NCBI GenBank assembly: GCA_031323845.1 | Contig: JAVIYP010000004.1 | Location: 14,512 to 78,511 of the forward strand | Direction of reading: 5' to 3' | Length of the DNA stretch: 64,000 nt | From: Bacteroidales bacterium | GTDB lineage: Bacteria > Bacteroidota > Bacteroidia > Bacteroidales > UBA7960 | In this document: in pieces, positions 1 through 64,000 of the stretch | Numbering within the stretch: position 1 is the first letter of the stretch | Layout of the letters: each line of letters opens with the position of its first letter | Made by a program: the position numbers and the translations under genes | Notes under the pieces: generated by a model | What the model was told of the DNA's origin: nothing | Seen by the model: the letters and a program-made list of their open reading frames with translations, nothing else | Database searches by the model: none

Positions 1-170
1 TTATGCTTCTCATTTTTTTTGATTTGATGCATATATAGGTGCTCATCCGGCACAATATATAAATTCCTGACATATTTACCAAGAAATCAATTGCCTAATT
101 GCAGATCCATGCAGCAGGCATTGAAGCAGCATGCTTGCAGTGTTCTCAACATCAGTTGATTCAAATTTGA

Positions 171-232
171 AGATGTGCAAGTGTGAAGATATACAAATGT
201 GAAGATGTGCAAATGTGAAGATGTGCAGATGT
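171..232 (-). repeat. Octamer array (ATYTKCAC)x7, 'D' module of the dispersed composite element
   Basis: Reverse complement reads atctgcac atcttcac atttgcac atcttcac atttgtat atcttcac acttgcac; the same octamers occur at about 10449, 32881 and 58090. Confidence 0.9.
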
Positions 233-469
233 CCGGCTTCCTGATAGTATTCGCATAAGCATGCTCCTGTGCGTCAACATCTTTGGCAATGGCGCTTGTT
301 TTTGCCGAGTTCGCAAGTACCCGGTTTATGTGTTTATTATTTCGTATGTAGTTGGTTGTCTCTTGCCATCCGCAACGGGACACCTTTGCAACTATCTGAT
401 ACAGGTTTTGATGCCATAATGATCATGCAACTTTCCCTTGTTTGTGTTTTGTCTGCGCAGCCCAGGCTT

Positions 470-790
470 GCACTGACTTCAGGAATGGGTGCTGCGCTTA
501 CCTCTTATTCCGGGGAGTTTACCTGGGCCGGCCAGGCCTGCACTGAAATAACGAATGTGGCCGGCCCAAACTAAGGGGTTTTGGCCCACGATCAACCCCT
601 TGTTATCAGGCATGAAACCACGGAGTCAATAATTACTGCCGCATCATAACATGGAGACAACCTACCAGGGCATTTGTCATACACGATGGCTGGCCTGTCT
701 GTCCCCCAGTATGTGGCCGGACTTGGCCGGCCACCCTTAATTCAATAAGGGCATAGCGGTAGACGCAGCACCCATTCCTGAATTCAGGGC
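470..790. repeat. About 320 bp segment bounded by 33-bp inverted repeats (MITE-like)
   Basis: 470-502 gcactgacttcaggaatgggtgctgcgcttacc vs revcomp of 758-790 gccctgaattcaggaatgggtgctgcgtctacc (29/33); weaker internal ggccggcca arms; no credible ORF or TSD. Confidence 0.75.
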
Positions 791-834
791 GTTCTGTTTC
801 CCATCGCGATCACTTCGGCTTCAAGTCTCCTGGC

Positions 835-947
835 AGATTTCTCCCTGCGTTCGAAACAAGCTTCCGACTTCTGACCTCCGACCTCCTATTCTTTCAAAAA
901 GAAAACCAACAAATAAACGATTCAACGATTCAACAATAGTTTTCCGG
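835..947 (-). repeat. Head of the dispersed composite element (octamer array + ttttgaaggattaggag-like block + gaagcttrtttcgaacgcagkgagaaatct)
   Basis: Revcomp aligns to 57851-57953 (last 30 nt 28/30 identical) and starts ccggaaaactattgttgaa exactly as at 32518. Confidence 0.9.
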
Positions 948-1091
948 TCTGCGACTACAGCCTTCCTAACAGGTCGGGTTATGCTTTTCGAGAAACCGAA
1001 TGAGCTCATTAAGGGGGGTATATTGGCACCTGCGAAATATCCGTTTCAATCATGATACGATTGGTAATTATTTCACCGGCCTTTACTCATT

Positions 1092-4000
1092 TCATTCAAC
1101 CCGCCCGACATGAAGATCAATACACTTCAACAATGCTGTTATATCAATTGGCTTGGTGATGTAATCATTAAACCCGGCTTCCATTATCTTTGCCTTGTCT
1201 CCTGCCAATGCTTGTGCCGTTTGGGCGATAATGACAACATCCTTGTTGAACCCGCGGATTTCTCTTGCAGCCTTGTCACCGTCCATAACAGGCATTTTAA
1301 TGTCCATCAGGATCAGGTCAAGATCCGGATGCTGTCTGCATATTTCCACAGCTTCCTTACCGTCAAAGGCCTGCAGAATCTCCTTTGAAAATGCCTTTAC
1401 ATATTCTATCAATACCAAAGAAGACATTTCATCATCTTCTACAATCAATATTTTGAGTTTTTTTGTCTGTACAACCTCTGGCAACATTGAATTATTGCGT
1501 TCCTCCGCTCTTGTCTCCTCCTGCATGCTTTCTATAGGAACGGTAAAATAAAATGCCGAACCTTTACCCTCTTCGCTTTCCACCCATATCTCTCCACCCA
1601 GCATTTCCACATACGCCCTGGAAATGGCCAGTCCGAGACCGGCGCCCTGCCTTGCCTCTTTGTCTTCAATATCAGCCTGGATAAAACGTTCAAAGATCGC
1701 ATGCTGCCGGTCTTTGGGAATGCCTATGCCCGTATCTTTTACAAAGAACTCAAGGTAGGATCCTTTTCTGGTACAACCAAACCTGATAGTGCCTTTATGT
1801 GAGTATTTTATGGCATTTTTAACCAGGTTGGTAAGAACGGCAAACAGCTTTTCGCGATCCGTAACGACCATGGCCTGTTCTGCCGGAAGCACTTCCGGTA
1901 ACTCCAGGGTCATCCCTTTTTCTTCAACCTGGGCCCTGAAAAAGGTATAGATATAGTCCAGGTGTTCATTTATGTTGGATGCTGTCAGGTTGACATCCAT
2001 GGCACCTGCTTCAATGCGGGAGATATCCACAATGTCATTGATAATGTTAAGCATTCTTTTACCACTTGTCTCAATCATCTCCAGGTACAGTTGTTGCTTT
2101 TCATCTGACAGTTCTGGTTCTTTCAGGAGCTCCGAGAAACCAAGAATCCCATTCATCGGGGTGCGTATCTCATGACTCATGTTGGCCAGGAAGGCCGATT
2201 TCAGCCGGTCGCTTTCCTCTGCTTTTTCTTTGGCAAGGATAAACTCCTGTTCCCTTTTTTTATCCTCTGTAATATCCCGGAACTCTGCTGCCCTTATTTG
2301 CTTGCCTTTATAAGGGATGTTTTTGGCCTGAATCCGAAGATCATATTCCTCGCCATTTTTACGTATGCCCTTGGCTTCATAAGGTTTTTCAGACCCTGTT
2401 TTAATATGGTGCATCGCCAGGTGCCTGGAATCTTCAGTAAGTAACATAAGCCCATCCATACCCATAAGTTCTTCTTTAGAGTATCCCGTGATAGCAGAAA
2501 GTCCATGGTTACAGTCAATGATCTTTCCCTTGTCGTGAATCATAATGCCGCCAAAACTGGCATTATGCAGTGCAATAAATCGCGCCTGGCTTTCCTCAGC
2601 ATTGTTTTTGGCTTGCACCAGGTCTTCAAAAGCTTTTGTGCGCTCGAGTGCCAGGCTGATTTGATTCGACACATATTCAAGAATTTCTATGCTATCGTCA
2701 TCGAATGCATCATTATTGTGGTAGCTTTGAACAACAATCGCTCCAACCGTCTTATCTTTACTAAAAATGGGCACACCAAGCCAGGCTTCACAAATCGAAC
2801 CTGTTTGACTAATAGTGCCGGATTCTATCAGTTGGATGATTTCAGGCTTTCTTAATAAAAGCGACTGTTTTTTGTTAATTACCAGTCCGGTAACAGATTC
2901 ATCTGCCAGCCATGTGTCCACATGGTCTTTTTCGTCTTTTTCAAACGGAGCCGACAACATAGCTGTTTCTTCGTCATAAAGAGCCACATAGTAGTTGGAC
3001 GTGTCAACCAGCTGTGACAAATGCTTTTCTACGGCTATGATCAGATCGCGCAAATTAAAATTGACCACGATCTCATTGGCTATCTGATAGAGGATTTGTT
3101 GTCTTTTCAGGGTTTGTTTTTGATCGGTGATGTCCCTGACCCATTCCACAAACAGCTCCATCTCCCCGTTTTCATCCAATACAGGAATCACCCGCAAGTC
3201 AATCCAGGTACCACCAGGAAGCTCTGCTTCCGTTTGAAATGCTTTTTTTGTTTTTAGCACTTCTTTCGCCTTGCAGTCGGGACACACATCATCCATATCC
3301 CTGTATGTTTTGTAGCACTTTGTATAAAGCTTTCTTTTTGCTTCATCAACTGCAGCAAAGCCTTTCCAGTTGCTGTAAACGATGTTGAAATCCTTGTCAT
3401 GAATGGATATCATATCCGGAATCAGGGCAAGCATTTTTTGGAAGCGATCTTCGCTTTCCTGAATTTTCTGCTGCGCCAGCTTCTGTTCAGTAATATCAAT
3501 GGCAACCTCCAACCTTACCAATCTTCCGTCTTCCCAATAAATTGCACTGTCACGTAAGGCATACCACCTATTGTTGACGCTGTTTTGAAACTCCCATTCA
3601 TAACCACCGGTTGGCTGACCATTTTCATCAACAAGCTTTTCGTTTGAGCAAAAGGAACATGGCTTTTCAAAACCCTGAAGTGCATTATAACATTTTTGCC
3701 CTTCTATGTCTCTTCCCCAAACCTTTAATCCGGCTTCGTTTATAAACAACAATTCATGGGTGTCCATGTCGGCAATATATACGAATGCATTGATGCCGTT
3801 CAAAATTGTCAGCAGTTGCTCTTTTGATTTTTGAATATCAATTTCAGCCAGCTTGCGCTCGGTGGTATCCATTACCGTAGATATCATAAAACCATGCTCT
3901 TCCAGAAGAATATTCTGTGATGACACGTATTTTACAAGCTTCCCGTTTTTTGTTATGGGAATATCCTGCCACTGCATTCGCTTCGGATCACCGCTTTTGA

Positions 4001-6911
4001 TGTCAGACAACACCCTGTTTTTAATCTCCTCCCTGAAGGCTTCGTCCTCATATACGGCCTCCCAGAAAGACCCAACGGTAGGAAGATCTGTTGTTTCAAC
4101 ACCATATATTTGTGCAAAATTTTCGTTGACTAATTCGACTTTCGGTTCAGACTCAAGGGTATTTATAGCAATGCCTATGGGCAGTTTATTCAGAATCGTA
4201 TGAATGAGCTGCTGTTGTTTTTTAAGCTCATCTTCATGATGTTTTTTATATGTGATGTCATCAAACACGGCATAAGACTGAAAGGGTTTCTCCTCCCCCG
4301 GCCGGAAAAGTGGTGTCGCCGTGATCGATAACCAAACATACTCATCTTTTTCTGGAATGTAGATACCCCTGGTAACAGGACCAACTTTTTCTCCGGTTTT
4401 AAAAGTGATCATGGCTGGATGGTCACTTCCCGGAACTTTTTCTCCATCTTCGGTGATCATTTTCCAGCGGGGATCCATCGAAGTTTTTCCACGCATCTGG
4501 TCCCATGACAAACCAAGCATCCTTTCAGCTGCCGGGTTGACTGATATTATTGTTCCATCAGCTGCCTGGTAGATTACGCCCTGCGACATGGTTTCAAAGA
4601 GCCGGCGGTGTTGTTCTTCGCTTTTGCGCAGGGCCTCTTCAGCACGCTTACGCTCGGCAATGTCAGATGAAACACCTATCAACCCTTTTGGATTATTATT
4701 TGAATCCGTCAACAAGGTAGTCCGGCAATCCAAAATCCTACTCAGATTACCTTCCTTGTCATAATTAATGACTTCACCTCTCCAGGCTCCCGTTTTCAGG
4801 GTTGTTTCCAATATTTCTTGTTGTGTAGAGCCTTGTGCTTTATCCTCACCGAATATTTCAATTGATTTCCCAATAATTTGGTCCTTTGTCAAGCCAATTG
4901 AGTTGCACTCGGCCTTATTTGCATAGATTATTTTTCCGTTGAGGTCGGTAACCGATACATGATCGCCTATCTGGTCCAATATTTCGGTTTGTAACAGAAG
5001 TTGTTCCTCATGCTTTTTACGTTCGGTTATGTCCTCGACCTCGGCAATCTCCATTTCCTGGCCTTCAAAAGCAAGATAATAGCTGTTGATTTTAACCGGC
5101 AACATCTTTCCATCACTCCTTCTGTGCGCTGACTCAAAGCTTAGCTCACCAGTTTCCCGGTACTGTTTGAACACCTCTTTTCTCTTTTCCCGGGGGTAAT
5201 TCGGGTCAACGTCCCAGACATGCATGGAAAGCAGCTCCTCACGTGAGTATTCCAGTTTCTTTGCTGCCGTTTCATTTACATAGATAAATTTCCCTCCGGG
5301 TGATATCCAAAAGACACTGAGGGGCGACTTGTCAACCGTTTTCTGGGTTCTGAGCAGCGCTGTTTCAGCCAGTTTACGTTCGGTGATGTCAGTATGTGTT
5401 CCTATCATTCTGGCCGGCTTGCCTTTTGCATCTCTTTCTATGATCTTGCCTTTCGTCTGTATCCACATCCATTCTCCGTCTTTTTTCAGGAACCGGAATT
5501 CAAGGTCATACTTTTCTGACGCCCCGCCCTGGTATGCTTTTAAGGCAGCCTGAGCCGCATCCAAATCATCCGGATGAACTCTTTCGGCCCAGCCTTCAAA
5601 AGTCTGAGGGAATTCATTGGGCTCATAACCGGCCATTGTATAGTAGCGGTCATCAAAAAAAACAGTATGCGTTATAATGTTCCAGTCCCACATACCTTCA
5701 TTCTTGACCATCATGGCATAATTCAGCCGTTCCTCACTCTGGCGCAATTTCTCACGCATCGAATATTCCCTGGTTACATCACTAAATACCAGCACAACCC
5801 CGGTTATCTCACCGTCTCGATTTTTAATGGGAGCAGCAGTATCGGCTATCTGGTATTCCTTTCCGCTTTTGGAAATCAGGACTGTATGGTTGGCAAGCCC
5901 GACCACTTTTTTGCTTTTCATCACTTGTTTTACAGGATCAACAACTGTTTTCCTGGTTTTTGCATTGACAATCCTGAAAACCTCTGACAAAGGTTTGTTC
6001 ACAGCATCTTCAATTGTCCAGCCGCAATAGCTTTCAGCGGCAGGATTCATATTGGTTATGCGCCCTTCTTTATCAGTAGTGATCACCCCGTCGCCAATGG
6101 AGTTAAACGTGGTCCGGTGACGCTCTTTTATTTCTTCAATGCTGTCTGCTTCCAGCTTACGCTCAACAAGATAACCCAGGTATTGAGCTGATTTCTCAAT
6201 ACGCTGCTTCGCATAATCAATAACAAACCCGGGACGGTCTGTGTAGTCGTTTGCTTGTTTTCGCAATTCGTTTAACGGGATCTTGTATTTTTTAGACAAC
6301 TTTTTAAGTTCCTCATCCTCTTTGGGAGGCGAACCAAAGCCAAAGTTAATGGCGCCAATTATTTGTTTTTGGGCCCGAACAGGTACAGTGTACAGATTTA
6401 TTCCTCCATTACAGGCCACCTCAATGGGTTTACCTTCAGTCATCGCTTTCAAAGAAGCATCCTTCCAGCAGGAATCATGGCATAACCATTTCCCGCTCTC
6501 CAGGGCCTCGCGGTTGTCGCCGGTATTGCATAGCCGGCGTGATGCTGCATCCATCATCCGGCACCATCCCGAAGAAAAGATCCCCAAAGCATAATCCCCG
6601 TTTTTCTCATAAATGGCAGCAGAGGTTTCCAACAGGTCAAGATACTCGGAGACAATATCCTGCAATTGCTTTTTTTTAATGGATTTCCTGATCAATCCAT
6701 CTTCATTTAAGTCACTAAGATCACCATAGTCAGGCACGAAGTCTATGGATGCAGTTTGCTTGGGTTTAAGCATCCATTCCATATCGTTCAGCCTTTTGCT
6801 GAGGTTTTCATTCTCCTTGGTTTTTTGCTCACACAACGATGTTAGCGCATCAATTTCCTGCTGTAACCGTTGGATATCCTTTAACTGATCGAGGTTGTTT
6901 GTTTCCTTCAT
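1092..6911 (-). CDS. Soluble hybrid sensor histidine kinase: PocR - 8 PAS - GAF - PAS - HisKA - HATPase - REC (1939 aa)
   Basis: H-box AFLANMSHEIRTPMNG, G-boxes DTGIGI/GAGLGL, REC EDD..MDIKMP; N-terminal Cys-rich PocR-like segment (GWCRMMD..WLCHDSCW..CNGG..VPV); repeated PAC ends (DITE). Confidence 0.95.
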   Translation of the reverse strand: MKETNNLDQLKDIQRLQQEIDALTSLCEQKTKENENLSKRLNDMEWMLKPKQTASIDFVPDYGDLSDLNEDGLIRKSIKKKQLQDIVSEYLDLLETSAAIYEKNGDYALGIFSSGWCRMMDAASRRLCNTGDNREALESGKWLCHDSCWKDASLKAMTEGKPIEVACNGGINLYTVPVRAQKQIIGAINFGFGSPPKEDEELKKLSKKYKIPLNELRKQANDYTDRPGFVIDYAKQRIEKSAQYLGYLVERKLEADSIEEIKERHRTTFNSIGDGVITTDKEGRITNMNPAAESYCGWTIEDAVNKPLSEVFRIVNAKTRKTVVDPVKQVMKSKKVVGLANHTVLISKSGKEYQIADTAAPIKNRDGEITGVVLVFSDVTREYSMREKLRQSEERLNYAMMVKNEGMWDWNIITHTVFFDDRYYTMAGYEPNEFPQTFEGWAERVHPDDLDAAQAALKAYQGGASEKYDLEFRFLKKDGEWMWIQTKGKIIERDAKGKPARMIGTHTDITERKLAETALLRTQKTVDKSPLSVFWISPGGKFIYVNETAAKKLEYSREELLSMHVWDVDPNYPREKRKEVFKQYRETGELSFESAHRRSDGKMLPVKINSYYLAFEGQEMEIAEVEDITERKKHEEQLLLQTEILDQIGDHVSVTDLNGKIIYANKAECNSIGLTKDQIIGKSIEIFGEDKAQGSTQQEILETTLKTGAWRGEVINYDKEGNLSRILDCRTTLLTDSNNNPKGLIGVSSDIAERKRAEEALRKSEEQHRRLFETMSQGVIYQAADGTIISVNPAAERMLGLSWDQMRGKTSMDPRWKMITEDGEKVPGSDHPAMITFKTGEKVGPVTRGIYIPEKDEYVWLSITATPLFRPGEEKPFQSYAVFDDITYKKHHEDELKKQQQLIHTILNKLPIGIAINTLESEPKVELVNENFAQIYGVETTDLPTVGSFWEAVYEDEAFREEIKNRVLSDIKSGDPKRMQWQDIPITKNGKLVKYVSSQNILLEEHGFMISTVMDTTERKLAEIDIQKSKEQLLTILNGINAFVYIADMDTHELLFINEAGLKVWGRDIEGQKCYNALQGFEKPCSFCSNEKLVDENGQPTGGYEWEFQNSVNNRWYALRDSAIYWEDGRLVRLEVAIDITEQKLAQQKIQESEDRFQKMLALIPDMISIHDKDFNIVYSNWKGFAAVDEAKRKLYTKCYKTYRDMDDVCPDCKAKEVLKTKKAFQTEAELPGGTWIDLRVIPVLDENGEMELFVEWVRDITDQKQTLKRQQILYQIANEIVVNFNLRDLIIAVEKHLSQLVDTSNYYVALYDEETAMLSAPFEKDEKDHVDTWLADESVTGLVINKKQSLLLRKPEIIQLIESGTISQTGSICEAWLGVPIFSKDKTVGAIVVQSYHNNDAFDDDSIEILEYVSNQISLALERTKAFEDLVQAKNNAEESQARFIALHNASFGGIMIHDKGKIIDCNHGLSAITGYSKEELMGMDGLMLLTEDSRHLAMHHIKTGSEKPYEAKGIRKNGEEYDLRIQAKNIPYKGKQIRAAEFRDITEDKKREQEFILAKEKAEESDRLKSAFLANMSHEIRTPMNGILGFSELLKEPELSDEKQQLYLEMIETSGKRMLNIINDIVDISRIEAGAMDVNLTASNINEHLDYIYTFFRAQVEEKGMTLELPEVLPAEQAMVVTDREKLFAVLTNLVKNAIKYSHKGTIRFGCTRKGSYLEFFVKDTGIGIPKDRQHAIFERFIQADIEDKEARQGAGLGLAISRAYVEMLGGEIWVESEEGKGSAFYFTVPIESMQEETRAEERNNSMLPEVVQTKKLKILIVEDDEMSSLVLIEYVKAFSKEILQAFDGKEAVEICRQHPDLDLILMDIKMPVMDGDKAAREIRGFNKDVVIIAQTAQALAGDKAKIMEAGFNDYITKPIDITALLKCIDLHVGRVE

Positions 6912-7583
6912 AGCAATTAGCTTTTTACTTCCGGAACGTCAGTCGACCCGTGGCCTGTTGGTTAATTATGGTGTTAGCTTACGTTTACGTAGTTCTTGTT
7001 TTTAATTGACCAGTGGCTTCAAATCTATTTCCTTGAGTAGCGATGGCCGGGCAATAGCGTCTCGTTTATTTACCGCGAAAATTTGCACATTGATCAAGAC
7101 AAGAAGCCAGTGTCATGTCAACACTACTTTAGCCGGCCCAAGTCTTGATCTTTTTCCTCATATCTGCAAAATAAAATCTTTACGTAACTACGGCTATACG
7201 CAGATTTTCTTTTTTGATCTGAGAAAAAATCTCTTCGACTTAACCGACACAGTAGCATTGACATGACACTAGTATTTTTCAATGCCTCCTGAATACATTC
7301 AGTAAAACATATGTTGCGACCCTCTCAAATATACGCGATTTTTTTTTATTCGAAAATAACTCAACGGAGAATAAAAAAGTTCCTGAGAAAGCAAGGTGGT
7401 TCCTCCCATGCACAAATAGTATTCATGATGGACATATACAATGGGTGAAACGGTAACGTTGTGGCCGCCAGAAAAAGCATGAATCTGTCGTGAGCTGGAG
7501 CTTTGCTGATTGCAGGTCATAAGACCGGAACTGCCGGAAAAGAGCAATGGTGTAATTGCCCCGCATAAAGCTTACTGCGCAAT

Positions 7584-8414
7584 CTAAAAATCATCCATGC
7601 CGGTATTCACACGCACCTCCCTGACACGATTTACAGTCTCATACAAGTCATCTTCGAGCATCTGTCTGAATCGTTCGATTTTGTCGCCCGCCATCTGTTC
7701 CACCATACGCCGTTGAGCCTCCGGCATGGTCTCCATCTGACGCTCAAACTCCGCAAGGCCCTCTTCTGCCTCCTGACGCTCTTCTTCTGTAAGTGCCAGG
7801 CCCCTGATGATGACAACGGTTTCATAGGGATACTGCATTCCTTCCACATCACGGTAATCTCTCTGCTGTATGACCTGGTTGATTATTCGCTGTTCTCCTT
7901 CGTGCTCGATGTGCGCTTTATACTCAAGCTCCCTCAGCACCCAGTCGCCAATATCTATGCGTAAGTAAACATCTTCAAACGTGTGCGGAGCCCAGGGCTC
8001 ATCTACAATATTTTCCCCTTTTTCAATATAAATCACATGCACACTATGGCCATTCATTTCATCGGTGCCCTTGTATTCACCATCTTGCATCACAGCTTCA
8101 TAAACGCGCGAAAACACTTCTGCATCAGTAAGGTTCGAGCCGGAGACCACTTCTTGCTCATCCGCATCCACGACCCGCGATTTAAAATAAGGCCGGCCGT
8201 TATCCCAGGTTTTTTTGTAATGAAGCGTTTGCTGGTCCATCACAACAACAAAATCATCAATGTTTTCGATGGATGCCTCGTAGTGATCCTGCCAAGATTG
8301 TATGATTTCCCTTACTTCAGGATCACCGCCCTGCCCGGCGGCAGCGAAGGCAACAAAAGTGAACATAAAAAATAACATCAGGATGTTTAAATTTTTCTTA
8401 ACATCAGGTAACAT
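7584..8414 (-). CDS. Exported hypothetical protein (276 aa)
   Basis: Long ORF with signal peptide (LMLFFMFTFVAFAAA); acidic helical C-terminus. Confidence 0.8.
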   Translation of the reverse strand: MLPDVKKNLNILMLFFMFTFVAFAAAGQGGDPEVREIIQSWQDHYEASIENIDDFVVVMDQQTLHYKKTWDNGRPYFKSRVVDADEQEVVSGSNLTDAEVFSRVYEAVMQDGEYKGTDEMNGHSVHVIYIEKGENIVDEPWAPHTFEDVYLRIDIGDWVLRELEYKAHIEHEGEQRIINQVIQQRDYRDVEGMQYPYETVVIIRGLALTEEERQEAEEGLAEFERQMETMPEAQRRMVEQMAGDKIERFRQMLEDDLYETVNRVREVRVNTGMDDF

Positions 8415-8584
8415 AACAACACCTTTCTTTTTTTGTTTCTAATTGTATATCAAACACATAAAGCCTAATCAGGCCATATAATCCGAATTTACAAAAAAAC
8501 GCACACATATCAAAGCTTTTGACATTTATTAGCGTTTGTTCTGTAAAGCTTACATGATCCTGATGTCTTTCCGGCGTGCTGTTC

Positions 8585-9505
8585 TCACTCAAAAAAATAC
8601 CGGTATCCGAAACTGAAGGTGTTGTAGGGGAAATCATGTATGCCATGCTGAAACGCAACATAGAGTGAGGTGTTGTTTTGGCGGGCATGTTCAAGTTTTA
8701 AACGGTACACCATGGGCCGGTCACCATTGTTAAGATAGCCTACATAGCCGCCAAGGGTGTTGGTGACCGACAGATGGTCGGTGACTTGTGCCTGCACTCC
8801 GGCACCGTACAAAAAGGCATCGTTCTGAAAATTGGTCCTGTAGAGCTGCCAGACGTAGAAGCCGGCCAGCACAAACGGCCTGATTTCACTAATGGTTTTG
8901 CCGGGAAAATGATAGCTTTTCCCTGCCGAAAGGTCAAAATGATAGCCCGGATTATCGGTATGCCGGGCATCGTCGAGGTTGCTGCCGGAAGCGGTTCGCA
9001 GGTTCAGGGTCAACAGGAGGCCGGGGCGGCGGTCGTCCTCTTCGAGCAGCTGGATGTGCGTGCCGATGTAGAGATCGCCAAAGGAAAACCCACGGGCGTC
9101 AAAATTTCTCGCCTTGCGCAGATCGCGGGTAAGCGTATCCAGCCGGTAATGCTCCACCACCACCATTTCCAGGTTTAGTCCGACACGCTCAGAAAACAAC
9201 GGAAGGAACATCCTGCCGAAGAGGTTCCGTGTTTGGTCGCCTCCTCCGAAGTGACGCTGATAGGACGCTTCGATGCTTCTGCCCTGTCTTATGGCACCTG
9301 TGTGTATCTCAGGCACCGGCAGTGCATTGGGGCCCATAAACCCCGGCGATATGATCATGTAACGCGACCAGTGTGTAACGCCGTCCCAGTTGTGCTTTTC
9401 ATTCCACCACTGATAGCTTCCATACGAAGTCGTTGCCAGAAGGCAAAGCAACAGGCCTGTCAATGTGTTTATCCTTAAGAAAGCAAAAAACATAGGCATC
9501 ATCAA
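8585..9505 (-). CDS. Hypothetical outer-membrane protein (probable beta-barrel)
   Basis: Signal peptide, amphipathic strands, aromatic C-terminus FSFGYRYFFE. Confidence 0.75.
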   Translation of the reverse strand: MMMPMFFAFLRINTLTGLLLCLLATTSYGSYQWWNEKHNWDGVTHWSRYMIISPGFMGPNALPVPEIHTGAIRQGRSIEASYQRHFGGGDQTRNLFGRMFLPLFSERVGLNLEMVVVEHYRLDTLTRDLRKARNFDARGFSFGDLYIGTHIQLLEEDDRRPGLLLTLNLRTASGSNLDDARHTDNPGYHFDLSAGKSYHFPGKTISEIRPFVLAGFYVWQLYRTNFQNDAFLYGAGVQAQVTDHLSVTNTLGGYVGYLNNGDRPMVYRLKLEHARQNNTSLYVAFQHGIHDFPYNTFSFGYRYFFE

Positions 9506-9614
9506 TAAGTATCCGAGCTTATGTGCAGCATACAGGAGAGAACATTGCAGTGGGTTGATTATCCGATTACTGCTGTATCAGCGCTCCCCTGCCTGCACTG
9601 CAGTTACTCATCTG

Positions 9615-9622
9615 CAAAAATA
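9615..9622 (-). promoter_or_regulatory. Bacteroidota housekeeping -7 element TATTTTTG
   Basis: Matches TAnnTTTG about 110 nt upstream of the 9505 start. Confidence 0.4.
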
Positions 9623-9644
9623 GGGAATAGTTTGGACTCTCTTA

Positions 9645-10061
9645 CTACGGCCCGGGTTTTTGGCTTTGTTGTCTCTTCCTTTTCAGGAAGTCTGCCGCAC
9701 GAAGGTATGTCGCGATAATCAATGCGGCGAGCCAGCCAAACAAGGTCAGGGTATCGGCGGCGGAGGCGGTTATGCCAATGCCGGTAATTCGCTTGAGGAT
9801 GTACTGCACATAGGACACCGGAAGGCCTGTTTCTCCCATCCTGTGCAACACCTGCCAGTGCCAGTCGGTCAACGGGCAATAACCGATCCCGTAAAACAGC
9901 CCCAGGATAAACCAGGAACCTCCCGTCAGCAGCACGCAAATCAGGTGTGCTGTTCGCAAACGCGGCACCAGCCATCCAAAAAGTATAAAAATGATGAGCG
10001 CAGAATGAAAGACTACGAAAAATATATCAGCCAGGGTAAGTATGATGCCGGGGTTATTCAT
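9645..10061 (-). CDS. DUF2784-family membrane protein
   Basis: LADIFFVVFHSALIIF..HL..GYCPLTDWHW pattern; ATG at 10061 (MNNPGII) preferred over 10166. Confidence 0.8.
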   Translation of the reverse strand: MNNPGIILTLADIFFVVFHSALIIFILFGWLVPRLRTAHLICVLLTGGSWFILGLFYGIGYCPLTDWHWQVLHRMGETGLPVSYVQYILKRITGIGITASAADTLTLFGWLAALIIATYLRAADFLKRKRQQSQKPGP

Positions 10062-10288
10062 TGTTGCATGTGAAGGGAAGGCCTTCCTGTACAAACTTAC
10101 AAAAATGTGCGAATAAGATAATTGCTGGTTGTTTTTTTTTATTTTTACGGTGTCTTGTCCTGACATAGGTTTACACCTTTTGTAAACAAAAATCAGGACG
10201 GGTCAGGCCAGAGGTTTGATGTATGAGGTTAGATGTTGGAAAGAAAGAAGCCCGTTCATGACGTCAGGGCAAGCCACCAGGCAGATTA

Positions 10289-10535
10289 TCTTGCTAAAAG
10301 CTAAAAGCCAAAAGCCAAAAGCGATCAAAATGAAAAGTGAAAAATGAAAAGTGAAAAATGAAAAGTGAAAAATGAAAAATGAAAAATGAAAAATGAAAAA
10401 TCAACGATTAAACGAATCAACAATTAAACAATTAAACAATAACCTTACATCTTCACATCTTCACATCTGCACATTTGCACATCTTCACATCTGCACATCT
10501 GCAAAGCCATACAAGCACTTATGCTAATATAAACA
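10289..10535 (+). repeat. Composite element, tail modules A(AAAAGCH)4-B(AAAARTG)10-C(AACRAWTM)4-D(ATYTKCAC)6-conserved tail
   Basis: Arrays read directly; tail agccatacaagcacttatgctaatataaaca is 28/31 identical to 58157-58187. Confidence 0.95.
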
Positions 10536-10553
10536 TATAAAAAGCACCGTTTT

Positions 10554-11306
10554 ATGAAGTCAAAGATATTCAGCACACGTCGCATGGCACTGGTCGCGCT
10601 GGGCTTCTTCATGCTGTCGGGGGGCTGCGAGAAGGAGGAAGAAACTGTTTTTCTGAAAGGCACCGGACAAGTTACCGACATTGACGGCAATGTGTATCCT
10701 ACCGTCATCATCGGTCACCCTTTTCTTGACATGGGCACACAGGAATGGATGGCTGAGGATCTCAGGGTCACTCATTACCGCGACGGTTCGCCCATAGTCT
10801 ATGCTGCCAATGCCGATGAGTGGCATCATATTGAGGAGGGTGCCGGGGTTTATACCTTTTATGATTTTGATTACGATCAGTACGGGCAGTATTACGGTCC
10901 GCTGTACAACGGTTACACGGTTACTCATCCTGCGGGTTTGTGTCCTGCGGGCTGGCGTATGCCCACGATTGACGAATGGGAGACACTGACGGTTTACCTG
11001 GGTACGCGCAATAAGGCCGGGGGTCGTATGAAGAGTTTGCGTACGGCGACGGGCGACGGCCATCCGCGCTGGGACAGTCCCAATACCGGGGCTACCAACG
11101 AAAGCGGTTTTTCGGCGCTTCCGGCTGGCTTAATGGGCACCCATGGACACCCGGCGTCAGTCGGCCAGTTGTCGTTCTGGTGGACAACCACCAAAGATGC
11201 ACCCACGGTACAGGTGGCCTATGGAGCACATTTTGACCAAAGCGTTATCGGCTATGGCCGGTTTCATCCATTGCACGGCTTTTCTGTACGCTGCATTAAG
11301 GATTAA
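10554..11306 (+). CDS. FISUMP (Fib_succ_major) domain lipoprotein
   Basis: Lipobox LSGGC; DIDGNVYPTVIIG..QEWMAEDL, YGPLYN, CPAGWRMPT, GFSALPAG, FSVRCIKD. Confidence 0.9.
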   Translation: MKSKIFSTRRMALVALGFFMLSGGCEKEEETVFLKGTGQVTDIDGNVYPTVIIGHPFLDMGTQEWMAEDLRVTHYRDGSPIVYAANADEWHHIEEGAGVYTFYDFDYDQYGQYYGPLYNGYTVTHPAGLCPAGWRMPTIDEWETLTVYLGTRNKAGGRMKSLRTATGDGHPRWDSPNTGATNESGFSALPAGLMGTHGHPASVGQLSFWWTTTKDAPTVQVAYGAHFDQSVIGYGRFHPLHGFSVRCIKD

Positions 11307-11374
11307 AAGCCGGGCGGACTTCCAGGTCAGCACCCGGTCATTTACAACACACCAGGAACTTAAACACACATCCC

Positions 11375-11980
11375 ATGAAAAACAGAATAATACGAGGCAG
11401 CTTTCTTCTTACCATAGCCCTGTTTCTGATAGCCGGAAATGCTTCTGCACAGTTTGAACAGAAACTGACGCTGCAAGTCGCCGGCAGCTATGTTCATGCC
11501 ATCGGTCCGGAAGCCTTCACCGATATTTTCATTGACGGCTTTGCAGCCGATGCGGGCATTCAGTATAATTTCAGCAGGACGGCCAGCCTGCTCATCCTGG
11601 CAAAATATTCCAAATTCTTTTACTTTGCCGAACCCGACTTTCACCTGGATGTGGCGAACTTCAACCAGCTCGGAATAAGCCTCTGCCCCAAGTACCGCCT
11701 GTTTCCCCACCTGGGTGTCAACCCTTTCATATTCGGTGGTGCAAGCCTGAACTACATCAGCATTTCCTTTGACCTGAGGGGATTTGACACGGGCATTACC
11801 AAATCGCCCGTAAGCCTGGGTTTCATCGGTGGTGCAGGCACCGACATCAGGATAAACGACAATATTGCACTCTTCCTGCAGGGCGGCCTGAACCGTGTTG
11901 ACCAGGGAAGCGTATGGATTGACTCATGGTTTGTACAGGCAGGCCTTAACATCAATATGTTCAAGGCACGTACCTTGTAG
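11375..11980 (+). CDS. Small outer-membrane beta-barrel protein (8-strand OMP type)
   Basis: Signal peptide, alternating strands, NPFIFGGASLNY, GFIGGAGTD. Confidence 0.8.
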   Translation: MKNRIIRGSFLLTIALFLIAGNASAQFEQKLTLQVAGSYVHAIGPEAFTDIFIDGFAADAGIQYNFSRTASLLILAKYSKFFYFAEPDFHLDVANFNQLGISLCPKYRLFPHLGVNPFIFGGASLNYISISFDLRGFDTGITKSPVSLGFIGGAGTDIRINDNIALFLQGGLNRVDQGSVWIDSWFVQAGLNINMFKARTL

Positions 11981-12054
11981 CTGAGCAACAAACAAATAAT
12001 CTCAGCCTTAAGCGGCAGTAAAACGCATCCGGGAGCAGCGGTGGTGGTGTGTCA

Positions 12055-13542
12055 CTATTCCAGGAAAATATCCACGGTTTCGATCACGTCCAGGATGTTA
12101 ATGACTCCATCGCCATTCACATCGGCATTATCAAAGCAGAACGGATGGGGGTCCATTCCAACGAAGTAATTCACCGTAGTGATTACGTCAAGCACATTCA
12201 CCATGCCATCGCAGTTTGAATCACCGGGCAGTGTGCCATCGGGGTCACCGGCTTCTGAGAAGTCGGCAAGCATGCGGGGCACCAATCTGGTTATATCATA
12301 GCGCTGATGGAGCACCCCTGTAATGTCCTGCGGTGTGTCCGGCACAGGAAGCCCGAAATAGTCAAGCAGGTCGGGATAATTCGGGGTCCGTATTTCTCCG
12401 GTCGCAGTTCCGTCGAAGATAAAATACGTGGTGTTGTGCGTCCATGTTTCCGGATTGTCTTCTTCAAAATGGACGGACAGCACTTCGACAAGCATGCCCT
12501 GAAGATCAGCATTCAGCTCATCCAGGGTCACTGTCATGGGTTCAACCACATTATTTTGCGAGAATGCTTCGCCTGGATCCTCAAAGGGCAATAGCTGCAT
12601 CATGTCCTGAAACACTGTAAGGTTGCCGGTTAAGCCTGTAATGCCGTCATACAAATCATATTCAGTGGTAATGGTAAACGCCTCATCATCTACCAGAATG
12701 GCACCAGAGGCATCTTGAATATAGAATTGGTTGCGGTAAGGTCTTTGCAGATGTGTGATTACCACCTCTCCTGTTATCCTGTAAATATCGGGGCCGTCAG
12801 CCACTGCCTTGAACGCAGCAATATCCGGAACCTCCACAAGTTCGGGATCCGGTTCAGGCTCCGGTGTATAATCCATATCGTCCAGTGAGCGCGGGAAAAT
12901 CTGCATATCACTTTGAAACTGACCCACTATGGCAATCATATTCAGCGGCTCCAGTGGTATGGGCTGACCGAAATAATCCAACCCGGCATTTACATGCGGA
13001 GTACGCAATATGCCCGGACCACTGGCATCTTCAATCACATAGCTGGTACTAGGCTGAAAATTCGTATGCTGAGGTGAGACAAAGGAAACGCCCTCCAGCT
13101 GTATCAGCATGGCCTGATGCTCAGGGGTAAGGTCTGCCAGCTCTAATTCCAGCGGCTCTACCAGGTTCAAGGCTGAGGTGGGTTCTCCGGGATCTTCGAC
13201 AGGCACCAGTTGCAGCATCTGCATATAAAAGGTCAACGTGCCTGTCAATCCGGTAATACCGTCATAGGTTTCATAAACCGTAGTGATTATTCCGCCGAAA
13301 TCATCAACCAGTATAGCTCCGGTATCATCCTGGAAATATTTTTGGTTCCTCTGTCCGTGTTGATGAGTCAGGATAATCTCCCCGGTGATCTGGTACACCG
13401 TGCCGTCTGTCAGGCCCTCTGCCCGGAGTGTTGCCAGGTCGGGAACTTCAACGATCTCTTTTCCTGCAGCCAGGGTACAGCCTGAGTGGATAATGAAAAT
13501 CGTCAACAATAGTGTTAAAAAAGCTTGTAGTAAGTTTTTCAT
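12055..13542 (-). CDS. Secreted protein with two ~200-aa repeats (OB-fold-like) and a C-terminal type I dockerin
   Basis: Repeat VEVPD.A...D..YxITGE..ITH...RNQ.Y.QD.sGAILVDD twice; GDSNCDGMVNVLDV..ADVNGDGVINILDV. Confidence 0.85.
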   Translation of the reverse strand: MKNLLQAFLTLLLTIFIIHSGCTLAAGKEIVEVPDLATLRAEGLTDGTVYQITGEIILTHQHGQRNQKYFQDDTGAILVDDFGGIITTVYETYDGITGLTGTLTFYMQMLQLVPVEDPGEPTSALNLVEPLELELADLTPEHQAMLIQLEGVSFVSPQHTNFQPSTSYVIEDASGPGILRTPHVNAGLDYFGQPIPLEPLNMIAIVGQFQSDMQIFPRSLDDMDYTPEPEPDPELVEVPDIAAFKAVADGPDIYRITGEVVITHLQRPYRNQFYIQDASGAILVDDEAFTITTEYDLYDGITGLTGNLTVFQDMMQLLPFEDPGEAFSQNNVVEPMTVTLDELNADLQGMLVEVLSVHFEEDNPETWTHNTTYFIFDGTATGEIRTPNYPDLLDYFGLPVPDTPQDITGVLHQRYDITRLVPRMLADFSEAGDPDGTLPGDSNCDGMVNVLDVITTVNYFVGMDPHPFCFDNADVNGDGVINILDVIETVDIFLE

Positions 13543-13706
13543 AATTCATGAGGTTTTATGTGTTTACAAAGCATGAGTCGGGGATTATTTTGGGTTGGAA
13601 GGCATCTGTGTAACATGCGTTAAATTTATTCCTTAAAGATAACTTTGTTTTTTTCTTTAAAGATAATACGAAAAAAAACAACCTGCAAGGAGTAGTTGTC
13701 TTCGGT

Positions 13707-16700
13707 TTACAAGTCCATGACACAGCGCACGCTCATTCCGCTGGCGCGGGGAAAACTGAATATTCCGGCCACGTTACCCGCAAAAGCGAGGCTTCTGGCA
13801 TTTGACCCGGTGGTTGATGAAGTCCAGACATAGCCCCAGCTTTGGGCGTTCAGGATATCACCACTATTATTACGATAGCCGGTTGCGGACCACTTTAATG
13901 CGGATGCGTAGGCGCCGGCCAGGTTGTTGGCCTGCCAGCTCATGCGTTCGGCATCAAGCTCATCCTGTGTCGGCAAGCGCCAGCCCGGTGGGCAGGGGTT
14001 GTTGATGCCTCCTTCTCCCTGCCATAGATTATCGTTCCGTGGCGAACGCCAGTCGTGCGGTGACGCTGCAGTGGTGAGAAAATCACCATGTCCCGGCACG
14101 TCGGTACCAACCGGACCCGGCGTTGTGGCGCTTTGCCGGTCCTGGTGACCGTCATCAAGGCGCCCCCACTGGAACAGGTCGCCGTACAACCTTTCATCTG
14201 CATAGCCGGTGGCATGCTGAAAGGGAAGGAAGGGCATGGGTTCCGCACCCAGGTTGCGATCCATCCAGCAAAGGCCGCCTTTTTCAAGAGTACCGTAGGT
14301 AACCTCCTCACCGCGATATAAAAACGTCAGATCTTTTCCGCACTCAAATTCCTCATAGGGCTTGAAGTTTGCCGTAAGCCGGATGCTGTAGGCCGGCATT
14401 TCCACTGAGGTTTCTGCGTCGTAGGGGTTACCGGCATATTCCGTATCACCGGTCCAGTAAAGAAAAATCCAGTCCTGCTCCGGAGCGGCACTGATCTGGG
14501 CAATTTCCCCGGCTGCAAAGTTACCCGCTCCGTAAACAGTTCCGGCATGCCCGGGATTGGCATCGAGCTCCAGCTTGTGATAATCCGGTTCATCCGTGAC
14601 TTCCCTGATACATCGGACGCTGTATGCTGTGGTCTTTGCAAAGTTGAACAGCTGGGCATCACCTCGCGAAACACTGAGTCTCAATGCAGCCGCGTGCGTT
14701 GCCGAGCTTTCGGTTGAAGACCACCATTGTCCGATGCTTCCCTGCTCAGAAAAGCTTGTTCCGGTAAAGTTTCCTGCGGGGAGAGCGGAAAAACCAAAGG
14801 CATCAAAGCCATGGTGTGTGTCATTTGCATCCCAGCGCGGATGAGTGCCGGTGTCGCATGCACCGCCCAAAGGCGAATCAAGCTGCCTGCAGGATTTGAG
14901 CGCATTGCCTGCACCGCTGGGAACATTGCTGTTTGGATAACCCTGACTAACAACATAAGCACTCAGGGCTTCCCAGTCTTCTTTTGCAGGCAGGTGCCAC
15001 CCCGGGGGGCAGACACCCTGAACGCTGCCGGTCTGGCGGCTGTCAGCCGGTTCACCGGTCGTCGCAGCATCCCAGGTGTACAGCCTGCCGTAAGCCCTGC
15101 AGTTGTCCTCATCATTGTCGTAACACCAGCTGTCATCAACCACAAGATGCAGGTTTTCGCTCATCCAGCATTGATCACCGACCATAACCGTAGCATAGGT
15201 GTTTCCATCCCTTGGATCATAAACCGTTAAACCACAGCTGGTGGTAAAACTAAACGTCTGTCCGTACACGGTATCCACGCTGTTGTAGGCATAGGCCCGC
15301 ACATGGTATAGAACGTGTTGCTGCAATCGCGTAATCTGGCTCTCAAAGCTTCCTGTCCCTGTACCTTCATCGGTATACCCCAGCTTATGGTTCAGGTCAG
15401 GCTCCCCGCTGTCGTGCCAAACCAGGCCCCGTGCAAGGATGGGGTCGCCTCCGTCCAGGGCAATATCACCACCGCTTTGTGCAGTGGTCAGCGTTACGTT
15501 GTGCACGGGCCGGGTAACGACAGACATCCCGCCGGAAACAAATTCAAGGCTTTCACCAAAGCTTTCACCCGCATCATTGCCGGCAAAAGCCCTGACATGG
15601 TAAACATTGCCCTCCACCAGTCCGTCAATCGTCGTAACGAAACTTCCGGAACCGCTGCCGTCAATAATCATCTGGTCACCAAAATCAGGATCCGGTGAAG
15701 GTCCATAGACCAGCCCTCTTATAGTAACCTCCAAACCGCCATCATAAACAATCTCATAATACACTTCAGCTTCAGTCGCCGAAACGGGTATAACCCGGTG
15801 CGTAACCACTTCCGGAACTCCATAGGCCGTGGTAAAGCTTTTTTCTTCACCGTAAGCCGTTCCTGCCACATTGGTGGCATAGGCGCGCACATAGTAGGTT
15901 GTATGGGGAGTAAGGCCCTGTATATGACTGGAATAGCTTTCCGGACCGTCACCGTCATCAGTAAAACCTTCATGCTGGCTCTCTTCCAGTGAAGGGTTTG
16001 TGTGCAGGCTCCATACCACACCCTTTGCCGTGACCGGGCCTCCGCCGTCGTCAAGGATGGTACCCCCCGACCAGGCTCCATCAGACGTAATGTTCGAAAT
16101 GTCTTTGGTATGAATGATGATGACGCCGTCCCTGGTTTCAAAACTATAGACACCGCCATAATGAGTCCCTGCTGCATTCATGGCGTAAGCCCTCACATAA
16201 TAAATGGTTTCCGGCATCAGTCCGCTGATCTGACTGACAAATTCTCCCATGCCTTCGCCATCTGCCGTATAGGCATGATCATAACCGTCGTCTATCAGTG
16301 GCGGGTCGCTGGTACTCCAGACGACACCCCTTTGTGTAACAGGAGAACTGCCGTCGTTTAAAATCTGCCCGCCCGAAACTGCACCTACGGCAGTAACGTC
16401 GCCGGGTTCCAGGGTATTTATGGTGACGACACCATCGCCGGTGGTAAAGCTTCGTACACCACCATAGCCTGTACCTGCCTCCGTAACGGCATATGCCCTT
16501 AGATAATAGGTGGTGGCAGGATCAAGGCCTCTGACCTCGCTTACAAATTCACCGGTGCCGGAACCGTCAAGGGTAAACCCGAGATGCTGTCCATCTTCCA
16601 GTGAAGGATCTTCATCGGTGTCCCAGACCACGCCCCGTGAAGTAACGGGCAGCCCGCCGTCGTCTGTAACATGTCCGCCTGACAATACGGAATGGGCCAT

Positions 16701-17075
16701 GATGTCGTGTACAGGGGCGGTGGTCACTATGCTTTTCTCATACACACCAAGCATCAGGGTGGCTGAAGAAAACGGATCACAGTTCCCGGCAATAACCCTG
16801 GCACGCAAATACAAGGTTGCAGGATGTTCCGGAACAAACACCAGCGTATCGCCCGCCGCTCCGGGTACCGGATTCCAGACATAGAGATCAACAGACTGTT
16901 CCCACCAGACGAATTCTCCGGTGTAACTGCCGAGATACAGCACCAGGGTGTCCTTAACGGCTATTATTTTGTGATGAAGGTCTTTGGGCGGAGGCATGGA
17001 ACCCCTTGCCGGGGACACGGCAGCAACACACATCAGGAACAGAACAAGCACAAGAGAATATTTTAAACGCTTCAT
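13707..17075 (-). CDS. Secreted protein: Ig-like, 5x FN3-like repeats, FISUMP, InlB-B-like repeat, second FISUMP-like domain (1122 aa)
   Basis: Five SGG..DGG.PVT.RGVVW..YYVRAYA.N.AGT.YG units; YGRLYTW/CPPGWHLP/YSVRCIRE; C-terminal CPPGWRLPT/MSVRCVMDL. Confidence 0.9.
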   Translation of the reverse strand: MKRLKYSLVLVLFLMCVAAVSPARGSMPPPKDLHHKIIAVKDTLVLYLGSYTGEFVWWEQSVDLYVWNPVPGAAGDTLVFVPEHPATLYLRARVIAGNCDPFSSATLMLGVYEKSIVTTAPVHDIMAHSVLSGGHVTDDGGLPVTSRGVVWDTDEDPSLEDGQHLGFTLDGSGTGEFVSEVRGLDPATTYYLRAYAVTEAGTGYGGVRSFTTGDGVVTINTLEPGDVTAVGAVSGGQILNDGSSPVTQRGVVWSTSDPPLIDDGYDHAYTADGEGMGEFVSQISGLMPETIYYVRAYAMNAAGTHYGGVYSFETRDGVIIIHTKDISNITSDGAWSGGTILDDGGGPVTAKGVVWSLHTNPSLEESQHEGFTDDGDGPESYSSHIQGLTPHTTYYVRAYATNVAGTAYGEEKSFTTAYGVPEVVTHRVIPVSATEAEVYYEIVYDGGLEVTIRGLVYGPSPDPDFGDQMIIDGSGSGSFVTTIDGLVEGNVYHVRAFAGNDAGESFGESLEFVSGGMSVVTRPVHNVTLTTAQSGGDIALDGGDPILARGLVWHDSGEPDLNHKLGYTDEGTGTGSFESQITRLQQHVLYHVRAYAYNSVDTVYGQTFSFTTSCGLTVYDPRDGNTYATVMVGDQCWMSENLHLVVDDSWCYDNDEDNCRAYGRLYTWDAATTGEPADSRQTGSVQGVCPPGWHLPAKEDWEALSAYVVSQGYPNSNVPSGAGNALKSCRQLDSPLGGACDTGTHPRWDANDTHHGFDAFGFSALPAGNFTGTSFSEQGSIGQWWSSTESSATHAAALRLSVSRGDAQLFNFAKTTAYSVRCIREVTDEPDYHKLELDANPGHAGTVYGAGNFAAGEIAQISAAPEQDWIFLYWTGDTEYAGNPYDAETSVEMPAYSIRLTANFKPYEEFECGKDLTFLYRGEEVTYGTLEKGGLCWMDRNLGAEPMPFLPFQHATGYADERLYGDLFQWGRLDDGHQDRQSATTPGPVGTDVPGHGDFLTTAASPHDWRSPRNDNLWQGEGGINNPCPPGWRLPTQDELDAERMSWQANNLAGAYASALKWSATGYRNNSGDILNAQSWGYVWTSSTTGSNARSLAFAGNVAGIFSFPRASGMSVRCVMDL

Positions 17076-17086
17076 GGCCGGGGAGT

Positions 17087-17536
17087 TTACAGTATGGTCA
17101 GAATGTGTACCGCCAGTCTGTTTGCTGACGATGCATGGACAACATATACACCTGCTGGCAGCGATTCCAGTCTGAGAGTCATGGAGTGGGTATCGCCGCC
17201 CGCCCGGGAATGGCTCTTATATACCTGGTGACCGCTCATGTTGTAAACGGTAATGCTGATGAGGTTACCGTAAGCCAGGCCGGTCATTTTTAGTGTAAAC
17301 ACCCCATAACCGGGATTGGGGAAGAGGTGCAGCCATTCACTTGCTTCGTGTACTTCGTCCATGCTTAAGGCCTCATAGCAGTATTCCACATTCTGAGGTT
17401 GCAGGACTTCCAGCTCAACATAATGGTTGACTGGAGTATTTTTGGTTTCGGCCGGATACCCTGTTGTGGTGCTGGTGATCAACAGAACACAGGGCAGTAA
17501 AAACAACAGAAGAATTTTGCGCTTATGTTTTGACAT
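17087..17536 (-). CDS. Small T9SS type A sorting-domain protein (149 aa)
   Basis: Signal peptide, then LFPNP..ITVYNMSG..LESLPAGVYVV CTD signature. Confidence 0.85.
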   Translation of the reverse strand: MSKHKRKILLLFLLPCVLLITSTTTGYPAETKNTPVNHYVELEVLQPQNVEYCYEALSMDEVHEASEWLHLFPNPGYGVFTLKMTGLAYGNLISITVYNMSGHQVYKSHSRAGGDTHSMTLRLESLPAGVYVVHASSANRLAVHILTIL

Positions 17537-17570
17537 AACAGATAATATTGTAGTGATGGTTATTGTCGGC

Positions 17571-18935
17571 TTATTCTTTCACACATCTTACGGACAATCC
17601 CATATTCCTGCCGGTGGCCGACCGGGTGCTGACTCCGCTGTTGTAGTGGAGGCTGTGCTGCCAGGCCGACATTTCACCGAGGCCGGAGGAGGTCCACCAG
17701 TTACCGAGTTTCCCGACATTGACATACTCGCCGTTATCATGTCGTTGACCGCCCGGCAGTGCAGAGAAGCCGAAATCGTCAGTGCCGTAATGGGTGTCGT
17801 GGGCATCCCACCGGGGATGCATAAAAGTGTTGCATCCCAGTCCTTGCGGCGATCCTACCTGGCGGCAGGATTTTAGTTTGTTCGCCGGATGCATATAACC
17901 CAGTTGTTCAAGATGTTGCATTAACTCACTCCAATCGTCTGATGAGGGCACGCGCCATCCTGGGGGGCACAAACCCTTGCTGTCGTTAACAGCATGCCAG
18001 TTGTAAAGCAGTCCGAAAGCGTTGACGACCTGCTGGGGGTTGTTAAAGCCCGGCAATTCCTCGTAGGAATACACTGCATAGGCTCCTGAGGCTGTATGCT
18101 CCCACTGCATGTGGGTCAGTCCGGTGCTTATTGCCTGGCCATTGCTGTAACGGGTCACCCTGAGGTTTTCAGCCATCCATTCCTGGTTGCCAATAGTTAC
18201 GGTTTGGTAGATATTCCCTTCGACATCCTCTAAGGTGCCGTCTTCAAGCGTCACAAAACTGATCTCTTCGCCATAGGCAGTGCCGGCCATGTTGGTGGCA
18301 TAGGCCCTCACATAATACTGTGTGGCAGGTTCCAGTTGCGTGAGCTCGGCGGTAAAGCTGCCAAGACCTGCGCCGTCAACCGTATGCTGATGATGTAATG
18401 TAGGAGCAGGGCTTGTGTTCCAGCATACGCCTCTGGCTGTTACTTCCAGTCCTGCTGACGATATAACCCTGCCGCTGACAAGGGCTTCATCCGAAGAGCG
18501 GTGCACCAGTCTATCGGTAACCACGGTGATTTTGCCGTCCGTAGTGCGCAGCGACAAGGTTTGTCCATAGTGATAGCCGTCATCATCCCGGCAATAGGCC
18601 CTCACGTAATAGGTAGTGTTGGGTTGCAGGCCCTGAATGAGCACGCTGAACTGACCCACAACGGGATTTCCTGCACTGCGCCTGTAATCGGCCGGGCCCG
18701 GATCATCATGGCGGGCATAAAAAAACCCGTGATCAGTATCGGCACTGCTTCTTGCCTCAACAATTTTTCCAATCGCTTCGATGTCGAGAGAAACCTGCTT
18801 GACCGATATGGTCGAGACTTTGGTAACCGGCGTTATTTCGTACTTGCTGCAGGTGGTCAGCAAAAACAGGCAAAGCAGGCCGGTCATGATGCCGGAAAGA
18901 TAGTTCATCTGCTTTTTTTGGATAAAACTGTTCAT
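17571..18935 (-). CDS. Lipoprotein with 2x FN3-like repeats and FISUMP domain
   Basis: Lipobox FLLTTC; YYVRAY repeats; DVEGNIYQTVTIGNQEWMAENL..LSVRCVKE. Confidence 0.9.
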   Translation of the reverse strand: MNSFIQKKQMNYLSGIMTGLLCLFLLTTCSKYEITPVTKVSTISVKQVSLDIEAIGKIVEARSSADTDHGFFYARHDDPGPADYRRSAGNPVVGQFSVLIQGLQPNTTYYVRAYCRDDDGYHYGQTLSLRTTDGKITVVTDRLVHRSSDEALVSGRVISSAGLEVTARGVCWNTSPAPTLHHQHTVDGAGLGSFTAELTQLEPATQYYVRAYATNMAGTAYGEEISFVTLEDGTLEDVEGNIYQTVTIGNQEWMAENLRVTRYSNGQAISTGLTHMQWEHTASGAYAVYSYEELPGFNNPQQVVNAFGLLYNWHAVNDSKGLCPPGWRVPSSDDWSELMQHLEQLGYMHPANKLKSCRQVGSPQGLGCNTFMHPRWDAHDTHYGTDDFGFSALPGGQRHDNGEYVNVGKLGNWWTSSGLGEMSAWQHSLHYNSGVSTRSATGRNMGLSVRCVKE

Positions 18936-19122
18936 AGTTACAAAGAGTTAATCTCAGGTTTCTTTATGTTGTTGATGGATGCCTTGCTTTCTCATGCTTT
19001 CGCATCCGGAGCACTGGGCTCCACAGCCATTCTTCCCGGTGCAAAGGGCGACCCTGAAGCGTCCGGACTTATTCATCATTAATAGCAATATAATGACCGT
19101 TCCCGGTGATGACATCTCGTTG

Positions 19123-21507
19123 TCAGAACTCCACAAGCACCCGGTCGTCGTTGCCATAGAAAACGGGTGTTTGCCTGCCATAGATCCTGCCTGATGTCTC
19201 GGTAACGTTTGAAATAACGTATTCTCTCAGTTCACCCAGGGTAATTTTTCCGTCGTTGTTCAGATCGGCTGCTCCCTGAAGTCCGGCGGCCAGGTAATAG
19301 GTGAACAACCCTGTTTCACTGTCGTCGAAGCCCAGCGATATCTCCTCTGCTGTTGAGGAGGTGATAACCGTAAAGTTGGGGTCACCATACCAGGAGTTTC
19401 TTGGCCTGACCCGCACACCCCGCTGCCCTGTAAGGGTTTCGGTCTGTAGCTTGGCTGTGCTGCGTGCAGCTCCGCTGAAACAGGCATCAAGGATCACGGT
19501 AACATGTTTGGCCCCCAGTTGACTCAGGTTTTCGTACAGTGTCTCCACATTGTAGCCCTGGCTTTCGAGCCGTGAAATACGCCCATCATGCGGAAAGAGA
19601 AAGACATTACGTCCCTCATTGTCCGGAACGCCATGGCCGGCATAAAACACGAAAATTTCTGTTTCTCCCCTGACAACCGCTCTTCTCAGCTCACCGATAT
19701 TCGCGTTGAACAAGTCGTCGAACTTAAAGCCGGATATTTGTTCGTTGGTAAACATCAGGACCTGTTCCACACCGAGAACTCTTTCGAAATAGTCTTTCAT
19801 AACACGGGCGTCGTTGTCGGCATAGGGTGCCGGTGGAAGTTCGCGATAGTCGGCGATGCCAAGGACCACACCAATGGAGTTCGGTCTCCTGGTAGCTGAA
19901 GGAGCCACCGCCCTGATGTTTCTCACCGTTGGAACGATGACCCTGAACCGGTCAGAGGTGGCTTCCACCCGCCATGCTTCCGTGCGCAAGGCATCAAGGT
20001 CAGGTTGAATCTCCACGATATGCGTTTCCGGGGGGTCCTGATCCAGCATGATGGGCAGCCGCCGGTCACGAAGGCCTCCCCGGCCAATGTCCTCGGTAAT
20101 ATTGATAAAGATGGGCAGCTGGTCTTTAGTGGTAACCCGGCGGTTTGGGCTCAATGTAAAGTAAATGTCGTTTACCTGGCCGGGCCACATATCTCCGAGG
20201 CTGCCCGTGGTGTTTTCCAGATAGATATTATCGTCTGTAGTATAAATGCTGTACCGTGCATCGCTTGCCCTGCCCTGCCCGATGTTCTGAACGGTAAGTC
20301 GGGCCCTGACAATTTCTCCGGCCTGAAGCTTGCCGTCGGCAATTATGGCTTGTGTTCCCGGACCCGAGTCAATAATTTCATACCCCGAAATGGTGAACTC
20401 CGGAATCTGGTAGGCATAGGTGTTTAGCACCAGGTAGGCCGGTTCCATATCATAACCCAGCTGCTCCCTGACATTAATGGTAAACCTGTGAGTGGCGGTC
20501 CTGAGGTCAAGATCGGTGGTGATATCTACAGTGAGCTCCTTGCTTTCGCCGGGTCCGAGGCGGTTGATTACCTGGTTGGCATTCTTCAGTTGCAGGCTCG
20601 GATCGCTGGTATCGGAGCTGATGTCCAGTTCGAGAAACATGGCATCTCCCCCACCGCGATTATGCAGGGTAACAATTATTTCTGCATTTTCCTGTGCCTC
20701 CAGGATTCCATTGCCATTGTCGTCAAAGAATTCCAGGTCGGCAAACAGGATGGGTGGCAGGCCACGTGTGTTGATGTGCTTAACGGGTGATGCACTGATC
20801 AGTTCACGGTAGGATGGGTTGTCTGCAATTCGTTGCGGGGTTAGCCGGTTATGTTGCCGGTAGGTCGAATACAAACCCGCATATTCCATAAGCCAGATGC
20901 CAAGGCCGAGGCCGCCCATGATCCGGGATGCGCGCCTGAACTGACGGGCATCGGCGTAATTCGGGTCATGAGCCGAAGGAAGATCCGAGGCCAGGTATTT
21001 ATTGTAGGCACTAACGGACAGAGACAGTGACCCAACAGCTCCTCCCATCAGGCCATAAGCCAAAACACCCCTCAGCAAATGCCGTCGTTCAGGATGGTAC
21101 TGGTATCTGCCCAGGCCCGGCAAGGCAGCAGAGTAGGCAAAACTGTGCAGGGTACTGGGGTTGGGGACATGCCGGGCGTAGACCCTGGCATGGATCTTCT
21201 GATTGACGATAAGCCCGTCGTTCCTTACATCCCATGTAATGAGCTTATCTCCCGCTCCCCGGACAATGTCGATATCGCCTTCCAGACTGAGCGCATTCAT
21301 AGGCCTGTAGGTTTCATCGAAAAACTCAACCCTGACCGAAAAAAAATCATTCAGGCCGGCATTGGCAATGGTGTAGGGGACCTGGATTACATTTTCCTTA
21401 AAAAGAACATCGACATTGGTGATGCGCACATCAGCATGCACAGGCACTACCGTTAGCATGAGCAATATGAGCGCAGAAAACTGAAAGAATGGGGCTTTCC
21501 TTTTCAT
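19123..21507 (-). CDS. Exported/membrane caspase-family (peptidase C14) protein with Ig/CARDB-like domains
   Basis: Catalytic dyad FYAGHG and LDACFSG; signal peptide from ATG 21507 (ORF track starts at 21552); internal hydrophobic hairpin. Confidence 0.9.
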   Translation of the reverse strand: MKRKAPFFQFSALILLMLTVVPVHADVRITNVDVLFKENVIQVPYTIANAGLNDFFSVRVEFFDETYRPMNALSLEGDIDIVRGAGDKLITWDVRNDGLIVNQKIHARVYARHVPNPSTLHSFAYSAALPGLGRYQYHPERRHLLRGVLAYGLMGGAVGSLSLSVSAYNKYLASDLPSAHDPNYADARQFRRASRIMGGLGLGIWLMEYAGLYSTYRQHNRLTPQRIADNPSYRELISASPVKHINTRGLPPILFADLEFFDDNGNGILEAQENAEIIVTLHNRGGGDAMFLELDISSDTSDPSLQLKNANQVINRLGPGESKELTVDITTDLDLRTATHRFTINVREQLGYDMEPAYLVLNTYAYQIPEFTISGYEIIDSGPGTQAIIADGKLQAGEIVRARLTVQNIGQGRASDARYSIYTTDDNIYLENTTGSLGDMWPGQVNDIYFTLSPNRRVTTKDQLPIFINITEDIGRGGLRDRRLPIMLDQDPPETHIVEIQPDLDALRTEAWRVEATSDRFRVIVPTVRNIRAVAPSATRRPNSIGVVLGIADYRELPPAPYADNDARVMKDYFERVLGVEQVLMFTNEQISGFKFDDLFNANIGELRRAVVRGETEIFVFYAGHGVPDNEGRNVFLFPHDGRISRLESQGYNVETLYENLSQLGAKHVTVILDACFSGAARSTAKLQTETLTGQRGVRVRPRNSWYGDPNFTVITSSTAEEISLGFDDSETGLFTYYLAAGLQGAADLNNDGKITLGELREYVISNVTETSGRIYGRQTPVFYGNDDRVLVEF

Positions 21508-21931
21508 GGCGGTATGTTGTTTCCGGACACTACCCTGAGAAACAATCGGCAACTAAGGGGTAGCAACGCTGTTACGTAATTGTCAGTCAGTATGCCTGTC
21601 TGTTAATACAAGCTGAAAAAGAATGTTCAGCAACTCTGAACAGCTTTGTATTCTTTATTTGACAGATATAGTTGGTAAATATATGAAATAAATCTCATTG
21701 ATCAAAAAAAAGTTGATGATTAAAAAAAATCTCTTTGTCGTCAGTTCTCTGCCATTGGGAAATTATTACCTGGGTACAAAGTATGTTCAGGGTAAAGGAT
21801 TGCTGTAAGCAAACATGATCCCGATACAAACAAAAACAGCAATTGATGCTGCCAACGGGTTAACCCAGTCAGTAAGCACCAATTGCTGTATTATGGTTTG
21901 ATCGTATAAGCAGCAATAGCTGCGAAAGGCA

Positions 21932-23518
21932 TTACAGGCTGCTGCAGATATCTTCGGTAAGATCCAGGTCGAAGACATAAGTACTTTGGGTACTGGTAAA
22001 CTCGTACTGATACCACTGTCCGTCAAACACAACGCCAAAGATGTAGGGTGTATTCTGCTCCAGGCAAAGGGTGATCTCGCCCTCCCAGACATAAGCGATC
22101 TGCCACGGACCGCCTGCGGCTTTCCTGTACCATCCTGAAGCGGAAGGCCTGATTTCGATATCGGGATTGTCGGGGCAACGGCCTATGAAGGTAGCTGTTA
22201 CAGGCTGTGTGAGTCCGGCAAGGTCAAAATCAATCGTATAGTTTCCGGAGCACAGATCCGGGATAAAAATGCTGTTCAGTGGTTCTGCGTTGGGGGCTGT
22301 TCTTACAATCAGGTCAACGGCCGTGTTTTGCGGTACATTTAACAGCGTGAAAGAATGACTGGCGGAATTCAGGTACATGTAACGTCCGCTGAGGTACGAG
22401 CCATTGGTTCGGCGCATTTCGACCCACACGCTTGAAGCGCCACAGGCCCCGCTGGTGGCATTGAAGGTCAGAGTTGCCCCAAACCTGCAGTTATTCCAGA
22501 ACCAGTCAAGGTTCCACCAGGAGAGGTGCGCCACCTCAAAGGCAGTGAAGTAATCACCATTTTTGGTATTCCCCTGAACCACGGCATTGAAAGACTCCTG
22601 TGTCCACTGACCGGTGGATTCATCATAGCTCCATACGGGAATAACCGTACCTACACCAATGGGGTCATCGTTCTCGTCGGTTGTGCCGGCAGGAATTTCC
22701 ATGTAGACCTCCATGGGGGGATCAAAGTTCCGGGCAACATTGCCCTGCTCATCAACCATGGTTATGGCAATAAATCCGGCGGTTACCATGGTAATGTTCT
22801 CCGTTTCACCACCGGTCATTTCAGCATCCATGCTGAAGCCTCCGGGAAATGACTGCATGGCCGCATCGTCCTGATTGGCAAAATTAACCACAGTGGAATT
22901 AATGGTTCCTGATAGAGGATTTCCGTTCGCATCCAAAATGGTAGTTCCTTCCTTTATGGTAAGCGAAGCCATAGTGCCGGTCGAAGAAATCACCGGCGTT
23001 TCAATCACCACAGTGCCGCTGGTCACTCCCGAAGCAGACGTCTTGATGCTGCTGTCCACAATTCCCGATGAGCCTTGCGGCAGGTCGTTGATGCTGGTAA
23101 GCCTGAGGTAGACAAGGTAACCACCGTGCTCAGGAATCATCACAGACTCACTGTTGCTGAGGTAGCCCTGTGCCTTGCCCACAACGGTGAACGACACCGG
23201 GTTGGCTGCAGAAGGATTTGTGCCGGACTTCAGAGTAAGGTTGGCGATGCCGTTGGCAACCTTTATGGTTTCCTCACCGTTGATGTCCATCACTCTGTCC
23301 TTGTCAGGGCCTGTTATATTCACCGATAGGTTGCCGGTTGTAATTGCCTCTCCGGTTTTAGCATCAACAACGATAACGCCTATCTGAGTGTCTATGATGT
23401 TAAAGTCAAGTAACAGCTTGACCCCGTCGAAAGGCATTTTCTCGCAACTCCCGACAAACAGTATCAGCGCTGCGATGATACCGAACAATACCTTAGGTGC
23501 TTTAAATGATGTTTTCAT
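21932..23518 (-). CDS. Hypothetical surface lipoprotein (528 aa)
   Basis: Lipobox LFVGSC; beta-rich, W(S)YDESTGQW..HLSWWNLD. Confidence 0.8.
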   Translation of the reverse strand: MKTSFKAPKVLFGIIAALILFVGSCEKMPFDGVKLLLDFNIIDTQIGVIVVDAKTGEAITTGNLSVNITGPDKDRVMDINGEETIKVANGIANLTLKSGTNPSAANPVSFTVVGKAQGYLSNSESVMIPEHGGYLVYLRLTSINDLPQGSSGIVDSSIKTSASGVTSGTVVIETPVISSTGTMASLTIKEGTTILDANGNPLSGTINSTVVNFANQDDAAMQSFPGGFSMDAEMTGGETENITMVTAGFIAITMVDEQGNVARNFDPPMEVYMEIPAGTTDENDDPIGVGTVIPVWSYDESTGQWTQESFNAVVQGNTKNGDYFTAFEVAHLSWWNLDWFWNNCRFGATLTFNATSGACGASSVWVEMRRTNGSYLSGRYMYLNSASHSFTLLNVPQNTAVDLIVRTAPNAEPLNSIFIPDLCSGNYTIDFDLAGLTQPVTATFIGRCPDNPDIEIRPSASGWYRKAAGGPWQIAYVWEGEITLCLEQNTPYIFGVVFDGQWYQYEFTSTQSTYVFDLDLTEDICSSL

Positions 23519-23527
23519 GTGCTTTCT

Positions 23528-24232
23528 TTATTTTCTTTGAAATAATTTTACGTTTAACTGCGTGGACACCACAGGCCAGAATCTGTAGTCGTTCATGTTT
23601 TCTTCAATAAGGTCTCCCTGTTCGCCGGTACGGCGTATCATGCCGGTGGCCTCCATTTCAACAACTGGCGGGCCCAAATAAAGAGCGCCCAGCTCGAAAT
23701 TCAAGGAAACACGGCGGTTTGGCACCGAACGCCCAAAGCCGATACCCGCATAGGGATTGACCCTTGGTGCAGAAATTTTAATCGAGAGGTCACCTATGTC
23801 CTCCGGGGTGATGACGTAACCGCCGAACTCATAGTTGCCCAGAGGAACACCTTTGACTGCAACGTAGTTGTTGCCAACAAGCAGGCCGGCCGTAATGTGA
23901 AATATCCCCCTGCTGCCGCGAGGGTACCAGTCGGCAAATAAGGTGAATGAGGAAAGGTTCAGGTTAGCATCCAGGTTTAATTCCAAATCGTCAAACTCCT
24001 GCTCCATTGAAAAATCAAACTGATTGCCGCCTGCTCGTACGTAGAATTTGGCTGAGAGCGGTGCCGCCACCTCAACGCCGAAACCCAGCGTGGATGCCTT
24101 AATGCCCATCGAGACCCTCTGTGGAAAACCAAAGGATTGCTTTCCGTGGTTAACTGCATCAAGCGCCGATGCCCGAACAGGCAACAGCACCACGATCAAT
24201 GCAGCCAAAACAATAGTAATTGTTTGTTTCAT
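23528..24232 (-). CDS. Outer-membrane beta-barrel protein
   Basis: Signal peptide; STLGFGVEV, PYAGIGFG, C-terminal strand QLNVKLF; 9 nt from the lipoprotein gene. Confidence 0.8.
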   Translation of the reverse strand: MKQTITIVLAALIVVLLPVRASALDAVNHGKQSFGFPQRVSMGIKASTLGFGVEVAAPLSAKFYVRAGGNQFDFSMEQEFDDLELNLDANLNLSSFTLFADWYPRGSRGIFHITAGLLVGNNYVAVKGVPLGNYEFGGYVITPEDIGDLSIKISAPRVNPYAGIGFGRSVPNRRVSLNFELGALYLGPPVVEMEATGMIRRTGEQGDLIEENMNDYRFWPVVSTQLNVKLFQRK

Positions 24233-24543
24233 AAGGTTTGTTTTAAATTGCTTTTTTTGTTGACTTACAGAAGCATTTATAAAACAAAGGTAATTAAGTA
24301 TTTGTTTACATTTTTATAAAAAATCTCCATCAGGCTGCTTTTTTAACATTTTTTATAAACAACTGTTTAACCGACTTTCGGAAACAGGGAGTGCGTCTTT
24401 CAATGAAGCCCTGAGTTTACCGGGGTTTTAGCCATGGTATGAAGTGTTTCAGGTAAGGCGACGCGGGTGAAAGAGGACCGGCAACTTTCAGAAGCCAGCA
24501 GTTACGGAAAGCTGACGCTGAATTCCTGGTGGCATGTCAACTA

Positions 24544-26211
24544 TTATATTTTTTGGGGGATGGAAAAATAGAAGGTACAGCCCTGACCCGGTCTGGATTC
24601 GAGCCAGACGGTTCCGCCCAGCATGGTAACATAGGCCTGTACGATAGCCAAGCCAAGTCCGGAGCCTTCATGTTGCCTGGAAAGCGACTGGTCTGCTTGC
24701 ACAAAACGATCAAAGACGGCTTTTTCAGACCCTTTCGGGATGCCGGGGCCCGTATCCCTGATATAAAACACCACCATGCCTTTCTTCAGGTAATTGCCAA
24801 AAACGACACTGCCGGCCTGTGTAAACTTAATCGCGTTTTTCAGGAGATTGATAAAAACGCTGATAAGCTTGTGCCTGTCTGTGATAACAACGGATGCATT
24901 CCCTTTCAGGTGCTCAGCCAATTCAAAACTCAAACCCTTCTGATGTGCCTGTGCTTCAAAAAAATCGGTAAGATAATGCATAACGTCCTCGGTGTTCACT
25001 GATTCGTTCCTGACCACAGCCTGGCCTGCCTCAATCAATGACACTTCAAGTATGTCGTTGATGGTATCCAGCAAGCGTTGTCCGCTGCTATGCATAATTC
25101 CGATGTACTTTGCACGCTCATTGTCATCAAGGCCGGGTTTGTCGAGCAGCTCCAGAAAGCCAAGAATGCCATTCAACGGGGTTCGGATCTCATGACTCAT
25201 ATTGGCCAGAAAAGCTGATTTTAACCGGTCGGATTCTTCTGCTCTTTCTTTTTGATGAAGCAATTCTTTTTTCTGATTAATAAACGCTTCAATCAAAACA
25301 CCAATCCGCTTAAAGTCGCGGCTGGTTTTTTGCAGTGCAGGAACATACTTCTTCGTATCACCGGAAATGCTGTCAGCAACAAGCTTCAGGGGTCTGCTGA
25401 CCCATTTGTTCAACACGGCAGTGAACACAAGCAGACTGGCAAACATAGTCGTGATTAGTAAAACGATGAGTATGCGGGAGTTCTGACGCATCAGGCTGCT
25501 GAAGTCGACATGCTTTTTGAACACCAGCCAGGCCAGCACTTCTTCATCCGGGCCCATGTAAGGGACAGCCAGACAATTTTCGGTTACATCAGCCTCGTCA
25601 ATACAGTCATGAGTCTGCAATTCAACACTGCTCCCAGTAAGTCTTCCAAGCAGCCCCAGCAGCTCTTCATCCCAGCACTTCGCCAAAAAGAGATATCCAT
25701 GTGCGTCTGACTCCCTTTCATAATCCTCGGTTGGATGTATCGTGGCCAACTGAAACAGCAGAAGGTTATCAAGAATCAGCGCATAGTGGTCGTTCAGCTT
25801 TTCTTCATGCTCTTTAATTGGGAAAAAGTCTCTAAAGTATGACGCAGTTATGGTATTCGTGTGTTCGTTCACCTGCTGATAAACGAGTTCTCCTTCAAGG
25901 TTAAACACCCACAAACCATCCAGGTCGAACCAGTACAACACGTCTCCGAGGTTGTGCCCAAGCCACAATGAATCAGGGTTTTGCAAGTTTTCGATAAGTT
26001 CATCCCAGAGGCTGTAATCATGAGCGACCCAATAGATACCGATCTCCTCCATTTCCGTAATGGCGCCGGTGGCTTCAACCACCTGCCGCCTGCTGTATTC
26101 AGAAAACATGCGCTCCTGTTTCCTGGTCAACAGCAAAAAAGCGAATACGGCCAATAGCGACAAACAGAATAAAAACAAAATGACCAGGTTGATTTTCCTT
26201 TGGGTACTCAT
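24544..26211 (-). CDS. Membrane sensor histidine kinase with CHASE4 domain
   Basis: TM1, DYSLWDE (CHASE4-like), TM2, SHEIRTPLNG, HATPase; no REC. Confidence 0.9.
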   Translation of the reverse strand: MSTQRKINLVILFLFCLSLLAVFAFLLLTRKQERMFSEYSRRQVVEATGAITEMEEIGIYWVAHDYSLWDELIENLQNPDSLWLGHNLGDVLYWFDLDGLWVFNLEGELVYQQVNEHTNTITASYFRDFFPIKEHEEKLNDHYALILDNLLLFQLATIHPTEDYERESDAHGYLFLAKCWDEELLGLLGRLTGSSVELQTHDCIDEADVTENCLAVPYMGPDEEVLAWLVFKKHVDFSSLMRQNSRILIVLLITTMFASLLVFTAVLNKWVSRPLKLVADSISGDTKKYVPALQKTSRDFKRIGVLIEAFINQKKELLHQKERAEESDRLKSAFLANMSHEIRTPLNGILGFLELLDKPGLDDNERAKYIGIMHSSGQRLLDTINDILEVSLIEAGQAVVRNESVNTEDVMHYLTDFFEAQAHQKGLSFELAEHLKGNASVVITDRHKLISVFINLLKNAIKFTQAGSVVFGNYLKKGMVVFYIRDTGPGIPKGSEKAVFDRFVQADQSLSRQHEGSGLGLAIVQAYVTMLGGTVWLESRPGQGCTFYFSIPQKI

Positions 26212-26537
26212 GTTGCATCAATGTTAAACAGTGGCGCGCAGCCAGGGCAAACCGCCACAAATTAAGAATTCGTCAACGACTAATTCTTGTTTGTCAAAAG
26301 TAACAAATATTTAATGCCCAAATCCTGTTTCTGCAATAAAAAAATAAAAGCACATCCGCTTCCCGCCAGTTTTTCCCGGCAGCTTGCTTATGTAATGTTT
26401 GCATTGATTGGTTTTATTTAAGAAGTTGGAAACATATGCATTTTTTTGTTATGTTTGTCTGTTGTTTTTTGAGACAACCATCTTACACAGTGCTGCATTC
26501 AGGCGCAAAATTCACTTAATAACTACCTGGTTAGCGA

Positions 26538-29201
26538 ATGAAAGAGTTAAAATTTTACAAGGATGTCCTTCACAAGGCTCCGTTCGGTTATGTTTATCTC
26601 AACATATTATTTAATGAAGACAATCAGCCCTGCGATGCCCTGTTTATTGAAGCAAATCGGGCTTTTGAACGCATTACCGGGCTCTCTGCGGCGGCGTCGG
26701 CCAATCGCAAATTCAGTGAAGTAAACAAAAAAACTGACAACGACCATATGGCATGGCTGTCTGTTCTTGGAGAGCTTTCCTTAAAAGGGGGCACCAAAGA
26801 GGCAGATTTTTATTTAAAACACACGGGCAAATGGTTACGGGTTCAGGGCTATTCGCCAGAAAAAAGCTATGTGTCTGCGCTATTTATTGACATCACCAAA
26901 GAAAAGCAGCGCAAAGAAGAGCTTTCCGGCATGAGCCAAAGGCTGAATTCCATCATGCAGGCGCTACCGGACATGCTTTTTGTGATCACCAGTGAAGGTG
27001 TTTACCTTGAAGCATTTGCCCCAGACGAAAGTATGTTGAAATGGCCCAGGCATGAGGTCTGCGGCAAAACCATTTATGATTTGTTTCCAAAAGAACAGGC
27101 TGAGGAGCAAATCAGGCTATATAAAGCCTGTATATCCGAAAACAAACCCAAGAGTTTTAAATACACCCTTGAGGTTGACAACAGCGACAGGTTTTTTGAA
27201 GCAAGGATTGTACCTTTCAACCAAAGTGAGGTGCTGGCCATAGTCCGGGACATAACCGAAATTACCTTTACAGAAAAAGCGTTAACGGAAGGAGTCATCA
27301 AATACAAACAATTGGTTGAAGAGATCAAGGATGTTATTTTTTCGCTGGATCAGGATGGCATCATTACCTACATGAGTCCTGTGGTGGATAAACTAACAGG
27401 TTTTACGCCAAAAGATTATATCGGCAGGGAGTTTTCCGCTTTCATTCACCCATCTGATCAAGCACTTATCGAAAGGGATTTCAGGGCGCTTAAAAACGGT
27501 GTTGAAAAACCGGCTGATTACCGCATTAAAACGAAGTCGGGCGGATATGTCTGGGTTCGCAGTTCCACACGTGAGGTCAGGTCTGAAAACAACAATTTGG
27601 AATACAGGGGTGTGGCGCAGGACATTACCGAAAGTAAGAAGGCCGAGGAAGCGCTTATCGAAAGCGAAGAGCGATTCCGGGCGTTGCACAATGCCACTTT
27701 TGGGGGTGTGGGCATACACGATAAAGGCATCATCATTGAATGCAACCAGGGGCTTTCCGATATGACGGGCTATACCAGGGACGAGCTGATCGGCATGAAC
27801 GGTTTGCTGCTGATTGCAGAGCATATGCGCGACACAGTTATGGAAAAAATCCTTGCCGGCTATGAAAAGCCTTACGAAGCTATTGGACTGACCAAAGACG
27901 GCAAGGAATTCCCGTTGAGGATTGAGGCCAGAAACATACCCTATAAAGGGAAAAAAGTCCGTGTGACCGAATTCCGGGACATCTCCGAGCAAAAAACAAA
28001 TGAGTTAAAGCACAAAATCCTGTACAGCATTTCCCAGCATATGCTTCGCGCAGCATCGCTCGAAGAGTTACTGGAACAAGCACGCAGGGAATTGAGCCAG
28101 CTATTGGACACGACTAACTTTTTCATGGCCTATTATCATCCGGAAACCGATACTCTGAAGCGTGTACTTTTCAAGGACGAAAAAGACGACTTTACGGAGT
28201 GGAAGGCCTCCGACACTTTTTCAGGCTGGGTTGTAAAGCACGGAAAAACCTTGTGTTTAACAAGGCCGGACTTTAAAAGGCATGCAGCTAAAAAGGGGCT
28301 GTCGCTGAAGGGTTCGATCCCTGAAGCATGGCTTGGCGTGCCACTCTGGGCGCAGGGAAAAGGGGTTGGCGTAATCGTCATTCAAAGCTACACCGATCGT
28401 GCCGCTTATGACCAACAAGCCGTTATCATGCTTGAAATGGTAGCGAGAGAGCTCAGCCTGTTCATCGAAAGGGAGCGTATGCTGCAAGACCTTACCCTGG
28501 CCAAAGAACAAGCAGAGGAAAGCGACCGCCTGAAGTCGGCATTCCTGGCCAATATGAGTCATGAAATACGCACACCCATGAACGGCATACTCGGGTTCGC
28601 AGAACTGCTTAAACAGCCCAACCTGGAAGGGGAGAAACAGAAAAAGTTCATAGAAATCATTGAGAAAAGCGGTCAACGCATGCTGAACATCATCAACAAT
28701 TTGGTCGACATTTCAAAGATTGAGGCCGGGCAGGAGGAAGTTTATCTGTCGGGGGTCAACATCAATGAACAACTGAGCTTTACCTACGATTTCTTTAAAC
28801 CTGAGTTCGACGACAATCTCATCAGCCTTAAACTACAGATGCCCGGTGAGGAGTATCTCATAAACACAGATGTTGAGAAATTCAACGCCATCATGACGAA
28901 CCTGCTTAAAAACGCAGTAAAATACACCGATGAAGGTGAGGTACGTTTTGGGTTCACCGATAAAGAGGACCATCTTGAGTTTTTTGTCAGGGATACCGGC
29001 ATCGGGATTTCTGCCGATCGTATTGATTGTGTTTTTGACCGTTTTGTGCAGGCCGACTCATCCCTGAACAGCCCTTATGAGGGGGCAGGACTGGGGCTGG
29101 CTATTGTGAGGGCTTATGTTGAAATGCTGGGTGGCAGGATCTGGCTGGACAGTGAGCCCGGCAAAGGTTCCGCTTTTTATTTCACGCTGCCTGTTGACTG
29201 A
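26538..29201 (+). CDS. Soluble sensor histidine kinase, 4 PAS + GAF + HisKA/HATPase
   Basis: SHEIRTPMNG, DTGIGI, GAGLGL; PAS/PAC repeats; GAF with WLGVPL. Confidence 0.95.
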   Translation: MKELKFYKDVLHKAPFGYVYLNILFNEDNQPCDALFIEANRAFERITGLSAAASANRKFSEVNKKTDNDHMAWLSVLGELSLKGGTKEADFYLKHTGKWLRVQGYSPEKSYVSALFIDITKEKQRKEELSGMSQRLNSIMQALPDMLFVITSEGVYLEAFAPDESMLKWPRHEVCGKTIYDLFPKEQAEEQIRLYKACISENKPKSFKYTLEVDNSDRFFEARIVPFNQSEVLAIVRDITEITFTEKALTEGVIKYKQLVEEIKDVIFSLDQDGIITYMSPVVDKLTGFTPKDYIGREFSAFIHPSDQALIERDFRALKNGVEKPADYRIKTKSGGYVWVRSSTREVRSENNNLEYRGVAQDITESKKAEEALIESEERFRALHNATFGGVGIHDKGIIIECNQGLSDMTGYTRDELIGMNGLLLIAEHMRDTVMEKILAGYEKPYEAIGLTKDGKEFPLRIEARNIPYKGKKVRVTEFRDISEQKTNELKHKILYSISQHMLRAASLEELLEQARRELSQLLDTTNFFMAYYHPETDTLKRVLFKDEKDDFTEWKASDTFSGWVVKHGKTLCLTRPDFKRHAAKKGLSLKGSIPEAWLGVPLWAQGKGVGVIVIQSYTDRAAYDQQAVIMLEMVARELSLFIERERMLQDLTLAKEQAEESDRLKSAFLANMSHEIRTPMNGILGFAELLKQPNLEGEKQKKFIEIIEKSGQRMLNIINNLVDISKIEAGQEEVYLSGVNINEQLSFTYDFFKPEFDDNLISLKLQMPGEEYLINTDVEKFNAIMTNLLKNAVKYTDEGEVRFGFTDKEDHLEFFVRDTGIGISADRIDCVFDRFVQADSSLNSPYEGAGLGLAIVRAYVEMLGGRIWLDSEPGKGSAFYFTLPVD

Positions 29202-29315
29202 CCAGCTCCCGGCATCTCCAGACAACTGCCGGGCAACAGTACACAAAAGGCATTTATGCAAACACCGGCAAGGAAAAAACAATCCCCGCCGGTGTTCAAA
29301 TAATCTCGCTTCGGG

Positions 29316-29873
29316 CTATAAGCTTGCTATCATCTTATAACCAAACCTGAGTGCCACAGTGAAGTATAGCTCGTAGAATGTCTCTTCAAAGTCCACCACA
29401 TACTTCAGGGAAAAAGTGTGAGGAGGAAATTCTACGAGATCACCCAACAGGTCAGCACCTTCCGGGTTCAGCTCCAATGCGGTAGGGTTGTCCAAAAGAC
29501 CCGGCAACGTATGCATGCCAAGCTCTGAAACCAGAATCCAGTTTTCTGCACCGGGCTCTGAAACGTAAATAGTGCCCAGGTTCATTTCGTAATCCTCCAG
29601 TCCTTCCATGTCGTCGAGCCCTTGAATCTCGGTAATCCAAAGCTCAACGGTTTCCAGTTCCATATCCACGATCTGTTCGCTGTAGTCTTCAATAATACTA
29701 GCGTATTCCGCTAAATTAAAATCAGCAGTTTGTTCAAAATTCAACTCTGCATTGCTTATCGGAAACTCCAGCACAAAATCAAACTCTTCGGTAATTCTGA
29801 GCAGGTCTTCATCACAGGAATGAAACAACATCATTCCAAAAAGAGCGGCAGCTAACACACTAACTTTTTTCAT
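29316..29873 (-). CDS. Hypothetical acidic lipoprotein (185 aa)
   Basis: Lipobox LFHSC. Confidence 0.8.
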   Translation of the reverse strand: MKKVSVLAAALFGMMLFHSCDEDLLRITEEFDFVLEFPISNAELNFEQTADFNLAEYASIIEDYSEQIVDMELETVELWITEIQGLDDMEGLEDYEMNLGTIYVSEPGAENWILVSELGMHTLPGLLDNPTALELNPEGADLLGDLVEFPPHTFSLKYVVDFEETFYELYFTVALRFGYKMIASL

Positions 29874-30007
29874 AATACTATAAATTAAATATTTTTTTCT
29901 TTGTAAAGGTAATACATTTATTTGATAACAAGCGTTATATGCTTAAAAAAACAAATATGCCCACAAAGTTCGCCATCATGTATTAACTTTACACAAAAAA
30001 AGGCTGA

Positions 30008-30925
30008 ATGCCTTTAAATAATATCAAACCGGCAACACTTTTTTATATGCAACGTACATTCATACTATTTTGTCTCGGCGTTTTGATTCTTTTTATATCA
30101 GGATGCAAGACGGTAACAAAAAACGGCGATACTCCTGTTGTTTCGGTAAGTATTGTGCCGCTTGAGTATTTTATTGACAGGCTCACTGACGGAGCCCTGG
30201 AAACCAACGTGATGATACCGCCCGGGGCCAGTCATGCCACCTATTCTCCCACGGCTGCACAGCTGCAGCGCCTGTCCGATTCGCAACTGTACGTACGGAT
30301 TGGTTATCTCGGGTATGAACAAGCATGGATGGGGCGTTTGAGAGCGATGAACCCGAACATGCGCCTGTTAAATCTTTCAGAGGGAGTCGCGTTGATTCGC
30401 GGAGAGGAAATTGACCATGGCGACCATGTTCACGAAGGCGGCATTGACCCTCACATCTGGATGTCGCCGGCAGTAATGCTCGACCTGCTTCCAACAATCA
30501 AAACCGCACTGGCTGAAACCTATCCCTGGATTTCGGACAGGCTGGACGCCAACTACGAAACCCTGCGAGCCGATGTAGAAGCCATAGATGCCGCCCTGAC
30601 AGAGCTCAGTAACACCTTAAGCCAGAAGCGCTTTATGATCTTTCATCCTGCCTTGACATACCTGGCAAGGGATTACGGCTTCGAACAGATTGCCGTTGAA
30701 AGAGGAGGCAAAGAACCTTCTCCCGCCTTTTTGCGGTATATCATCAGAGAGGCCAGGGCGCACAACATTCCCGTAATCTTCATACAACAGGAGTTCGACA
30801 CGCGCAGCGCACAACTCATCAGCGAGGAAAGCGGCGCAGAACTGGTGCAGATAAACCCGCTTGCCTACGACTGGACAGCAAGCATGCATGAACTGATGAA
30901 CGTTTTTAAAACCTACCTGAAGTGA
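30008..30925 (+). CDS. znuA: Zn/Mn ABC transporter substrate-binding lipoprotein
   Basis: PPGASHATY, His loop DHGDHVHEGGIDPHIW, FHPALTY; the true start may be the downstream ATG (MQRTF). Confidence 0.9.
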   Translation: MPLNNIKPATLFYMQRTFILFCLGVLILFISGCKTVTKNGDTPVVSVSIVPLEYFIDRLTDGALETNVMIPPGASHATYSPTAAQLQRLSDSQLYVRIGYLGYEQAWMGRLRAMNPNMRLLNLSEGVALIRGEEIDHGDHVHEGGIDPHIWMSPAVMLDLLPTIKTALAETYPWISDRLDANYETLRADVEAIDAALTELSNTLSQKRFMIFHPALTYLARDYGFEQIAVERGGKEPSPAFLRYIIREARAHNIPVIFIQQEFDTRSAQLISEESGAELVQINPLAYDWTASMHELMNVFKTYLK

Positions 30926-31668
30926 GCGAAGCCCTTGTCATAGTAGACAACGTAAGAACAGGCTATCAAGCGGAAACCGTGCTGAAAAATGTACACCTTG
31001 AAGTATACCCTGAAGACTTTATCGGCATATTGGGTCCGAATGGCGGTGGTAAAACCACGCTGATGAAGGTGATACTGGGCTTGCTGCCTGTTTTTTCAGG
31101 GAAGGTGCATTTCCCGTCTGGAAGACCGGCTACCGGCTATTTGCCGCAGGTGACCCAGATTGACAAATCCTTTCCCATCACGGTAAAAGAACTGGTAAGT
31201 TCGGGATTGAAAGAACACAATCCCTGGTTTCCCCACCCAAAAGCCTCGCAGCGAAAAAGGCTCCTGCGCATGCTTGACGAGGCCGGTCTTACAGCACTGG
31301 CCGGCAAACCCATAAGCGACCTGAGCGGCGGTCAGCTGCAAAAGGCACTGCTTTGCAGGGCACTGATCAACAATCCGAAACTGCTCATCCTGGACGAACC
31401 CAACACACACGTCGACAAGCAATTCGAACAGGAACTTTACAACTGGCTGCACGAGCTGAACAAGGAAATGGCCATACTGCTTGTATCACACGATATCGGC
31501 ACCATTACACCCCTGGTAAAAACCATTGCCTGTGTAAACGGAACCCTGCATTACCACCCATCCAACCAGCTGACTGAAGAAGTGATGAAGGTATACAACT
31601 GCCCGGTTGACGTCATTGCTCATGGACCAATTCCCCACCGGGTGTTAAAATCGCACGACCATGAGTGA
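30922..31668 (+). CDS. znuC: Metal ABC transporter ATPase
   Basis: Walker A GPNGGGKTT, LSGGQ, ILDEP; GTG start overlaps the znuA stop. Confidence 0.92.
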   Translation: MSEALVIVDNVRTGYQAETVLKNVHLEVYPEDFIGILGPNGGGKTTLMKVILGLLPVFSGKVHFPSGRPATGYLPQVTQIDKSFPITVKELVSSGLKEHNPWFPHPKASQRKRLLRMLDEAGLTALAGKPISDLSGGQLQKALLCRALINNPKLLILDEPNTHVDKQFEQELYNWLHELNKEMAILLVSHDIGTITPLVKTIACVNGTLHYHPSNQLTEEVMKVYNCPVDVIAHGPIPHRVLKSHDHE

Positions 31669-32500
31669 ACTGCTGTCCGTCTTTGAATACCGGTTTTTCC
31701 AAAATGCCGTCATGGCATCAGTTCTTGTCAGCCTGATCGCAGCTTTTGTGGGCACCTATATCGTTTCGCGGAAAATTGTCTTTATCGGAGGCGGTATCAC
31801 ACATGCATCCTTCGGAGGCATAGGCATCGCGTACTTTTTGGGCATCAATCCTTTTGCAGGCGCTGCCGTGTTTGCCGTGCTGACAGCCCTGGGTATCGAA
31901 TGGATCAGCAAACAGGGAAAGGTAAGAGAAGACAGTGCCATTGCCATTCTTTGGTCGCTCGGTATGGCCATTGGCATAATTTTCGTGTTTATGACACCGG
32001 GCTACGCCCCAAACCTGATGAGCTTCCTCTTTGGCAGCATACTCTCTGTAAGCACAACCGACCTCTATCTGCTGCTGGGCTTTTGTATCATACTTGTGAT
32101 GATCTTTTTTGTCTTCTTCAGGCCCATTCTCTATACAGCCTTCGACCCCGAATTTGCTAAAGTAATGGGCCTTCCAGTGGCCGCATTCCGGTACATGATG
32201 TCCGTGATCATTGCCCTGGCCATCGTCATCAGCATACGGTCAATCGGCATCATACTGGTGCTGAGCGTTTTTACAATACCGCAGATCACCGCTATGCTTT
32301 TCAGCAGGAACTTTGCACACATCATACCCCTGGCAGCCCTTTGGGGCATTACAGGCTCGCTTGCCGGACTGATGATCGCTTATATCCTGGATATACCCTC
32401 CGGGGCAAGCATCATCTTCTGTCTCAGCCTGCAATTTCTTGTAATTAAAATCATTATGTTATTAAAAAACAATATGCGCACGAGAGAAAAGAACACATAA
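31661..32500 (+). CDS. znuB: Metal ABC transporter permease
   Basis: ITHASFGG, LFGSIL, FDPEFA; multi-TM. Confidence 0.92.
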   Translation: MSELLSVFEYRFFQNAVMASVLVSLIAAFVGTYIVSRKIVFIGGGITHASFGGIGIAYFLGINPFAGAAVFAVLTALGIEWISKQGKVREDSAIAILWSLGMAIGIIFVFMTPGYAPNLMSFLFGSILSVSTTDLYLLLGFCIILVMIFFVFFRPILYTAFDPEFAKVMGLPVAAFRYMMSVIIALAIVISIRSIGIILVLSVFTIPQITAMLFSRNFAHIIPLAALWGITGSLAGLMIAYILDIPSGASIIFCLSLQFLVIKIIMLLKNNMRTREKNT

Positions 32501-32517
32501 AACACCCATGTCAAAGG

Positions 32518-32900
32518 CCGGAAAACTATTGTTGAATTGTTGAATTGTTGAATTGTTGAATTGTTTAATCGTTTAATCGTTAATTGGTTGGTTTTTTATT
32601 TGTGAAGGATTAGGAGCTGGAAACTCGAAGGAAGTAAAGAGGCTCGAAGCTGGAAGCTGGAAGCTCGAAGGAAGAAAAGGGACTCGAAGCTGGAAGCTGG
32701 AAGCTCGAAGGAAGAAAGAGAGGTCGGAGGTCAGAAATCAGGTTTTCTTGCTAAAAGCAAAAAGCCAAAGGCCAAAAGCGATCAAAATGAAAAGTGAAAA
32801 ATGAAAAATCAACGATTAAACGAATCAACGATTAAACGATTAAACGAATCAACGATTAAACGATTAAACAATAACCTTACATCTGCACATCTGCACATCT
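32518..32900 (+). repeat. Full-length composite element (inverted octamer head, GAAGCTS arrays, A-B-C-D modules)
   Basis: (ttgttgaa)4 head; 35-nt direct repeat at 32643 and 32683; B x3, C x7, D x2. Confidence 0.95.
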
Positions 32901-33005
32901 GTTCAGCATCTTAGACACAAACACAAAACACTGTCAACCAACCACATACGCAAATACAAACACATAAAACCAGTAATCCACGAAAAAATAAAATCATCCC
33001 TTCCA

Positions 33006-33275
33006 ATGAAAAAAAACGCGTTGAATTACCTTATTACACTCACAGCATTTTACCTGATCCTGATTTCAACCACCATCATGGCACAGCGACCCAGCAGTGT
33101 TCCCTATGATAAGGAACCAGTTGGCTTTTTTGACTCCGTTGCCAATATTATTTTCTATATCATCATACCTGCTATTATCATTGTGCTGTACATCATCTGG
33201 CGAAGAAAAATTCGCAAAGAAAAACTGGAATCAGACATCCGGGAGAGCGAAAAAAATGAGGTTGAAAACAGATAG
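33006..33275 (+). CDS. Small membrane protein (89 aa)
   Basis: Signal-like N-terminus, second TM (IIFYIIIPAIIIVLYIIW) followed by basic RRK. Confidence 0.7.
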   Translation: MKKNALNYLITLTAFYLILISTTIMAQRPSSVPYDKEPVGFFDSVANIIFYIIIPAIIIVLYIIWRRKIRKEKLESDIRESEKNEVENR

Positions 33276-33409
33276 GCACAAGCCTTCTAAACTTTAAGCC
33301 CCGTTACGGTGTTACATTTTATTGATAGTGTTCCTTTTATCAATGACTTGTATTCCGTTAACACGCAAACACAAATCAGATTAAATCATCATAATAAAAA
33401 CAGCTATCC

Positions 33410-35461
33410 ATGCAAAGAATGTTACGAACGCTTTTTACGGTAATTTTTTCATTATTTTTCGCAGTAAACTTTTCTGTTGCCCAGATTTATGAGCCCGACG
33501 GCCTGCGCATGCCGGGCACCTGGAACGACTGGACGAACAACACGGACATGGAGGGGGATTTCACCCTCGTGAAGGTCCCCTACATAACTCCAAGGTGGGT
33601 CACAGGCTTCCTCTATACCGAAGCAGCAACCTCCGAATTATTTAAGTTCGTCAGCACCGGTTTCGGTGATCCCTGGTTTAATCAATGGGCCGCCAACGAA
33701 AATGTACAGCTAAACACCCTGAACGACTTTATTTACGGCTCACCTTCCGACCCAAACAACATCATAACACTGACGAGCGGCAAATACTACACCGTTGTTT
33801 TTGAAGACAGCGGCTATGATGACACCCGTGCCGTATTTATGGAAACTCCGGCAGAGCCTGTTGATATGATCAGTGTTTCCGTTCCCGGCGAAGATGTTGG
33901 AATAGACGAACCCGTGCAGGTTACGGTTGAGCTGTCTGAGCTTCCTTCGGATGAAGAAGTTTTTTACATCCGGTACACCACATCGGGATGGGAGCTTTCG
34001 TCCGTTTCAGAACTGAACCTCACCGGAACTTCAGGCACAGCCACCATCCCCGGCCAGCCCGAAGGCAGCATCGTAAACTATTATGCCTTCAGCTCCATTA
34101 TGTCCGGGCTGAGTGATGACATTGACCTTTACACACTGAAACTCAACAACAACAACGGCGCCTTCTACAGTTACCAGGTAGAAGGAGTGTTGCCCTCCTA
34201 CCCCGTCACCTTCACCTTAACGGACTTGAGTGAAAGCTATACCAACATTCATTTCAAAGGTGAGATGACGAACTGGGACACCACACCCATGATACAGGAT
34301 CCTGATTTTTTCTGGTCGCTGACACTGGAGTTGGACCCTGGAAGCTATGAGTGGGGTGCTGTTGAAGATGATGGCAGCGAGTACGGTTTATGGCTCATCG
34401 ACGGACCAAATCTTGTGGTGACCGTTGATTATGATGGCAACGTAAGCGGTGAAACCTCTTATATCATTCCCGAAACCGGGGCCGGCACAGACCCTGTTAT
34501 CGCATGGGCAAATCTTCATCATCCGCCGCAGGGCAGCATTCAGCCTGAAAGCACCTTTATGGTGTATGCCCAGGCCTATATCGAGTCCATGACAGGCGAA
34601 AACGCCGGACAGGAAGAACTCGAAGACCTCAGCACCTGGATCGGCTACAGCACCTCCGACGCCACAAGCCCGGACGACTTCAGCGACGGCTGGACATGGA
34701 TACCCGCAACCCTCGACGCCTACGATCCTGACTTCGGAAACAACAGCCAGTACTCGGTTGATATCGGCAGCGGTATAGCCGAAGAAGGCACGTACTACTA
34801 CGTGAGCCGTTTCCGCCTGGCCGATGATGAATACGTGTACGGCGGCTACTCCCAGCAGGGCGGCGGATTCTGGGACGGCACGGACAATGTTTCAGGATGG
34901 CTGGTAGTGGAGGAGGAAGACCATGAAGTGCTGTTCCCGGTTTCTTTTTCCATCATCGACCTTAGTGAAAGCTATTCCAGCATTCACTTCAAAGGAGAGA
35001 TGACAGGATGGGAAACCATTCCGATGAATGAGGATCCTGCATTTTTCTGGTCACTCACCCTGGAAGTCGCACCGGGGACCTATCAGTGGGGTGTTGTGGA
35101 AGATGACGGCAGCCCCGACGGAATATGGCTTATTGAAGGCCCCAACCTTGTGGTGAGCATTGACCAGGAAGGAAATGTCAGCGGAGATGTGAGTTATACC
35201 ATAAGTACAACGTCCATATATAATGTGGCCGGCCACCAGGTGCTTGTTTACCCGAACCCAGCATCAGACGTGATCACTGTTGAAGCTGGCGGTCTGGGTG
35301 CAAAAATCATCATCAGGGATCTAAACGGACGGGTGGTGAAGGAAGCCCGGATGCAGGCGACCACAACAAGCCTCAGCGTAGACCACCTGCCAACGGGAAG
35401 CTACTTCCTTGAGATACAGTATGGCAATGAGTCGCACCTTTCGATTATCATTAAAAAATAA
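33410..35461 (+). CDS. Non-catalytic T9SS-secreted putative glucan-binding protein
   Basis: N-terminal ~250 aa paralogous to the neighbouring amylase; duplicated HFKGEMTxW..FFWSLTLE..PG.Y.W module; CTD VYPNP. Confidence 0.8.
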   Translation: MQRMLRTLFTVIFSLFFAVNFSVAQIYEPDGLRMPGTWNDWTNNTDMEGDFTLVKVPYITPRWVTGFLYTEAATSELFKFVSTGFGDPWFNQWAANENVQLNTLNDFIYGSPSDPNNIITLTSGKYYTVVFEDSGYDDTRAVFMETPAEPVDMISVSVPGEDVGIDEPVQVTVELSELPSDEEVFYIRYTTSGWELSSVSELNLTGTSGTATIPGQPEGSIVNYYAFSSIMSGLSDDIDLYTLKLNNNNGAFYSYQVEGVLPSYPVTFTLTDLSESYTNIHFKGEMTNWDTTPMIQDPDFFWSLTLELDPGSYEWGAVEDDGSEYGLWLIDGPNLVVTVDYDGNVSGETSYIIPETGAGTDPVIAWANLHHPPQGSIQPESTFMVYAQAYIESMTGENAGQEELEDLSTWIGYSTSDATSPDDFSDGWTWIPATLDAYDPDFGNNSQYSVDIGSGIAEEGTYYYVSRFRLADDEYVYGGYSQQGGGFWDGTDNVSGWLVVEEEDHEVLFPVSFSIIDLSESYSSIHFKGEMTGWETIPMNEDPAFFWSLTLEVAPGTYQWGVVEDDGSPDGIWLIEGPNLVVSIDQEGNVSGDVSYTISTTSIYNVAGHQVLVYPNPASDVITVEAGGLGAKIIIRDLNGRVVKEARMQATTTSLSVDHLPTGSYFLEIQYGNESHLSIIIKK

Positions 35462-35494
35462 CTATTGAAGGCAACCTGATAAAAACACTGACCC

Positions 35495-38400
35495 ATGATC
35501 ATAATCAATAAGTTTTTCAGCATCAATAAGAAAAGAATAAGGCACATACAGGTTTTGTTTGCCATGCTGATCTTATTCCTGGCGACGCCGGGGCTGGCTC
35601 AAATTTACGAACCCGACGGCCTTCGTATGCCGGGCACATGGAATAACTGGACCAACGAGCAGGGTATGGGAGGTGCCTTCGACCTGCAAAAAATCCAGAC
35701 AGGAGCCCCGCGCTGGACAACCACTTTTGAATTCTCAGACAACACCGCTTTCCAGGAATTTAAGTTTGCAAGTACAAGCTTTGGCAACGTCTGGGGAAAT
35801 CAATGGGCCGGCATCCAGGATGTGCAGGTAAACACGTTGACCACGTTTATATACGGCACACCCTCCGACCCGGACAATGGCATTACACTAAGTCCGGGAA
35901 AGTGGTACACTGTGGTTTTTGAAGACAGCGGCTATGAGAACACCCGCGCCATATTTATGGAAACATCAGGCGACCCGGTCAACATAACGGACGTTATCCA
36001 GAACCCTGTTTTGGCCGGTGATATGGAGCCTGTGGCTGTCTCAGCCAGCCTCACAGGACCCCCATCACCCGAAGAAAACTTCTTCCTGGTATATACCATT
36101 GACGGATGGGAGCAATGGCATGTTGTGCCAATGACAGTGTCCGGAAATCAACTTTCGGTTGAGCTGCCCGGACAAGCATCCGGCACCGGGGTGGAATACT
36201 ACCTGTTCAGCTCGGTGATGGAGGCACCTGCTGAAGCTATTGATCTGATCAGCATCCGCACCAATGACAACAACGGCTCCCTGTATGGTTTTACCGTTGA
36301 TCAGGAGATCGATTGTGAAACGCAGTCGGGCCTGATCAGCAGTGTGCCCGCGTTTCCTATGGAAGATGAGCCCGTGACCATTTATTTTAATGCTGCTTTT
36401 GGGAATGGAGGGCTGTTTAATTTTGAAGGTGATGTTTATGCACACACCGGCGTGATCACCAATCTGTCAACCGGGCTGACCGATTGGAGGTATGTAATGA
36501 CGGCCTGGGGTGAAAACACTCCGGAGACAAAAATGCTCAGGCTCGAAGACAACCTTTACAGCCTTAGCATGGACAGCCCGAGAGAGTTTTACGGCGTGCC
36601 TGCATCCGAACAGATTGAAAGGCTGGCCTTCGTTTTTCGGAGCGATGAAGAACATCCCGACGGCTATTACCTTGAGCATAAAAACGCCGACGGCTCCGAC
36701 ATCTTTGTAGGTATTTACGAGCTTTCGCTAAATGTAAAAATTACCAGTCCTGACCGACGTGCTCCGCTTGCAAGTCCCAATACGCTTATTCCGATTTGTG
36801 TGGAAGCCCTTGAAAACGAGGTGCTTAAACTCTACCTGAATGACGAACTGCTGGTGAGCGAAAATACCGGCTCGCTTTCCTACCCCCTCGTGCTTCAGGG
36901 ACTTGAGTCGGGCTCGCACTGGATAGTAGCGGTAGCTGAATCAGGCGGCGAAGAAGCGAGGGATTCCGTAAACATTTTTCTCAGGCCACCTGTTGAGGTA
37001 GTAGCCTTGCCGGAAGGCATGCGTAACGGCATCAATTATGTGGATGACAACACGGTAACCCTCGTGCTGCATGATCCTCCGGGACAGAAACAATTCGTTT
37101 TTGCCATCGGGGAATACAGCAACTGGTTGCCAACGGAAGACAATTACATGAAGCGAACCCCTGACGGCACCCGCTACTGGGTTACGATCACCGGGCTGGA
37201 AGCCGGACAGGAATATGCCTTTCAATACCTTATTGATGGTAATCTGAAGCTGGCCGACCCTTATGCCGAAAAGATCCTTGACCCGTGGAACGATCCCTGG
37301 ATTCCGGCAACCACGTATCCCGACCTTAAACCTTATCCCTTTGATAAAACCACAGGCATCGTCAGTGTAATGCATCCCGGCCGCCAGCCCTATACATGGC
37401 AGATACCCGATTTTACTCCTCCGGCATTGAACGAAACCCAGTCCGATCTGTTGATTTACGAACTGTTGATCAGGGATTTTGTTGAAACCCGAAACATTGC
37501 CGATGTACAGGAAAAACTGGGTTATCTGAAAGATCTGGGCGTCAATGCTGTGCAGCTGATGCCCATTATTGAATTTGACGGCAATGAAAGCTGGGGGTAT
37601 GCACCTAACTTTTTCTTTGCCACAGACAAATACTACGGTACACGGCAAGCCTACAAAGAGTTCATCGATGCCGCGCATGCAATGGATATGGCCGTTATTC
37701 TCGACATCGTTCCCAACCATGCCTTCGGACAGAGCCCCATGGTGCTGATGTATTTTGACCCCGATGCGGGAGACCACGGACAACCCCTGCCCCAAAACCC
37801 ATGGTTCAACATGCAGGCACCCCACCCGTACAGTGTCGGTTATGACTTTAATCATGAAAGTCCTTACACCCGCGAGTTTTTCAAAGAAGTGTTCAGTTAC
37901 TGGCTGACCGAGTTTAAGGTGGACGGCTTCCGTATCGACCTGTCCAAAGGGCTTACTCAAACTTATTCAGGTGATGACATGGGGGCATGGAGCACTTATG
38001 ATCAAAGCCGTATTGATATTCTCACCGATTATTATCATCACATAAAAGCAGTGAGTCCCAATGCATATGTGATCCTGGAGCATTTTGCCGCTAATGATGA
38101 GGAAACCGTGCTTGCCAATACCGGTATGCTGCTGTGGAGTGCGATGCATGAACGTTATCAGCAGGTGGCCATGGGATGGGAACAACAGTCGGACCTTTCA
38201 TGGGCGTATCATGGAAGCCGCGGATGGAGTTATCCCAACCTGATCGACTATATGGAAAACCACGATGAGGAACGGCTCATGTATAACGCACTCACCTACG
38301 GAAATGCTTCAAATGCCTATAACCTTAACGATACTGCAACGGCACTGCGCCACATGGAACAAGCCCACGTGCTGTTTCTGGGCATCCCCGGTCCAAAAAT

Positions 38401-39313
38401 GCTGTGGCAGTTCCAGGAACTTGGCTATGATTACAGCATCTTCTATGGTGGCGACCGTCTCGCTCCAAAGCCTGTACGATGGGATTATGCCGACAGTGAA
38501 GAGCGGGAGCGTATACACCGCATTATCGGCGGTATGGCCAGGCTTAGAAAAAGTGACGCCTTTCGTTTCGGAAGTTTCAGCCATGACCTCGGCGGACTCG
38601 GCAAACGCATGTGGATCACCCATGCTGACATGGACGTGGTAATTGCTGCGAACATGGGCGTTGACGGGTTTGACATGCAGCCGGGCTTCACAAACACAGG
38701 TACCTGGCATGACTACTTCAGCGGTGAATCGTTTGAAGTGACCAACCCGGCAAGCCACACACTGCATTTCGGTCCCGGAGATTATCGTGTTTTTACCTCT
38801 GTTCCGCTGCCCAAGCCCTTCCATCAGCTCACCATAGTTACCATTAGCGATGCCACCGATGAGCTCATAGAAGGTGTTACTCTCAGCATGACGAATGCCG
38901 GCAGGAGAATCACCAACCACCTGGGTACGGCCAGCTATCTCGCACTGCCTCAAACAGTAACCATAACCGCAGAAAAAGAGGGGTGGATAAGCCAATCGGT
39001 TGATGTTGAAGTGGAAAACGATATGGAACTGACCATCCGGATGAAATCAGACGATGACGAAACCGGCCTTGAAGAAACAGCCGGCACAATCCCTGTCGTC
39101 ATTTATCCAAACCCCGCAAACCGCATCATAACCATTGAAAACGGAAGGGGTAAACTGCTTCAGATTTATGGCGTTGACGGACGATTATATGTGCAGAAGC
39201 ACATTGTTCATAACGAACAACAGGTCAATGTGCAAAAACTCAGAAAAGGCGTATATGTAGTGCGGATTCTTGGTGATCATATTCAAGAATCAAGACGTTT
39301 GATCATTCATTAA
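35495..39313 (+). CDS. T9SS-secreted GH13 alpha-amylase-family enzyme with CBM48-like module
   Basis: Catalytic triad DGFRIDLSK, ILEHF, ENHDEER; QLMPI..WGY; CTD IYPNP. Confidence 0.93.
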   Translation: MIIINKFFSINKKRIRHIQVLFAMLILFLATPGLAQIYEPDGLRMPGTWNNWTNEQGMGGAFDLQKIQTGAPRWTTTFEFSDNTAFQEFKFASTSFGNVWGNQWAGIQDVQVNTLTTFIYGTPSDPDNGITLSPGKWYTVVFEDSGYENTRAIFMETSGDPVNITDVIQNPVLAGDMEPVAVSASLTGPPSPEENFFLVYTIDGWEQWHVVPMTVSGNQLSVELPGQASGTGVEYYLFSSVMEAPAEAIDLISIRTNDNNGSLYGFTVDQEIDCETQSGLISSVPAFPMEDEPVTIYFNAAFGNGGLFNFEGDVYAHTGVITNLSTGLTDWRYVMTAWGENTPETKMLRLEDNLYSLSMDSPREFYGVPASEQIERLAFVFRSDEEHPDGYYLEHKNADGSDIFVGIYELSLNVKITSPDRRAPLASPNTLIPICVEALENEVLKLYLNDELLVSENTGSLSYPLVLQGLESGSHWIVAVAESGGEEARDSVNIFLRPPVEVVALPEGMRNGINYVDDNTVTLVLHDPPGQKQFVFAIGEYSNWLPTEDNYMKRTPDGTRYWVTITGLEAGQEYAFQYLIDGNLKLADPYAEKILDPWNDPWIPATTYPDLKPYPFDKTTGIVSVMHPGRQPYTWQIPDFTPPALNETQSDLLIYELLIRDFVETRNIADVQEKLGYLKDLGVNAVQLMPIIEFDGNESWGYAPNFFFATDKYYGTRQAYKEFIDAAHAMDMAVILDIVPNHAFGQSPMVLMYFDPDAGDHGQPLPQNPWFNMQAPHPYSVGYDFNHESPYTREFFKEVFSYWLTEFKVDGFRIDLSKGLTQTYSGDDMGAWSTYDQSRIDILTDYYHHIKAVSPNAYVILEHFAANDEETVLANTGMLLWSAMHERYQQVAMGWEQQSDLSWAYHGSRGWSYPNLIDYMENHDEERLMYNALTYGNASNAYNLNDTATALRHMEQAHVLFLGIPGPKMLWQFQELGYDYSIFYGGDRLAPKPVRWDYADSEERERIHRIIGGMARLRKSDAFRFGSFSHDLGGLGKRMWITHADMDVVIAANMGVDGFDMQPGFTNTGTWHDYFSGESFEVTNPASHTLHFGPGDYRVFTSVPLPKPFHQLTIVTISDATDELIEGVTLSMTNAGRRITNHLGTASYLALPQTVTITAEKEGWISQSVDVEVENDMELTIRMKSDDDETGLEETAGTIPVVIYPNPANRIITIENGRGKLLQIYGVDGRLYVQKHIVHNEQQVNVQKLRKGVYVVRILGDHIQESRRLIIH

Positions 39314-39470
39314 TTATCACCTATACCACTGTTTTACAAAGTTTTACATTTGATTTTTATTCCTTCGCACAAGGATATTGAAAATTTAACAAATAAATAC
39401 ACGCTTCAATATTTTTTTTGTTATATATTAGCAGCTTCGGAGACTTGTGTTATCTTTTACCTGATTTGTT

Positions 39471-42400
39471 GTGAAGTTGTCTGCCTTAACAGAAAGGATA
39501 ATTATTCCAAACAAACCCGGCGCATATGTTGGGTTTGTTTTGGTATGGTTGTTCTCATGCCTGGTCTGTTCCGTTCAGTTACATGCGGACTGCCAGTCCG
39601 ATTGGGCAACTTCCAAAATCGCGCATCCGGAGGTGATCAACATCGGAGTGCTTGCCAACCGGGGCGACAGCCTATGTTATGTGGAGTGGGGGCCTACAGC
39701 CGACTATCTTTCGTATCATCTGGCACCCTATAAGTTTAAGATTGTGCCGTTGGGATTTGATGAATTTCTTGATGAAGTAAAGGCTCCACACGGCCGCTTG
39801 TCGTATATGTCGGCGAACCCTTCCTATTACGCATACCTTGAGCATTACGGTTTAGCTCGCCGCCTGGCCACCTTGCTGATTCCCGGCGAGCCCATGCCCC
39901 AATCCGTTTTTGGCGGGGTGCTTTTTACAAAAGCCAACAGGCACGACATCCGGGAGCTGGCCGACTTGCGGGGCAAAACGCTTGCTGCAGTTGACCCCAG
40001 TTCTATGGGTGGCTGGCATGCAGCCCTGAGGGAGATCAAGGAAAGTGGACGCCTGCGTTTGCATGAGCTGGAGTCGGTTCATTTTGTCGGCACACACGAT
40101 AATGTGGTATTACAGGTCGTTTCGGGAGCTTTTGATGCAGGTACCGTCAGAAGCAGCCAGATCGAACGCATGATCAGTGAAGGGCTGATAAACCGCGACG
40201 ACATTAACATCATAAACAGTAAGGCAGAACAACAACCTGATTATCCTTACCTGCTGTCTACCAGGCTATACCCTGAGTGGCCCTTTGCCGCACTCAAAGG
40301 CGCCGATGAAGAACTCAGCAGGCGTGTTTCGGTTCTCCTTATGCAGATGGACGCTGATGATCCCGCAGCAATTGCGCTGAGAGGCGCAGGATGGACATTC
40401 CCGGAGCAATATGCCGAGGTGCATAACCTGCTTAATGTTCTCAGCCTGCCTCCTTACGAAGCCACACGAATCAGGGTAAGGGATGTCATCATGGCTTACT
40501 GGCCCTGGCTGACAACCCTGCTGATCTTGTCTCTTGGCATGGCCGGCTTCATCATCTATATCCTGATACTGCAAAGAAAAACAACAACCATTTCCGGAAA
40601 ACTGGTAAAAAGCGAACAAAAATTCAGAGAGTTGTTTGAACACGCTCCTGTGGCCATGGTAGTGCACGACCGCAATACTGCCGAAGTTCTTGATGCGAAC
40701 CGGCATGCCATCGAATCATATGGTTTCTCCACCCTCGAAGAGTTTCTCAATACAGACAAATGGATTGACCCGCCCTATTCTTACGATGATGTATTATATT
40801 GGTTTTCCCGGGTTCGTGATGAAGGTCCGCAACAATTTGAATGGAAATCACGCACAGTACATGGTGAGTATTTCTGGAAAGACATTAAACTGCAGGAACT
40901 TGAGCTGGGCAACAGGGTTGTGATGCTATCCATCTCTTACAACATCACTGAACGAAAGCAGGCAGAGGACAAACTAAGAGAAAGTGAACAGTTGTTCCGG
41001 AACCTCACCAACAACCTTTCAGTTGGAGTGGTAATGATCAGCAAGGACATGGAAGTGATGACCATCAACCCCAAAATGCGTGAATGGTTTCCCCGTGACG
41101 ATTACAACAAATGCCCCAGGTGTTATATTGCCTTTAATACCCCCGAACGCAGTACACCTTGCGAGAATTGTCCGGTAGCCAAAACCCTTGTTGATGGAAA
41201 AACCCACACCTATGAAAGGGAAGCGGAAACACATTTGGGCAAAAAGGTGCTGTTGATAACCTCTACTGCAATAACCGACATCAATGGTGAGATCATTGCA
41301 GCCATTGAAATGGCGGATGACATCACAGAAAGAAAACAAACGGAGAAGATCCTTATAGAGGCTAAAGCACAAGCAGAAGAGGCCAATAAAGCCAAATCGG
41401 AGTTTCTTGCCAATATGAGTCATGAAATCCGCACACCGCTCAATGGCGTCATTGGTTTCACCGACCTGTTACAAAAAACCAGTCTGAACAAAACACAGAG
41501 GCTCTATGCCGAGAATGCAAACACATCTGCTCTTTCGCTGCTGGCTATCATCAATGATATTCTGGACCTTTCAAAAATAGAGGCTGACAAGCTGGAACTG
41601 GAAATCATTGAAGCAGACATGATTCGTCTGATGCAGGAAGCCATAGATATCATCAAGTTTCATGCCGCAGAAAAACAACTTGAGCTCTTGCTGAACATTG
41701 ACCCGGCTATGCCTCGTTTTGCATTGGTTGACCCTGTGCGCCTGAAACAAATATTAGTGAACCTGTTAAGCAATGCCGTAAAATTCACTGAAAAAGGAGA
41801 AGTGGAGCTGCGGCTGGGCTTCGAAGCCATTGACGAAAATCAGGGCAGGTTCAGTGTCAGCATCCGCGATACAGGCATAGGCATCAGTGAGGAGCACCAG
41901 AAAAGGGTGTTCGACGTCTTTATGCAGGCCGACACCTCCACTACCAGGAGGTATGGCGGCACCGGACTTGGACTGCCCATCTCCGGTTTGCTCGCCCGTA
42001 AAATGGGCAGCCGCATCGAACTGAAAAGCGCACCGGGAGAAGGATCAACCTTTTATTTTACACTGGAAACCAGCTACAGACGCGGAAAAATGCTGGATGT
42101 AAGAGATATAAAAGAAGTAAAACGTGTGCTTCTTGTTGACGACAACGACCAGAACCGACTTATACTACAACACATGTTTGACTTCTGGGGTATACATCTT
42201 ACAGGGTGTTCCGGCTGTAAAGAGGCCATTGAGGTGTTAAAGGAGTCTCCGCCATTCGATGTTATCATTATGGATTACCACATGCCGGAAACAGACGGAT
42301 TGGAAACCATAAGGATGATCAGGCAGGAGCCGGGTCTGGTTCCGGAAGAGCAAAACATCATACTGCTTCACAGCTCCTCAGATGACCCAAACATCTATAA

Positions 42401-43322
42401 ACACTCCAAAACCCTTAAGATACGTTATACGCTGACCAAGCCGATTAAGTCGCAAGAGCTGCTACAATACCTGAAAAGCCTTCAAAACGAATATCTTCCG
42501 GTAAAAGAAAAAAAAGAGAAGAAAGACAGCATCAAGAATATGTTGATTGATAAGGAGGCACAACCGCTCATAATGCTGGTAGAAGATGTTGAGATGAACA
42601 TTTTGCTGATTAAAACACTCATCAGTCAACGTATTCCCGGGGCAACCTTCCTGGAGGCGTCAGATGGCAAGGAAGCCCTGGAGTTATTAAAAACCAACAC
42701 CCCCGATCTGATTTTCATGGACGTACAGATGCCGGTCATGGATGGATGGGAAACAACGCGAATTCTTCGGAAAAATGAAGAAGGCACAAAGCAGCACATT
42801 CCTGTAATAGCGCTTACAGCCAGGGTGTTGAAAGAAGAAATCGAGAAATGTGTCGAGGCTGGCATGGATGGCTTTCTGGGTAAACCAATAAATCATCAGG
42901 CCCTGTATGAGACCTTATTAAAGCATCTTGGCGGTGATTATAAAAACGGCAGCCGTAAGCAACCGGCTGCGGTAGGGCACGTGGAGAAGGATTGGGATAA
43001 AACGGCATTGATGGACCATCTCGATGGTGACACCCAATTGATGAAGGACTTCATAACGGACGTATTGAAACAGTTTCCTCAATACCTTAACGGGCTTAAG
43101 AGCGCCGGTATGAACCACAACGAAAACCAGATAAGCAGATATGCACACAAGCTAAGGGGTGTTGCGGCCAATTTGCGTTTCAGCCGTCTGGCAGATATTG
43201 CCGAAGAGATTGAAAAAACGACCGCCACCACTGCTGAAGGCGACTTGTCGGGCATTGAAAAAGCACTCAAAGCCTGGGAAGACCTGCACCAAATACTTAA
43301 AGAGGAGCTGAAAAATCTTTAA
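39471..43322 (+). CDS. Hybrid sensor kinase: PhnD/phosphonate-binding-like periplasmic domain - TM - 2 PAS - HisKA - HATPase - 2 REC - Hpt
   Basis: AAVDPSSMGGW, THDNVV..DAG, LYPEWPFAA; SHEIRTPLNG; two REC Asp motifs; AHKLRG Hpt; GTG start. Confidence 0.93.
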   Translation: MKLSALTERIIIPNKPGAYVGFVLVWLFSCLVCSVQLHADCQSDWATSKIAHPEVINIGVLANRGDSLCYVEWGPTADYLSYHLAPYKFKIVPLGFDEFLDEVKAPHGRLSYMSANPSYYAYLEHYGLARRLATLLIPGEPMPQSVFGGVLFTKANRHDIRELADLRGKTLAAVDPSSMGGWHAALREIKESGRLRLHELESVHFVGTHDNVVLQVVSGAFDAGTVRSSQIERMISEGLINRDDINIINSKAEQQPDYPYLLSTRLYPEWPFAALKGADEELSRRVSVLLMQMDADDPAAIALRGAGWTFPEQYAEVHNLLNVLSLPPYEATRIRVRDVIMAYWPWLTTLLILSLGMAGFIIYILILQRKTTTISGKLVKSEQKFRELFEHAPVAMVVHDRNTAEVLDANRHAIESYGFSTLEEFLNTDKWIDPPYSYDDVLYWFSRVRDEGPQQFEWKSRTVHGEYFWKDIKLQELELGNRVVMLSISYNITERKQAEDKLRESEQLFRNLTNNLSVGVVMISKDMEVMTINPKMREWFPRDDYNKCPRCYIAFNTPERSTPCENCPVAKTLVDGKTHTYEREAETHLGKKVLLITSTAITDINGEIIAAIEMADDITERKQTEKILIEAKAQAEEANKAKSEFLANMSHEIRTPLNGVIGFTDLLQKTSLNKTQRLYAENANTSALSLLAIINDILDLSKIEADKLELEIIEADMIRLMQEAIDIIKFHAAEKQLELLLNIDPAMPRFALVDPVRLKQILVNLLSNAVKFTEKGEVELRLGFEAIDENQGRFSVSIRDTGIGISEEHQKRVFDVFMQADTSTTRRYGGTGLGLPISGLLARKMGSRIELKSAPGEGSTFYFTLETSYRRGKMLDVRDIKEVKRVLLVDDNDQNRLILQHMFDFWGIHLTGCSGCKEAIEVLKESPPFDVIIMDYHMPETDGLETIRMIRQEPGLVPEEQNIILLHSSSDDPNIYKHSKTLKIRYTLTKPIKSQELLQYLKSLQNEYLPVKEKKEKKDSIKNMLIDKEAQPLIMLVEDVEMNILLIKTLISQRIPGATFLEASDGKEALELLKTNTPDLIFMDVQMPVMDGWETTRILRKNEEGTKQHIPVIALTARVLKEEIEKCVEAGMDGFLGKPINHQALYETLLKHLGGDYKNGSRKQPAAVGHVEKDWDKTALMDHLDGDTQLMKDFITDVLKQFPQYLNGLKSAGMNHNENQISRYAHKLRGVAANLRFSRLADIAEEIEKTTATTAEGDLSGIEKALKAWEDLHQILKEELKNL

Positions 43323-43408
43323 GCACGGCTGTCTTTGTTTTAGACACCTTCTCAAAAAAACTCGTTGGTTCTGATAATGAAACCAATAGCCATTAAAATC
43401 AGTAAGCT

Positions 43409-43591
43409 ATGAAACACGAAACCCACGGCAGCGGATCTGCGAGTGCAGTTTACGGTCTGGGCTTTATTGGCGCCCTCATATACTATATTTCAACTGCCGG
43501 CTCTTTTTGGATGGGTGCCTTAGGCATTTTGAAAGCCATCGTATGGCCCGCTTTTCTTGTGTATGAAGCGCTGAAAGCACTCGCCGCATAA
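43409..43591 (+). CDS. Small two-helix membrane protein (60 aa)
   Basis: ATG start in an A-rich context; AVYGLGFIGALIYY..LKAIVWPAFLVY resembles a widespread small hypothetical family (from recall). Confidence 0.75.
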   Translation: MKHETHGSGSASAVYGLGFIGALIYYISTAGSFWMGALGILKAIVWPAFLVYEALKALAA

Positions 43592-43709
43592 ACGCGGTGC
43601 TGAAGGGTTTCGGGCATGGCTATAGTTCAGAGTTTACAGCCTGAAGTGGCCTCGCCTGCAGGCAGCCATTACATGGCATTTGCCTGATGTGTCATGCTGT
43701 TATGAGCAT

Positions 43710-43737
43710 GCCCTGTTTATCGATACACTGACAGGGC
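43710..43737. terminator. Possible hairpin between convergent genes
   Basis: gccctgt-N14-acagggc. Confidence 0.3.
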
Positions 43738-43748
43738 GAAGGAAGTGT

Positions 43749-46685
43749 TTACATCCCCAGGAGTTTAACCGACAGCATCAATTGGCCCTGTGGTTTCTGA
43801 CTCTCTTCAAAAAGCCAGGCGTAACCAACCGACCAGGTGGTTTTCATATACGAGAGCATCACTATCTCTATATCCGTCTGAAAACCCGCGTTGAAAACAT
43901 GTCGCGACACATCGCTGCGATCGGGGTCGGTGAACAGGTGTGTGCCAAATAATGAGGTGTAAATATAGGTAGGATATATCCAGGTGGCACCGACGTTACG
44001 TGTTCGTAAAGGACGAAGGTTCAGTTCGCTCATGGTTCTTATGTAGTTGTGCGCAGGCAATGCATCGATTTCAGCACCCGGGAAAGCAAGACTGCCCCTG
44101 TATTGGCGTGGTTCGCGCCAATCGACATAGTTGTTCCGGAAACCACCCAGGTAAAAGTATGACAGGGCCGATTCCCTGCTGCCAAAGGACTGACCGGCGC
44201 TGTTACGGATCCAGAAACTGGTGTTCCTGATGCCGGGCACCAGGAAGCCCACGTCCTGGTTCGAAACGATGGACGGGTAAAACGAGTCGGCCGCATAATA
44301 GGCAACGCCTGAGACGCGCCAGTTATAGCCCGTTTCGTGGTCGACGCCACCGAGGGTACGGCGCAGTTTCGACATGTTGAAGCCGGCCGTAGCCGCCTGG
44401 AACTGTCTCATGGGCGACTCGATGTTCTGATGCAGTGGCAACACTTCAAGGTCGCCGTAATGATACACTCCAAAGCTGTAGCCGTAACGGAAGGGCTCTC
44501 TCAGCGTATAATTTCTGTCGTAGGAAATACCAACGCTATAACCGGCACGGCTTCTCTTGGTCGGGCCGAAGAGGTCGTAAAAGTCCGTGCGGTTCCAGGT
44601 GGCGCTCAGCTTCCAGTTCCAGTAGCGCCAGTCGAGATGGGCGTGCACCTTCTGTTTGTCTTCAAAGGAGCTCCATGGCGAAGTGGCCAGGAAGAGGTCG
44701 ATCTGGCTCAGCGACAGGGGGTCACGCCAGAGCATACGGTAACCGACGGCAGCCGTGTTTTTATAGCCTGTCAAGTCGGGCCAGGCGTTGGCCAGGAACA
44801 TCTCCCGGACCGGGTGATAGGCAACCTCCCGCACTCCGGTGGTGTCCACATGCGGTGGCGGCGGCAGCGACCATTCAGTCACCTGCGGGTTGCGCTCCAG
44901 CACATCCATCCCAAGAAAATAAATGGCATTGGCCTCATAAAGGACCTCCAGCGGAATGCGTCCCGGTTTCATTCCATCACGATAGAAGCGCAGCACCAGC
45001 AACGAATCTTCGCTGTACTGATAGGGCATGAAAAAGCCCGTTTCCGTATTGGACAGCAGGTCAAACGATCCGTCTTCAATGCCCACGCGCCACACGTTGG
45101 AAACACCGGTGTAGTATGACGTGCCAATGAGATATTCATTGCAGGGGGCAAACTTGAATTGCGTCAGCGTATTGTCGTCGAGCTTAAGCAGGCTGCGGTA
45201 GCGCGTATTGCCCATCTCCAGTTCCCGTATTTCGAAAAGCACAAGTTCCTGCTCGCCTCCGACGCCTGAAAGCGTGGCGGCGAGGTATCTTCCGTCGGAT
45301 GAGATGTCGAGGTCGAAGATGGCCTGGCCAAAGGGTGTTTCCCAAAGCGGCTCGATGCTTTCGTAGGGCTCGGGAAATTTCACCAGCATAGAATGGCCGT
45401 TGTCGAGGCGCACGCCCCAGATGCTGCGGTCGGCGCGGTTAAACACCAGGTCGCCGGTACGCGTGAAAGGCAGGATGGTTTCCTTGCGGCCGCTTTCAAC
45501 GTCAATGGCCACCAGGCTGCGGTACTTGTAGTTGTGCTCGGTGATGTAAACGATGTTGCTGTCGGGGTCGTAGGCCAAATGTGTGGAGTAATACAGGGCG
45601 GGTGTGTCGAGGGTTGCCAGCTTGCGGATGTCGCCGGTGCGGGTGTCAATTTCGGCTATTTGTGAGATGATGCCGGGGTAGTTGATGGCCATGTACATCT
45701 TTTCGGTGTCGTGGTTGTAGCGAAAGGTGGAGGCGTTGCCCAGAGGGTGCGCGGTGATTGGCTCAAAGGCGGTAAGCGGGTATTCCTTCACCCTGTTGAT
45801 GTTTTCTTGTTGAAACTGACGTTCGAAAGCGATCCACTCGTCCCAGGCCTGCCCTACCGGCTTGTCATAGACCTGCCTGAACTGCCTGGCATAAAAGGCC
45901 TTGCTGTCTTCCGAGCGCAAGAAGAAGTCGTGCAGCTTGTCAACGCCGTATTCCCTGGCCAGGTATGTGGTGAAGCGCGAGCCGTAGAGGTAGGCGTTGG
46001 CGCCTACCTGGAAGTCGAGTGCCGTGCCTTCGGTTTCGAGGCCCACTACTGAGTGGATGGGGGCATTTTCGTGCACGAGGCTGCGGAAGTACATTTCGTC
46101 GTAGTATCCCATGGTGCGACCGAGGCCTCCTGACATCCAGGTTTCCATGAAAATGGCGATGCCTTCCTGGTACCAGCGGGGGGCATACCATCGCGGCACG
46201 GTGGTGTAGCTCCACAAGGCGGAGAGCGGGTAGGCCTCGTCGCGGCGCACCTTGCCGAAGAAGGCCCGCCGCCAGCGTTCATCGCGACGGTTGGGCTTGT
46301 CGGTCATCACCACGTGCGTCAGCTCGTGGTTGAACAGCCACTGGAAACGCTCACTTGCCGGCAGGATGCTGAAAGCAAAGTTATACGGTCCGATGCCGAT
46401 GAACACCTGGTTGAGCGGCATGGTAATGGCACCGCCCGTGCCATAATCCTGGAAGTCGTTGAGCATCACGTAGATCTTGCCGGGGTCGTAGTCCCAAAGC
46501 TCCTGGTGGAAGTCCATCGCATTAAAGAAGGTGCGCAGCACGTGCGGCGTCATATAGGTGTAGCGGCCGCCAAAATATACCAGCTGTACGCGTTCGGTGT
46601 CGATCTGGGTGATCAGTTGTGCCCTGGATTCATTCACTGACAGCAAGCTCAAGAGCAGGGCTGCGATGAATAGTCTGGTTTTCAT
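43749..46685 (-). CDS. Outer-membrane protein: gluzincin metallopeptidase + TolB-like beta-propeller + C-terminal beta-barrel (978 aa)
   Basis: Signal peptide; HELTH plus downstream WYQEGIA third ligand; propeller blades (FDLDISSDGRYLAA, FAPCNEYL); amphipathic C-terminal strands. Confidence 0.85.
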   Translation of the reverse strand: MKTRLFIAALLLSLLSVNESRAQLITQIDTERVQLVYFGGRYTYMTPHVLRTFFNAMDFHQELWDYDPGKIYVMLNDFQDYGTGGAITMPLNQVFIGIGPYNFAFSILPASERFQWLFNHELTHVVMTDKPNRRDERWRRAFFGKVRRDEAYPLSALWSYTTVPRWYAPRWYQEGIAIFMETWMSGGLGRTMGYYDEMYFRSLVHENAPIHSVVGLETEGTALDFQVGANAYLYGSRFTTYLAREYGVDKLHDFFLRSEDSKAFYARQFRQVYDKPVGQAWDEWIAFERQFQQENINRVKEYPLTAFEPITAHPLGNASTFRYNHDTEKMYMAINYPGIISQIAEIDTRTGDIRKLATLDTPALYYSTHLAYDPDSNIVYITEHNYKYRSLVAIDVESGRKETILPFTRTGDLVFNRADRSIWGVRLDNGHSMLVKFPEPYESIEPLWETPFGQAIFDLDISSDGRYLAATLSGVGGEQELVLFEIRELEMGNTRYRSLLKLDDNTLTQFKFAPCNEYLIGTSYYTGVSNVWRVGIEDGSFDLLSNTETGFFMPYQYSEDSLLVLRFYRDGMKPGRIPLEVLYEANAIYFLGMDVLERNPQVTEWSLPPPPHVDTTGVREVAYHPVREMFLANAWPDLTGYKNTAAVGYRMLWRDPLSLSQIDLFLATSPWSSFEDKQKVHAHLDWRYWNWKLSATWNRTDFYDLFGPTKRSRAGYSVGISYDRNYTLREPFRYGYSFGVYHYGDLEVLPLHQNIESPMRQFQAATAGFNMSKLRRTLGGVDHETGYNWRVSGVAYYAADSFYPSIVSNQDVGFLVPGIRNTSFWIRNSAGQSFGSRESALSYFYLGGFRNNYVDWREPRQYRGSLAFPGAEIDALPAHNYIRTMSELNLRPLRTRNVGATWIYPTYIYTSLFGTHLFTDPDRSDVSRHVFNAGFQTDIEIVMLSYMKTTWSVGYAWLFEESQKPQGQLMLSVKLLGM

Positions 46686-46734
46686 CTGTTTACAGTTTCA
46701 TTATGTTGTTTTTAAATGCATTGTGTTTATTTTG

Positions 46735-46845
46735 TTTCACAGAGTTTCACGGAGTTTGACACAGAGTTTCACAGAGTTTTGTCTCTGTGAGACTCTCCCG
46801 CATGGGCGGGACAGGTGTGAATGACTCAGTGTTACTCTGTGTAAC
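46735..46845. repeat. CACAGAG tandem/inverted repeat cluster in the leader of the OM peptidase gene
   Basis: tttcacagag x2, tttcacggag, tttgacacagag, then inverted ctctgtga and ctctgtgt; GC hairpin tcccgc-atgg-gcggga at 46796-46811. Confidence 0.8.
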
Positions 46846-46925
46846 TTTATTTGTTCTCGCAGATTATGTGATAATCAGCCCTCTGTGTTTCAAAATATTT
46901 AGCATGGGCGTTTCTGGTTGTAAGA

Positions 46926-46950
46926 TACGAAAAAAGTCATTCCCTGTTGC
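46926..46950 (-). promoter_or_regulatory. ECF-type promoter P4: GCAAC-N16-CGTA, overlapping a terminator hairpin
   Basis: Revcomp gcaac agggaatgactttttt cgta; same spacing as P1-P3. Confidence 0.65.
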
Positions 46951-46966
46951 CGGGGAATGACTTTTT
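46931..46966 (-). terminator. Intrinsic terminator after repeat protein B
   Basis: 14-bp perfect stem aaaaagtcattccc/gggaatgacttttt with U tract. Confidence 0.85.
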
Positions 46967-47023
46967 ATGCAGTAAATGTTCACAGAATTTGAGTGTCATT
47001 GCAGGTTTTGTTACGAGCATGCT

Positions 47024-48331
47024 TTAATCGAGAGTGAAGCCTGTGCGAAGCTGTTCATTATCAAATAAAACTGAGCCGCGCAGGAAGTCGCCGTCGCGTA
47101 TCATTTCGGAGCCGCGCAGCACTTCGTTCATCTGCAGCAAAGGAGCATCCAAAGACCGCAATTGTTCGCTGTCCAAAATGTTGAACCTGAGTTGTTCGTT
47201 GTCAAGGAATGCATCCCTGAGTTGTGAAGCATCGGTTATGCCCATGTCGCGCAATTGTTCTGCATCCCAAATAGGCAACAGGAAATTCAGCTGTTCTGTA
47301 TCAAACGCTGCAAGTTGTTCGAAGTCCAATGCACTCGCATCGTCGAGCCTGACACCATCAAGGAAACTCATCACATCATTGAGTTGTTCTGAGTCAAGTA
47401 CGGCTACGCGACGGAGATTTTCAGCGTCAAGGATGCCAAAATGACGTAACTGTTCGGCATCAAACCTCGTAAGGTCGCGCAGGTGTTCCGCATCCTGTAC
47501 CCTGAAGTTAACACGGAGTGCTTCAATGTCCATGATAACAAAATCCAGGAGTGCTTCATTCAGGAAGGCAATATCTCTGAGGTTTCCTGCGTCATTAAGT
47601 ATAATCATCCGGAGGGTTTCCGCATCCAGCTGGGCAAACTCACCCTCTTCATCCATTACGTCTTTGGCGAGCAGGTGTTCGAGCACCGGGCGGTTGTCGT
47701 TCACGATGTTGTGCATCAGCATGTTTGCGAAGAGCTGGTCGTGGGCAAGTGTTAGCTGTGGAAATTCTGCTTTTGGATGTGTTTTGAAGAAGCTTTCGAC
47801 GTCTGTCATGAAGTCGAACACCACGCCGTTGCGAACCTGTGTTTGTGCGATGGCGCTACCGGCGCTGTTGAGCACGGTGCGTATGGCAACGCGGTCCTTT
47901 TCGGAGAGGTCGGAGAGTACCCCGATGGCTTCGAGGATGCGCAGGCGGGCGTTGTCAAGGAACAAGGCGTACTCTTCCATACGGTTAAGGGTGCGGGCGC
48001 TGTTGGTGCGAAAGTCGTTGTGCTCTCTTCCTGCAGCAATTGCGAAGCGCAGGTCGTCGCCCATCTTGATGTTGGCGGCATACTCATAGGCGAGGTAGTT
48101 GCGGTATGCTTCGCGCATGTTTTGGTCGGCCAGCAGCTCGTTGCGCAGCTCAATGTCGGCTTCGGTAACGCGGACGTTGCGGTACTGGTCAACGCGGCCA
48201 ATGGTGCCGGCAGCCTCCCATATACTTAGTCCGGTAATGCGCGGATTTATCATGGCCAGCCCTATTGTCATGCCCACTACTAGACCTAATGCAAGGCCAA
48301 CAAGGAGAAATATGATCTTAGTCTTTTTCAT
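47024..48331 (-). CDS. Membrane-anchored protein B with ~16-18 hDxEQL C-terminal repeats
   Basis: Start MKKTKII (ATG 48331; the ORF-track 48472 start lies upstream of promoter P3); N-terminal TM; clearly paralogous to 48624-49658. Confidence 0.9.
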   Translation of the reverse strand: MKKTKIIFLLVGLALGLVVGMTIGLAMINPRITGLSIWEAAGTIGRVDQYRNVRVTEADIELRNELLADQNMREAYRNYLAYEYAANIKMGDDLRFAIAAGREHNDFRTNSARTLNRMEEYALFLDNARLRILEAIGVLSDLSEKDRVAIRTVLNSAGSAIAQTQVRNGVVFDFMTDVESFFKTHPKAEFPQLTLAHDQLFANMLMHNIVNDNRPVLEHLLAKDVMDEEGEFAQLDAETLRMIILNDAGNLRDIAFLNEALLDFVIMDIEALRVNFRVQDAEHLRDLTRFDAEQLRHFGILDAENLRRVAVLDSEQLNDVMSFLDGVRLDDASALDFEQLAAFDTEQLNFLLPIWDAEQLRDMGITDASQLRDAFLDNEQLRFNILDSEQLRSLDAPLLQMNEVLRGSEMIRDGDFLRGSVLFDNEQLRTGFTLD

Positions 48332-48388
48332 GGCTGTTCTTTTTTGAAAATAATTGATTGATTTCCAGCATTGGTTTGCTGATAAAAT

Positions 48389-48413
48389 TACTAAAAAAGT
48401 TCGTAAAAGTTGG
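48389..48413 (-). promoter_or_regulatory. ECF-type promoter P3: CCAAC-N16-AGTA
   Basis: Revcomp ccaac ttttacgaactttttt agta, 58 nt above the ATG. Confidence 0.75.
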
Positions 48414-48529
48414 TGTTTTTTGACAAAAAATTTCATTATCAATATGATAGCGGCAAATCTCTTAGAATTCAAAAACGGGTTCTTCGCTTCTATTCAGATA
48501 TAAAAGCCTCTATACCATCCAAAAAAACA

Positions 48530-48568
48530 ATAAACAGTCATTCCCCGCTCCCGGGAATGACTGTTTAT
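48530..48568 (-). terminator. Intrinsic terminator after repeat protein A
   Basis: 16-bp perfect stem ataaacagtcattccc/gggaatgactgtttat; duplicate of 46931-46966 including the adjacent 3' UTR. Confidence 0.85.
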
Positions 48569-48623
48569 GCAGTCAATCTTTACAGAATTTGATTGTCATT
48601 GCAGGTTTTTTGCAAGTGATGTG

Positions 48624-49658
48624 TTAGTAAGGATGTATTCCGCGAAGTTGTTCAGTATCAAAGAGAATTTGGCCACGCAGGAATTCGCTGTTGCGCATCA
48701 TTTCCGAGCCACGCAATACCTCATTCATGTTTAGCACACCCTCGAACGATTGCAACATTTCACTGTCAAGGATACCAAAATGCTGAAGCTGCTCTGCGTC
48801 AAAAAATTGCAAAAACTGGAGCATCCCTGCCTGGTCAAGAAAACCAATACTTAACAATGCTGGATTATCAAGCAGGGCCTGTAATGATGCCTCGCCTAGA
48901 CCGATAATGCTCTGAAGTTCTCCCATATCCAACAACAGCTTGTCCCTGAGTGTTTCCATGTCTAACTGCGCCAGTTCACCGTCTTCATCCATCAATTCTT
49001 TGGCAAGCAGATGTTCGAGCACCGGGCGGTTGTCGTTGACCATGGTACTCATGAGCACGTTGGCAAAAAGCTGATCGTGGGCTTTGGCCAGTTCGGGGTG
49101 TTGCGCGGGAGGGGTTGTGTCAAAGAACCGCTCCACACCCAGCATGAAGTCGAACACCACGCCATTGCGAAACTGGGTTTGCGCCAGGGCATTCCCGGCA
49201 TTGTTCAGCACGGTGCGGATGGCCACCCTGTCTTTGTCTGACAGGTCGGTTATCACAGTCAGGGCTTCCAGTATGCGAAGGCGCGCATTATCAAGAAACT
49301 CAGCGTAATCTTCCAGTCCATTAAGAGTGCGGCGGTTTTTCAGGCGAAAATCAGAGGCATCATAGCCCGCCAGAATCGCGAACCTGATGTCTTCGCCCAT
49401 TTTAATGTTGCTTGCATACTCGTAGGCCAGGTAGTTCCTGTATGCCTCGCGCATATGTTCATCTGACAGCAGTTCGTTGCGTAGTTCGATGTCGGATGCC
49501 GTTACACGTACATTGCGGTATTGGTCAATGCGGCCAATGGTGCCTGCAGCTTCCCTCAGGCTCATGCCCGGATTGGTTAAAGTAAGGCCCACCATAAGTC
49601 CTATGGCAAAACCGATAACAATACTGAATACAACGGCAAGAATTTTTGGAGTTTTCAT
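48624..49658 (-). CDS. Membrane-anchored protein A with ~8-9 hDxEQL C-terminal repeats
   Basis: N-terminal TM, EAAGTIGRIDQYRNVRVT, helical core near-identical to protein B. Confidence 0.9.
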   Translation of the reverse strand: MKTPKILAVVFSIVIGFAIGLMVGLTLTNPGMSLREAAGTIGRIDQYRNVRVTASDIELRNELLSDEHMREAYRNYLAYEYASNIKMGEDIRFAILAGYDASDFRLKNRRTLNGLEDYAEFLDNARLRILEALTVITDLSDKDRVAIRTVLNNAGNALAQTQFRNGVVFDFMLGVERFFDTTPPAQHPELAKAHDQLFANVLMSTMVNDNRPVLEHLLAKELMDEDGELAQLDMETLRDKLLLDMGELQSIIGLGEASLQALLDNPALLSIGFLDQAGMLQFLQFFDAEQLQHFGILDSEMLQSFEGVLNMNEVLRGSEMMRNSEFLRGQILFDTEQLRGIHPY

Positions 49659-49692
49659 AACGGTATGTTTTGATTGGTTGTTCTGGTGATAA

Positions 49693-49717
49693 TACTTACA
49701 AAGATCGCAAAAGTTGG
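49693..49717 (-). promoter_or_regulatory. ECF-type promoter P2: CCAAC-N16-AGTA
   Basis: Revcomp ccaac ttttgcgatctttgta agta, directly after the anti-sigma stop codon. Confidence 0.75.
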
Positions 49718-49718
49718 T

Positions 49719-50474
49719 TTATTGCACAAAAAATTGTCTGTTATAGCTCAATCGTCCTTCCTGTAGCACCTCGAGCACAAATGGGCCGGTGAATCCGGTG
49801 TTTTTGTTAAGTACGATCTGATAATGGGTTTTACCCTGGACACCAAAGCTTATCCGGTCTGCCCGGACTGTTTCGTGCATTTCACGGCCGCTGAGGTACC
49901 GCGCACGTAACAGACGGTATGCTTCCGTGTCGAAAGAAAGGGTCACTTCAATGGGGTCATCGGCGGCTGCCGTTAGCACGAGGATCACCATGTTGTCAAC
50001 CACCATGGGATTTACCTGGACCTGCCAGTCGTCTTGTGCGAACGCCATCTTCTGACCCGACCGGGCGGCCATGGTGCCGGCCATTTCACGTGAGTCGGTA
50101 AGCAGACGACCCGGCTGTACCATCAGCGTAACCACCGAGCCCAGCAATATACCAATGGCCAGCATGGCAGCATAACGCAGGAGCGCCCTGCCCTGAAAAC
50201 GGATCATCAGCGGCAGGCTTTTGCTGTCTGAGCCAAACACGCGTTCACGGTCCTGCCTGATGCGCTCCATTACTGACGGGCTCATATCGGGCACCGCAGG
50301 AGCACGGACAAAATTACGCAGGGATGCATCAAGCTCTTCCATGTCGCGTAAATAGCGCCTGACATCCTCCGATTCAGACAGGATACGGTGCAACGCATCC
50401 AGTTCCTCCCGGCTGATCGTGCCATCGAGCTTCCGGTTCACAAGGACCTCCAGTTCAGATGATATCTTTGACAT
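49719..50474 (-). CDS. Single-pass anti-sigma factor
   Basis: Follows the ECF sigma; N-terminal ASD-like helices (LDGTISREE..LHRIL), one TM, periplasmic beta domain; no HxxxCxxC zinc motif. Confidence 0.8.
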   Translation of the reverse strand: MSKISSELEVLVNRKLDGTISREELDALHRILSESEDVRRYLRDMEELDASLRNFVRAPAVPDMSPSVMERIRQDRERVFGSDSKSLPLMIRFQGRALLRYAAMLAIGILLGSVVTLMVQPGRLLTDSREMAGTMAARSGQKMAFAQDDWQVQVNPMVVDNMVILVLTAAADDPIEVTLSFDTEAYRLLRARYLSGREMHETVRADRISFGVQGKTHYQIVLNKNTGFTGPFVLEVLQEGRLSYNRQFFVQ

Positions 50475-50541
50475 AGTGTTACTGTGTTTAAACGTTTACT
50501 GCGCAACAGCCGGCTTCTTGCATCCTAGCCCTGTTTATCCT

Positions 50542-51102
50542 TCACGCCCTGCTGCTTTCAAAAAAACCCTGCCGTTCAAGTATGCCCTTTAAGAGTTTGC
50601 GTCCGTCATACAGCCTTGACTTCACTTTCTTTTCAGACAGGTCAAGCACTTCTGCAATTTCCGCATAGGAAAGTTCTTTAAAGTAATGCAGCACAATCAC
50701 TGCCCTGTAATTCTCCCCGAGTTCGCCCATTGCCCTTTGAAGCATCACGTCCCGCTCCTTCTCCATCACTGGCTTGTCAACACTGTCCGGGTTGCGACCG
50801 GCATCTTCAGGTAATCGTTCCAAACGCACAAAGCGCTGTGACTTTTTTATATGACTGATGGCCGTATTGATGGCGATGCGGTAGATCCAGCTGAAAAACT
50901 TACTCCGGTAGTTAAACGTTTCCAACTTTTCATAAGCCTTCACAAACACCTCCTGTGCCAGCTCCTCAGCCTCTTCGTGCTGCTGCAGCATCTGGTACAA
51001 CACATGGTACACTGCAGCCTGGTAATTACGCACCAGCAGCTCGTACTCCTGTATGTTTCCCGCCAGAATGCGCCGGATGACGCTATTTTCGTCGTTTTTC
51101 AT
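50542..51102 (-). CDS. ECF RNA polymerase sigma factor (SigW-like)
   Basis: Region 2 AEELAQEVFVKAY..FFSWIYRIAIN; region 4 LSYAEIAEVL..VKSRL; ATG 51102 preferred to TTG 51108. Confidence 0.95.
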   Translation of the reverse strand: MKNDENSVIRRILAGNIQEYELLVRNYQAAVYHVLYQMLQQHEEAEELAQEVFVKAYEKLETFNYRSKFFSWIYRIAINTAISHIKKSQRFVRLERLPEDAGRNPDSVDKPVMEKERDVMLQRAMGELGENYRAVIVLHYFKELSYAEIAEVLDLSEKKVKSRLYDGRKLLKGILERQGFFESSRA

Positions 51103-51108
51103 TAACAA

Positions 51109-51133
51109 TACGCCGTTGTGGTTAAAAAGTTGG
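51109..51133 (-). promoter_or_regulatory. ECF-type autoregulatory promoter P1: CCAAC-N16-CGTA, probably leaderless
   Basis: Revcomp ccaac tttttaaccacaacgg cgta ttgtta ATG. Confidence 0.8.
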
Positions 51134-51265
51134 TTTTTTGTATTCCTTTTTTCTCCGGGAAACCCAACGTTTGCATTCTTCCCGCCCTGCCGTTGTTTTT
51201 TATTATACCTGTGTTCAGGATGCGTCCTCGTTGCTATCTTCCATAATGAGAGGCTTAGCAGAGAC

Positions 51266-52261
51266 TTAGCTGCTTAACTGGTTTAACTCCCAGAGTTCAC
51301 GATGGTTCATGCGCACCAGTGGCAGCAAGGCCATCTCGCCGGCTTTGCCTATCTGTTTGCGCAGCGCTTTTAGCTCCAGCAGTTTGTTTTTGATATCCGG
51401 CTCAACCAGCACCGGAAACCCGTTTTCCCTGAGCATCAGGTTTCGTTTTGCCTTGATGGACAACTCCAGGTACAGACTGAAAAAACAATACATGTCTACC
51501 AGCGTTTCCGGCTGGAAGTGCTCTTTCAGCGACGCGAGGTAGCGACCGGCCTTGGTGTCTCTGAATTGCCCCTGCCGGATCATGCGCAGCATGTCCACCT
51601 CGTTGCTGAACTCCACCTCAAGCCAGTTCTGGAGGTGGCGCGTGGTGTACATAAACACCACATAAAAAATAAGGGGTAGCAGAATGATGATCAGCAAGGT
51701 CATCAACAAGGGATCAAAAATAAAATGATTGAATGCTGAATGCAGCACCATGGCAACTAACAATCCTAATGCGCTGCCGGTTAAAAGGTTATTGTTGCGT
51801 TGCATCCCCTCAATGAGGATCATCGCAGCTATTGCCACAACACCACCATGCATGATGGCTGTGCCAAACCCCCTGACGATGGCCAGCAACACATTGAAAT
51901 CTGCCCCCAGATGAATATAATACCACAGGTTTTCAGCCAATGCAAAGCCTGTGCCTATGGCAAATCCGTAAATGGCCGCATCGATCATGAAACCGACCCG
52001 CCTGCGTGCCACCAACAGGAGAAGCAGCGAAGCCTTCAGCAACTCTTCAGAAACGGGGGCAATGTATCTTGTGAGCACATCAAAGCCTATGTTGTAAAAT
52101 CCAATTAAAAAGGAATTCACCAAATAAGCCAGTAAAGCTGAAACAACACCCCACGCCAAACACACAGCTAACAACCTTCTTGATACCAGTTTAAAGCTGT
52201 CGAGCAAAAAGAGACATCCCAAAAACAACAATACCGGGAAAAAGCCAAAGGCAATGATCAT
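51266..52261 (-). CDS. prsW: PrsW-family glutamic intramembrane protease
   Basis: Motifs PVSEELLK, GTGFALAEN, AIMHG, LHSAFN; multi-TM. Confidence 0.9.
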   Translation of the reverse strand: MIIAFGFFPVLLFLGCLFLLDSFKLVSRRLLAVCLAWGVVSALLAYLVNSFLIGFYNIGFDVLTRYIAPVSEELLKASLLLLLVARRRVGFMIDAAIYGFAIGTGFALAENLWYYIHLGADFNVLLAIVRGFGTAIMHGGVVAIAAMILIEGMQRNNNLLTGSALGLLVAMVLHSAFNHFIFDPLLMTLLIIILLPLIFYVVFMYTTRHLQNWLEVEFSNEVDMLRMIRQGQFRDTKAGRYLASLKEHFQPETLVDMYCFFSLYLELSIKAKRNLMLRENGFPVLVEPDIKNKLLELKALRKQIGKAGEMALLPLVRMNHRELWELNQLSS

Positions 52262-52757
52262 GCAGTGCGTCAGTTACATGTAACAAATCCGACAGGTAAA
52301 GAACCGGGGCAACCTGCTTTCATTAATGAAAGAGCCCCACGGTCTTCAAAACACGTTTACAGCACCGGTCAGGTTCGTGTATATATACACCAAATATACA
52401 ATAATTTTTTTTTATGCGAAAATACACACAGATGTAAAAGAATTCCAGGGAAGCGAGTTGAATCCTTCTGCTTTAAGTTCATTTGGCAAGTTCTTTGAAT
52501 AAAATGCAACAAGCATCAGTACTTCGCAACAAGACCTCTTAGATTCCGCAGCAGAAAACATCTTTCGTTTTCAGTGCGTACAGCAGGCATGTATGGTTAG
52601 ATTTTTTGCGCTATTATCCGCGGAAATAACAAACCCACAAGCACGCTGTATTAAAAAAAACACCATCAGTATAAAAACAAATATAAGCTGCAAAACCCCG
52701 GAAAATACAAGGTGGTTGTATTACAAAATTTTTCGTGTTTTCAGGTAAAAAAACATA

Positions 52758-52765
52758 TACCTTTG
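52758..52765 (+). promoter_or_regulatory. Housekeeping -7 element TACCTTTG
   Basis: TAnnTTTG match; supports the ATG at 52850 over the GTG at 52712. Confidence 0.55.
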
Positions 52766-52849
52766 CAATCATTTTTTAACAAAGGACATCCAATTGTTTC
52801 TCCGGCACAATCAGCGACCCGGACAGGCCTTATAACAAATCCTGATTGC

Positions 52850-55800
52850 ATGACACATATTGACTACAAAAAAATGATGATGAGCGCAACTTTTGGCGTG
52901 GCTCTTCACAAAACAAACCTGAACAAAGAAGGCAAACCGGTTGACTATACTTTTCTTGAGGCAAACAAGGCTTTTGAAAGCATGACGGGCCTGAAGGCCA
53001 GCAACATCATCAATAAAAAAGTTACCGAAGTACTGCCGGGTATCGAAAACAGTGATTTTAACTGGATAGATTTTTACGGGGAGGTAGCCCTTACCGGAAA
53101 GGCAAAAGATTTTGAACAGTATTCAGAGCCGTTAAAGCGCTGGTACAAGGTGTATGTGTATTCGCCCATGCGCGAATATTTCATTACAATTTTTACCGAT
53201 ACCACCCGTGAGAAGCTTAAGTTTGAGGAAATCGATCGCTTTTTCAGCATCAACCTTGACCTGCTGTGCATTGCCGACACCGACGGAAGTTTCATAAAAG
53301 TAAACAAAGCCTGGGGTGAAGTGCTGGGTTACAAGCCAGAGGATCTGGAAAAGAAGAAGTTCCTGTCGTTTGTACACCCCGACGACATGCAGGCAACGCT
53401 GGATGCCTTGCTGGAGCTGAAAGCAAACAAGCCTGTACTGAACTTCACCAACAGGTACCGGACGAAAGACGGGTCGTATCGCCATATTGAGTGGCGATCG
53501 CATCCATACGGAAACCTTATATATGCAGCGGCAAGGGACATCACGGAGCGTATCGAGGCAGAAACCAGGCTGCGTGAAACACAGAAGCGTCTGGCCGCCG
53601 CGCAGAAATTTGCAATGGTTGGCGCGTGGGAGTATGAGATCAACACGGGCAAATTGTTCTGGTCGAAGGAGTGTGAAGCGCTGTTTGGCCTTAAGGAAGG
53701 TGAGTTTGAAGGTACTTTCGGAGATTTTCTGAAACGGGTGCACCCGGATGACAGGAAGTTGGTAACAGAAACCAATCAGCCCATCACACAGTATTACGAA
53801 GCCAGGCCCCTGGAGTACGAGCATCGCATCATCAGGAAAGACGGTGAAGTGCGCTGGGTCAGGGAGTCGGCAGGTGCTGTAAAAGAATGTTTTGGCAAAC
53901 CCAAAAAAATTGTCGGCTTTGTGATGGACATTACCAGACAAAAAGAAGCCGAACAGAAACTGCAAAAAAGCGAAACCCGCTACCGGGGTCTCATCGAGTC
54001 ACAGAACGATCTGATTGTTAGGGTTGATGCAAGGAACCGGTTTACTTTTGTTAATGACGCCTACTGCGAAACCTTTGGAAAAACCCGCCAGGAGCTGATC
54101 GGCAAATCGTTTACACCCCTGGTGCATAAAGACGACCTGCCAGGCACGCTGGAGGCCATGAAAGACCTCGAAAAGCCACCATACCGGTGCCAGCTGGCGC
54201 AACGAGCCATGACCAAAGACGGCTGGCGGTGGATTCACTGGGAAGACAATGCCATCGTGGATGGCGATGGAAAAATATTGGAGATACAAGGGGTGGGCCG
54301 TGACATCACTGAGTTAAAAAAAGCTGAAGAGAAGCTGAAGATCAATGAGGCCAAGCTCAAAACGCTATTGGCGGAAACACCAGCAGTAGTTTACTCCTAT
54401 AACTTCAAAAACGGCGTTCCCGACATCACCTACGTTAATGAAAACGTAGAAAACATTTTGGGATTCAAACCGCAGCATTTCCTTCACGACTTTGAAACAT
54501 GGGCCTCGTGTGTACATCCCGATGACTTGAAAAACAACGCACACCGCTTCGAGAACATGGAAGAAAAACTGCATGCGGGCCAGGAGGAGTTTTTTGAGTA
54601 CAGGTTCATTGACAAACAGGGGAAATATCACTGGCTTTCTGACAGGCAAAAGGTGCTGGCCGATAACGATGGGAAACTATTTGTGATAGGCGTATGGATT
54701 GACATCACGCAGGATAAGAAAAACCGTGAAGCCATTGAAAACGAAGAAAAACTTCGCCAGATCATTGAAAATATGGATGGTGTGTTCTGGCTGCGGTCGG
54801 CCGACCGGCAGGAAATGCTCTATGTGAGCGATGCTTACGAAGCAATCTTTGGGAAGACGACAGAGAGCCTGAAAAAAAACCCGGCTTCCTTTATGGGAAT
54901 AATACATCCCGATGACAAGGAACGCGTTATGGCTTCCTATAACAACTTTCTTGAAACAGGCACTTTCAATGAAGAATACAGAATCATCAGACCTGATGAC
55001 AAACAGCGTTGGCTTCACTCTAAAGCCTTCCAGGTCAAGAACGAAGAAGGTGAAACCATCCGTTACGCCGGTTTTGTGACAGACATCTCACAGCAGAAAA
55101 AAACATCCGAACAGCTCAGGGAAACCTCCAGGCGATATAAAGCCGTCTTGAAGTACAGCCCCCTATTTGTCAGCGAAATCGATCTTAGCGGACGCTACCT
55201 GTTGGTGAATGAGGCACTGGCGGATTTTATCGGTAAGACAGCAAAAGAAATTACCGGAAAAACATTCAGCCAGGTCCTGAATCCCGAAACCGCATCGTTA
55301 TTTATGCAGCGCATCAAAGAGGTCAAAGCGACAGGTCAGCCGATCACCGTTGAAGACCAGTTCGAAACCGGCAATGGCACCCGATATTTTAGCTCTGTGT
55401 TATTCCCGCTGCTGGGTAAATCAGGAAAAGTTGCTTCCATCGGTTGCATTTCCAAGGACACCACTGATGTCAGGCTCGCCAATGCAGCGCTGACAGAAAG
55501 CGAAGAAAAATTCAGGCAAATTTCAGAAAGCATGGGTGAGGTGTTCTGGTTAAGGTCTGGCGATAATACCAGGATGCTTTACGTAAATCCGGCTTATGAA
55601 AAGGTGTTTGGCAGAAGCTGTGAAAGCCTTTATGCAAACCCCAATTCATTCCTTGATGCCATACATGACGCAGACAGGCCAGCAGTTATTGAAGGCTTTA
55701 AGATATTTGAAGAAACCGGAACCTTTGATATGGAATACCGGATTGTAAGGCCGGATCACGAGGTGAAGTGGTTGAGGGCGCAGACGTTCCCTGTTTATGA

Positions 55801-57040
55801 CAACAAGGGCAATATAATCAGGACTACCGGTGTTGCATCTGACATTTCAAAAAGAAAAGCTACAGAGCTTGCACTCAGCAAATCGAAGGAAAAAGCGGAA
55901 GAGAGCGACCGCCTGAAGTCTGCTTTCCTGGCTACTGTCAGCCACGAGCTGCGTACGCCTCTTAACCATATCCTCGGGTTCAGCGACATACTGAGAAGTG
56001 CATCTGCGGATAAAGACATCACCGAGTATGCATCCATCATCCATAACAGCGGAAGGAAATTTCTGTCGATGATAGAAGACATTTTTGATCTCGCCCTTAC
56101 GGAACAGGGCGCCGTTAAGCTTCGTGAACAAACCTTCAGGATGGCGGATCTTTTTCTTGAAAGCAAAAGCAACCTTGAAGAGTTGCTGTCGGAGTCAGGT
56201 AAAAACGACAGCATTCGGCTCCGGTTCAAACCTGACAGCAGCCTGCTTCAGTCTTATGTTAAAAGCGACAAGTACAAGATCAGCCAGGTGCTCACCAACC
56301 TTTTCAGAAACGCTGTAAAGTTTACACACGAAGGCATTATCGAGTTCGGTTGTTACAGGGGTGAAAATGGCAACCTTATTTTCTATCTGAATGATACCGG
56401 GATAGGTATTCCCCAGGATAAGTTAGACATTATCTTTGACTTCTTCAGGCAGGTGGATGATTCGCACACCAGGCATTTTGAGGGCCTGGGCATCGGGCTG
56501 GCCATTTCAAAAAAAATTGCACAAACGATGTATGGGGAGCTTACGGTCAAATCGGAAGAAGGCAAGGGTTCAACTTTTTATTTTTCAGTGCCTGCACAAT
56601 TCAGCAACCCGGATGAAGGAACAACCACCTATGACAACTGCCCCGACAAAGACACAATACTGCTGAAAGAGAAAACCATTCTGGTTGCCGAAGACGATCC
56701 GGACGCTATGGTTATTGCCGCCATGTTTTTATCGCAGGCCGGGGCAAGCGTTATTAAAGCAAAAAACGGAGCAGAAGCCGTTGATGCTTGTAAAGATAAC
56801 CCGGACATTGACCTGGTGCTCATGGATTTAAAAATGCCGGTAATGGATGGTTTTGAGGCAACGCAAAAAATCAAATCCTTAAGGCCTGCCCTTCCGGTCG
56901 TGGCTCTGACAGCTTATGGGTTGGTCAAAGACAAGGAAAAGGCGCTTGCGGCCGGTTGCGACAGCATCCTCACCAAGCCTTATAACCGGGAACTGCTTTT
57001 ATGCAGTCTGGACAAATTGCTGAACATCAAAGACAACTAA
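52850..57040 (+). CDS. Soluble hybrid sensor kinase, 8 PAS + HisKA/HATPase + REC
   Basis: SHELRTPLNH, DTGIGI, GLGIGL, MDLKMP; repeated PAS/PAC. Confidence 0.95.
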   Translation: MTHIDYKKMMMSATFGVALHKTNLNKEGKPVDYTFLEANKAFESMTGLKASNIINKKVTEVLPGIENSDFNWIDFYGEVALTGKAKDFEQYSEPLKRWYKVYVYSPMREYFITIFTDTTREKLKFEEIDRFFSINLDLLCIADTDGSFIKVNKAWGEVLGYKPEDLEKKKFLSFVHPDDMQATLDALLELKANKPVLNFTNRYRTKDGSYRHIEWRSHPYGNLIYAAARDITERIEAETRLRETQKRLAAAQKFAMVGAWEYEINTGKLFWSKECEALFGLKEGEFEGTFGDFLKRVHPDDRKLVTETNQPITQYYEARPLEYEHRIIRKDGEVRWVRESAGAVKECFGKPKKIVGFVMDITRQKEAEQKLQKSETRYRGLIESQNDLIVRVDARNRFTFVNDAYCETFGKTRQELIGKSFTPLVHKDDLPGTLEAMKDLEKPPYRCQLAQRAMTKDGWRWIHWEDNAIVDGDGKILEIQGVGRDITELKKAEEKLKINEAKLKTLLAETPAVVYSYNFKNGVPDITYVNENVENILGFKPQHFLHDFETWASCVHPDDLKNNAHRFENMEEKLHAGQEEFFEYRFIDKQGKYHWLSDRQKVLADNDGKLFVIGVWIDITQDKKNREAIENEEKLRQIIENMDGVFWLRSADRQEMLYVSDAYEAIFGKTTESLKKNPASFMGIIHPDDKERVMASYNNFLETGTFNEEYRIIRPDDKQRWLHSKAFQVKNEEGETIRYAGFVTDISQQKKTSEQLRETSRRYKAVLKYSPLFVSEIDLSGRYLLVNEALADFIGKTAKEITGKTFSQVLNPETASLFMQRIKEVKATGQPITVEDQFETGNGTRYFSSVLFPLLGKSGKVASIGCISKDTTDVRLANAALTESEEKFRQISESMGEVFWLRSGDNTRMLYVNPAYEKVFGRSCESLYANPNSFLDAIHDADRPAVIEGFKIFEETGTFDMEYRIVRPDHEVKWLRAQTFPVYDNKGNIIRTTGVASDISKRKATELALSKSKEKAEESDRLKSAFLATVSHELRTPLNHILGFSDILRSASADKDITEYASIIHNSGRKFLSMIEDIFDLALTEQGAVKLREQTFRMADLFLESKSNLEELLSESGKNDSIRLRFKPDSSLLQSYVKSDKYKISQVLTNLFRNAVKFTHEGIIEFGCYRGENGNLIFYLNDTGIGIPQDKLDIIFDFFRQVDDSHTRHFEGLGIGLAISKKIAQTMYGELTVKSEEGKGSTFYFSVPAQFSNPDEGTTTYDNCPDKDTILLKEKTILVAEDDPDAMVIAAMFLSQAGASVIKAKNGAEAVDACKDNPDIDLVLMDLKMPVMDGFEATQKIKSLRPALPVVALTAYGLVKDKEKALAAGCDSILTKPYNRELLLCSLDKLLNIKDN

Positions 57041-57091
57041 GCAACAAACGAAATGGGAAACTTTCCGGATTGCCCTGAAGCAGTATAGTAA

Positions 57092-57637
57092 TTACACCGG
57101 CTGTATACCTTTGTGCAGGCACGTCATTTTCAGCAAGCCGCTACAATCACCGGGTATAAGCAGGTGATGATTGCCCAGGGGCTTGTTCACGAAGTTTCTG
57201 GATGTCCTGTTCCGGGAGGGTCAGCTCCAATTGTGTCCGGCAGGCAAATTCGTGCTGCGGACGTTCCTTCCTCCTGCCTTTGGAAACAAAAGCCTTGTCC
57301 AGATCAAACGAGAGCCAGCCGGGCAGCTCCTGCCAGGGATACTCCAGTACGTCAATGCCGAAGCGCTCGCGTGCCATGGTTAAGGGAAAGGCTGAGGCAA
57401 CGAGCCAGTGCGACACCCCGCCGATCAGCCCGGCACGTCTTCCCTGCAGGGCTTTCAGCGCTGTTGCAGCATGTCCGAACTGATGAAAAACATCCTTGTC
57501 GTCATCTATGGATACCAGCAGGGCCTCAATATTGTTCCGGTAAGCCCAGGCTTTCACCTCGGTTGCCGCTGCCTTCCCTGCTGATAAACACCGGCACCGG
57601 CATCAGAAAAAGCTAAAGAACGTACCTTCATATCCAT
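57092..57637 (-). pseudogene. Degraded L-fucose-isomerase-like gene (deletions + frameshifts)
   Basis: Fragments in different frames: MDMKVRSLAF.., AAATEVKAW..GRRAGLIGGVSHWLVAS, FACRTQLEL, and PLGNHHLLIPGD one frame off. Confidence 0.7.
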
Positions 57638-57651
57638 ACAAAAATTTTCAC

Positions 57652-57659
57652 CAAAGATA
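57652..57659 (-). promoter_or_regulatory. Housekeeping -7 element TATCTTTG upstream of the pseudogene
   Basis: Perfect TAnnTTTG 14 nt above the ATG. Confidence 0.55.
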
Positions 57660-57740
57660 CGCCAATGATCCGGGCGAACACAGGAAAATAAGGCAGTGTA
57701 GTCCTAAAAGCTGCTCTCTTATCAAAAATCAGAAGCTTAT

Positions 57741-57748
57741 TATCTTTG
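57741..57748 (+). promoter_or_regulatory. Housekeeping -7 element TATCTTTG facing the P-type ATPase
   Basis: Perfect TAnnTTTG; the composite element lies between it and the ATG. Confidence 0.5.
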
Positions 57749-57850
57749 CAAACAAGGGATGAACCTCCCATGTCGAAGATCCTGATCATTCGGGAATAGA
57801 ATTCTGGACACACAGGGGGATGATTATGTAAGATGGAAGATGGAAGTCAG

Positions 57851-58187
57851 AAAATTATTGTTGAATCGTTTAATTGTTTAATCGTTTATTTGTTAGTTTT
57901 TCTTTTTGAAGGATTAGGAGCTCGAAGCTTATTTCGAACGCAGTGAGAAATCTATTAGGAAGTCGGAAATCTGACATCTGAATATTCTTTCCAAAGGCCA
58001 AAAGCAGATAAAATGTAAAATGAAAAGTGAAAAGTGAAAAATCAACAATTAAACGATTAAACGATTCAACAATTACACAATAGTCTAACATCTGCACATT
58101 TGCACATCTTCACATCTGCACATCCATCCGCCATCTAAAGAGCAAATGCAAAACACAGCCATGCAAGCACTTATACAAATATAAACA
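57851..58187 (+). repeat. Full-length composite element (head, A, B x4, C x4, D x4, conserved tail)
   Basis: Aligns by eye with 835-947 (head), 32518-32900 and 10289-10535. Confidence 0.95.
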
Positions 58188-58265
58188 CCCAAAATAAACT
58201 CACAGCATTGCCGATAAAAGGAAGCTGATTGTTGTTATCATGGTTATCAGTAAAAAGAAATATGT

Positions 58266-60968
58266 ATGAATAAGCAGGAAGAACGTATCTCACAACGGGA
58301 TCAAAACAACCGCTGGCATGCAAAGGATGCCGGTGATGTGCTGAAGCACTTCAGGGCGGATATCGAACAAGGTCTTGGTGCAGATGAAGCCCGGAAGCGG
58401 CTGGAGGAGCATGGGCCGAATGAACTTCCCAAAGGAAAAAAACGCAGTGCCTGGATGCGTCTGCTGATGCAGTTCCACAATGTATTGATTTATGTACTGA
58501 TCGCGGCGGCCATTATTACCGCCCTGATGGACCATTGGATCGACACCTGGGTGATCCTCGCCGTGGTGCTTGTGAATGCGCTGATCGGCTTCATCCAGGA
58601 GGGTAAGGCAGAGAGAGCCCTTGAAAGCATCCGTGAAATGCTTTCGCTGGAGGCTGTTTGCCTTAGAGACGGTAAAAAAACCACCGTTGAGGCGGAAGAG
58701 CTTGTTCCGGGCGACATCGTACTGATCAAGTCCGGCGACAAGATCCCTGCCGACATACGTTTGCTCAAGGCGAAAGACCTGAGGGTGGAAGAATCGCCCT
58801 TAACCGGTGAATCCACGGCAGTTGAAAAAACTGCGGACCCTGTTGAGGAGGATGCCGTGCTCGGCGACCGCAGCTCGATGGCTTTTTCGGGTACGGTTGT
58901 CGTGTATGGCAAAGCAACCGGGGTGGTCGTTGCCACCGGTGAGGATACCGAGCTTGGCAAGATCAACAAAATGATGTCGGAAGTGGAAGAGATCACCACA
59001 CCGCTGCTTCAGAAAATCGACAAGTTCGGGAAGTGGCTTTCAGCAGCCATTCTCGGGATCACAGCACTCTTTTTTGCTTTTGGATACTTTTTCAGGGACT
59101 ACAGCATTTCGGAGCTTTTCCTGGCAGCCATCAGCCTGGTGGTGGCCTCCATTCCCGAGGGGCTTCCCGCCATTATGACCATCACGCTGGCCATTGGCGT
59201 TCAAAGGATGGCGTCGCGCAATGCCATCATCAGGCGGCTTCCCTCGGTGGAAACACTCGGGTCGGTAAATGTAATCTGTTCTGACAAGACCGGCACCCTG
59301 ACCCGGAACGAAATGACAGCAAAAACCATCATTACGGCCGAAAAGGAATATACGGTGGAAGGGACCGGCTACCAGCCGGAAGGGGCGATACTTGTTGACG
59401 GCAACAAGGCTGACCCGGAAGAGGATAAAGTCTTAAAACAGCTCCTGCAAACCATTCGCACGAGCAATAACTCGGAGATTTCAAAAGACACGGACGGCAA
59501 CTGGAAACTTACCGGCACACCCACCGAAGGGGCCCTGCTGACCCTGAGTTACAAAGGAGGGTTCAAGGATTTCAAGCCGGAGCGGATCGACCATATTCCC
59601 TTCGAGTCGGACCACAAATACATGGCCACACTGAATAAGGTTGACGATAACCACATTGTGTTCATGACCGGCGCCCCAGAGAAGGTTCTCGAAATGTGCA
59701 ACAAGCAATATACCGCTGACGGCGAACAGGACATTGACCACGATTACTGGGAGAAAAAGATGGAGGAGGTGGCGGCCAAAGGGCAGCGGCTGCTGGGAGC
59801 AGCATTCAACATCACAAATAAAAGCAGGACCGAAATTGACAAGGACGACCTGGAGAAAGAAAAGGTATTTCTTGGTGTGATCGGAATCATTGACCCGCCA
59901 CGGGACGAGGTGGTGGATGCCATCAAAGAGTGTAAAAGTGCAGGCATACAGGTAAAAATGATCACCGGCGACCACGCGATTACCGCCAGGGCCATAGGTA
60001 AGGAGATCGGTATTGGTGATGGTGAGAAAGCAATGTCGGGTCGGGAGCTTGAAGAAATGGATGATGCAAAACTCCGGGAGATCGTGGCCGATTATGATGT
60101 GTACGCACGTACCAGTCCGGAGCACAAACTCAGGCTGGTAACGGCGCTCCAGGAAAACGGCAAGCTGGCGGCCATGACCGGCGACGGTGTCAATGATGCA
60201 CCGGCCCTTAAGAAGGCCAATATCGGCATCGCCATGGGCATTAAAGGCACCGAAGTGTCCAAAGATGCTTCGGAAATGGTGCTGGCCGACGACAATTTCG
60301 CCTCCATAGTTCACGCGGTTGAGGAAGGGCGCACGGTTTATGACAACCTGCGCAAGACTTTGCTTTTTCTGCTTCCGACAAATGGCGCCGAAGCGTTGGT
60401 GCTGATGGCTGCCATTCTGCTGGGAGCCGTAATGCCGATAACGCCGGTTCAGGTGCTGTGGGTCAACATGGTAACCGCCGTTACTCTGGCGCTTGCCATC
60501 AGCTTTGAACCCATGGAGGAACGGGTAATGAAACGTCCGCCACGCGCACCGGATGAGCCTATCCTTGGCAAAATGTTTTTATGGCGGATTGTTTTTGTTT
60601 CTTTTTTGATTGGCGGGTTTACCTATTGGGTGTACAACCATATGCAATCGCTGGGTGTCGAACTGGAAACGGCGCGCACAACAGCAGTCAATACGCTGGT
60701 GGCCGGACAGCTGTTCTACCTGTTCAATTGCCGCAAGATCAAACTGCCGGCACTGGGAAAAGGTTTCTTTAACAACAAGTATGCATTTATCGCCGCCGGA
60801 GCGCTTATTGTGCTCCAACTGTTTTTTGTTTATACACCCTTCATGAACACCTTCTTCGAAACAGCACCCATTGAAGCCAGCTACTGGTGGTACCCGCTTA
60901 TGGCAGGATTAGCCGTTTTTGTAATCGTTGAGCTGGAAAAGTTTATTGCAGGAAAACTGGGAGTATGA
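58266..60968 (+). CDS. Cation-transporting P-type ATPase (P2A, PacL/CtpF-like)
   Basis: TGES, IPEGL, DKTGTLT, MITGDH, TGDGVNDAPALK. Confidence 0.96.
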   Translation: MNKQEERISQRDQNNRWHAKDAGDVLKHFRADIEQGLGADEARKRLEEHGPNELPKGKKRSAWMRLLMQFHNVLIYVLIAAAIITALMDHWIDTWVILAVVLVNALIGFIQEGKAERALESIREMLSLEAVCLRDGKKTTVEAEELVPGDIVLIKSGDKIPADIRLLKAKDLRVEESPLTGESTAVEKTADPVEEDAVLGDRSSMAFSGTVVVYGKATGVVVATGEDTELGKINKMMSEVEEITTPLLQKIDKFGKWLSAAILGITALFFAFGYFFRDYSISELFLAAISLVVASIPEGLPAIMTITLAIGVQRMASRNAIIRRLPSVETLGSVNVICSDKTGTLTRNEMTAKTIITAEKEYTVEGTGYQPEGAILVDGNKADPEEDKVLKQLLQTIRTSNNSEISKDTDGNWKLTGTPTEGALLTLSYKGGFKDFKPERIDHIPFESDHKYMATLNKVDDNHIVFMTGAPEKVLEMCNKQYTADGEQDIDHDYWEKKMEEVAAKGQRLLGAAFNITNKSRTEIDKDDLEKEKVFLGVIGIIDPPRDEVVDAIKECKSAGIQVKMITGDHAITARAIGKEIGIGDGEKAMSGRELEEMDDAKLREIVADYDVYARTSPEHKLRLVTALQENGKLAAMTGDGVNDAPALKKANIGIAMGIKGTEVSKDASEMVLADDNFASIVHAVEEGRTVYDNLRKTLLFLLPTNGAEALVLMAAILLGAVMPITPVQVLWVNMVTAVTLALAISFEPMEERVMKRPPRAPDEPILGKMFLWRIVFVSFLIGGFTYWVYNHMQSLGVELETARTTAVNTLVAGQLFYLFNCRKIKLPALGKGFFNNKYAFIAAGALIVLQLFFVYTPFMNTFFETAPIEASYWWYPLMAGLAVFVIVELEKFIAGKLGV

Positions 60969-61235
60969 TTGATTAGGGAGAAAAAGGGTTTTTTCGTCAG
61001 TTTTGTTGGATGATTTTTACACATTACGCACAAAGCGCTTGCCCTTAAACATTATACGGGAAACGCCGCAGCTTTCAACAAATACATCAGAAGCAGCGGT
61101 CTTTTCTTTGTTTTGAAAGGTTTTCTTTGGATGGAAGTCAAAAGAAGCGTCCCAAAGGACTGTGGCCGGGGTTAAATATTAGGGTGTATCGTGTATCGGA
61201 CAAAAGGTGCTATCCCAATATAAAAAGCAAAAAAG

Positions 61236-61339
61236 CCACAGATGCACAGATTTAATCATAAAAAAATATCGCTGTACTTAAAATCAACATCTTATGATTT
61301 ATGAATAAGGCATAAATAATTAAAAATCAGTGTTCGTGG
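61236..61339. repeat. Small element with imperfect inverted ends ccacagatgcacagatt / aatcagtgttcgtgg
   Basis: Read directly; related CACAGA core to 46735-46845. Confidence 0.4.
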
Positions 61340-61375
61340 TGAGCTCAGGGGTAACCGGTAAATTGGAAAAACAGC

Positions 61376-62074
61376 ATGGATCAAAACAGTTTTGCGGAAA
61401 GGGTGATCGCCTTTAACAAAGGGCTCAGTTTGAGTATTACCTTGCCGGATGGCATTCGGGTCATGAACCCTTTTGCGGAAATGCCCACGGCGCTTGAAGT
61501 GTCATCGGCATTTTACCGTAAGTTTTACAACGACAATAACATGAGAAGGCTGATCCTTGGCATCAACCCCGGTCGTTTTGGAGCCGGGGTCACCGGTATT
61601 CCCTTTACCGACACCAAGCGGCTGGAGCAGAAATGCGGGCTAACGGTCACCGGCCTGCACACCCATGAGCCTTCCTCGGTATTTGTTTATGACGTCATTG
61701 AAGCTTATGGCGGTGTGGAATCGTTTTACAGCGATTTCTATATCAATTCGCCCAGCCCCCTGGGCTTTGTGAAAAGAAATGAAGACGGGAAAGAGGTGAA
61801 CTTCAATTACTACGACAGCAAAGAACTGCAGGAGTCCTTAAAAGAGTTCATGATCAACAGCATCAAACAGCACATCTCCATGGGCATTATCTGCGACACC
61901 GCCTATTGCCTGGGCACAGGAAAAAACTACTCTTTTCTCAGCAAACTAAACAATGAGTGTAAGTTCTTTGAACACTTAATCCCTTTGGAACATCCACGAT
62001 ACGTGATGCAGTACAAAAGCAGCCAGAAACAGTTCTACATTGACAAATACCTGCGGGCACTGTTTATCGTCTGA
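61376..62074 (+). CDS. SMUG2-type uracil-DNA glycosylase (DUF4918)
   Basis: GINPGRFGAGVTGIPFTD, EPSSVFVY, LEHPRYVMQYK. Confidence 0.88.
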   Translation: MDQNSFAERVIAFNKGLSLSITLPDGIRVMNPFAEMPTALEVSSAFYRKFYNDNNMRRLILGINPGRFGAGVTGIPFTDTKRLEQKCGLTVTGLHTHEPSSVFVYDVIEAYGGVESFYSDFYINSPSPLGFVKRNEDGKEVNFNYYDSKELQESLKEFMINSIKQHISMGIICDTAYCLGTGKNYSFLSKLNNECKFFEHLIPLEHPRYVMQYKSSQKQFYIDKYLRALFIV

Positions 62075-64000
62075 TGATTCCCGTTGATCCGGAAGAGGTG
62101 TTTACCCTGGTGAAAATGTTGACCATGCCAATAATGTCCAGAATGTCAATAATACCATCTTCATTGACATCGGCATTCTGAAAACAGAATGTTTCGGGGC
62201 TGTTGCCGGAAAAGAAAGCTACCGTAACAATGACGTCAAGGACGTTGACCTGGTTGTCGCCATTGGCATCGCCCGTCACTCCGGCCAGCTCCACTTCAAG
62301 GTACAGGTTCTGACCTGTGATGATCACTGTGCCGTGATAAGGTTGATAGCACATGGCACTGACCGTAAACTCATACTCTCCGGGAAGCAAACCGCTCAAG
62401 ACATATTCTCCGGGTTCATAAGTCACCCCGTTCAGGGTGATGACGGCATCCTCAACGGAATAACCTTCTGCATCCGTAATATCAAAGGACAGCTGACTTC
62501 CTTCTCCGGGTTCCAGGACGATGTCGAGTTCCTTGTCGGCATCTTCAATGTCGAAGACATCATTGTAAGTCAGATAGCCGGGTGCCTCTATGGAAAACTC
62601 ATAGGTGCCGTTATCGAGGTCACCTATAACATATTGCCCTGCGGTGTAGCTGTCGCCATTAACTGTTATAACGGCATCGGCAACTTCAACATCATCAACT
62701 CCGGTAATGTTAAAAGCTGCCTTGAACACCCTTTGAAGAAGTATATCAATCAGGTTGTTCTCCGGGGCCACATCAAAGGGCTGCACAAATACAGAGCGAT
62801 GGTCTTCGGCGCTGACGCTGTAATAGAGGGTACCCTGGGGCAGTGAAAGTTGCGCTTCACCGGCTTCGTTGGTATGGGCTGTTTTCTTTCCAACGCTGAC
62901 TTGTGCCCCTTCTATCAGCTCCTGGTACTGGTTTTCAACGACGAACGTAACCTCATACTCGGGGAGTTCATAATAAACGATGATCTTCCATGTTTCGTTC
63001 GGCACAAACACATAGGTTGTATTCGAGCCAAAACCCCCATGGTTACGGAACACGTGCAACTGGAAATGAATATCTCCGCCTCCCTGGACATTGTTGGCGA
63101 TACTCAGTCCTTGCCGGGAATATTCATAAGTGCCTGTAGTGTTTCCGCTTCCAGAATAGACTTCAGGTTCTGTGGCACCTCCAGGCGACACGCACCTCAG
63201 GAAGGATTCTTGCGCACTCATATTCACCCCAAGGCGCGATGTGATCGCATATTCAACATCCACCCCTGTAATGGTGGCTCCTTCGGGTATGGTGACTGTC
63301 ATCTGACCGGGGAACACCGAGGCACTGCCGGTAGTGACATGATAGTGCAGTGTGCTTGGAATATCACCGCCGTCATAATAGGGTGCTTCTCCGATAATGA
63401 CATGCATTAATTGCGCAAATGCCTGACTTTGTGTTTGTGCATTAAACAGCAGATCGACGTTGCTTTCCAGCGGGGCCTCGTGAAAGGCAGCCACCTCGAA
63501 GCTGAGTTCGATGGATTGTCCCGGGTCGAGGGCAGGAATCTCCTGGGCAGCATGCGAAAGGACTGCAATCCAGTGGTTGTCGGATTCAAGAAAAGCCGTT
63601 CCGGCGGTGCTGCCCATCTGACCCTCATTGGTGAGTGTAACCGTCAGCACGGCAGTCTCGCCCGGATCAAGGTGACCGTTGTTGTTGCCTCCTTCCGAAT
63701 CATCAACAACAATACCTGAAAAGACAAGTTCAGCGGCATGGGCGGTTTCAATGAAGCTGCCCGTCCACATATCATCCAGATCGTGTTGCGGATAGGTGGT
63801 GAGCATGAATTCAATCTGATGGTTGCCGTGAAGACTATCAGAAACCTCGAAAGAAAACAAGTCGTCAAACATCAGGACGGTTTCGGCAGGAAACACTTCC
63901 ACCAGGTGATAATCGTTGACCAGGGTGATAAACGGCGATTCCACTTCAAGGCTCAGCACCACGTTATGAATGTCTTCGTCCGTAGGGTTTTCAAAGGCGA
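62064..64000 (-). CDS. 5'-partial large secreted protein: CARDB/Ig-like and PEGA/carboxypeptidase-regulatory-like repeats, C-terminal type I dockerin
   Basis: Frame open to the window edge; GNNNGHLDPGET..NEG; GDANGDNQVNVLDV..ADVNEDGIIDILDI; 3' end overlaps SMUG2 by 11 bp. Confidence 0.85.
   Translation of the reverse strand, partial: AFENPTDEDIHNVVLSLEVESPFITLVNDYHLVEVFPAETVLMFDDLFSFEVSDSLHGNHQIEFMLTTYPQHDLDDMWTGSFIETAHAAELVFSGIVVDDSEGGNNNGHLDPGETAVLTVTLTNEGQMGSTAGTAFLESDNHWIAVLSHAAQEIPALDPGQSIELSFEVAAFHEAPLESNVDLLFNAQTQSQAFAQLMHVIIGEAPYYDGGDIPSTLHYHVTTGSASVFPGQMTVTIPEGATITGVDVEYAITSRLGVNMSAQESFLRCVSPGGATEPEVYSGSGNTTGTYEYSRQGLSIANNVQGGGDIHFQLHVFRNHGGFGSNTTYVFVPNETWKIIVYYELPEYEVTFVVENQYQELIEGAQVSVGKKTAHTNEAGEAQLSLPQGTLYYSVSAEDHRSVFVQPFDVAPENNLIDILLQRVFKAAFNITGVDDVEVADAVITVNGDSYTAGQYVIGDLDNGTYEFSIEAPGYLTYNDVFDIEDADKELDIVLEPGEGSQLSFDITDAEGYSVEDAVITLNGVTYEPGEYVLSGLLPGEYEFTVSAMCYQPYHGTVIITGQNLYLEVELAGVTGDANGDNQVNVLDVIVTVAFFSGNSPETFCFQNADVNEDGIIDILDIIGMVNIFTRVNTSSGSTGIIRR

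Follow-up and report, generated by a model that had tools for sequence, protein, structure and literature searches.

Gene content and conservation of the locus

Six neighbouring genes in the window (the whole 64,000-nucleotide stretch of Bacteroidales DNA analysed here) raise the question of whether a PrsW-type protease, an ECF sigma/anti-sigma pair, two repeat proteins and an outer membrane (OM) protein constitute a single envelope system and, if so, what that system does. The co-oriented set proposed by an earlier sequence-only reading is present in full, with all six open reading frames on the minus strand: the PrsW gene (51266-52261, 331 aa), the ECF sigma gene (50542-51108, 188 aa, its likely start codon being the ATG at 51102), the anti-sigma gene (49719-50474, 251 aa), gene A (48624-49658, 344 aa), gene B (open reading frame 47024-48472, revised to 47024-48331 and 435 aa by an alignment with A that places the true start at Met48, position 48331) and the OM protein gene (43749-46685, 978 aa). 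PADLOC returned no defence match in the locus apart from a single weak HTH match on the sigma factor. A flanking histidine kinase in the window carries a fused periplasmic-binding-domain sensor, and sensor genes with periplasmic binding domains repeatedly adjoin the module in the neighbourhoods of other loci.

The sequence-only reading had staked its proposal on co-occurrence elsewhere, and this was borne out: A and the OM protein are found in an identical set of 16 of the 251 genomes of the order. A PrsW ortholog was present in 8 of 8 carriers and in 0 of 4 non-carriers tested, some of the latter belonging to genera that also contain carriers. Among 54 well-flanked loci of other species, adjacency was observed for A in 52, for PrsW in 49 and for the sigma/anti-sigma pair in 33, the commonest architecture being PrsW-sigma-anti-sigma-A-OM. 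Gene order is rearranged among loci across families and classes while adjacency is kept, and the same set occurs in other classes of the phylum as sigma-anti-(A)-OM-PrsW. The sigma/anti-sigma pair is missing from approximately 40% of the well-flanked loci, and a search for the anti-sigma family in 10 carrier genomes found it nowhere in five and yielded weak, partial matches to its N-terminal region only in a sixth. Since the pair is not obligatory across loci and genomes, PrsW, A and the OM protein make up the core, with the ECF pair as a frequent add-on.

PrsW, sigma factor and anti-sigma factor

PrsW matches PF13367 (E = 1.4e-19, covering profile positions 3-195 of 196) and is the sole match in the genome to the family model. 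An alignment of orthologs shows its catalytic motifs to be intact (EExxK, E110, H138 and H174xxxN178), with 60-64 of 65 orthologs sharing the residues E72, E73, K76, E110, H138, H174 and N178 and the others showing gaps at these positions. It scores 20 bits against NF033739, the B. subtilis PrsW equivalog model, which has a cut-off of 225, and is therefore a non-equivalog. The protein is predicted to contain about seven transmembrane (TM) helices followed by a C-terminal domain of approximately 125 aa, which by positive-inside reasoning would be cytoplasmic.

The sigma factor matches Sigma70_r2 (2.6e-18) and Sigma70_r4_2 (3.9e-17) in Pfam; among NCBIfam models it scores best with SigW, but the 124 bits fall short of the cut-off of 209, making it a non-equivalog as well. 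The anti-sigma gives a weak match, under cut-off, to the NCBIfam 'antisigma' model (1.9e-6) and no other family match, and is composed of a cytoplasmic N-terminal part, a TM helix at approximately residues 99-118, a REMAGTMA motif and a periplasmic domain of approximately 115 aa. The juxtamembrane motif that had been described as common to three of the proteins was indeed found, as AGT[IM], in the anti-sigma, A and B. More broadly, G[TSA][MFLIV] lies 4-36 aa past the TM helix in 39 of 43 orthologous anti-sigmas (3.7 expected), and the A-type juxtamembrane motif is present in 76 of 90 A-family proteins. The genome also encodes an M50 site-2 protease.

Other Bacteroidota classes have a fusion of the anti-sigma with an A-type ectodomain, which carries the same motif and tandem repeats of 8-9 aa. 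At four loci with no separate A gene (L129, L131, L134 and L135), one protein combines the anti-sigma N-terminus, a TM helix, the full A-type motif and the repeats, indicating that the A-type ectodomain can be the sensor end of an anti-sigma. These fusions point to a possible sensing role for the repeat tail at least as much as to the export or processing of repeat-derived peptides or a polymer, which the sequence-only reading had suggested as the output.

Repeat proteins and outer membrane protein

Protein A comprises an N-terminal TM anchor, an invariant AGTIGR-x-D-x-YRN motif, a helical bundle of approximately 170 aa and a tail built of DxEQL-type units of approximately 11 aa, and has no cytoplasmic domain. 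Its structure model (pLDDT 74.5 overall, 85-97 in the bundle) gave no match at E < 0.07 in a structure search, and none of A, B and the OM protein matched a family in Pfam or NCBIfam. A and its tandem paralog B share 60% identity in the genome search; B has the longer repeat tail, and its 3' UTR and terminator were duplicated along with the gene. Strict counting of [DN]x[EQ]x[LM] units yields 12 in B (1.1 +/- 1.0 in shuffles; modal spacing 11 residues) and 5 in A (0.7 +/- 0.8 in shuffles), fewer than the approximately 17 and 9 estimated earlier, although degenerate units recognised by eye raise both counts toward those values. Clustering at 50% identity divides the A family into 539 clusters, with no fusion to another domain in any of them; protein lengths are 300-550 aa, and loci of other species carry 1-4 copies. 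A lipoprotein form takes the place of the TM-anchored A in some lineages. Universal conservation in A/B-type proteins is restricted to the anchor, the juxtamembrane segment (G-T-[IVF]-G-[KRQG]-x-x-[KRNQS]-[YF]) and a long short-repeat tail, the units of which across lineages include DxEQL, ANADLRAML, SAEVREALK, ASPDFSRLM, QKGEPITM and QQNLDAAGNVVQS.

The OM protein is composed of a signal peptide, an HExxH...EGIA zincin domain, a TolB-like six-bladed propeller and a C-terminal 16-strand barrel; in its structure model (pLDDT 79, pTM 0.76) the helical HExxH domain spans residues 1-300, the propeller 310-580 and the barrel 620-978. The propeller resembles TolB (Foldseek E = 9e-9), and 79-80 of 80 orthologs share the residues H120, E121, H124, E174, G175, A177 and E181. 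Sub-threshold matches of the family were obtained to PF13485 (13 of 39 members) and PF19143 (14 of 39), and the OM protein itself did not reach the PF07676 threshold. The barrel gives weak signals of the Omp85 superfamily, with no match to PF01103 and a non-significant E = 0.2 in hhalign comparisons with local Omp85 barrels.

This architecture had been taken as unrecognised, but the combination of zincin, TolB-like propeller and 16-strand barrel was already catalogued in 2014, within the Omp85/TpsB superfamily, as the 'WD40-like Omp85' subfamily, whose N-terminal parts resemble TolB and aminopeptidases and for which no partners were described (Heinz & Lithgow 2014, PMC4104836); the superfamily includes protein translocators (PMC4104836). 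The OM protein has the same domain order, yet it lies under both the PF01103 and PF07676 thresholds and a fixed link with PrsW and the repeat proteins is seen in its branch alone, a coupling of which we found no description in the literature. Two canonical members of the subfamily (PD40 plus PF01103, with HExxH and VRGY motifs) are encoded elsewhere in the genome, one of which aligns colinearly with the OM protein (E = 0.001).

Promoters and regulon

The four matching ECF-type promoters anticipated for the locus were recovered as minus-strand CAAC-N16-MGTA sites directly upstream of the sigma, A, B and OM genes, the window containing seven such matches against 2.75 expected. Three of these sites also match the stringent motif CAACTTTT-N12-MGTA: the promoters of the sigma operon (CAACTTTTTAACCACAACGGCGTA, 51109-51132), of gene A (CAACTTTTGCGATCTTTGTAAGTA, 49693-49716) and of gene B (CAACTTTTACGAACTTTTTTAGTA, 48389-48412). 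They are the only three matches to this motif in the 2.89-Mb genome, and the regulon therefore looks self-contained; the genome-wide search revealed module genes only, with no downstream stress genes visible. The sigma promoter ends 1 nt before the sigma open reading frame, so the sigma mRNA may be leaderless. At 28 of 47 orthologous loci, AAC[TC]T-N13-16-NGTA occurs upstream of sigma, compared to 2.6% of random 180-nt windows.

An intrinsic terminator with a 16-bp stem followed by a T run lies after A (48530-48568, minus strand). A copy is present after B, where the hairpin (46931-46966, in element 46926-46966, minus strand) is an inverted repeat with 14-nt arms that are 100% complementary. 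The candidate OM-gene promoter (CAAC-N16-CGTA, 46926-46949, minus strand) overlaps this hairpin, and the absence of the TTTT extension makes the evidence for it weaker; OM-specific promoter sites are rare elsewhere (1 of 44 loci), and this promoter appears to be the least secure of the four. The self-contained sigma circuit put forward by the sequence-only reading is supported by the genome-wide confinement of the stringent motif to the locus, but it is not an obligatory feature of the module.

Comparison with known systems

The locus resembles the B. subtilis sigmaW-RsiW-PrsW-RasP system in its PrsW-family protease with intact catalytic motifs, its ECF sigma with SigW as best NCBIfam model, the single-pass anti-sigma beside it, the autoregulated AAC...CGTA-type promoter and the site-2 (M50) protease elsewhere in the genome. 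It differs in that PrsW and sigma fall far under equivalog cut-offs, PrsW has the extra, putatively cytoplasmic domain of approximately 125 aa, the host is a diderm, and the module always comes with an OM peptidase-propeller-barrel and anchored repeat proteins bearing the motif of the anti-sigma; furthermore, many carriers do without the sigma pair, and the visible regulon is the module itself.

In two-partner secretion (FhaB/FhaC), an OM barrel is encoded beside a long repetitive cargo that is processed by proteases. The module likewise places an OM barrel gene beside a repetitive-protein gene, export and cargo processing being a proposal here, but A is an inner-membrane-anchored protein with neither a TPS domain nor a cleavable signal peptide, and the OM protein lacks a POTRA domain. 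According to work cited in PMC3482391, RsiW of B. subtilis receives its site-1 cut from PrsW, within its extracytoplasmic part, and PrsW fused to a polymorphic toxin, with an immunity gene following, has been proposed to release that membrane-associated toxin (Zhang et al. 2012, PMC3482391). PrsW is also the proposed releasing peptidase for a membrane-associated protein here, but it is encoded by a separate gene, and no toxin or immunity domain is detectable at the locus.

Proposed mechanism and alternative explanations

The reading we prefer, with a probability of roughly 0.45, is a regulated-proteolysis circuit of the sigmaW/RsiW/PrsW type spanning the whole envelope, for which we infer all cleavage events, the orientation of the OM domains, the order of the proteases and the physiological signal. 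The core machine would consist of inner-membrane PrsW, one or more anchored A/B proteins and the OM-anchored protein, with the zinc-peptidase and TolB-like propeller of the latter presumably facing the periplasm. The repeat tail would reach the OM protein, where the propeller would bind it and the peptidase would cleave it, and PrsW, with active-site residues predicted at periplasmic helix ends, would make its cut in A/B at the juxtamembrane motif or close to it. Bearing the same motif, the anti-sigma would in this genome be cut whenever PrsW is active, and the M50 protease would make the site-2 cut that frees the ECF sigma. The freed sigma would drive transcription of A, B and the sigma operon itself, and probably of the OM gene. 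A and B would be sigma-induced co-substrates, serving feedback or replenishment, and the circuit would report PrsW/OM activity so that the module's own parts are replaced or adjusted.

Several observations weigh against this circuit. A pure signalling reading leaves the sigma-less version without an output, A having no cytoplasmic domain, and PrsW, by its NF033739 score, is no equivalog of the B. subtilis protein. The known cut site of RsiW (Ala168/Ser169) is a non-GT motif far from the membrane, unlike the motif here in both sequence and membrane distance. The regulon is limited to the module, with no downstream stress genes visible, A is a lipoprotein in some lineages, and the conserved motif could dock the OM protein instead of marking a cut site.

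The repeat tails could alternatively be the product itself, in line with the sequence-only reading: PrsW would free A/B on a signal, the OM peptidase, gated by its propeller, would yield repeat-length peptides of approximately 8-13 aa or the barrel would pass the tail outward, and the sigma/anti-sigma pair, through its substrate-mimic motif, would match precursor supply to consumption, in parallel with the coupling of FlgM export to sigma28. Such a production line, which we consider rather unlikely, is favoured by a regulon made up of the module's own genes, in which A and B look like end products, by the multiple A copies at some loci (1-4), by tails that evolve fast, with units alike within a protein and different between lineages, and by the sigma-less PrsW-A-OM version, which would still make sense. 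It also draws on the barrel, given its weak signals of a superfamily with translocators, and on the recurrence of periplasmic-binding-domain sensor genes beside the module, one being fused to the flanking histidine kinase here. However, neither PF01103 nor hhalign places the barrel securely within Omp85, A and the OM protein lack TPS and POTRA domains, respectively, the length band of the A family is fairly narrow, unlike that of typical multi-copy peptide precursors, and the fused anti-sigma::tail proteins are more natural as sensors.

A and B might also not be PrsW substrates to begin with, but periplasm-spanning tethers whose repeat array, acting as a multivalent pseudo-substrate, occupies the propeller and holds the OM peptidase/barrel inactive or in place, with the motif docked on PrsW or the OM protein; contact lost through envelope damage or competing substrates would expose the motif, fire sigma and free the peptidase. 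This safety catch, akin to the titration models of CpxP/DegP and RseB/RseA, is consistent with an ectodomain length roughly kept at about 250-420 aa despite unrelated repeat sequences, with the resemblance of the propeller to TolB, a binder of short linear motifs (TolB-box), with conservation of the motif region far beyond the needs of a cut site and with the dispensability of the helical bundle in other classes. We judge it unlikely; it leaves the catalytically intact PrsW of sigma-less loci unexplained. Very improbable, and already disfavoured, is a neighbourhood without common function, with the OM protein as a general envelope quality-control protease and A/B as unrelated membrane proteins: the two canonical paralogs in the genome and more distant OM homologs (E about 1e-190) do occur without PrsW or A partners, but the perfect A/OM phyletic match across 251 genomes, the adjacency of A in 52 of 54 loci across families and classes despite rearranged order, and the shared promoters all argue against it.

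The proteolytic circuit that we prefer builds on the genes themselves, conserved in linkage and matching in phyletic distribution, on catalytic motifs that are intact, on the juxtamembrane motif common to the anti-sigma, A and B, and on a promoter set confined to the locus. These six neighbouring genes are a real, widely conserved envelope system, apparently unstudied so far, that probably links envelope protein cutting to gene control.

Gene content of the locus

All six ORFs that the sequence-only reading had placed at 43749-52261 are present and co-oriented on the minus strand, and the source genome carries this module in a single copy. They encode a PrsW protein, an ECF sigma factor, an anti-sigma factor, two inner-membrane-anchored repeat proteins (A, 344 aa, and B, 435 aa) and a 978-aa outer-membrane (OM) protein (43749-46685). 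The PrsW protein matches PF13367 (E = 1.4e-19) and has all of the catalytic EExxK/R, E, H and HxxxN residues, which are invariant across orthologs. Positive-inside reasoning on its sequence predicts seven helices, puts the catalytic residues close to the periplasmic side and assigns a domain of 125 residues to the cytoplasm. The sigma factor presents the Sigma70_r2 and r4_2 Pfam domains, and the anti-sigma factor has the expected single transmembrane (TM) helix and a weak match to an NCBIfam anti-sigma model. An M50 site-2 protease is also encoded in the genome (PF02163, E = 1.7e-55; contig C76, 50100-51350). In contrast, neither Pfam nor NCBIfam returned a family for A, B or the 978-aa protein. 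The mechanical ORF of B is overlong, and its alignment with A sets the start at Met48 (position 48331).

PADLOC matched no defence-system model, its one hit being a weak HTH match on the sigma factor, and Rfam returned nothing credible over 43-53 kb. Both flanks are occupied by hybrid histidine kinases on the opposite strand, the left one (39471-43322) starting with a Phosphonate-bd/NMT1-type periplasmic binding domain. Also in the window, at 33410-39313, are two large proteins bearing C-terminal sorting domains for type IX secretion (Por_Secre_tail), one of them with an alpha-amylase catalytic domain, and, at 30008-32500, a ZnuABC-type transporter.

Conservation of the gene set

The co-occurrence across genomes that had been proposed as a check on the system was borne out: in a sample of 251 genomes of the order, A is found in 16, and the OM protein in the identical 16. 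A PrsW ortholog was present in all eight carriers tested and in none of four non-carriers, of which two are congeneric with carriers. Scanning one genome per species, we detected an OM relative in at least 561 of them, almost all belonging to uncultured Bacteroidota of sediments, digesters and soda lakes, the nearest coming from soda-lake sediment. The best 80 of these are all metagenome-assembled genomes, mostly of Bacteroidales, Prolixibacteraceae, Lentimicrobiaceae and Paludibacter.

Among the 54 loci with enough flanking sequence, A is adjacent in 52, PrsW in 49 and the sigma/anti-sigma pair in 33. The commonest gene orders are PrsW-sigma-anti-A-OM (18 loci), PrsW-A-OM (11 loci) and sigma-anti-A-OM-PrsW, and a sigma-anti-(A)-OM-PrsW cluster is kept in other classes of the phylum. 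An anti-sigma factor of this family is missing altogether from five of ten carrier genomes tested, and a sixth has only weak, partial N-terminal matches. These adjacency counts and absences define PrsW, A and the OM protein as the core, with the ECF pair as a frequent add-on; in the proposed six-gene system the sigma/anti-sigma pair is therefore not obligatory. More distant OM homologs occur without PrsW and A partners.

In a few carrier genomes PrsW is on one contig and A and OM are on another (C41 versus C46 in G604, C12 versus C31 in G546, and C1 versus C2 in G277), so that physical linkage is not absolute, while co-presence is. In G604, an anti-sigma-like gene accompanies PrsW on its separate contig. 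Close relatives, with unchanged gene order, also appear on contigs labelled as a Thioalkalivibrio sp. MAG (locus L046) and an Alphaproteobacteria MAG (locus L105), their OM genes being 77% and 45% identical to that of the window; both are probably mis-binned.

Two further gene sets often flank the module in other genomes, both of them absent from the window. One is of the partner-switching kind (an NMT1-like binding protein, one or more SpoIIE-type phosphatases and STAS), the other is ABC-like (ABC_sub_bind, STAS, permease and ATPase). Loci with such neighbours include L047-L049, L054, L056, L066 and L104. STAS is present in 30 of 80 loci, and STAS/SpoIIE genes are commoner at sigma-less (21/36) than at sigma-bearing loci (13/44). 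At locus L003 the STAS gene overlaps the start of PrsW. Such neighbours may pass signals to PrsW through its cytoplasmic domain.

Repeat proteins share a juxtamembrane motif with the anti-sigma factor

A and B are tandem paralogs with a common layout: an N-terminal anchor, a near-invariant AGTIGR/K-x-D-x-YRN segment, a helical bundle modelled with confidence (pLDDT 85-97) and a repeat tail of low model confidence built from DxEQL-type units of about 11 residues. The repeats noted from sequence are well beyond chance, with 12 units in B (1.1 expected) and 5 in A (0.7 expected), and Tandem Repeats Finder detected no recent DNA-level expansion in either gene. The A family comprises 539 clusters at 50% identity and occurs in one to four copies per locus. 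No fusion to a known domain appeared in a profile search with its N-terminal domain, and Foldseek with the A model returned generic helical bundles only, none with E below 0.07. At three loci of the lineages with the sigma-anti-A-OM-PrsW order, A (L097:4752-, L101:5844- and L103:2096-) has a lipoprotein-type signal (…FAISC, …FVSC and …LFSC) rather than a TM anchor, with a GTIGK motif about 10 residues past the Cys.

The juxtamembrane motif shared by the anti-sigma factor, A and B proved to be conserved in both families. The pattern G-[TAS]-x-G-[KRQG]-x-x-[KRNQS]-[YF] directly follows the anchor in 76 of 90 A-family proteins, and G[TSA][MFLIV] lies 4-36 residues past the TM helix in 39 of 43 anti-sigma factors, against 3.7 expected from shuffles. 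Furthermore, at four loci in other classes of the phylum a single protein unites an anti-sigma N-terminus and a TM helix with the complete A-type motif and long arrays of repeats of 8-9 residues (for example, SAEVREALK about 25 times or ASPDFSRLM about 45 times). These loci have no separate A gene, and the fused forms lack the helical bundle. The existence of such fusions shows that an A-type ectodomain can form the outer end of an anti-sigma factor, and suggests that A and the anti-sigma factor of the window arose by the splitting of a fused protein. What all A-type proteins have in common is an anchor, the motif and a repeat tail, whatever the sequence of its units.

Structure and relatives of the OM protein

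The OM family has more than 3,500 matches, with a mean column identity of 70% in 39 members, and both the HExxH zincin motif (H120, E121, H124) and E174-G-I-A are invariant in it. In the AlphaFold model (pLDDT 79, pTM 0.76), a helical domain at the N-terminus is followed by a propeller and then by a 16-strand barrel. The propeller, N-terminal to the barrel, was the sole part to return matches when the whole model was searched with Foldseek, matching TolB (2w8b_B) with E = 9e-9 and probability 1.0. As a general rule, barrels with an even number of strands have their N-terminal domains in the periplasm; by this rule the N-terminal domains here would be periplasmic and able to meet the tails of inner-membrane-anchored proteins.

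At the sequence level, Peptidase_MA_2 (PF13485) was detected below threshold in 13 of the 39 family members (best E = 1.2e-5) and Omp85_2 (PF19143) in 14, with E = 0.015 for the protein of the window; PF01103 (Omp85) did not match it. Comparison of its barrel by hhalign with the BamA/TamL-type barrels of its own and related genomes was not significant, and gave E = 0.2 with the local Omp85 barrels, in which an FYxGG...VRGY region aligns with its FYLGG...YRG. A sequence search of the PDB with the OM protein, A and the OM profile found nothing.

Promoters, terminators and leader

The CAAC-N16-MGTA pattern occurs seven times in the window (2.75 expected); four of the matches lie on the minus strand, one immediately upstream of each of the sigma, A, B and OM genes. 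Its extended form, CAACTTTT-N12-MGTA, has three matches in the 2.89-Mb genome, upstream of sigma, A and B. Because every genome-wide match precedes a module gene, the regulon appears, by this criterion, to be confined to the locus. Of the four ECF-type promoters noted from sequence, the OM one is the least secure: it lacks the TTTT extension, and it overlaps the terminator after B. In orthologous loci, AACTT...GTA precedes sigma in 28 of 47 cases (2.6% in random 180-nt windows), A in 16% and OM in 2%, the strict pattern transferring poorly to the A and OM genes of other loci. Given these frequencies, the sigma promoter is clearly conserved, and the separate OM promoter is local to the source genome. 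Within 51102-51132, the -10 element of the sigma promoter ends 1 nt before the TTG of the ORF; the start is likely the ATG at 51102, about 7 nt downstream, which would make the mRNA leaderless.

A strong hairpin terminator ends both A and B. The 3' UTRs and terminators of the two genes (48500-48640 and 46900-47040) are ~80-85% identical over about 80 nt, so the duplication of A into B included the terminator. CAAC in the loop and CGTA past the T run are peculiar to the copy after B. The leader from the putative OM promoter to the OM start codon spans ~235 nt and contains (46728-46897) four tandem ~10-nt units, CACAGAGTTT on the plus strand, as well as several inverted copies with arms of 13-22 nt that are 82-93% complementary. 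These repeats could form RNA structure or an operator array, and seem local to the source genome, since the spacer between A and OM is short in most orthologous loci.

A putative regulated-proteolysis circuit and its alternatives

We tentatively favor, at a probability of roughly 45%, a sigmaW-like regulated-proteolysis circuit spanning the envelope. In such a circuit, the tails would be engaged by the peptidase and propeller of the OM protein, the juxtamembrane motif of A, B and the anti-sigma factor would be cut by PrsW, release of the sigma factor would be completed by the M50 protease, and the sigma factor would then renew the module's own genes. For a putative PrsW site-1 cut in the extracytoplasmic part of the anti-sigma factor, the conserved shared motif and the fused anti-sigma::A proteins are indirect evidence. 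Nonetheless, sigma-less versions of the module exist and the predicted regulon contains no downstream genes, so the repeat proteins and the OM protein must be effectors themselves. This keeps alive the unlikely alternative that the module serves production and export, or peptide release, from the repeat tails, which both of those observations favor. It also keeps alive a tether or safety catch, which we hold to be slightly less likely still.

A more novel scheme is improbable in our view. A and B would be multi-copy precursors whose tails, freed by a signal via PrsW, would be threaded through the propeller into the OM zinc peptidase, with repeat-length acidic peptides leaving by the barrel. 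This would amount to a ribosomal, repeat-encoded peptide-signal factory of environmental Bacteroidota, with binding-protein-type sensors such as the hybrid kinase at 39471-43322 as receptors and the anti-sigma factor as a substrate mimic metering consumption. A curli/Fap-like amyloid was considered since some distant tails are Q/N/G-rich, and dropped because elsewhere the tails are acidic, rich in Ala or contain Pro, and because there is no linked gene of the CsgG/FapF type.

Relationship to known systems

The module resembles sigmaW/RsiW/PrsW in combining a PrsW with catalytic motifs, an ECF sigma factor with a single-pass anti-sigma factor, and an M50 protease, but its PrsW and sigma factor score below the equivalog cut-offs for their B. 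subtilis counterparts (20.2 versus 225 bits for PrsW, NF033739; 123.9 versus 209 bits for SigW, NF007223). It differs from two-partner secretion (type Vb) in that Pfam detects no TPS domain in A or B and no POTRA domain in the OM protein. PrsW has been proposed as the releasing peptidase for polymorphic toxins, where it is fused to the toxin (PMC3482391); we rejected a PrsW-dependent polymorphic toxin because PrsW is unfused here, no toxin or immunity domain was found and the neighbours are different.

The closest likeness of the OM protein, with its modelled TolB-like propeller N-terminal to a 16-strand barrel, is to the 'WD40-like Omp85' group, in which the part preceding the barrel matches TolB and aminopeptidases (Heinz & Lithgow 2014, PMC4104836). 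The source genome encodes two canonical members (C70, ~44-48 kb, about 1,030 aa; C100, ~7.7-10.7 kb, about 987 aa), both with HExxH, PD40 repeats, PF01103 Omp85 and VRGY, and both without PrsW or A partners. The OM protein is colinear with them and marginally similar (pairwise E = 0.001; barrel hhalign E = 0.2). The sequence-only reading had recognised no named system here; this agrees with our full-text literature search, which found no paper describing PrsW with such an OM protein or repeat proteins, but the OM architecture itself was defined in 2014. Because that architecture is catalogued and its coupling to PrsW and repeat proteins is absent from the literature searched, what is new is the combination and a protein family: known parts (ECF sigma, anti-sigma, PrsW and the OM architecture) are thus joined in an undescribed, conserved arrangement.

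If the circuit we favor is right, the Gram-positive PrsW-controlled ECF sigma device has a diderm version, one that would reach the outer membrane via a dedicated Omp85-like peptidase, its moving part being repeat tails that evolve fast. The 'WD40-like Omp85' architecture, so far uncharacterised, would gain a first function and first partners, the unannotated A family of 539 clusters would gain a role, and the module would provide a testable case of a protease recognition motif common to a regulator and the products of its regulon.

Follow-up and report, generated by a model that had tools for sequence, protein, structure and literature searches.

The window, the whole stretch of 64,000 nucleotides analysed here, encodes a SigW-like ECF sigma factor that would read three promoters in its own gene cluster: P1 before the sigma and anti-sigma genes, P2 before gene A and P3 before gene B. 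P1 is oddly placed, with the ATG of the sigma gene lying between the −10 element and the predicted +1, so that its transcripts would most likely begin within the start codon and not at its A. The best explanation of the data as a whole, which we consider reasonably probable, is a local regulon of three promoters in which P1 transcripts start inside the ATG and a fourth proposed site, P4, is a chance match.

Organization of the gene cluster

The cluster lies on the minus strand, in the order prsW-like protease, ECF sigma, membrane anti-sigma, A, B and a 978-aa peptidase-like protein. Starting from upstream, the prsW-like gene (51266..52261) encodes a PrsW-family intramembrane protease of 331 aa (Pfam PF13367, E 1.4e-19, 70.8 bits against a cutoff of 23.5) and is syntenic with the sigma gene in >15 loci. 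The sigma gene (50542..51102) encodes 186 aa with Sigma70_r2 and r4_2 domains (PF04542, E 2.5e-18; PF08281, E 3.8e-17). Regions 2 and 4 are present, region 3 is absent and the length falls in the range of ~180–200 aa, as in ECF (group 4) sigma-70 factors, and the TIGR02937 sigma70-ECF model is matched with 108.5 bits (cutoff 42.9). The top NCBIfam match is SigW, at scores under the equivalog cutoffs (NCBIfam NF007223 / TIGR02948: 124 bits against 209 and 113.7 against 243), and we class the protein as SigW-like, not SigW. An alignment of orthologues, in which M1 is invariant, identifies the ATG at 51102 as the true start.

Downstream of sigma, in a place conserved across orthologous loci, is the gene of a putative single-pass membrane anti-sigma factor of 251 aa (49719..50474), with one hydrophobic span in its sequence and a weak NCBIfam antisigma match (E 1.9e-6). 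An M50 site-2 protease is encoded elsewhere in the genome, on contig C76, and the gene set for PrsW-dependent regulated intramembrane proteolysis (PrsW-family protease, single-TM anti-sigma and M50 protease) is thereby complete, the cleavage itself being predicted. The genome also encodes other ECF sigmas.

Gene A (48624..49658) encodes an N-terminally anchored repeat protein of 344 aa with no Pfam or NCBIfam match; its homologues adjoin prsW and the 978-aa gene in other genomes. Gene B (47024..48331, ATG at 48331) encodes a paralogue of 435 aa, 60% identical to A. A juxtamembrane motif, E[AM]AGT[IM], is common to the anti-sigma and the A and B proteins. An intrinsic terminator lies 3′ of A (48530..48568, −27.8 kcal/mol, z −5.8), and its duplicate lies 3′ of B (46926..46966, −22.7 kcal/mol, z −5.2). 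The last gene (43749..46685) encodes a highly conserved secreted protein of 978 aa with a HELTH motif, whose relatives are occasionally annotated as Peptidase_MA_2, WD40 or YncE-like.

Three strong promoter sites and a probable chance match

A preliminary description of this DNA had placed four promoters on the minus strand, one each before sigma, A, B and the 978-aa (OM) gene. All four strings are present: P1, CCAAC-N16-CGTA (CCAACTTTTT-N12-CGTA), at 51109..51133; P2 and P3, both CCAAC-N16-AGTA (CCAACTTTT-N12-AGTA), at 49693..49717 and 48389..48413; and P4, GCAAC-N16-CGTA, at 46926..46950. The assignment of one site to each gene stands for P1 with sigma, P2 with A and P3 with B, and falls for P4 with the OM gene. 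P1, P2 and P3 extend to the longer motif CCAACTTTT, as had been described, and share the form CCAACTTTT-N13-GTA; they also have the SigW-type geometry AAC-N16-nGTA. The full set of ECF-type features (a −35 AAC followed by a T-tract, a 16–17-nt spacer and a −10 CGT/GTA) is found in P1–P3 and in 40 orthologous sites, in which the spacer between CCAAC and RTA is 17 nt (36 sites) or 16 nt (4 sites). The P2 and P3 regions can be aligned over ~60 nt, spacer included. Judged from sequence, P2 was duplicated along with gene A to give its paralogue P3, and the two are therefore not independent events.

The earlier expectation of 1 site per 33 kb per strand is arithmetically correct. The accompanying claim that the sites are unlikely by chance does not hold for the loose pattern alone, which has 7 matches in the window against 2.99 expected, a number reached by 5 of 100 shuffles. 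The strict form CCAACTTT-N12-15-GTA has exactly 3 copies in the 2.89-Mb genome, all in this cluster (P1–P3). A genome-wide scan, suggested in the same description, was run with a scoring matrix made from the 40 sites in orthologous loci of other genomes only. The three top-ranking sites are P3 (30.7 bits), P1 (28.9 bits) and P2 (25.6 bits), and the next site scores 20.6 bits. Since P1–P3 are the only strong sites of the genome, the regulon would be essentially this cluster. Further high-scoring matches (C5:54328, C115:36227, C98:10881, C32:6261 and others) were rejected as coding or as lacking the invariant −10 TA, and C38:66342 was the only other match kept after filtering. This candidate for a fourth promoter, better than P4 and weaker than P1–P3, lies on another contig upstream of a STAS/PP2C/RsbW-like partner-switching operon. 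A generic sigma-70 promoter scan was set aside as irrelevant for Bacteroidota.

P4 is made up of the loop, 3′ arm and U-tract of the terminator of B plus the next 4 nt. Neither the CC nor the T-tract is present, the A-rich flank upstream is missing too, and only the bare CAAC/CGTA fits an ECF-type promoter. We weighed the reading that all four sites are functional, with the 978-aa gene a direct member of the regulon through a promoter within this terminator. Of the two terminator copies, only the one facing the 978-aa gene does have the exact 16-nt CAAC/CGTA spacing, this gene is syntenic with the module everywhere it was compared, and no sigma-A box was found in the 245 nt upstream of it. However, the −35 element would sit in the hairpin loop, P4 scores −12.1 bits in a scan that gives >350 genomic sites above 8 bits, and the orthologous 978-aa genes in L004, L006 and L117–L122 have no motif upstream. 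A functional P4 thus appears very improbable; the site is best read as a chance match inside the terminator and is not credible as a promoter, and no sigma-dependent promoter of its own is recognizable upstream of the 978-aa gene.

Conservation of the sites with the sigma gene

Conservation in orthologous cassettes, on which the preliminary description had staked its motif, is extensive. Across the phylum, the motif precedes the sigma gene in about 40 related loci and often precedes gene A as well. It is kept before sigma in 32 orthologous loci, which belong to this order or to other classes of the phylum, and before A-type genes in 7 other genomes (L001, L004, L102, L122, L104, L105 and L106), and is missing upstream of A in four clusters in which prsW, A and the large gene follow one another without sigma (L009, L013, L014 and L019). 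A metagenome scan with the sigma alignment returned distant ECFs only (<=41% identity), with GGAACTTT..GTCTA-type motifs, which were discarded as not orthologous. On account of the AAC-N16-nGTA geometry, the uniqueness in the genome, the conservation before sigma and A and the absence where sigma is absent, we infer that P1–P3 are the cognate promoters of the adjacent SigW-like sigma, a dependence drawn from adjacency and co-occurrence. For this widespread envelope module linked to PrsW, the predicted regulon is very small.

Predicted start sites

Start sites were placed by counting steps in nt past the T of GTA, step 10 being nine nt below the A of GTA. The 12 leadered sister promoters, taken from 9 genomes, all have T at step 3 and a pyrimidine at step 9, and 11 of them have A at step 10; every other offset reaches at most 5/12. 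In Flavobacterium psychrophilum, 6/6 mapped starts of SigECF (SM6) are exactly 10 nt past the T of CGT (PMC9723704, Table S2), and yceA, with CGTT-N6-ATG, has its +1 on the G of the annotated ATG, at a distance of −2 to the start codon (PMC9723704). Because of this pyrimidine/A footprint and these mapped starts, the +1 of P1 is predicted at 51100, the G of the sigma ATG, nine nt below the A of GTA and not 5–7 nt below MGTA as proposed earlier. The corresponding +1 of P2 would be the A at 49684, giving gene A a 26-nt leader, and that of P3 the A at 48380, giving gene B a 49-nt leader. The promoter model that emerges for this sigma is well defined and would read (A-rich)-CCAACTTTT-N12/13-RTAnT, with +1 at step 10, that is, 10 nt past the T of RTA.

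The footprint also bears on whether the motif is a promoter at all. It overlaps the translation start region at the sigma gene, a position that would suit an operator bound by a regulatory protein, or an RNA element carried on read-through transcripts. Against both stand several promoter hallmarks, namely half-sites of AAC/CGT type at a fixed spacing of 16–17 nt around an unconserved spacer, an A-rich tract upstream and the Y/A at steps 9 and 10; the motif also comes and goes with the sigma gene. An Rfam search of 43–53 kb of the window gave nothing meaningful, and the motif has no Rfam match. We consider an operator or RNA element extremely improbable.

A start codon between the −10 element and the predicted +1

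The preliminary description had correctly given the gap between CGTA and the sigma ATG (51102) as 6 nt, and had read it as a leaderless autoregulatory mRNA. In such a reading P1 transcripts would start exactly at the A of the ATG (51102), yielding a leaderless sigma/anti-sigma mRNA and positive feedback. The ATG is indeed beside the −10 element in all 32 orthologous loci, at a distance of 3–7 nt, and it stays there in L105 and L106 despite an N-terminal extension of the ORF by 20 codons. In the gap-7 loci L004 and L102 the A of the ATG stands at step 9, after a T and 1 nt off the modal start. Very short leaders of about 2–13 nt are predicted at other ECF genes of the phylum, 3.7–5.5% of Bacteroidota mRNAs are leaderless, and ECF promoters of this kind are predicted in Actinobacteria.

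The distances nevertheless fit poorly. The A of the ATG occupies step 5, 6, 8 or 9 in the 32 P1 sites and never step 10, so that leaderless initiation would require transcription to begin at step 8 in the window and, in 21/32 orthologues, at step 5–6, against step 10 by footprint in 11/12 sister promoters and by mapping in 6/6. In most orthologues the ATG follows GTA by just 3–4 nt, a gap from which a start at its A does not seem geometrically plausible. No orthologue has the 8-nt gap of the canonical leaderless design, a pyrimidine precedes the ATG in only 4/9 gap-6 loci, and L133 has a GTG start that overlaps its −10 element. A different −10 register, which would permit an ATG start in the gap-3 loci, was ruled out, the spacer being unconserved. 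Strict leaderless initiation at P1 is therefore unlikely, and if transcripts did start at the A, the distance from the −10 element to the start would be unusually short in this family.

We return to a start within the ATG. A search for in-frame starts at or after the predicted +1 gave residue 38 as the first internal Met of the window sigma, and a second in-frame ATG in L108 only (step 11). P1 transcripts may be without the sigma start codon. Start-site choice can wobble by 1–2 nt, and some P1 transcripts in this clade could start at the A, which falls on step 8 or, in L004 and L102, on step 9.

Source of the sigma mRNA and possible feedback

A perfect Bacteroidota sigma-A ‘−7 box’, TATATTTG, is located at 52391..52398 on the minus strand, 129 nt upstream of the prsW-like ATG, and the interval between prsW and sigma contains neither a sigma-A box nor a terminator. 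In the sigma-first operons L109, L112 and L134, a sigma-A box is directly upstream of P1. The box in the window is the likely source of a basal prsW–sigma–anti-sigma read-through mRNA that includes the sigma AUG, and sigma protein would then come from this mRNA.

The usual assumption is that an ECF sigma boosts its own synthesis from a cognate promoter that precedes its gene. Here the cognate promoter abuts the sigma start codon in every relative examined, and its geometry seems to exclude the AUG. We propose, tentatively, that P1 is set so that its transcripts start at the G of the ATG here and at codon 2–3 in most relatives, a placement conserved across Bacteroidota classes that would leave sigma outside its own regulon. 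Induction would raise anti-sigma and A/B, not sigma, and RNA polymerase bound at P1 could block transcription from upstream, whether sigma-A-driven or read-through; the feedback would be negative only, by way of promoter geometry. If this is true, promoter placement alone can change the sign of feedback in a sigma/anti-sigma module, and an ECF motif before an ECF gene does not always mean positive autoregulation.

An AUG-less P1 transcript would carry ~560 nt of untranslated sigma ORF. The sigma and anti-sigma ORFs overlap in distant relatives, which suggests that the sigma ORF is normally translated and argues against such a transcript.

Comparison with known systems

The nearest counterpart is the sigma-W/RsiW/PrsW system of Bacillus subtilis. 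SigW is the best family match of the window sigma, and both systems have a single-pass anti-sigma downstream, a PrsW-family protease and a genome-encoded M50 site-2 protease; the sigma-W promoter (TGAAAC-N16-CGTA) has the same AAC-N16-CGTA geometry, with a T-tract after AAC. The window sigma and PrsW nevertheless score below the equivalog cutoffs, and prsW is here adjacent to and syntenic with sigma. The −35 is CCAAC here and TGAAAC in B. subtilis, the regulon is apparently the local cluster only as opposed to some 60 genes, and the start codon stands between the −10 element and the +1. Relatives of the cluster also carry a STAS/RsbW/PP2C module; neither PrsW nor STAS appears in the text of the paper that reclassified the ECF sigmas.

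At sigR of Streptomyces coelicolor, the promoters p1 and p2 differ in the start codon that their transcripts carry, and the sigma-dependent one adds an upstream start and hence a longer isoform. The choice of promoter before an ECF sigma gene there changes the translation product, as it would in the window, but in the window it is the only start codon that transcripts of the sigma-dependent promoter would lose.

Within the same phylum, SM6 (SigECF) of F. psychrophilum recognizes the architecture [GA][TC]AA[CT]-N16-CGT[ATC], like that described here, whereas the sigma and its regulon (T9SS and Band-7 genes) are different and the autoregulated sigma gene has a 13-nt leader (PMC9723704). In Actinobacteria, ECF promoters are likewise predicted directly before start codons, and the A of the ATG is the canonical +1 of predicted leaderless ECF transcripts, with a leader of ~0 (Todor et al. 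2020, PMC7776599). In the family described here, by contrast, the ATG would lie 1–5 nt upstream of the +1.

Gene cluster and conserved probable promoters

Six genes are encoded on the minus strand of 43.7–52.3 kb: a PrsW-family protease (52261–51266; PF13367, 70.8 bits), an ECF sigma factor with regions 2 and 4 (51102–50542; best NCBIfam match SigW, under the equivalog cutoff), a putative single-pass anti-sigma (50474–49719), two paralogous, N-terminally anchored repeat proteins, A (49658–48624) and B (48331–47024), and a 978-aa secreted protein with a HELTH motif (46685–43749). The order prsW, sigma, anti-sigma, A (with or without B) and 978-aa gene is repeated in numerous genomes within the same order. 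The translations of the anti-sigma, A and B all show a juxtamembrane motif, [NQ]P-x(4-7)-E[AM]AGT[IM], just outside the TM helix (50130–50070, 49580–49530 and 48250–48190, minus strand), possibly a PrsW cleavage site common to all three.

The preliminary description proposed four minus-strand CAAC-N16-MGTA strings as promoters of the sigma gene, A, B and the 978-aa gene. All four are present, as P1 (51109–51133), P2 (49693–49717), P3 (48389–48413) and P4 (46926–46950), and three extend to the longer form CCAACTTTT. The loose pattern by itself is unremarkable in the window, with 7 matches against 2.99 expected and 7 reached in 5 of 100 shuffles. A strict form, CCAACTTT-N12-15-GTA, has exactly three matches in the 2.89-Mb genome, both strands counted: P1, P2 and P3. 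A two-block weight matrix, built from 40 sites, all from other genomes, and applied to the whole genome, places the same three sites on top (P3 30.7 bits, P1 28.9, P2 25.6; next site 20.6).

The motif is also conserved in orthologous cassettes. [CT]CAACT-N15/16-GTA precedes the sigma gene in 32 loci, including other classes of the phylum (30–40% protein identity), and the motif lies before A-type genes in related loci L001, L004, L102 and L122, with ATA replacing GTA in L104, L105 and L106. Its half-sites, 16–17-nt spacing and A-rich upstream tract are features of ECF promoters. The best-supported reading is that P1–P3 are cognate promoters of the adjacent sigma. The surroundings of P2 and P3 align over about 60 nt, including spacer positions and the last anti-sigma codons, so that P3 was copied together with gene A at the origin of B and does not count as independent.

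Distribution of the cassette is patchy, as no sigma ortholog was found at E<=1e-30 in a same-genus genome or three same-family genomes (G289, G032, G173, G390). Four clusters (L009, L013, L014, L019) consist of prsW, A and the 978-aa gene without the sigma/anti-sigma pair, and the motif is not present in them; their existence suggests that the PrsW-like protease is linked primarily to the A-type and 978-aa proteins. Relative to L105 of the same genus, L010 has lost about 1.15 kb in a clean deletion, which takes most of sigma and anti-sigma, sparing P1, the first ~30 sigma codons and the P2-type site before A. In-frame stops in a second sigma copy of L003 (L003:2084-2620) and in the L106 sigma (TGA) may mark pseudogenes or assembly errors.

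P4 and extent of the regulon

P4 is made of pieces of a strong intrinsic terminator (−22.7 kcal/mol, z −5.2), namely its loop (CAAC), 3′ arm and U-tract, plus the next four bases; this terminator, with its 3′ UTR, duplicates the one after A. Given this overlap, a matrix score of −12.1 bits (more than 350 genomic sites exceed 8) and the absence of the motif upstream of all orthologous 978-aa genes examined (L004, L006, L117–L122), we reject P4 as a promoter of the 978-aa gene. The 245-nt stretch between the B terminator and that gene contains no sigma-A box or ECF motif. It carries 10-nt tandem repeats (GTTTCACAGA x4.4, 46734–46779; second array 46824–46846).

Besides P1–P3, one further genomic site is credible: C38:66342(-), CCAACATTTCCGTTGTAAGGCCGTAAT, on another contig (17.7 bits, rank 9, intergenic), with T at step 3 and T/G at steps 9/10, steps being nucleotides after the T of GTA. 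Other high scorers were discarded as lying inside coding sequence or lacking the invariant TA. A STAS gene, the first of a STAS/NMT1-like/SpoIIE-PP2C/RsbW-like operon, begins 153 nt downstream of the site. This partner-switching module (NMT1-like binding protein, dCache-HAMP-SpoIIE/PP2C phosphatase, RsbW-like HATPase_c_2 and STAS) occupies C38:59567-66360, partly duplicated, with the candidate CCAAC-N16-CGTA in front. In relatives the module is directly upstream of prsW–sigma (L004:1125-4860; L117, L120, L122), which makes a functional link plausible. The regulon is best read as essentially local. In L117, a good extra copy of the motif (L117:10874, CCAACTTTTTGACCATTCAAATGTACTTT) lies just past the 978-aa gene and before a 308-aa gene; judged by this match, the regulon there may reach further.

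Transcription start at P1

The sigma gene had been proposed to be leaderless, with transcription starting at the A of its ATG (51102). The tight spacing behind this proposal is real and conserved: the gap from GTA to ATG is 3 nt in 16 of the 32 loci, 4 nt in 5, 6 nt in 9, including the window, and 7 nt in 2. M1 never varies across the protein alignment, and in L105 and L106 the ATG still adjoins the −10 element despite a 20-codon N-terminal ORF extension.

The inferred start itself falls elsewhere. With steps counted from the T of RTA, 12 leadered promoters of the family from 9 genomes all have T at step 3 and a pyrimidine at step 9, and 11 of them have A at step 10, every other offset reaching at most 5/12. 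Of the 5′-end-mapped SigECF promoters of Flavobacterium psychrophilum in Table S2 of PMC9723704, six were examined, and transcription starts exactly 10 nt past the T of CGT in 6/6. A step-10 rule gives P2 a +1 at 49684 (26-nt leader) and P3 a +1 at 48380 (49-nt leader), lengths typical of Bacteroidota; for P1 it gives 51100, the G of the sigma ATG. The A of the ATG occupies steps 5–9 in 32/32 loci and step 10 in none, and a pyrimidine precedes the ATG in 4/9 gap-6 loci, against 12/12 at the inferred −1 of the sister promoters. Gaps of 3–4 nt make initiation at the A implausible in 21 loci, and for the clade of the window it would have to occur 2 nt before the modal position. Most likely, transcription from P1 begins at the final base of the sigma start codon or immediately past it; a minority of P1 transcripts might start at the A.

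P1 transcripts may lack the sigma AUG. Transcripts containing it appear available without P1: the prsW-like ATG is preceded, at a distance of 129 nt, by a perfect sigma-A −7 box (TATATTTG), the prsW–sigma interval shows neither a terminator nor a further −7 box, and sigma-first operons (L109, L112, L134) have a TAnnTTTG box 8–22 nt upstream of CCAAC. The gene before sigma is prsW or a STAS gene in most relatives, and the promoter alone separates the two. Against AUG-less transcripts, some 560 nt of sigma ORF would stay untranslated in each, and sigma and anti-sigma ORFs overlap in distant relatives, which suggests coupled translation. If P1 transcripts truly lack the AUG, feedback would run through the anti-sigma alone.

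Comparison with known systems

An ECF promoter set of autoregulated appearance is ordinary. Our literature search turned up no published cognate promoter that has the sigma's own start codon inside the −10 to +1 interval and is conserved across a phylum; the leaderless ECF transcripts predicted in Actinobacteria have canonical geometry (PMC7776599). The half-sites, spacing and A-rich tract found here match the F. psychrophilum SM6/SigECF motif. In that species, Table S2 of PMC9723704 lists yceA as ACAAC-N16-CGTT-tatagc-ATG with a mapped start on the G (TSS 49622; distance to start codon −2), so the arrangement is not unique to this sigma family.

Follow-up and report, generated by a model that had tools for sequence, protein, structure and literature searches.

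In B. subtilis, the anti-sigma factor RsiW of the sigma-W system is cut by the protease PrsW at Ala168|Ser169 (reviewed in PMC8767453). Both residues are well kept, Ala168 in 117/118 and Ser169 in 110/118 RsiW sequences of a set collected with a query that shares 98% identity with the database RsiW; RsiW homologs carry PF13490. To our knowledge, how PrsW chooses its substrates and what licenses the cut are unexplained even for B. subtilis, and our literature searches found neither a Bacteroidota PrsW system nor a PrsW recognition motif. For RsiV, another single-pass anti-sigma factor, signal peptidase is the site-1 protease. A recognition motif has been described for rhomboids, which are a different protease family from PrsW: on TatA and AarA it consists of a small residue at P1, a hydrophobic residue at P2' and a large hydrophobic residue at P4 (Strisovsky et al. 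2009, PMC2941825).

A PrsW-linked sigma factor module

We analyzed a locus within a 64,000-nucleotide stretch of Bacteroidales DNA (the window; all positions refer to it). Like the sigma-W/RsiW/PrsW system, it encodes a PrsW-family intramembrane protease (331 aa; 51266-52261), a SigW-like ECF sigma factor (188 aa; 50542-51108) and a single-pass, N-in/C-out anti-sigma factor (251 aa; 49719-50474), all on the minus strand, and this sigma/anti-sigma/PrsW gene order is conserved among related loci. The protease was identified by PF13367 (E=1.4e-19) and by its EE and HxxxN motifs, and ends in a cytoplasmic extension of ~130 aa. Its catalytic EE..[KR] and HxxxN are intact in 76/79 orthologs, and from its sequence the enzyme looks active. 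The sigma factor matches Sigma70_r2 and r4_2, with SigW models as its top NCBIfam matches (114-124 bits, under the cut-offs). Compared with B. subtilis, PrsW and the sigma factor both score far under the NCBIfam equivalog cut-offs, and PrsW, at 20 bits versus a cut-off of 225, does not qualify as an equivalog of the B. subtilis enzyme. The module also differs from that of B. subtilis in that prsW lies within the operon, and in that it contains two paralogous, "headless" putative clients, proteins A and B, together with an HExxH protein of about 980 aa.

The anti-sigma factor was characterized by an AlphaFold model, Ig-like fold matches and an alignment of 30 orthologs. In the model, a cytoplasmic helical head is followed by a transmembrane (TM) helix (residues 95-118), a flexible linker (120-137) and a periplasmic beta-sandwich (143-248). 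Unlike the zinc-type RsiW, it has no PF13490 match and its head has no Cys motif, and it therefore does not belong to the zinc (zf-HC2, HxxxCxxC) class; its ectodomain is an Ig-like sandwich. The TM helix (50121-50192, minus strand) contains A102, G108 and G112, the last two forming a GxxxG, and all three columns are invariant across the 30 orthologs. The juxtamembrane motif EMAGTM (50070-50087, minus strand), with the core residues M131, G133, T134 and M135, forms the conservation peak (2.9-3.3 bits) in a part of the linker that is predicted with a pLDDT below 50.

Protein A (344 aa; 48624-49658, minus strand) belongs to a family of at least 72 homologs in which a Pfam search gave no domain. 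Its AlphaFold model consists of an N-in TM anchor (residues 3-28), a flexible linker bearing the motif, a helical bundle (54-284) and a tail of hDxEQL-type repeats. The motif EAAGTI (49536-49553, minus strand) makes up the initial six residues of a conserved family block, E-A-A-G-T-I-G-R-I-D-Q-Y-R-N-V-R-V-T-x-x-D-I-E-L-R-N (49476-49553, minus strand), part of which falls in the linker (residues 30-50, pLDDT 47-55), and the motif is a local peak of conservation. Protein B (435 aa; 47024-48331, minus strand) has a longer repeat tail and carries EAAGTI at 48200-48217 on the minus strand. It most likely starts at the ATG at 48329-48331 (MKKTK) and not at the upstream TTG of a 482-aa open reading frame; the N-terminus predicted from that ATG agrees with those of its homologs.

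The translations reproduced exactly the three motif strings and their positions as listed in a first-pass annotation of this DNA, as well as a GxxxG in each of the three single TM helices that precede them. That annotation had called the three proteins otherwise unrelated, and this is incorrect for A and B, which are paralogs with 58% identity (E=3e-128). The motif is therefore present in both by descent, and the window holds two independent instances and not three. The sole independent comparison is that of the anti-sigma factor with A/B, and BLASTP found no similarity between the anti-sigma factor and A.

The large exported protein (978 aa; 43749-46685, minus strand) was characterized from an ortholog alignment, in which HExxH is kept in 60/61 sequences, and from a weak Omp85-like C-terminus. 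It had no PDB sequence match, and Pfam yielded only a weak match to Omp85_2. Searches of Pfam, NCBIfam and PDB gave no informative family for A, B, the anti-sigma ectodomain or this large protein.

The motif core in one genome and across Bacteroidota

Within this genome alone, the resemblance between the motifs is indistinguishable from chance. Alignment of the anti-sigma and A families with hhalign selected the TM helix together with the motif (P=0.021 with shallow and 0.0011 with deeper alignments). The score was retained when the columns after the TM helix were shuffled, with 263/300 shuffles reaching the observed value, and the hhalign signal is thus due to the TM helix and not to the motif. 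When short HMMs of the juxtamembrane segments were run against the genome's own 3094 open reading frames, the other family came only 193rd to 800th; a single outside match, ADLAGSIGRV, stands in a non-TM context and looks fortuitous. The pattern h.G[TS][IML] follows 2.8% of the predicted TM segments, and the base rate of the core in the genome is 2.8-6%. GxxxG is found in 9.3% of predicted TM segments, and both features together in 0.7%. The core was absent from all of the other ECF-adjacent TM proteins used as controls (0/6).

We considered whether two unrelated juxtamembrane segments match by chance, a reading that draws on the lack of excess in the column shuffle and the short-HMM ranks and on the length of the core, merely three to four residues. 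This reading is disfavoured and very improbable, since the 0/6 result in the anti-sigma-like controls stands against it, as does the behavior of the core in ~90 related Bacteroidota loci. These loci encode proteins of three types, namely beta-sandwich anti-sigmas, A-type repeat proteins and nine chimeras, and a core h-x-[G/A]-[T/S]-[I/M/L] is kept in register in all three, at a median of 11-14 residues past the TM helix with extremes of up to 24-36. The [GA][TS][IMLVF] core is present in 43/47 beta-type anti-sigmas, and the strict core in 54/68 A-type proteins and 7/9 chimeras; most of the others have GT[IM] and are polar at -2.

The chimeras connect the two families. Each joins an anti-sigma head to a TM helix, motif and tail of the A type, is encoded directly before the large protein, and occurs where a separate A gene is absent. 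In the chimera L097, residues 2-138 match the anti-sigma family (probability 96.7%, E=4e-10) and residues 115-194 match the A family (probability 94.8%, E=4.8e-8), with its G-T aligned on the G-T of both family alignments. Chimera L083 likewise aligns to the anti-sigma family with G-T in register.

Furthermore, the variable positions of the motif agree between the anti-sigma factor and A of the same locus more than between loci, as seen in pairs such as LTGTI/LTGTI, ASGTM/ASGTM, DLSGTIG/DMSGTIG and NVYGTMG/NVLGTIG. In a within-group permutation test that partly controls for phylogeny, this co-variation was significant in two independent clades, the close one (p=6e-4) and the distant one (p=1.3e-3), and in both combined (p=5e-5). 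Gene conversion was considered as the source of the within-locus identity and was rejected: the codons differ at synonymous positions, and the flanking sequences show no relation to each other. The conservation, common register and co-variation of the core across ~90 loci indicate that it is a real signal that co-evolves in the anti-sigma and A-type proteins.

The signal is narrower than the first-pass annotation had proposed, which took it to be ExAGT after [NQ]P, next to a GxxxG helix. Across the 30 anti-sigma orthologs, the four core positions are kept (M/L/A/V at -2; G24/A6 at 0; T19/S10 at +1; M20/I6/L3 at +2), but Glu130 is variable. GxxxG is invariant in both proteins within the clade of the window (26/26 and 46/46) and is found in 43/47 beta-type anti-sigmas overall, but in only 3/21 distant A-type proteins outside that clade, which rules it out as a general common feature. 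The distance between motif and GxxxG is 21 in anti-sigmas, and 15, 18 or 26 in A-type proteins. As judged from the alignments, the Glu, the [NQ]P and GxxxG are clade-specific and not general parts of the signal.

Candidate readers of the motif

PrsW is syntenic with the sigma, anti-sigma, A-type and large-protein genes across the ~90 loci, and was the only partner found in every configuration. Two genomes, 97-99% complete, encode the sigma factor, the anti-sigma factor and PrsW, but neither A nor the large protein anywhere, and retain the motif core (IQATMI; IVGSF/VSGTV). Conversely, the anti-sigma factor is missing from at least five genomes that keep PrsW, A and the large protein, and one of these loci retains a remnant of the anti-sigma gene. 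The anti-sigma factor and A/B are most likely targeted by the adjacent PrsW through the common motif, and we put at about half the chance that the motif is a portable recognition or cleavage element of the operon's PrsW.

This assignment is compatible with the known RsiW site, as the conserved [G/A]-[T/S] resembles Ala168|Ser169 in that a small residue is followed by a hydroxyl residue, and offers a candidate site. The geometry differs: in RsiW, the TM segment ends near residue 105 and the cut at 168 lies ~60 residues out and removes the 40 C-terminal residues, whereas here the motif lies 11-14 residues from the TM helix. Of the common PrsW signal suggested by the first-pass annotation, the sharing of the motif (by chimeras and co-variation), the presence of PrsW in every configuration and the fit to Ala168|Ser169 thus speak in its favor, and the distant position of the RsiW site speaks against it. 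The motif also resembles that of rhomboid substrates in being a short linear element beside a TM helix that would direct a membrane-embedded protease. If the bond is [G/A]|[T/S], P1 (G/A) and P2' (I/M/L) would fit the rhomboid motif, but the large hydrophobic P4 of rhomboid substrates has its counterpart at P3 here, with an acidic or variable residue at P4. The cluster encodes no rhomboid.

The same residues could instead form a regulated signal peptidase I site, with the bond after [G/A] and a -3 residue that is small or aliphatic, similar to the site-1 cuts of RsiV and RsiP, which follow the -3/-1 rule near the membrane. PrsW would then have its role in a different step or recognize something else. 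The -3/-1 rule is satisfied in all classes (A/L/V/I/M/S/T at -3, G/A at -1, T/S at +1), the anti-sigma factor is single-pass like RsiV and RsiP, and signal peptidase is an established site-1 protease of RsiP (PMC8844934). We nevertheless regard this as distinctly unlikely. The motif is separated from a hydrophobic segment of at least 20 residues by a median of 11-14 residues, with values reaching 24-36, and does not lie within a few residues of it, which is far for this enzyme; compared with RsiV and RsiP, it is more distant from the TM helix, its spacing is variable, and a dedicated PrsW is encoded alongside. Moreover, a housekeeping enzyme of fixed specificity leaves the lineage-specific matching of the variable positions in anti-sigma and A unexplained, and nothing in this reading accounts for why the genes are strictly syntenic with PrsW.

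Alternatively, the large HExxH protein may read or cut the motif, with PrsW acting later on the stub or elsewhere. The conservation of its HExxH favors such a role, and the large protein adjoins PrsW and the A-type genes in nearly all loci, in two gene orders, so that it accompanies PrsW in nearly every locus beyond the two genomes that lack it. Those two nearly complete genomes, the only documented cases in which an anti-sigma factor and PrsW occur and the large protein does not, keep the sigma factor, the anti-sigma factor, PrsW and the motif core. In addition, an outer-membrane or periplasmic peptidase would be badly positioned for a site ~12 residues from the inner membrane. Together, these points make this alternative quite improbable.

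The A family itself argues for caution about a bare cleavage site. Its conserved block of ~25 residues, GTIG-x-x-D-x-YRNV-x-x-T-x-x-DI-x-LRN, is mostly missing from the anti-sigma factor and is far longer than a cleavage site requires, which suggests an interface. The motif could accordingly be an uncleaved docking or assembly contact, either by binding to a PrsW loop as an inhibitor or as an anti-sigma–A pairing through the juxtamembrane segments and the GxxxG helices. Such a contact would be consistent with the conservation, flexibility and co-variation of the motif and with the invariance of GxxxG in both proteins of the window's clade. However, genomes that have just one of the two proteins, the anti-sigma factor or A, still carry the motif, and mutual pairing therefore cannot be its general role; GxxxG is missing from most distant A-type proteins; and a chimera must be destroyed to free the sigma factor, which favors cleavage at some point within this region. 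We consider an uncleaved contact unlikely.

A proposed PrsW relay

In our preferred reading, recognition by PrsW, the motif, which a flexible tether places at a median of ~11-14 residues from the outer face of the inner membrane, would be read by PrsW. It would label N-in/C-out single-pass clients of PrsW, namely the beta-sandwich anti-sigma, the headless A-type proteins (A and B) and, elsewhere, the chimeras. The anti-sigma factor would be cut at or beside [G/A]|[T/S] to leave a short periplasmic stub, which a site-2 protease could then take, freeing the ECF sigma factor. A and B would be cut by PrsW likewise and lose their ectodomains. We infer the reading of the motif by PrsW, the position of the scissile bond and the decoy or feedback role from the comparisons described above.

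A broader model is tentative and, on balance, doubtful. Here, a transferable PrsW "degron" would define a client family, in that every N-in single-pass protein bearing it on a ~12-residue tether would be cut. The sigma-driven, headless A-type proteins would compete as substrates and in this way set the gain of the switch. The HExxH protein, in the outer membrane, would trim or hold their repeat tails of varying length, and the state of the envelope would thereby license PrsW. This would amount to a proteolytic trans-envelope relay that includes its own decoys, one common across the Bacteroidota and so far unstudied.

The motif is a short, mutable peptide with natural variation and co-variation, and chimeras, headless clients and genomes that lack one partner provide natural experiments, next to a defined gene set for reconstitution. 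Should the motif prove to be what PrsW recognizes, its substrates would become predictable from sequence, as for rhomboids. That decoy substrates tune an ECF sigma switch is a directly testable idea. Proteins A and B and the large HExxH protein each have their own copy of a putative sigma-dependent promoter. On induction, A and B could therefore draw PrsW away from the anti-sigma factor as competing substrates, which would result in feedback. The promoter-like pattern CAAC-N16-[AC]GTA occurs 13 times in the window, which is not above chance; four of these sites lie on the coding (minus) strand immediately upstream of the genes for the sigma factor (51109-51132), A (49693-49716), B (48389-48412) and the large protein (46926-46949).

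Gene cluster and juxtamembrane strings

Six consecutive genes on the minus strand of the window encode a PrsW-family protease (51266-52261; PF13367, E=1.4e-19), a SigW-like ECF sigma factor (50542-51108), a single-pass anti-sigma factor of 251 aa (49719-50474), the repeat membrane proteins A (344 aa; 48624-49658) and B (435 aa counted from the likely ATG; 47024-48331), and a large protein of 978 aa (43749-46685) that contains HExxH and has a weak Omp85 likeness at its C-terminus. The longest ORF of B (482 aa) opens at an upstream TTG and adds 48332-48472, but since homologs begin MKKTK, translation probably starts at the ATG at 48329-48331. A and B belong to a family of at least 72 homologs without a Pfam domain. 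Intact catalytic motifs occur in 76 of 79 PrsW orthologs, and the protease's C-terminal cytoplasmic extension of ~130 residues (51266-51676, residues about 200-331) has no Pfam match and is kept full-length among orthologs (query coverage 3-330). The large protein, without Pfam or PDB sequence matches except a weak Omp85_2 at the C-terminus, shows the highest conservation in the cluster (phmmer E down to 0; orthologs across the related loci L001-L120).

Translation gave exactly EMAGTM at 50070-50087 in the anti-sigma factor and EAAGTI at 49536-49553 in A and 48200-48217 in B, each preceded by a single TM helix containing GxxxG. The first-pass annotation had regarded the three proteins as otherwise unrelated, which does not hold for A and B: these are paralogs (58% identity, E=3e-128) that share the motif by descent, and thus the only independent comparison is that of the anti-sigma factor with the A/B family. 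BLASTP found no similarity between the two. Profile-profile comparison of the anti-sigma factor with the A family aligned the TM and the motif best, with P=0.021 for 9 versus 73 sequences and P=0.0011 for 30 versus 110. Shuffling the post-TM columns alone in the anti-sigma alignment left 263 of 300 scores at or above the observed one, against 15 of 300 when the TM columns were shuffled as well, showing that the score derives from the TM helix. With HMMs of the juxtamembrane region only, the other family ranked 193rd to 800th among the 3094 ORFs of the genome. By regex, h.G[TS][IML] lies within 28 residues past 2.8% of 2754 predicted TM segments of this genome; 9.3% of the segments contain GxxxG and 0.7% combine both. 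The observation is therefore real at the level of sequence, but inside this genome the resemblance does not exceed chance; the window by itself is suggestive and no more, and comparative data are required to lift it above chance.

Conservation of the motif core

A scan of species-representative genomes yielded 38 loci in which PrsW is followed by (sigma, anti-sigma), then by one to four A paralogs and finally by the large protein. In L020 and L021, four A-type paralogs stand in tandem at one locus, and the tether of one subtype is far longer (26 residues from GxxxG, ...YYEMGKYLGGSIG). Among 30 anti-sigma orthologs, the G/A-T/S core of the proposed ExAGT string was conserved and Glu130 was not: position -2 is always M, L, A or V, position 0 is G (24) or A (6), +1 is T (19) or S (10), and +2 is M (20), I (6) or L (3). 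These columns form a conservation peak (2.9-3.3 bits) amid a variable stretch. In A-type proteins the most conserved part is [E/D]-h-x-G-[T/S]-I-G-[K/R]-V-D-x-Y-R-N-V-x-x-T-x-x-D-I-x-L-R-N. The core common to both, as judged from these alignments, is h-x-[G/A]-[T/S]-[I/M/L] and not the longer string annotated initially. So long a conserved block in A would suit a docking contact that is not cleaved, a reading we consider unlikely.

PrsW orthologs of 36-48% identity were found in ~65 of ~800 genomes of the phylum, and distant neighbourhoods hold the same genes rearranged as sigma, anti-sigma, A-type, large protein, PrsW. In the window's clade the cluster opens with PrsW, and in the distant clade (L057-L124) it ends with PrsW, which there follows the large protein; the two genes stay adjacent in both arrangements. 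Distant A-type proteins consist of a TM anchor, x-x-G-T-I-G-x(3-9)-[K/R]-Y-[R/N/Q] and long low-complexity helical repeats. Distant beta-sandwich anti-sigma factors retain the core, some with a complete A-type GTIG (LAGTIG, VIGTIG, LSGTIG). In a census, beta-type anti-sigma factors had [GA][TS][IMLVF] in 43/47 cases, and the strict form was found in 54/68 A-type proteins (the rest mostly GT[IM] with a polar -2), compared with 0/6 other ECF-adjacent TM proteins of this genome. The median TM-to-motif distance was 11-14 residues in each of five clade-by-class groups. GxxxG held as a common feature in the window's clade (46/46 and 26/26) but failed in the distant set, where its rarity in A-type proteins (3/21) and chimeras (2/9) shows that it is no part of a general signal.

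These chimeras, proteins of 310-580 aa with an anti-sigma head, TM, A-type GTIG..YR motif and long repeat tail, stand in for separate anti-sigma and A genes; they occur at nine loci without a separate A gene (L083, L085, L086, L097, L107, L108, L112, L116 and L119). Seven of the nine have the strict form, and the other two combine GT[IM] with a polar -2. Residues 2-138 of L097 aligned with the anti-sigma family (prob 96.7%, E=4e-10) and residues 115-194 with the A family (prob 94.8%, E=4.8e-8), G-T on G-T in both cases, and L083 behaved likewise against the anti-sigma family. This in-register alignment gives the motif an equivalent place in the architecture of all three protein types; in effect, an A-type protein is a headless anti-sigma factor. 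One chimera tail (SPDFxxL repeats) matches the STI1/HOP DP domain model (E=5e-19). A 174-aa protein at L087 9454-9978 (= L063 1454-1978) has a TM and the anti-sigma beta-sandwich and no head; it lies directly upstream of an orphan PrsW, with the large protein and A-type genes elsewhere in the genome.

Co-variation and candidate readers of the motif

The less conserved motif positions tend to match between the anti-sigma factor and A of one locus, as in LTGTI/LTGTI, ASGTM/ASGTM, DLSGTIG/DMSGTIG, NVYGTMG/NVLGTIG and DVYGT/DVRGT. A within-clade permutation of the pairs, which controls phylogeny only partly, gave p=6e-4 for 22 close loci, p=1.3e-3 for 17 distant loci, each from a different genus or family, and p=5e-5 combined. 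Gene conversion was ruled out as the source, since the residues in common are encoded by different synonymous codons and DNA identity in the flanks is at the random level; on these grounds, the same-locus identity is selection on the peptide. In AlphaFold models, the anti-sigma factor has a helical head, a TM (95-118) and a confident Ig-like sandwich (143-248), with the motif inside a linker (120-137) of pLDDT below 50; A has a TM (3-28), a confident helical bundle (54-284) and a low-confidence repeat tail, with the motif inside segment 30-50 (pLDDT 47-55). Strong conservation of a peptide within a region modelled as flexible, as seen in both proteins, is characteristic of linear motifs that a partner recognises. 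The topology of both is N-in/C-out, which places the motif in the periplasm.

Signal peptidase is a site-1 enzyme for RsiV. It has the same established role for RsiP (PMC8844934), and the motif pattern also obeys the -3/-1 rule. Signal peptidase I is nevertheless quite unlikely to be the reader: the motif lies far from the TM, its spacing to GxxxG varies (15, 18, 26 and 21 residues), and the co-variation is lineage-specific, all of which speak against a housekeeping enzyme.

The first-pass annotation had read the motif as a common recognition or cleavage signal for the adjacent PrsW. This is the best-supported reading, to which we give an even chance: PrsW is the sole partner found in every configuration. 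Two genomes that are nearly complete (97% and 99%) encode sigma, anti-sigma and PrsW, but neither the large protein nor A has a homolog anywhere in them, and their anti-sigma factors still carry IQATMI and IVGSF/VSGTV. This presence of the core speaks against the large protein as the protease, also quite an unlikely reader, even though 60 of 61 orthologs retain its HExxH. An anti-sigma ortholog is missing from at least five genomes that retain PrsW, A and the large protein. In L033, where sigma and anti-sigma are lost, a remnant matching anti-sigma residues 198-247 lies between PrsW and A (7659-8001; G009:C45:8026-8175), indicating that anti-sigma loss was secondary. The only mapped PrsW site is Ala168|Ser169 of RsiW (PMC8767453), in EKYMA|SAGQVTG, with Ala kept in 117/118 and Ser in 110/118 orthologs. 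Its small|hydroxyl bond matches the [G/A]|[T/S] of the motif, but it lies ~60 residues from the TM, which counts against recognition by PrsW. We found neither this Bacteroidota module nor a recognition motif for PrsW described in the literature.

Promoter-like sites

CAAC-N16-[AC]GTA occurs 13 times in the whole window versus 8±3 expected, a count not significant alone. Four such sites, all on the minus (coding) strand, immediately precede the sigma gene (51109-51132), A (49693-49716), B (48389-48412) and the large protein (46926-46949). If these four were the sigma factor's promoters, A and B would be co-induced with it, which would suit a role as competitor or decoy. Three of the four sites start with CAACTTTT.

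What the first reader, a model, noticed from the sequence alone, without database searches (positions are those of the whole stretch)
47024..49658. Tandem paralogs with length-variable hDxEQL repeat tails (~17 vs ~9 units)
Seen: near-identical helical cores, then tails (B 47024-47629, A 48624-48966) of 8-12-aa units starting h-D-x-E-Q-L (FDAEQL, LDSEQL, WDAEQL, LDNEQL...) with variable hydrophobic spacers. Both end in the shared block MNEVLRGSEM..FLRG..LFDxEQLR. There are no Cys, and no GG or KR sites. Inference: a constant motif with a variable spacer resembles multi-core peptide precursors cut by a dedicated protease (the neighbouring gluzincin), or a new solenoid/filament repeat.
Basis: partly seen in the sequence, partly recalled or inferred. 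Interest (0 to 1): 0.68.

Follow-up and report, generated by a model that had tools for sequence, protein, structure and literature searches.

The report
Repeat-tailed membrane proteins of a protease cassette
Two neighbouring genes encode inner-membrane-anchored proteins of an undescribed Bacteroidota family whose tails are variable-length strings of tiny capped helices (h-D-x-E-Q-L). They always sit beside a PrsW membrane protease and an outer-membrane zinc-peptidase/propeller/barrel protein, so they are most likely parts or substrates of an unstudied envelope proteolysis-signalling system, not antibiotic-like peptide precursors.

Summary
A (48624-49658, 344 aa) and B (47024-48331, 435 aa), both on the minus strand, are tandem paralogues. 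Their mature cores are 73% identical. The acidic, Leu/Phe-rich tails carry the motif h-D-x-E-x-L far above chance: 9 strict copies in B against 0.047 per 1000 aa genome-wide.

Neither protein matches Pfam, NCBIfam or PDB. They belong to a new family of about 279 clusters. Each member has:
- one TM helix;
- a conserved juxtamembrane GTIG-x3-(K/Q)YR...D-I-x-L module;
- a helical bundle;
- a tail whose units (spacing 8-12 residues, mode 11) are gained and lost whole.

In the AlphaFold model almost every tail helix starts right after the motif Asp, which fits an N-cap/hydrophobic-staple box.

The gene order PrsW, optional ECF sigma/anti-sigma, 1-4 family copies, then a Peptidase_MA/TolB-propeller/Omp85 protein holds in 36 of 37 evaluable loci. 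A, B and the outer-membrane gene each carry a CAAC-N16-MGTA promoter.

In other Bacteroidota classes the same juxtamembrane module with an unrelated 9-mer tail sits in that position, once verifiably fused to an anti-sigma domain.

My best reading is that the tail is the periplasmic, protease-addressed part of a regulated-proteolysis substrate. The mechanism is inferred. The RiPP-type multi-core precursor reading is not supported.

The parts
48624..49658 (-). Paralogue A, 344 aa. It has a TM anchor, the GTIG-QYR juxtamembrane module, a helical bundle and a short repeat tail.
   Evidence: ORF and translation P0001. There are 72 homologues and no Pfam or NCBIfam hit.
48624..48992 (-). Tail of A, residues 223-344. 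About 10 h-D-x-E-x-L-like units plus the shared C-terminal block.
   Evidence: Net charge is -16, 40% of residues are LIVMFWY, and there is no Cys.
47024..48331 (-). Paralogue B, 435 aa. Same architecture as A with a long repeat tail. The true start is the ATG at 48331.
   Evidence: The homologues' N-termini and the promoter at 48389-48412 fix the start.
47024..47656 (-). Tail of B, residues 226-435. About 16-18 units, mostly 11 residues apart, plus the shared C-terminal block.
   Evidence: In the AlphaFold model 8 of 12 tail helices start at motif Asp+1. Net charge is -28.
49479..49658 (-). N-terminal module of A: five cytoplasmic residues, a GxxxG-rich TM helix, NPG, and EAAGTIGRIDQYRNVRVTxxDIELRN. 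The equivalent module in B lies at about 48143-48331.
   Evidence: This is the most conserved stretch of the family. It is disordered in the model, with pLDDT below 50 over B residues 34-50. It is shared with tail proteins and anti-sigma fusions of other classes.
43749..46685 (-). Outer-membrane protein of 978 aa: signal peptide, Peptidase_MA-like domain (HELTH at 120-124, E174/E181), TolB-like propeller (about residues 305-580) and an Omp85-like barrel (about residues 630-978).
   Evidence: invariant H120, E121, H124, E174, E181; TolB top hits, E 2e-10; PF13485 in 9 of 24 orthologues, PF19143 in 10 of 24.
49719..50474 (-). Anti-sigma factor-like protein, 251 aa: N-terminal anti-sigma domain, TM helix, then a juxtamembrane EMAGTM motif.
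   Evidence: NCBIfam NF052375 at E 1.9e-6, below the curated cut-off. One search shows the G[TS][MIL] motif 12-16 aa after the TM helix across loci.
50542..51108 (-). ECF sigma factor, SigW-like.
   Evidence: Pfam Sigma70_r2 and Sigma70_r4_2. SigW models are the top NCBIfam hits, below cut-off.
51266..52261 (-). PrsW-family membrane protease, 331 aa.
   Evidence: PF13367 at E 1.4e-19. It is 50-80% identical to orthologues in the same position in related loci.
48389..48412 (-). ECF-type promoter-like site CAAC-N16-AGTA upstream of B. Sister sites lie at 49693-49716 (upstream of A), 46926-46949 (upstream of the outer-membrane gene) and 51109-51132 (upstream of sigma).
   Evidence: Four sites lie on the operon strand in its intergenic regions. 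The whole 64-kb window, both strands, is expected to hold 2.75.
46931..47009 (-). Duplicated 3' flank with a terminator-like hairpin downstream of B. The copy downstream of A lies at 48532-48609.
   Evidence: Direct-repeat families D5 (90% identity) and D11 (83%), and the sequence. The gene duplication carried the 3' flank with it.

Best explanation
SHOWN.
- A and B are a lineage-specific tandem duplication of an undescribed Bacteroidota protein family.
- Each is a bitopic inner-membrane protein with about 5 cytoplasmic residues and one TM helix, so the rest lies in the periplasm.
- The periplasmic part has three pieces: a conserved but unstructured juxtamembrane module (GTIG-x3-(K/Q)YR-x5-T-x-x-D-I-x-L), a helical bundle of about 170 aa, and an acidic, Leu/Phe-rich tail.
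- The tail is a variable number of 8-12-residue units. Each unit opens with h-D-x-E-Q-L, which reads as a helix N-cap (Asp) plus a hydrophobic staple (h and L, five residues apart), followed by a 1.5-2.5-turn helix.
- Units are gained and lost as whole blocks.
- The genes are fixed neighbours of a PrsW-type membrane protease and of an outer-membrane protein made of a Peptidase_MA domain, a TolB-like propeller and an Omp85-type barrel. In this genome they have their own ECF-type promoters.
- In other Bacteroidota classes the same TM and juxtamembrane module, followed by a repeat tail of unrelated sequence (9-mers such as ASEAFREAL, SAEVREALK, SPDFSRLMA, FxELAKNPx), occupies the same position. 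In at least one verified case it is fused to an anti-sigma domain.

INFERRED (about one chance in three for the full chain).
- The tail is the periplasm-spanning, protease-addressed part of a regulated-proteolysis substrate.
- It is bound, and probably trimmed unit by unit, by the periplasmic propeller-peptidase of the outer-membrane protein.
- The juxtamembrane GTIG-KYR module is the PrsW (site-1) target.
- Where the module carries an anti-sigma domain, this proteolysis releases the ECF sigma factor.
- A and B have no cytoplasmic domain and are sigma-induced. They would then be surrogate substrates that compete with the anti-sigma factor (feedback), or the envelope effectors of the response.
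- Two tail lengths (about 10 and 17 units) would give two substrates with different reach or lifetime.
For: - Motif enrichment is far above chance.
- The family is real: 72 homologues, 279 clusters at 50% identity, and only these two members in the genome.
- No Pfam, NCBIfam or PDB relative was found.
- The AlphaFold model gives a TM helix at residues 3-28, a disordered stretch at 34-50 and a bundle at 57-220 with pLDDT around 90. The tail forms short helices with pLDDT 35-81. Of 12 helices that start in the tail, 8 start at motif Asp+1 and 3 at Asp+2.
- The motif logo is hh-D(85%)-a-E(91%)-q-L(92%)-(R/G)-x-h. Spacings are 8 (31 cases), 9 (46), 10 (29), 11 (76) and 12 (17).
- Indels among B-type orthologues are whole units. 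Identity is 87% for the core, 75% for motif positions and 63% for other tail positions.
- Synteny holds in 36 of 44 loci. Seven of the other eight are cut by contig ends and one is an orphan copy.
- The outer-membrane protein is 53-88% identical across loci with an invariant HExxH and E. Its propeller is TolB-like. Orthologues hit Peptidase_MA_2 and Omp85_2.
- Four CAAC-N16-MGTA sites precede sigma, A, B and the outer-membrane gene.
- Sister lineages show the same pattern. Of 13 further loci of the outer-membrane protein, 11 have a repeat-tail protein directly upstream.
- The L056 protein matches the NCBIfam anti-sigma model at E 2.9e-11 and also carries GTIG-KYR and a 9-mer tail.
- The juxtamembrane module aligns across classes. 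hhalign gives E 3.9e-5 at 70% probability and E 2.4e-4 at 43%.
- The anti-sigma factors of 30 loci carry G[TS][MIL] 12-16 residues after the TM helix.
- From established knowledge, not tested here: in B. subtilis PrsW makes the site-1 cut in RsiW, and other proteases then trim it before RasP acts (background in PMC5358783 and PMC3498285).
Against: - No cleavage has been shown. Everything about proteolysis rests on gene neighbourhood.
- Tail confidence in the model is low to moderate (pLDDT 35-81), and the alignment in the repeat region is unreliable.
- The peptidase domain itself was modelled poorly (pLDDT 30-40 over residues 98-193). The window protein does not reach Pfam's threshold for Peptidase_MA_2. 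Only 9 of 24 orthologues give weak hits.
- The resemblance between the anti-sigma and A/B juxtamembrane segments is a 3-5-residue motif and could be chance. BLASTP finds nothing between the two proteins.
- Some loci have no sigma/anti-sigma pair (for example L003, L014, L022, L045), so the output of the module there is unknown.
- With 37-40% hydrophobic residues the tail could be a stably folded domain that is never cut.
- One genome (L050) has the outer-membrane gene without an adjacent tail gene.
Confidence: 0.45

Rival explanations
1. The tail is a purely structural or binding module. It would be a self-folding superhelix of one short helix per unit that acts as a spacer or tether between the inner membrane and the outer-membrane protein (TonB/TolA-like). 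Alternatively it would be a chaperone-like hydrophobic-client binder similar to STI1 'helical hand' domains. In neither case would it be cut.
For: - Hydrophobic content of 37-40% is too high for a typical disordered region.
- Helices are predicted for every unit.
- Hydrophobic periodicity peaks at 128 degrees (11/4). This means several buried faces per helix rather than one amphipathic face.
- Sister tails from L061 and G012 give summed Pfam hits to STI1-HOP_DP (E 5.8e-19) and UBQLN1. Those domains bind hydrophobic helices (PMC8010706).
- A/B are anchored by one N-terminal TM helix like TonB and TolA, and the partner carries a TolB-like propeller.
Against: - A/B themselves give no STI1 or DP hit.
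- Spacing varies from 8 to 12 residues, and whole units come and go between close orthologues. A precise fold tolerates that poorly.
- Tail pLDDT is low.
- The invariant zinc site next door needs a substrate.
Confidence: 0.3
2. Multi-copy peptide precursor. The outer-membrane gluzincin would cut at every motif and release many similar 8-12-residue peptides that act as signals or antimicrobials.
For: - A constant motif with variable spacers, beside a dedicated conserved peptidase with a peptide-gating-type propeller.
- A sister subfamily (L055, L059, L060) consists of a signal peptide plus up to 11 identical 16-mers (RSNSQLEE(M/L)G(T/A)R(L/Y)GFT). That looks precursor-like.
Against: - No modifying enzymes or exporter are conserved in 44 loci.
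- The protein has a membrane anchor and a large bundle that is better conserved than the tail.
- The conserved element is a helix cap.
- Distant members have degenerate tails while PrsW and the outer-membrane protein stay conserved.
- The same tail type is fused to an anti-sigma domain in L056. That points to signalling by destruction, not to a product.
Confidence: 0.07
3. Pentapeptide/decapeptide-type beta-helix. [quoted passage not shown]
For: The family profile hit a 1900-aa protein (P0181) only through its tail columns, at E 1e-20. That protein is Decapeptide/Pentapeptide_4, and its unit F-D-A-x-Q-L-K resembles F-D-A-E-Q-L-R.
Against: - hhalign probability is only 19%.
- A and B have no hit to these models. 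Among the 73 family members one reaches E 0.042.
- Spacing is 8-12 with mode 11, not multiples of 5.
- AlphaFold predicts helices, not strands.
Confidence: 0.03
4. Acidic cation- or proton-buffering repeats. The D/E-rich, membrane-tethered tails would hold Ca2+, Mg2+ or protons near the membrane, as an adaptation of alkaliphiles.
For: - Net charge is -28 (B) and -16 (A).
- Many close relatives come from soda-lake sediment bins, to judge by record titles with CSSed.
- The sigma factor is SigW-like, and SigW responds to alkaline shock in Bacillus (PMC5358783).
Against: - There is no known metal-binding motif.
- The family also occurs in Paludibacter, Prolixibacteraceae, Lentimicrobiaceae and digester bins.
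- Sister tails such as ASEAFREAL or SPDFSRLMA are not strongly acidic.
Confidence: 0.05

Closest known systems
Bacillus subtilis sigma-W / RsiW / PrsW / RasP regulated intramembrane proteolysis
   Same: A PrsW-family protease is encoded with a SigW-like ECF sigma factor and a single-pass anti-sigma factor. The promoter motif (C)AAC-N16-CGTA resembles the SigW consensus TGAAAC-N16-CGTA. The logic of a site-1 cut outside the membrane, followed by trimming, is a plausible template.
   Different: This is a diderm Bacteroidota system. It adds an outer-membrane zinc peptidase-propeller-barrel and one to four repeat-tailed bitopic proteins that have no counterpart in Bacillus. Nine or more loci lack the sigma/anti-sigma pair altogether. 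No cleavage has been demonstrated.
'WD40-Omp85' subfamily of the Omp85/TpsB superfamily (Heinz & Lithgow 2014, PMC4104836)
   Same: The neighbouring 978-aa protein has a TolB-like propeller in front of an Omp85-type barrel, as that paper catalogued.
   Different: The passage I read (the paper's only place mentioning WD40) does not mention the N-terminal HExxH peptidase domain, PrsW or the repeat-tail partner, and proposes a BamA-BamB-like role. I did not read the rest of the paper.
STI1 / DP / ubiquilin 'helical hand' repeats (PF17830, PF23195; Sgt2 C-domain, PMC8010706)
   Same: Both are arrays of very short capped helices rich in Leu, Met and Phe. The tails of sister lineages (SPDFSRLMA, FxELAKNPx) give summed hits to these models.
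   Different: A and B give no such hit. Their cap is Asp, not Asn/Ser-Pro. Their units are acidic, periplasmic and much more numerous. Homology is not shown.
Pfam Decapeptide (PF25296) / pentapeptide repeats
   Same: The unit F-D-A-x-Q-L-(K/R) is almost the same string.
   Different: Periodicity is 10 (5+5) there and 8-12 here. That family is predicted beta-helix and this one helical. HMM and profile-profile tests fail.
Multi-core RiPP precursors (for example cyanobactin PatE) and eukaryotic multi-copy peptide precursors (yeast alpha-factor)
   Same: Tandem short units with a constant element, beside a dedicated protease.
   Different: There are no modifying enzymes, no exporter and no conserved cleavage flanks. 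The protein has a membrane anchor and a large conserved domain, and a sister form is fused to an anti-sigma factor.
Paxillin LD motifs (LDxLLxxL) binding four-helix bundles
   Same: A short amphipathic helix opens with h-D and is rich in Leu. A helical bundle is present in the same protein, so binding of tail to bundle in cis or trans is conceivable.
   Different: This is an analogy from memory only, with no sequence or structural test. LD motifs are eukaryotic and cytoplasmic.

Membership tests
Pfam Decapeptide (PF25296) / Pentapeptide_4 (PF13599) | HMM match at or near the gathering score | tested here: not met
   A and B give no hit at E<=1. Of 73 family members, one reaches E 0.042. P0181, a true member, scores 1043 bits.
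Pfam Decapeptide (PF25296) / Pentapeptide_4 (PF13599) | Strict 5- or 10-residue periodicity, as a quadrilateral beta-helix requires | tested here: not met
   Motif spacings are 8 (31 cases), 9 (46), 10 (29), 11 (76) and 12 (17). AlphaFold predicts helices. hhalign probability is 19%.
Multi-core RiPP precursor (cyanobactin-like) | Co-encoded modifying enzymes, a dedicated subtilisin- or C39-type protease, or an exporter | tested here: not met
   The conserved neighbours in 44 loci are only PrsW, sigma/anti-sigma and the outer-membrane peptidase-propeller-barrel. Some loci add a partner-switching module.
Multi-core RiPP precursor (cyanobactin-like) | A short leader followed by cores flanked by conserved recognition sequences | tested here: not met
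   About 225 residues (TM helix plus helical bundle) precede the tail and are its best-conserved part. The conserved element is a helix cap inside each unit.
Multi-core RiPP precursor (cyanobactin-like) | Release of discrete peptides in vivo | not testable with these tools
   This needs peptidomics or in vitro digestion.
SigW/RsiW/PrsW-type regulated proteolysis cassette | A PrsW-family protease encoded with an ECF sigma/anti-sigma pair | tested here: met
   PF13367 at E 1.4e-19, Sigma70_r2 and r4_2 hits, and the anti-sigma model NF052375 at E 1.9e-6, below cut-off. The gene order is conserved.
SigW/RsiW/PrsW-type regulated proteolysis cassette | Autoregulated ECF promoter of the AAC-N16-CGTA type in front of regulon genes | tested here: met
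   Four CAAC-N16-MGTA sites lie on the operon strand before sigma, A, B and the outer-membrane gene. The whole window, both strands, is expected to hold 2.75. Activity was not tested.
SigW/RsiW/PrsW-type regulated proteolysis cassette | PrsW cleaves the extracytoplasmic part of the anti-sigma factor or tail protein | not testable with these tools
   Only a shared juxtamembrane G[TS][IML] motif supports it.
WD40-Omp85 (neighbouring 978-aa protein) | TolB-like beta-propeller N-terminal to the barrel | tested here: met
   The top Foldseek hits are TolB at E 2e-10 with probability 1.00. Propeller pLDDT is about 75-94.
WD40-Omp85 (neighbouring 978-aa protein) | Omp85-type 16-stranded barrel | tested here: inconclusive
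   PF19143 gives E 0.015 in the window protein and down to 1e-4 in 10 of 24 orthologues, all below cut-off. The model shows about 16 strands over residues 630-978, but no barrel-specific fold match was examined.
STI1/DP helical-hand repeats | HMM match to PF17830 or PF23195 | tested here: not met
   None for A, B or the 73 family members. Only the sister-lineage tails of L061 and L049 match.
New family: TM + GTIG-KYR module + repeat tail proteins | An N-terminal TM helix followed within about 15 residues by GTIG-x3-(K/Q)YR...D(I/V)xL | tested here: met
   G42, T43, I44, G45, Y50 and R51 are invariant or nearly invariant in 73 sequences. The module is also present in proteins of other classes.
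New family: TM + GTIG-KYR module + repeat tail proteins | A gene directly upstream of a Peptidase_MA-propeller-Omp85 gene, with PrsW in the cluster | tested here: met
   36 of 37 evaluable loci, plus 11 of 13 further loci found through the outer-membrane protein.

The most novel reading that the evidence does not exclude
The cassette is a trans-envelope proteolytic 'fuse'. The repeat tail of an inner-membrane protein reaches the periplasmic propeller-peptidase of an Omp85-type outer-membrane protein and is consumed unit by unit. Only when the tail is gone can PrsW cut the juxtamembrane GTIG-KYR module. Where an anti-sigma domain is attached, that cut switches on the ECF sigma factor. Tail length (number of units) would then set the delay or threshold. 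A (about 10 units) and B (about 17 units) would be sigma-induced decoy fuses that reset the system. This would be a new way of reporting outer-membrane state to transcription. It would also be the first function for WD40-Omp85 proteins.
Probability: 0.12. Interest if true: 0.85.

Novelty: new variant of a known kind. Interest (0 to 1): 0.63.

Why it matters
The tail proteins, the PrsW protease and the zinc-peptidase/propeller/Omp85 protein form a conserved module. It is present in about 9% of sampled Bacteroidota genomes (36 of 401). I found no study of it. The outer-membrane protein type was catalogued in 2014 without a function.

The module joins three things that are usually separate: an Omp85-family barrel, a metallopeptidase and an anti-sigma-type membrane protein. 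If the inferred mechanism holds, it gives Bacteroidota an envelope-stress pathway that differs in its parts from both the sigma-E/DegS/RseA and the sigma-W/PrsW/RsiW pathways.

The tails are also an unusually clean natural example of repeat arrays built from a bare helix-capping box. Unrelated sequences (DxEQL 11-mers, ASEAFREAL and SPDFSRLMA 9-mers) fill the same slot. That suggests a physical property, not a specific sequence, is under selection.

Tried and rejected
- **Known families.** Pfam, NCBIfam and PDB searches, by single sequence and by profile, gave nothing for A, B and the family.
- **Fold of B.** Foldseek of the B model against PDB gave only generic helical bundles at E>0.4. The bundle is therefore not assigned to any sensor family.
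- **Recent tandem duplication.** TRF and repeat searches show only weak 18-46-nt similarities (61-84%) inside the tails. The units are old.
- **Continuous amphipathic helix.** The hydrophobic-moment spectrum has no signal near 100 degrees (B 2.59 against shuffles 3.61±1.34; A 0.91 against 2.52±1.23). It peaks at 128 degrees. I reject an apolipoprotein/LEA-like 11/3 helix. I first miscounted the G012 repeat as an 11-mer; the spectrum showed it is a 9-mer.
- **Decapeptide/pentapeptide beta-helix.** Rejected.
- **Anti-sigma homology to A/B.** BLASTP finds nothing. A strict regex for the shared juxtamembrane motif found it in only 4 of 30 loci. A look at the sequences showed a looser G[TS][MIL] motif in nearly all. 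This is suggestive but short.
- **DUF1118 hits.** Five of 73 members hit it (best E 1.6e-5). I treat these as repeat-composition noise.
- **Literature.** Searches for the cassette (PrsW with Bacteroidetes, ECF or genomic context) found no description.

Full report
**1. What is there**

The region lies in a minus-strand gene row:

| Gene | Coordinates | Size |
|---|---|---|
| PrsW-family protease | 51266-52261 | 331 aa |
| SigW-like ECF sigma factor | 50542-51108 | 188 aa |
| Anti-sigma-like protein | 49719-50474 | 251 aa |
| Paralogue A | 48624-49658 | 344 aa |
| Paralogue B | 47024-48331 | 435 aa |
| Outer-membrane protein | 43749-46685 | 978 aa |

The listed ORF of B starts at a TTG at 48472. 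The homologues begin at MKK(T/S)K, and a promoter-like site lies inside the extension. I therefore place the start at 48331.

A and B are 58% identical overall and 73% over the mature core. The duplication carried the 3' flank with its terminator-like hairpin. The two copies, 46950-47009 and 48550-48609, are 90% identical.

**2.

- B's tail (residues 226-435) contains 12 strict D-x-E-x-L motifs and about 16-18 units when degenerate ones are counted.
- A's tail (residues 223-344) contains 4 strict motifs and about 10-11 loose units.
- Both tails end in MNEVLRGSEM..FLRG..LFDxEQLR.
- The tails have no Cys and no GG, are strongly acidic (net charge -28 and -16) and are 37-40% hydrophobic.
- The strict motif occurs 9 times in B and twice in A. 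It occurs 85 times in all 9787 six-frame ORFs of the 2.9-Mb genome, or 0.047 per 1000 aa.
- At the DNA level the units are not recent copies.

**3. A new family**

Neither protein matches Pfam, NCBIfam or any PDB sequence, singly or as a profile.

A search of 5.8 billion proteins found 72 relatives, all unnamed or 'hypothetical'. An exhaustive profile search found 279 clusters at 50% identity. Genome records place them in uncultured Bacteroidales, Prolixibacteraceae (including Mangrovibacterium), Paludibacter, Lentimicrobiaceae and Sphingobacteriia bins. Many close relatives come from bins named CSSed in their record titles.

The family is patchy. Only 1 of 301 evenly sampled genomes of the class has it, and this genome has only A and B.

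The alignment shows these invariant or nearly invariant residues:
- glycines of the TM helix (G20, G24, part of a GxxxG run) and P30;
- the stretch E-A-A-G-T-I-G-R-V-D-Q-Y-R-N-V-x-x-T-E-x-D-I-E-L-R-N;
- scattered bundle residues.

The AlphaFold model, built from 73 sequences, has mean pLDDT 70:

| Residues | Feature | pLDDT |
|---|---|---|
| 3-28 | TM helix | not stated separately |
| 34-50 | disordered segment, the most conserved stretch | below 50 |
| 57-220 | helical bundle | about 90 |
| tail | short helices | 35-81 |

Foldseek finds only generic helical bundles at E>0.4.

**4. Anatomy of the tail**

Over 47 family tails the logo is hh-D(85%)-[AS]-E(91%)-[QTK]-L(92%)-[RGQ]-x-h. The spacing between motifs is 8 (31 cases), 9 (46), 10 (29), 11 (76) and 12 (17).

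In the model of B, 12 helices start inside the tail. Eight start exactly at the residue after the motif Asp, three at Asp+2 and one at Asp+3.

From general knowledge of helix capping (not tested here), I read the motif as follows:
- Asp is the N-cap.
- The hydrophobic residue before it and the Leu five residues later form a hydrophobic staple.
- Glu and Gln sit on the first turn.
- Where Gly follows Leu, as in the DAEKLG-type tails of other lineages, the helix would stop after about 1.5 turns.

The hydrophobicity spectrum has no alpha-amphipathic signal (B 2.59 against shuffles 3.61±1.34) and peaks at 128 degrees, that is 11/4. The tail is therefore not one long amphipathic helix of the apolipoprotein kind.

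Among B-type orthologues (71-88% identical), insertions and deletions are whole units or blocks of units. Identity is 87% in the core, 75% at motif positions and 63% elsewhere in the tail. More distant members keep a periodic x-x-(E/Q)-x-L-(G/N/S) pattern but lose the sharp motif.

**5. Context**

In 36 of 44 related loci the order is PrsW, then optionally sigma and anti-sigma, then one to four family copies, then the 978-aa protein's orthologue. Seven of the remaining loci are cut off by contig ends. One is an orphan copy. At least nine loci lack the sigma/anti-sigma pair.

The outer-membrane protein is far better conserved (53-88% identity) than the tail proteins (26-68%). H120, E121, H124, E174 and E181 are invariant in it.

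Its model has a poorly resolved N-terminal domain, a confident propeller and a barrel of about 16 strands. Foldseek's top hits are TolB at E 2e-10. Nine of 24 orthologues hit Peptidase_MA_2 and ten hit Omp85_2, all weakly. This fits the 'WD40-Omp85' subfamily catalogued by Heinz & Lithgow (PMC4104836).

CAAC-N16-MGTA occurs four times on the operon strand, in front of sigma, A, B and the outer-membrane gene. The whole window is expected to hold 2.75. A, B and the outer-membrane gene are therefore probably the regulon of this sigma factor.

**6. The wider pattern, which changed my reading**

A lead from earlier notes of this scan made me look at orthologues of the outer-membrane protein outside the family's range. 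They occur in 36 of 401 sampled genomes of the phylum, mostly in other classes.

In 11 of 13 further loci the gene directly upstream encodes a protein with a tandem-repeat tail of unrelated sequence. Eight of these have a TM helix and the same GTIG-x3-KYR...D(I/V)xL module. The other three (L055, L059, L060) have a signal peptide and a shorter R(F/Y)R-type motif. Of the two remaining loci, L050 has no such gene and L053 is cut by the contig end.

| Locus | Tail unit | Note |
|---|---|---|
| G012 (L049) | FxELAKNPx, 9-mer | PrsW gene directly downstream of the OM gene |
| L058 | ASEAFREAL, 9-mer | separate anti-sigma gene |
| L056 | SAEVREALK, 9-mer | fused to an anti-sigma domain |
| L061 | SPDFSRLMA, 9-mer, about 40 copies | sits directly after the sigma gene |
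| L052, L057 | Ala-rich repeats | L057 sits directly after the sigma gene |
| L055, L059, L060 | 16-mers on a signal-peptide protein | no TM anchor |

The L056 protein matches the NCBIfam anti-sigma model at E 2.9e-11. The window's own anti-sigma factor hits the same model. L056 is therefore an anti-sigma factor whose periplasmic half is this module plus a repeat tail.

The module aligns across classes. Profile comparison gives E 3.9e-5 at 70% probability and E 2.4e-4 at 43%. The stand-alone anti-sigma factors of 30 loci also carry G[TS][MIL] 12-16 residues after their TM helix.

**7. Interpretation**

Three things are conserved across lineages:
- a membrane anchor;
- a juxtamembrane linear motif that is disordered in the model;
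- an array of 9-11-residue capped mini-helices of almost any sequence.

These always sit next to PrsW and an outer-membrane peptidase-propeller. That pattern is what one expects of a substrate or sensor arm of a proteolytic relay. The tail would be addressed by the outer-membrane protein's periplasmic domains. Propellers of this kind bind linear motifs in TolB and gate unfolded chains in tricorn and S9 peptidases, which also appear among the fold hits. The juxtamembrane motif would be addressed by PrsW.

When an anti-sigma domain is attached, the outcome would be sigma activation, as in sigma-W/RsiW/PrsW. A and B have five cytoplasmic residues and are themselves sigma-dependent. They would then be competing substrates (feedback) or effectors.

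None of the cleavage steps is shown. I give the identity statements about 0.9 and the full mechanism about one in three.

The main rival is a non-cleaved structural tether or chaperone-like binder. It is supported by the high hydrophobicity and by STI1/DP-like hits of sister tails (PMC8010706).

The multi-core precursor reading is weak for A and B. It is somewhat less weak for the 16-mer signal-peptide subfamily. The decapeptide/pentapeptide beta-helix reading fails on periodicity and on profile tests.

**8. Limits**

- The tail alignment used for folding is unreliable in the repeats.
- No model coordinates could be inspected for packing.
- No multimer prediction was possible.
- The phylum-wide sample of sister loci is small (13 loci).

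Noticed in passing
window 46926-46949 and 46931-46966 (minus strand): The terminator-like hairpin after B (gtcattccc-ggcaac-agggaatgac followed by T6) contains CAAC in its loop, with CGTA exactly 16 nt later. A promoter-like site for the outer-membrane gene therefore overlaps the terminator. The duplicated hairpin after A (48532-48568) lacks both elements.
   Followed up: partly
L015 (PWLT01000464.1): A 3.1-kb contig binned as 'Hyphomicrobiales bacterium' carries the PrsW, sigma, anti-sigma and family-gene row at 62-80% protein identity to the window. This is almost certainly a Bacteroidales contig mis-binned into an alphaproteobacterial MAG.
   Followed up: no
L001 12104-12976; L012 10035-11000: In two loci a second family copy lies downstream of the outer-membrane gene instead of upstream. 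L028 and L029 have four tandem copies with degenerate tails.
   Followed up: partly
L054, L055, L059, L060 (genomes G611, G377, G653, G307): In three of these loci (L054, L055, L059) the outer-membrane protein is a longer variant of about 1210-1220 aa; in L060 it has the usual 980 aa. All four are preceded by a small signal-peptide protein made almost entirely of 16-residue repeats that are identical or nearly so, for example RSNSQLEEMGTRLGFT repeated 11 times. This is the most precursor-like form of the partner. Parts of these records read as X/N (masked).
   Followed up: partly
P0211 (476 aa family member from the representative library): Its tail is about 30 copies of the pentapeptide GSNT(V/I) instead of DxEQL-type units. 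A completely different repeat therefore sits on the same core.
   Followed up: no
L001-L005, L046 flanks: A partner-switching set (NMT1-like binding protein, dCache-HAMP-SpoIIE phosphatase, HATPase_c_2 kinase, STAS protein) lies next to the cassette in several genomes. In the window its place is taken by two large hybrid histidine kinases (39471-43322 and 52712-57040).
   Followed up: no
G633:C78:9131-11497; G490:C44:55035-57947: The outer-membrane protein orthologues in two genomes contain in-frame stop codons (three and one). They are probably pseudogenes or assembly errors.
   Followed up: no
window 43409-43591 (+): A 60-aa ORF encodes a Gly-rich, two-helix, small-membrane-protein-like sequence just downstream of the outer-membrane gene on the opposite strand. 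It has no Pfam hit.
   Followed up: no
window 46738-46779 (minus strand, upstream of the outer-membrane gene): Tandem 22-nt copies of cacagagtttcac(g/a)gagttt lie in the 5' region of the outer-membrane gene (repeat family D12). Their function is unknown.
   Followed up: no
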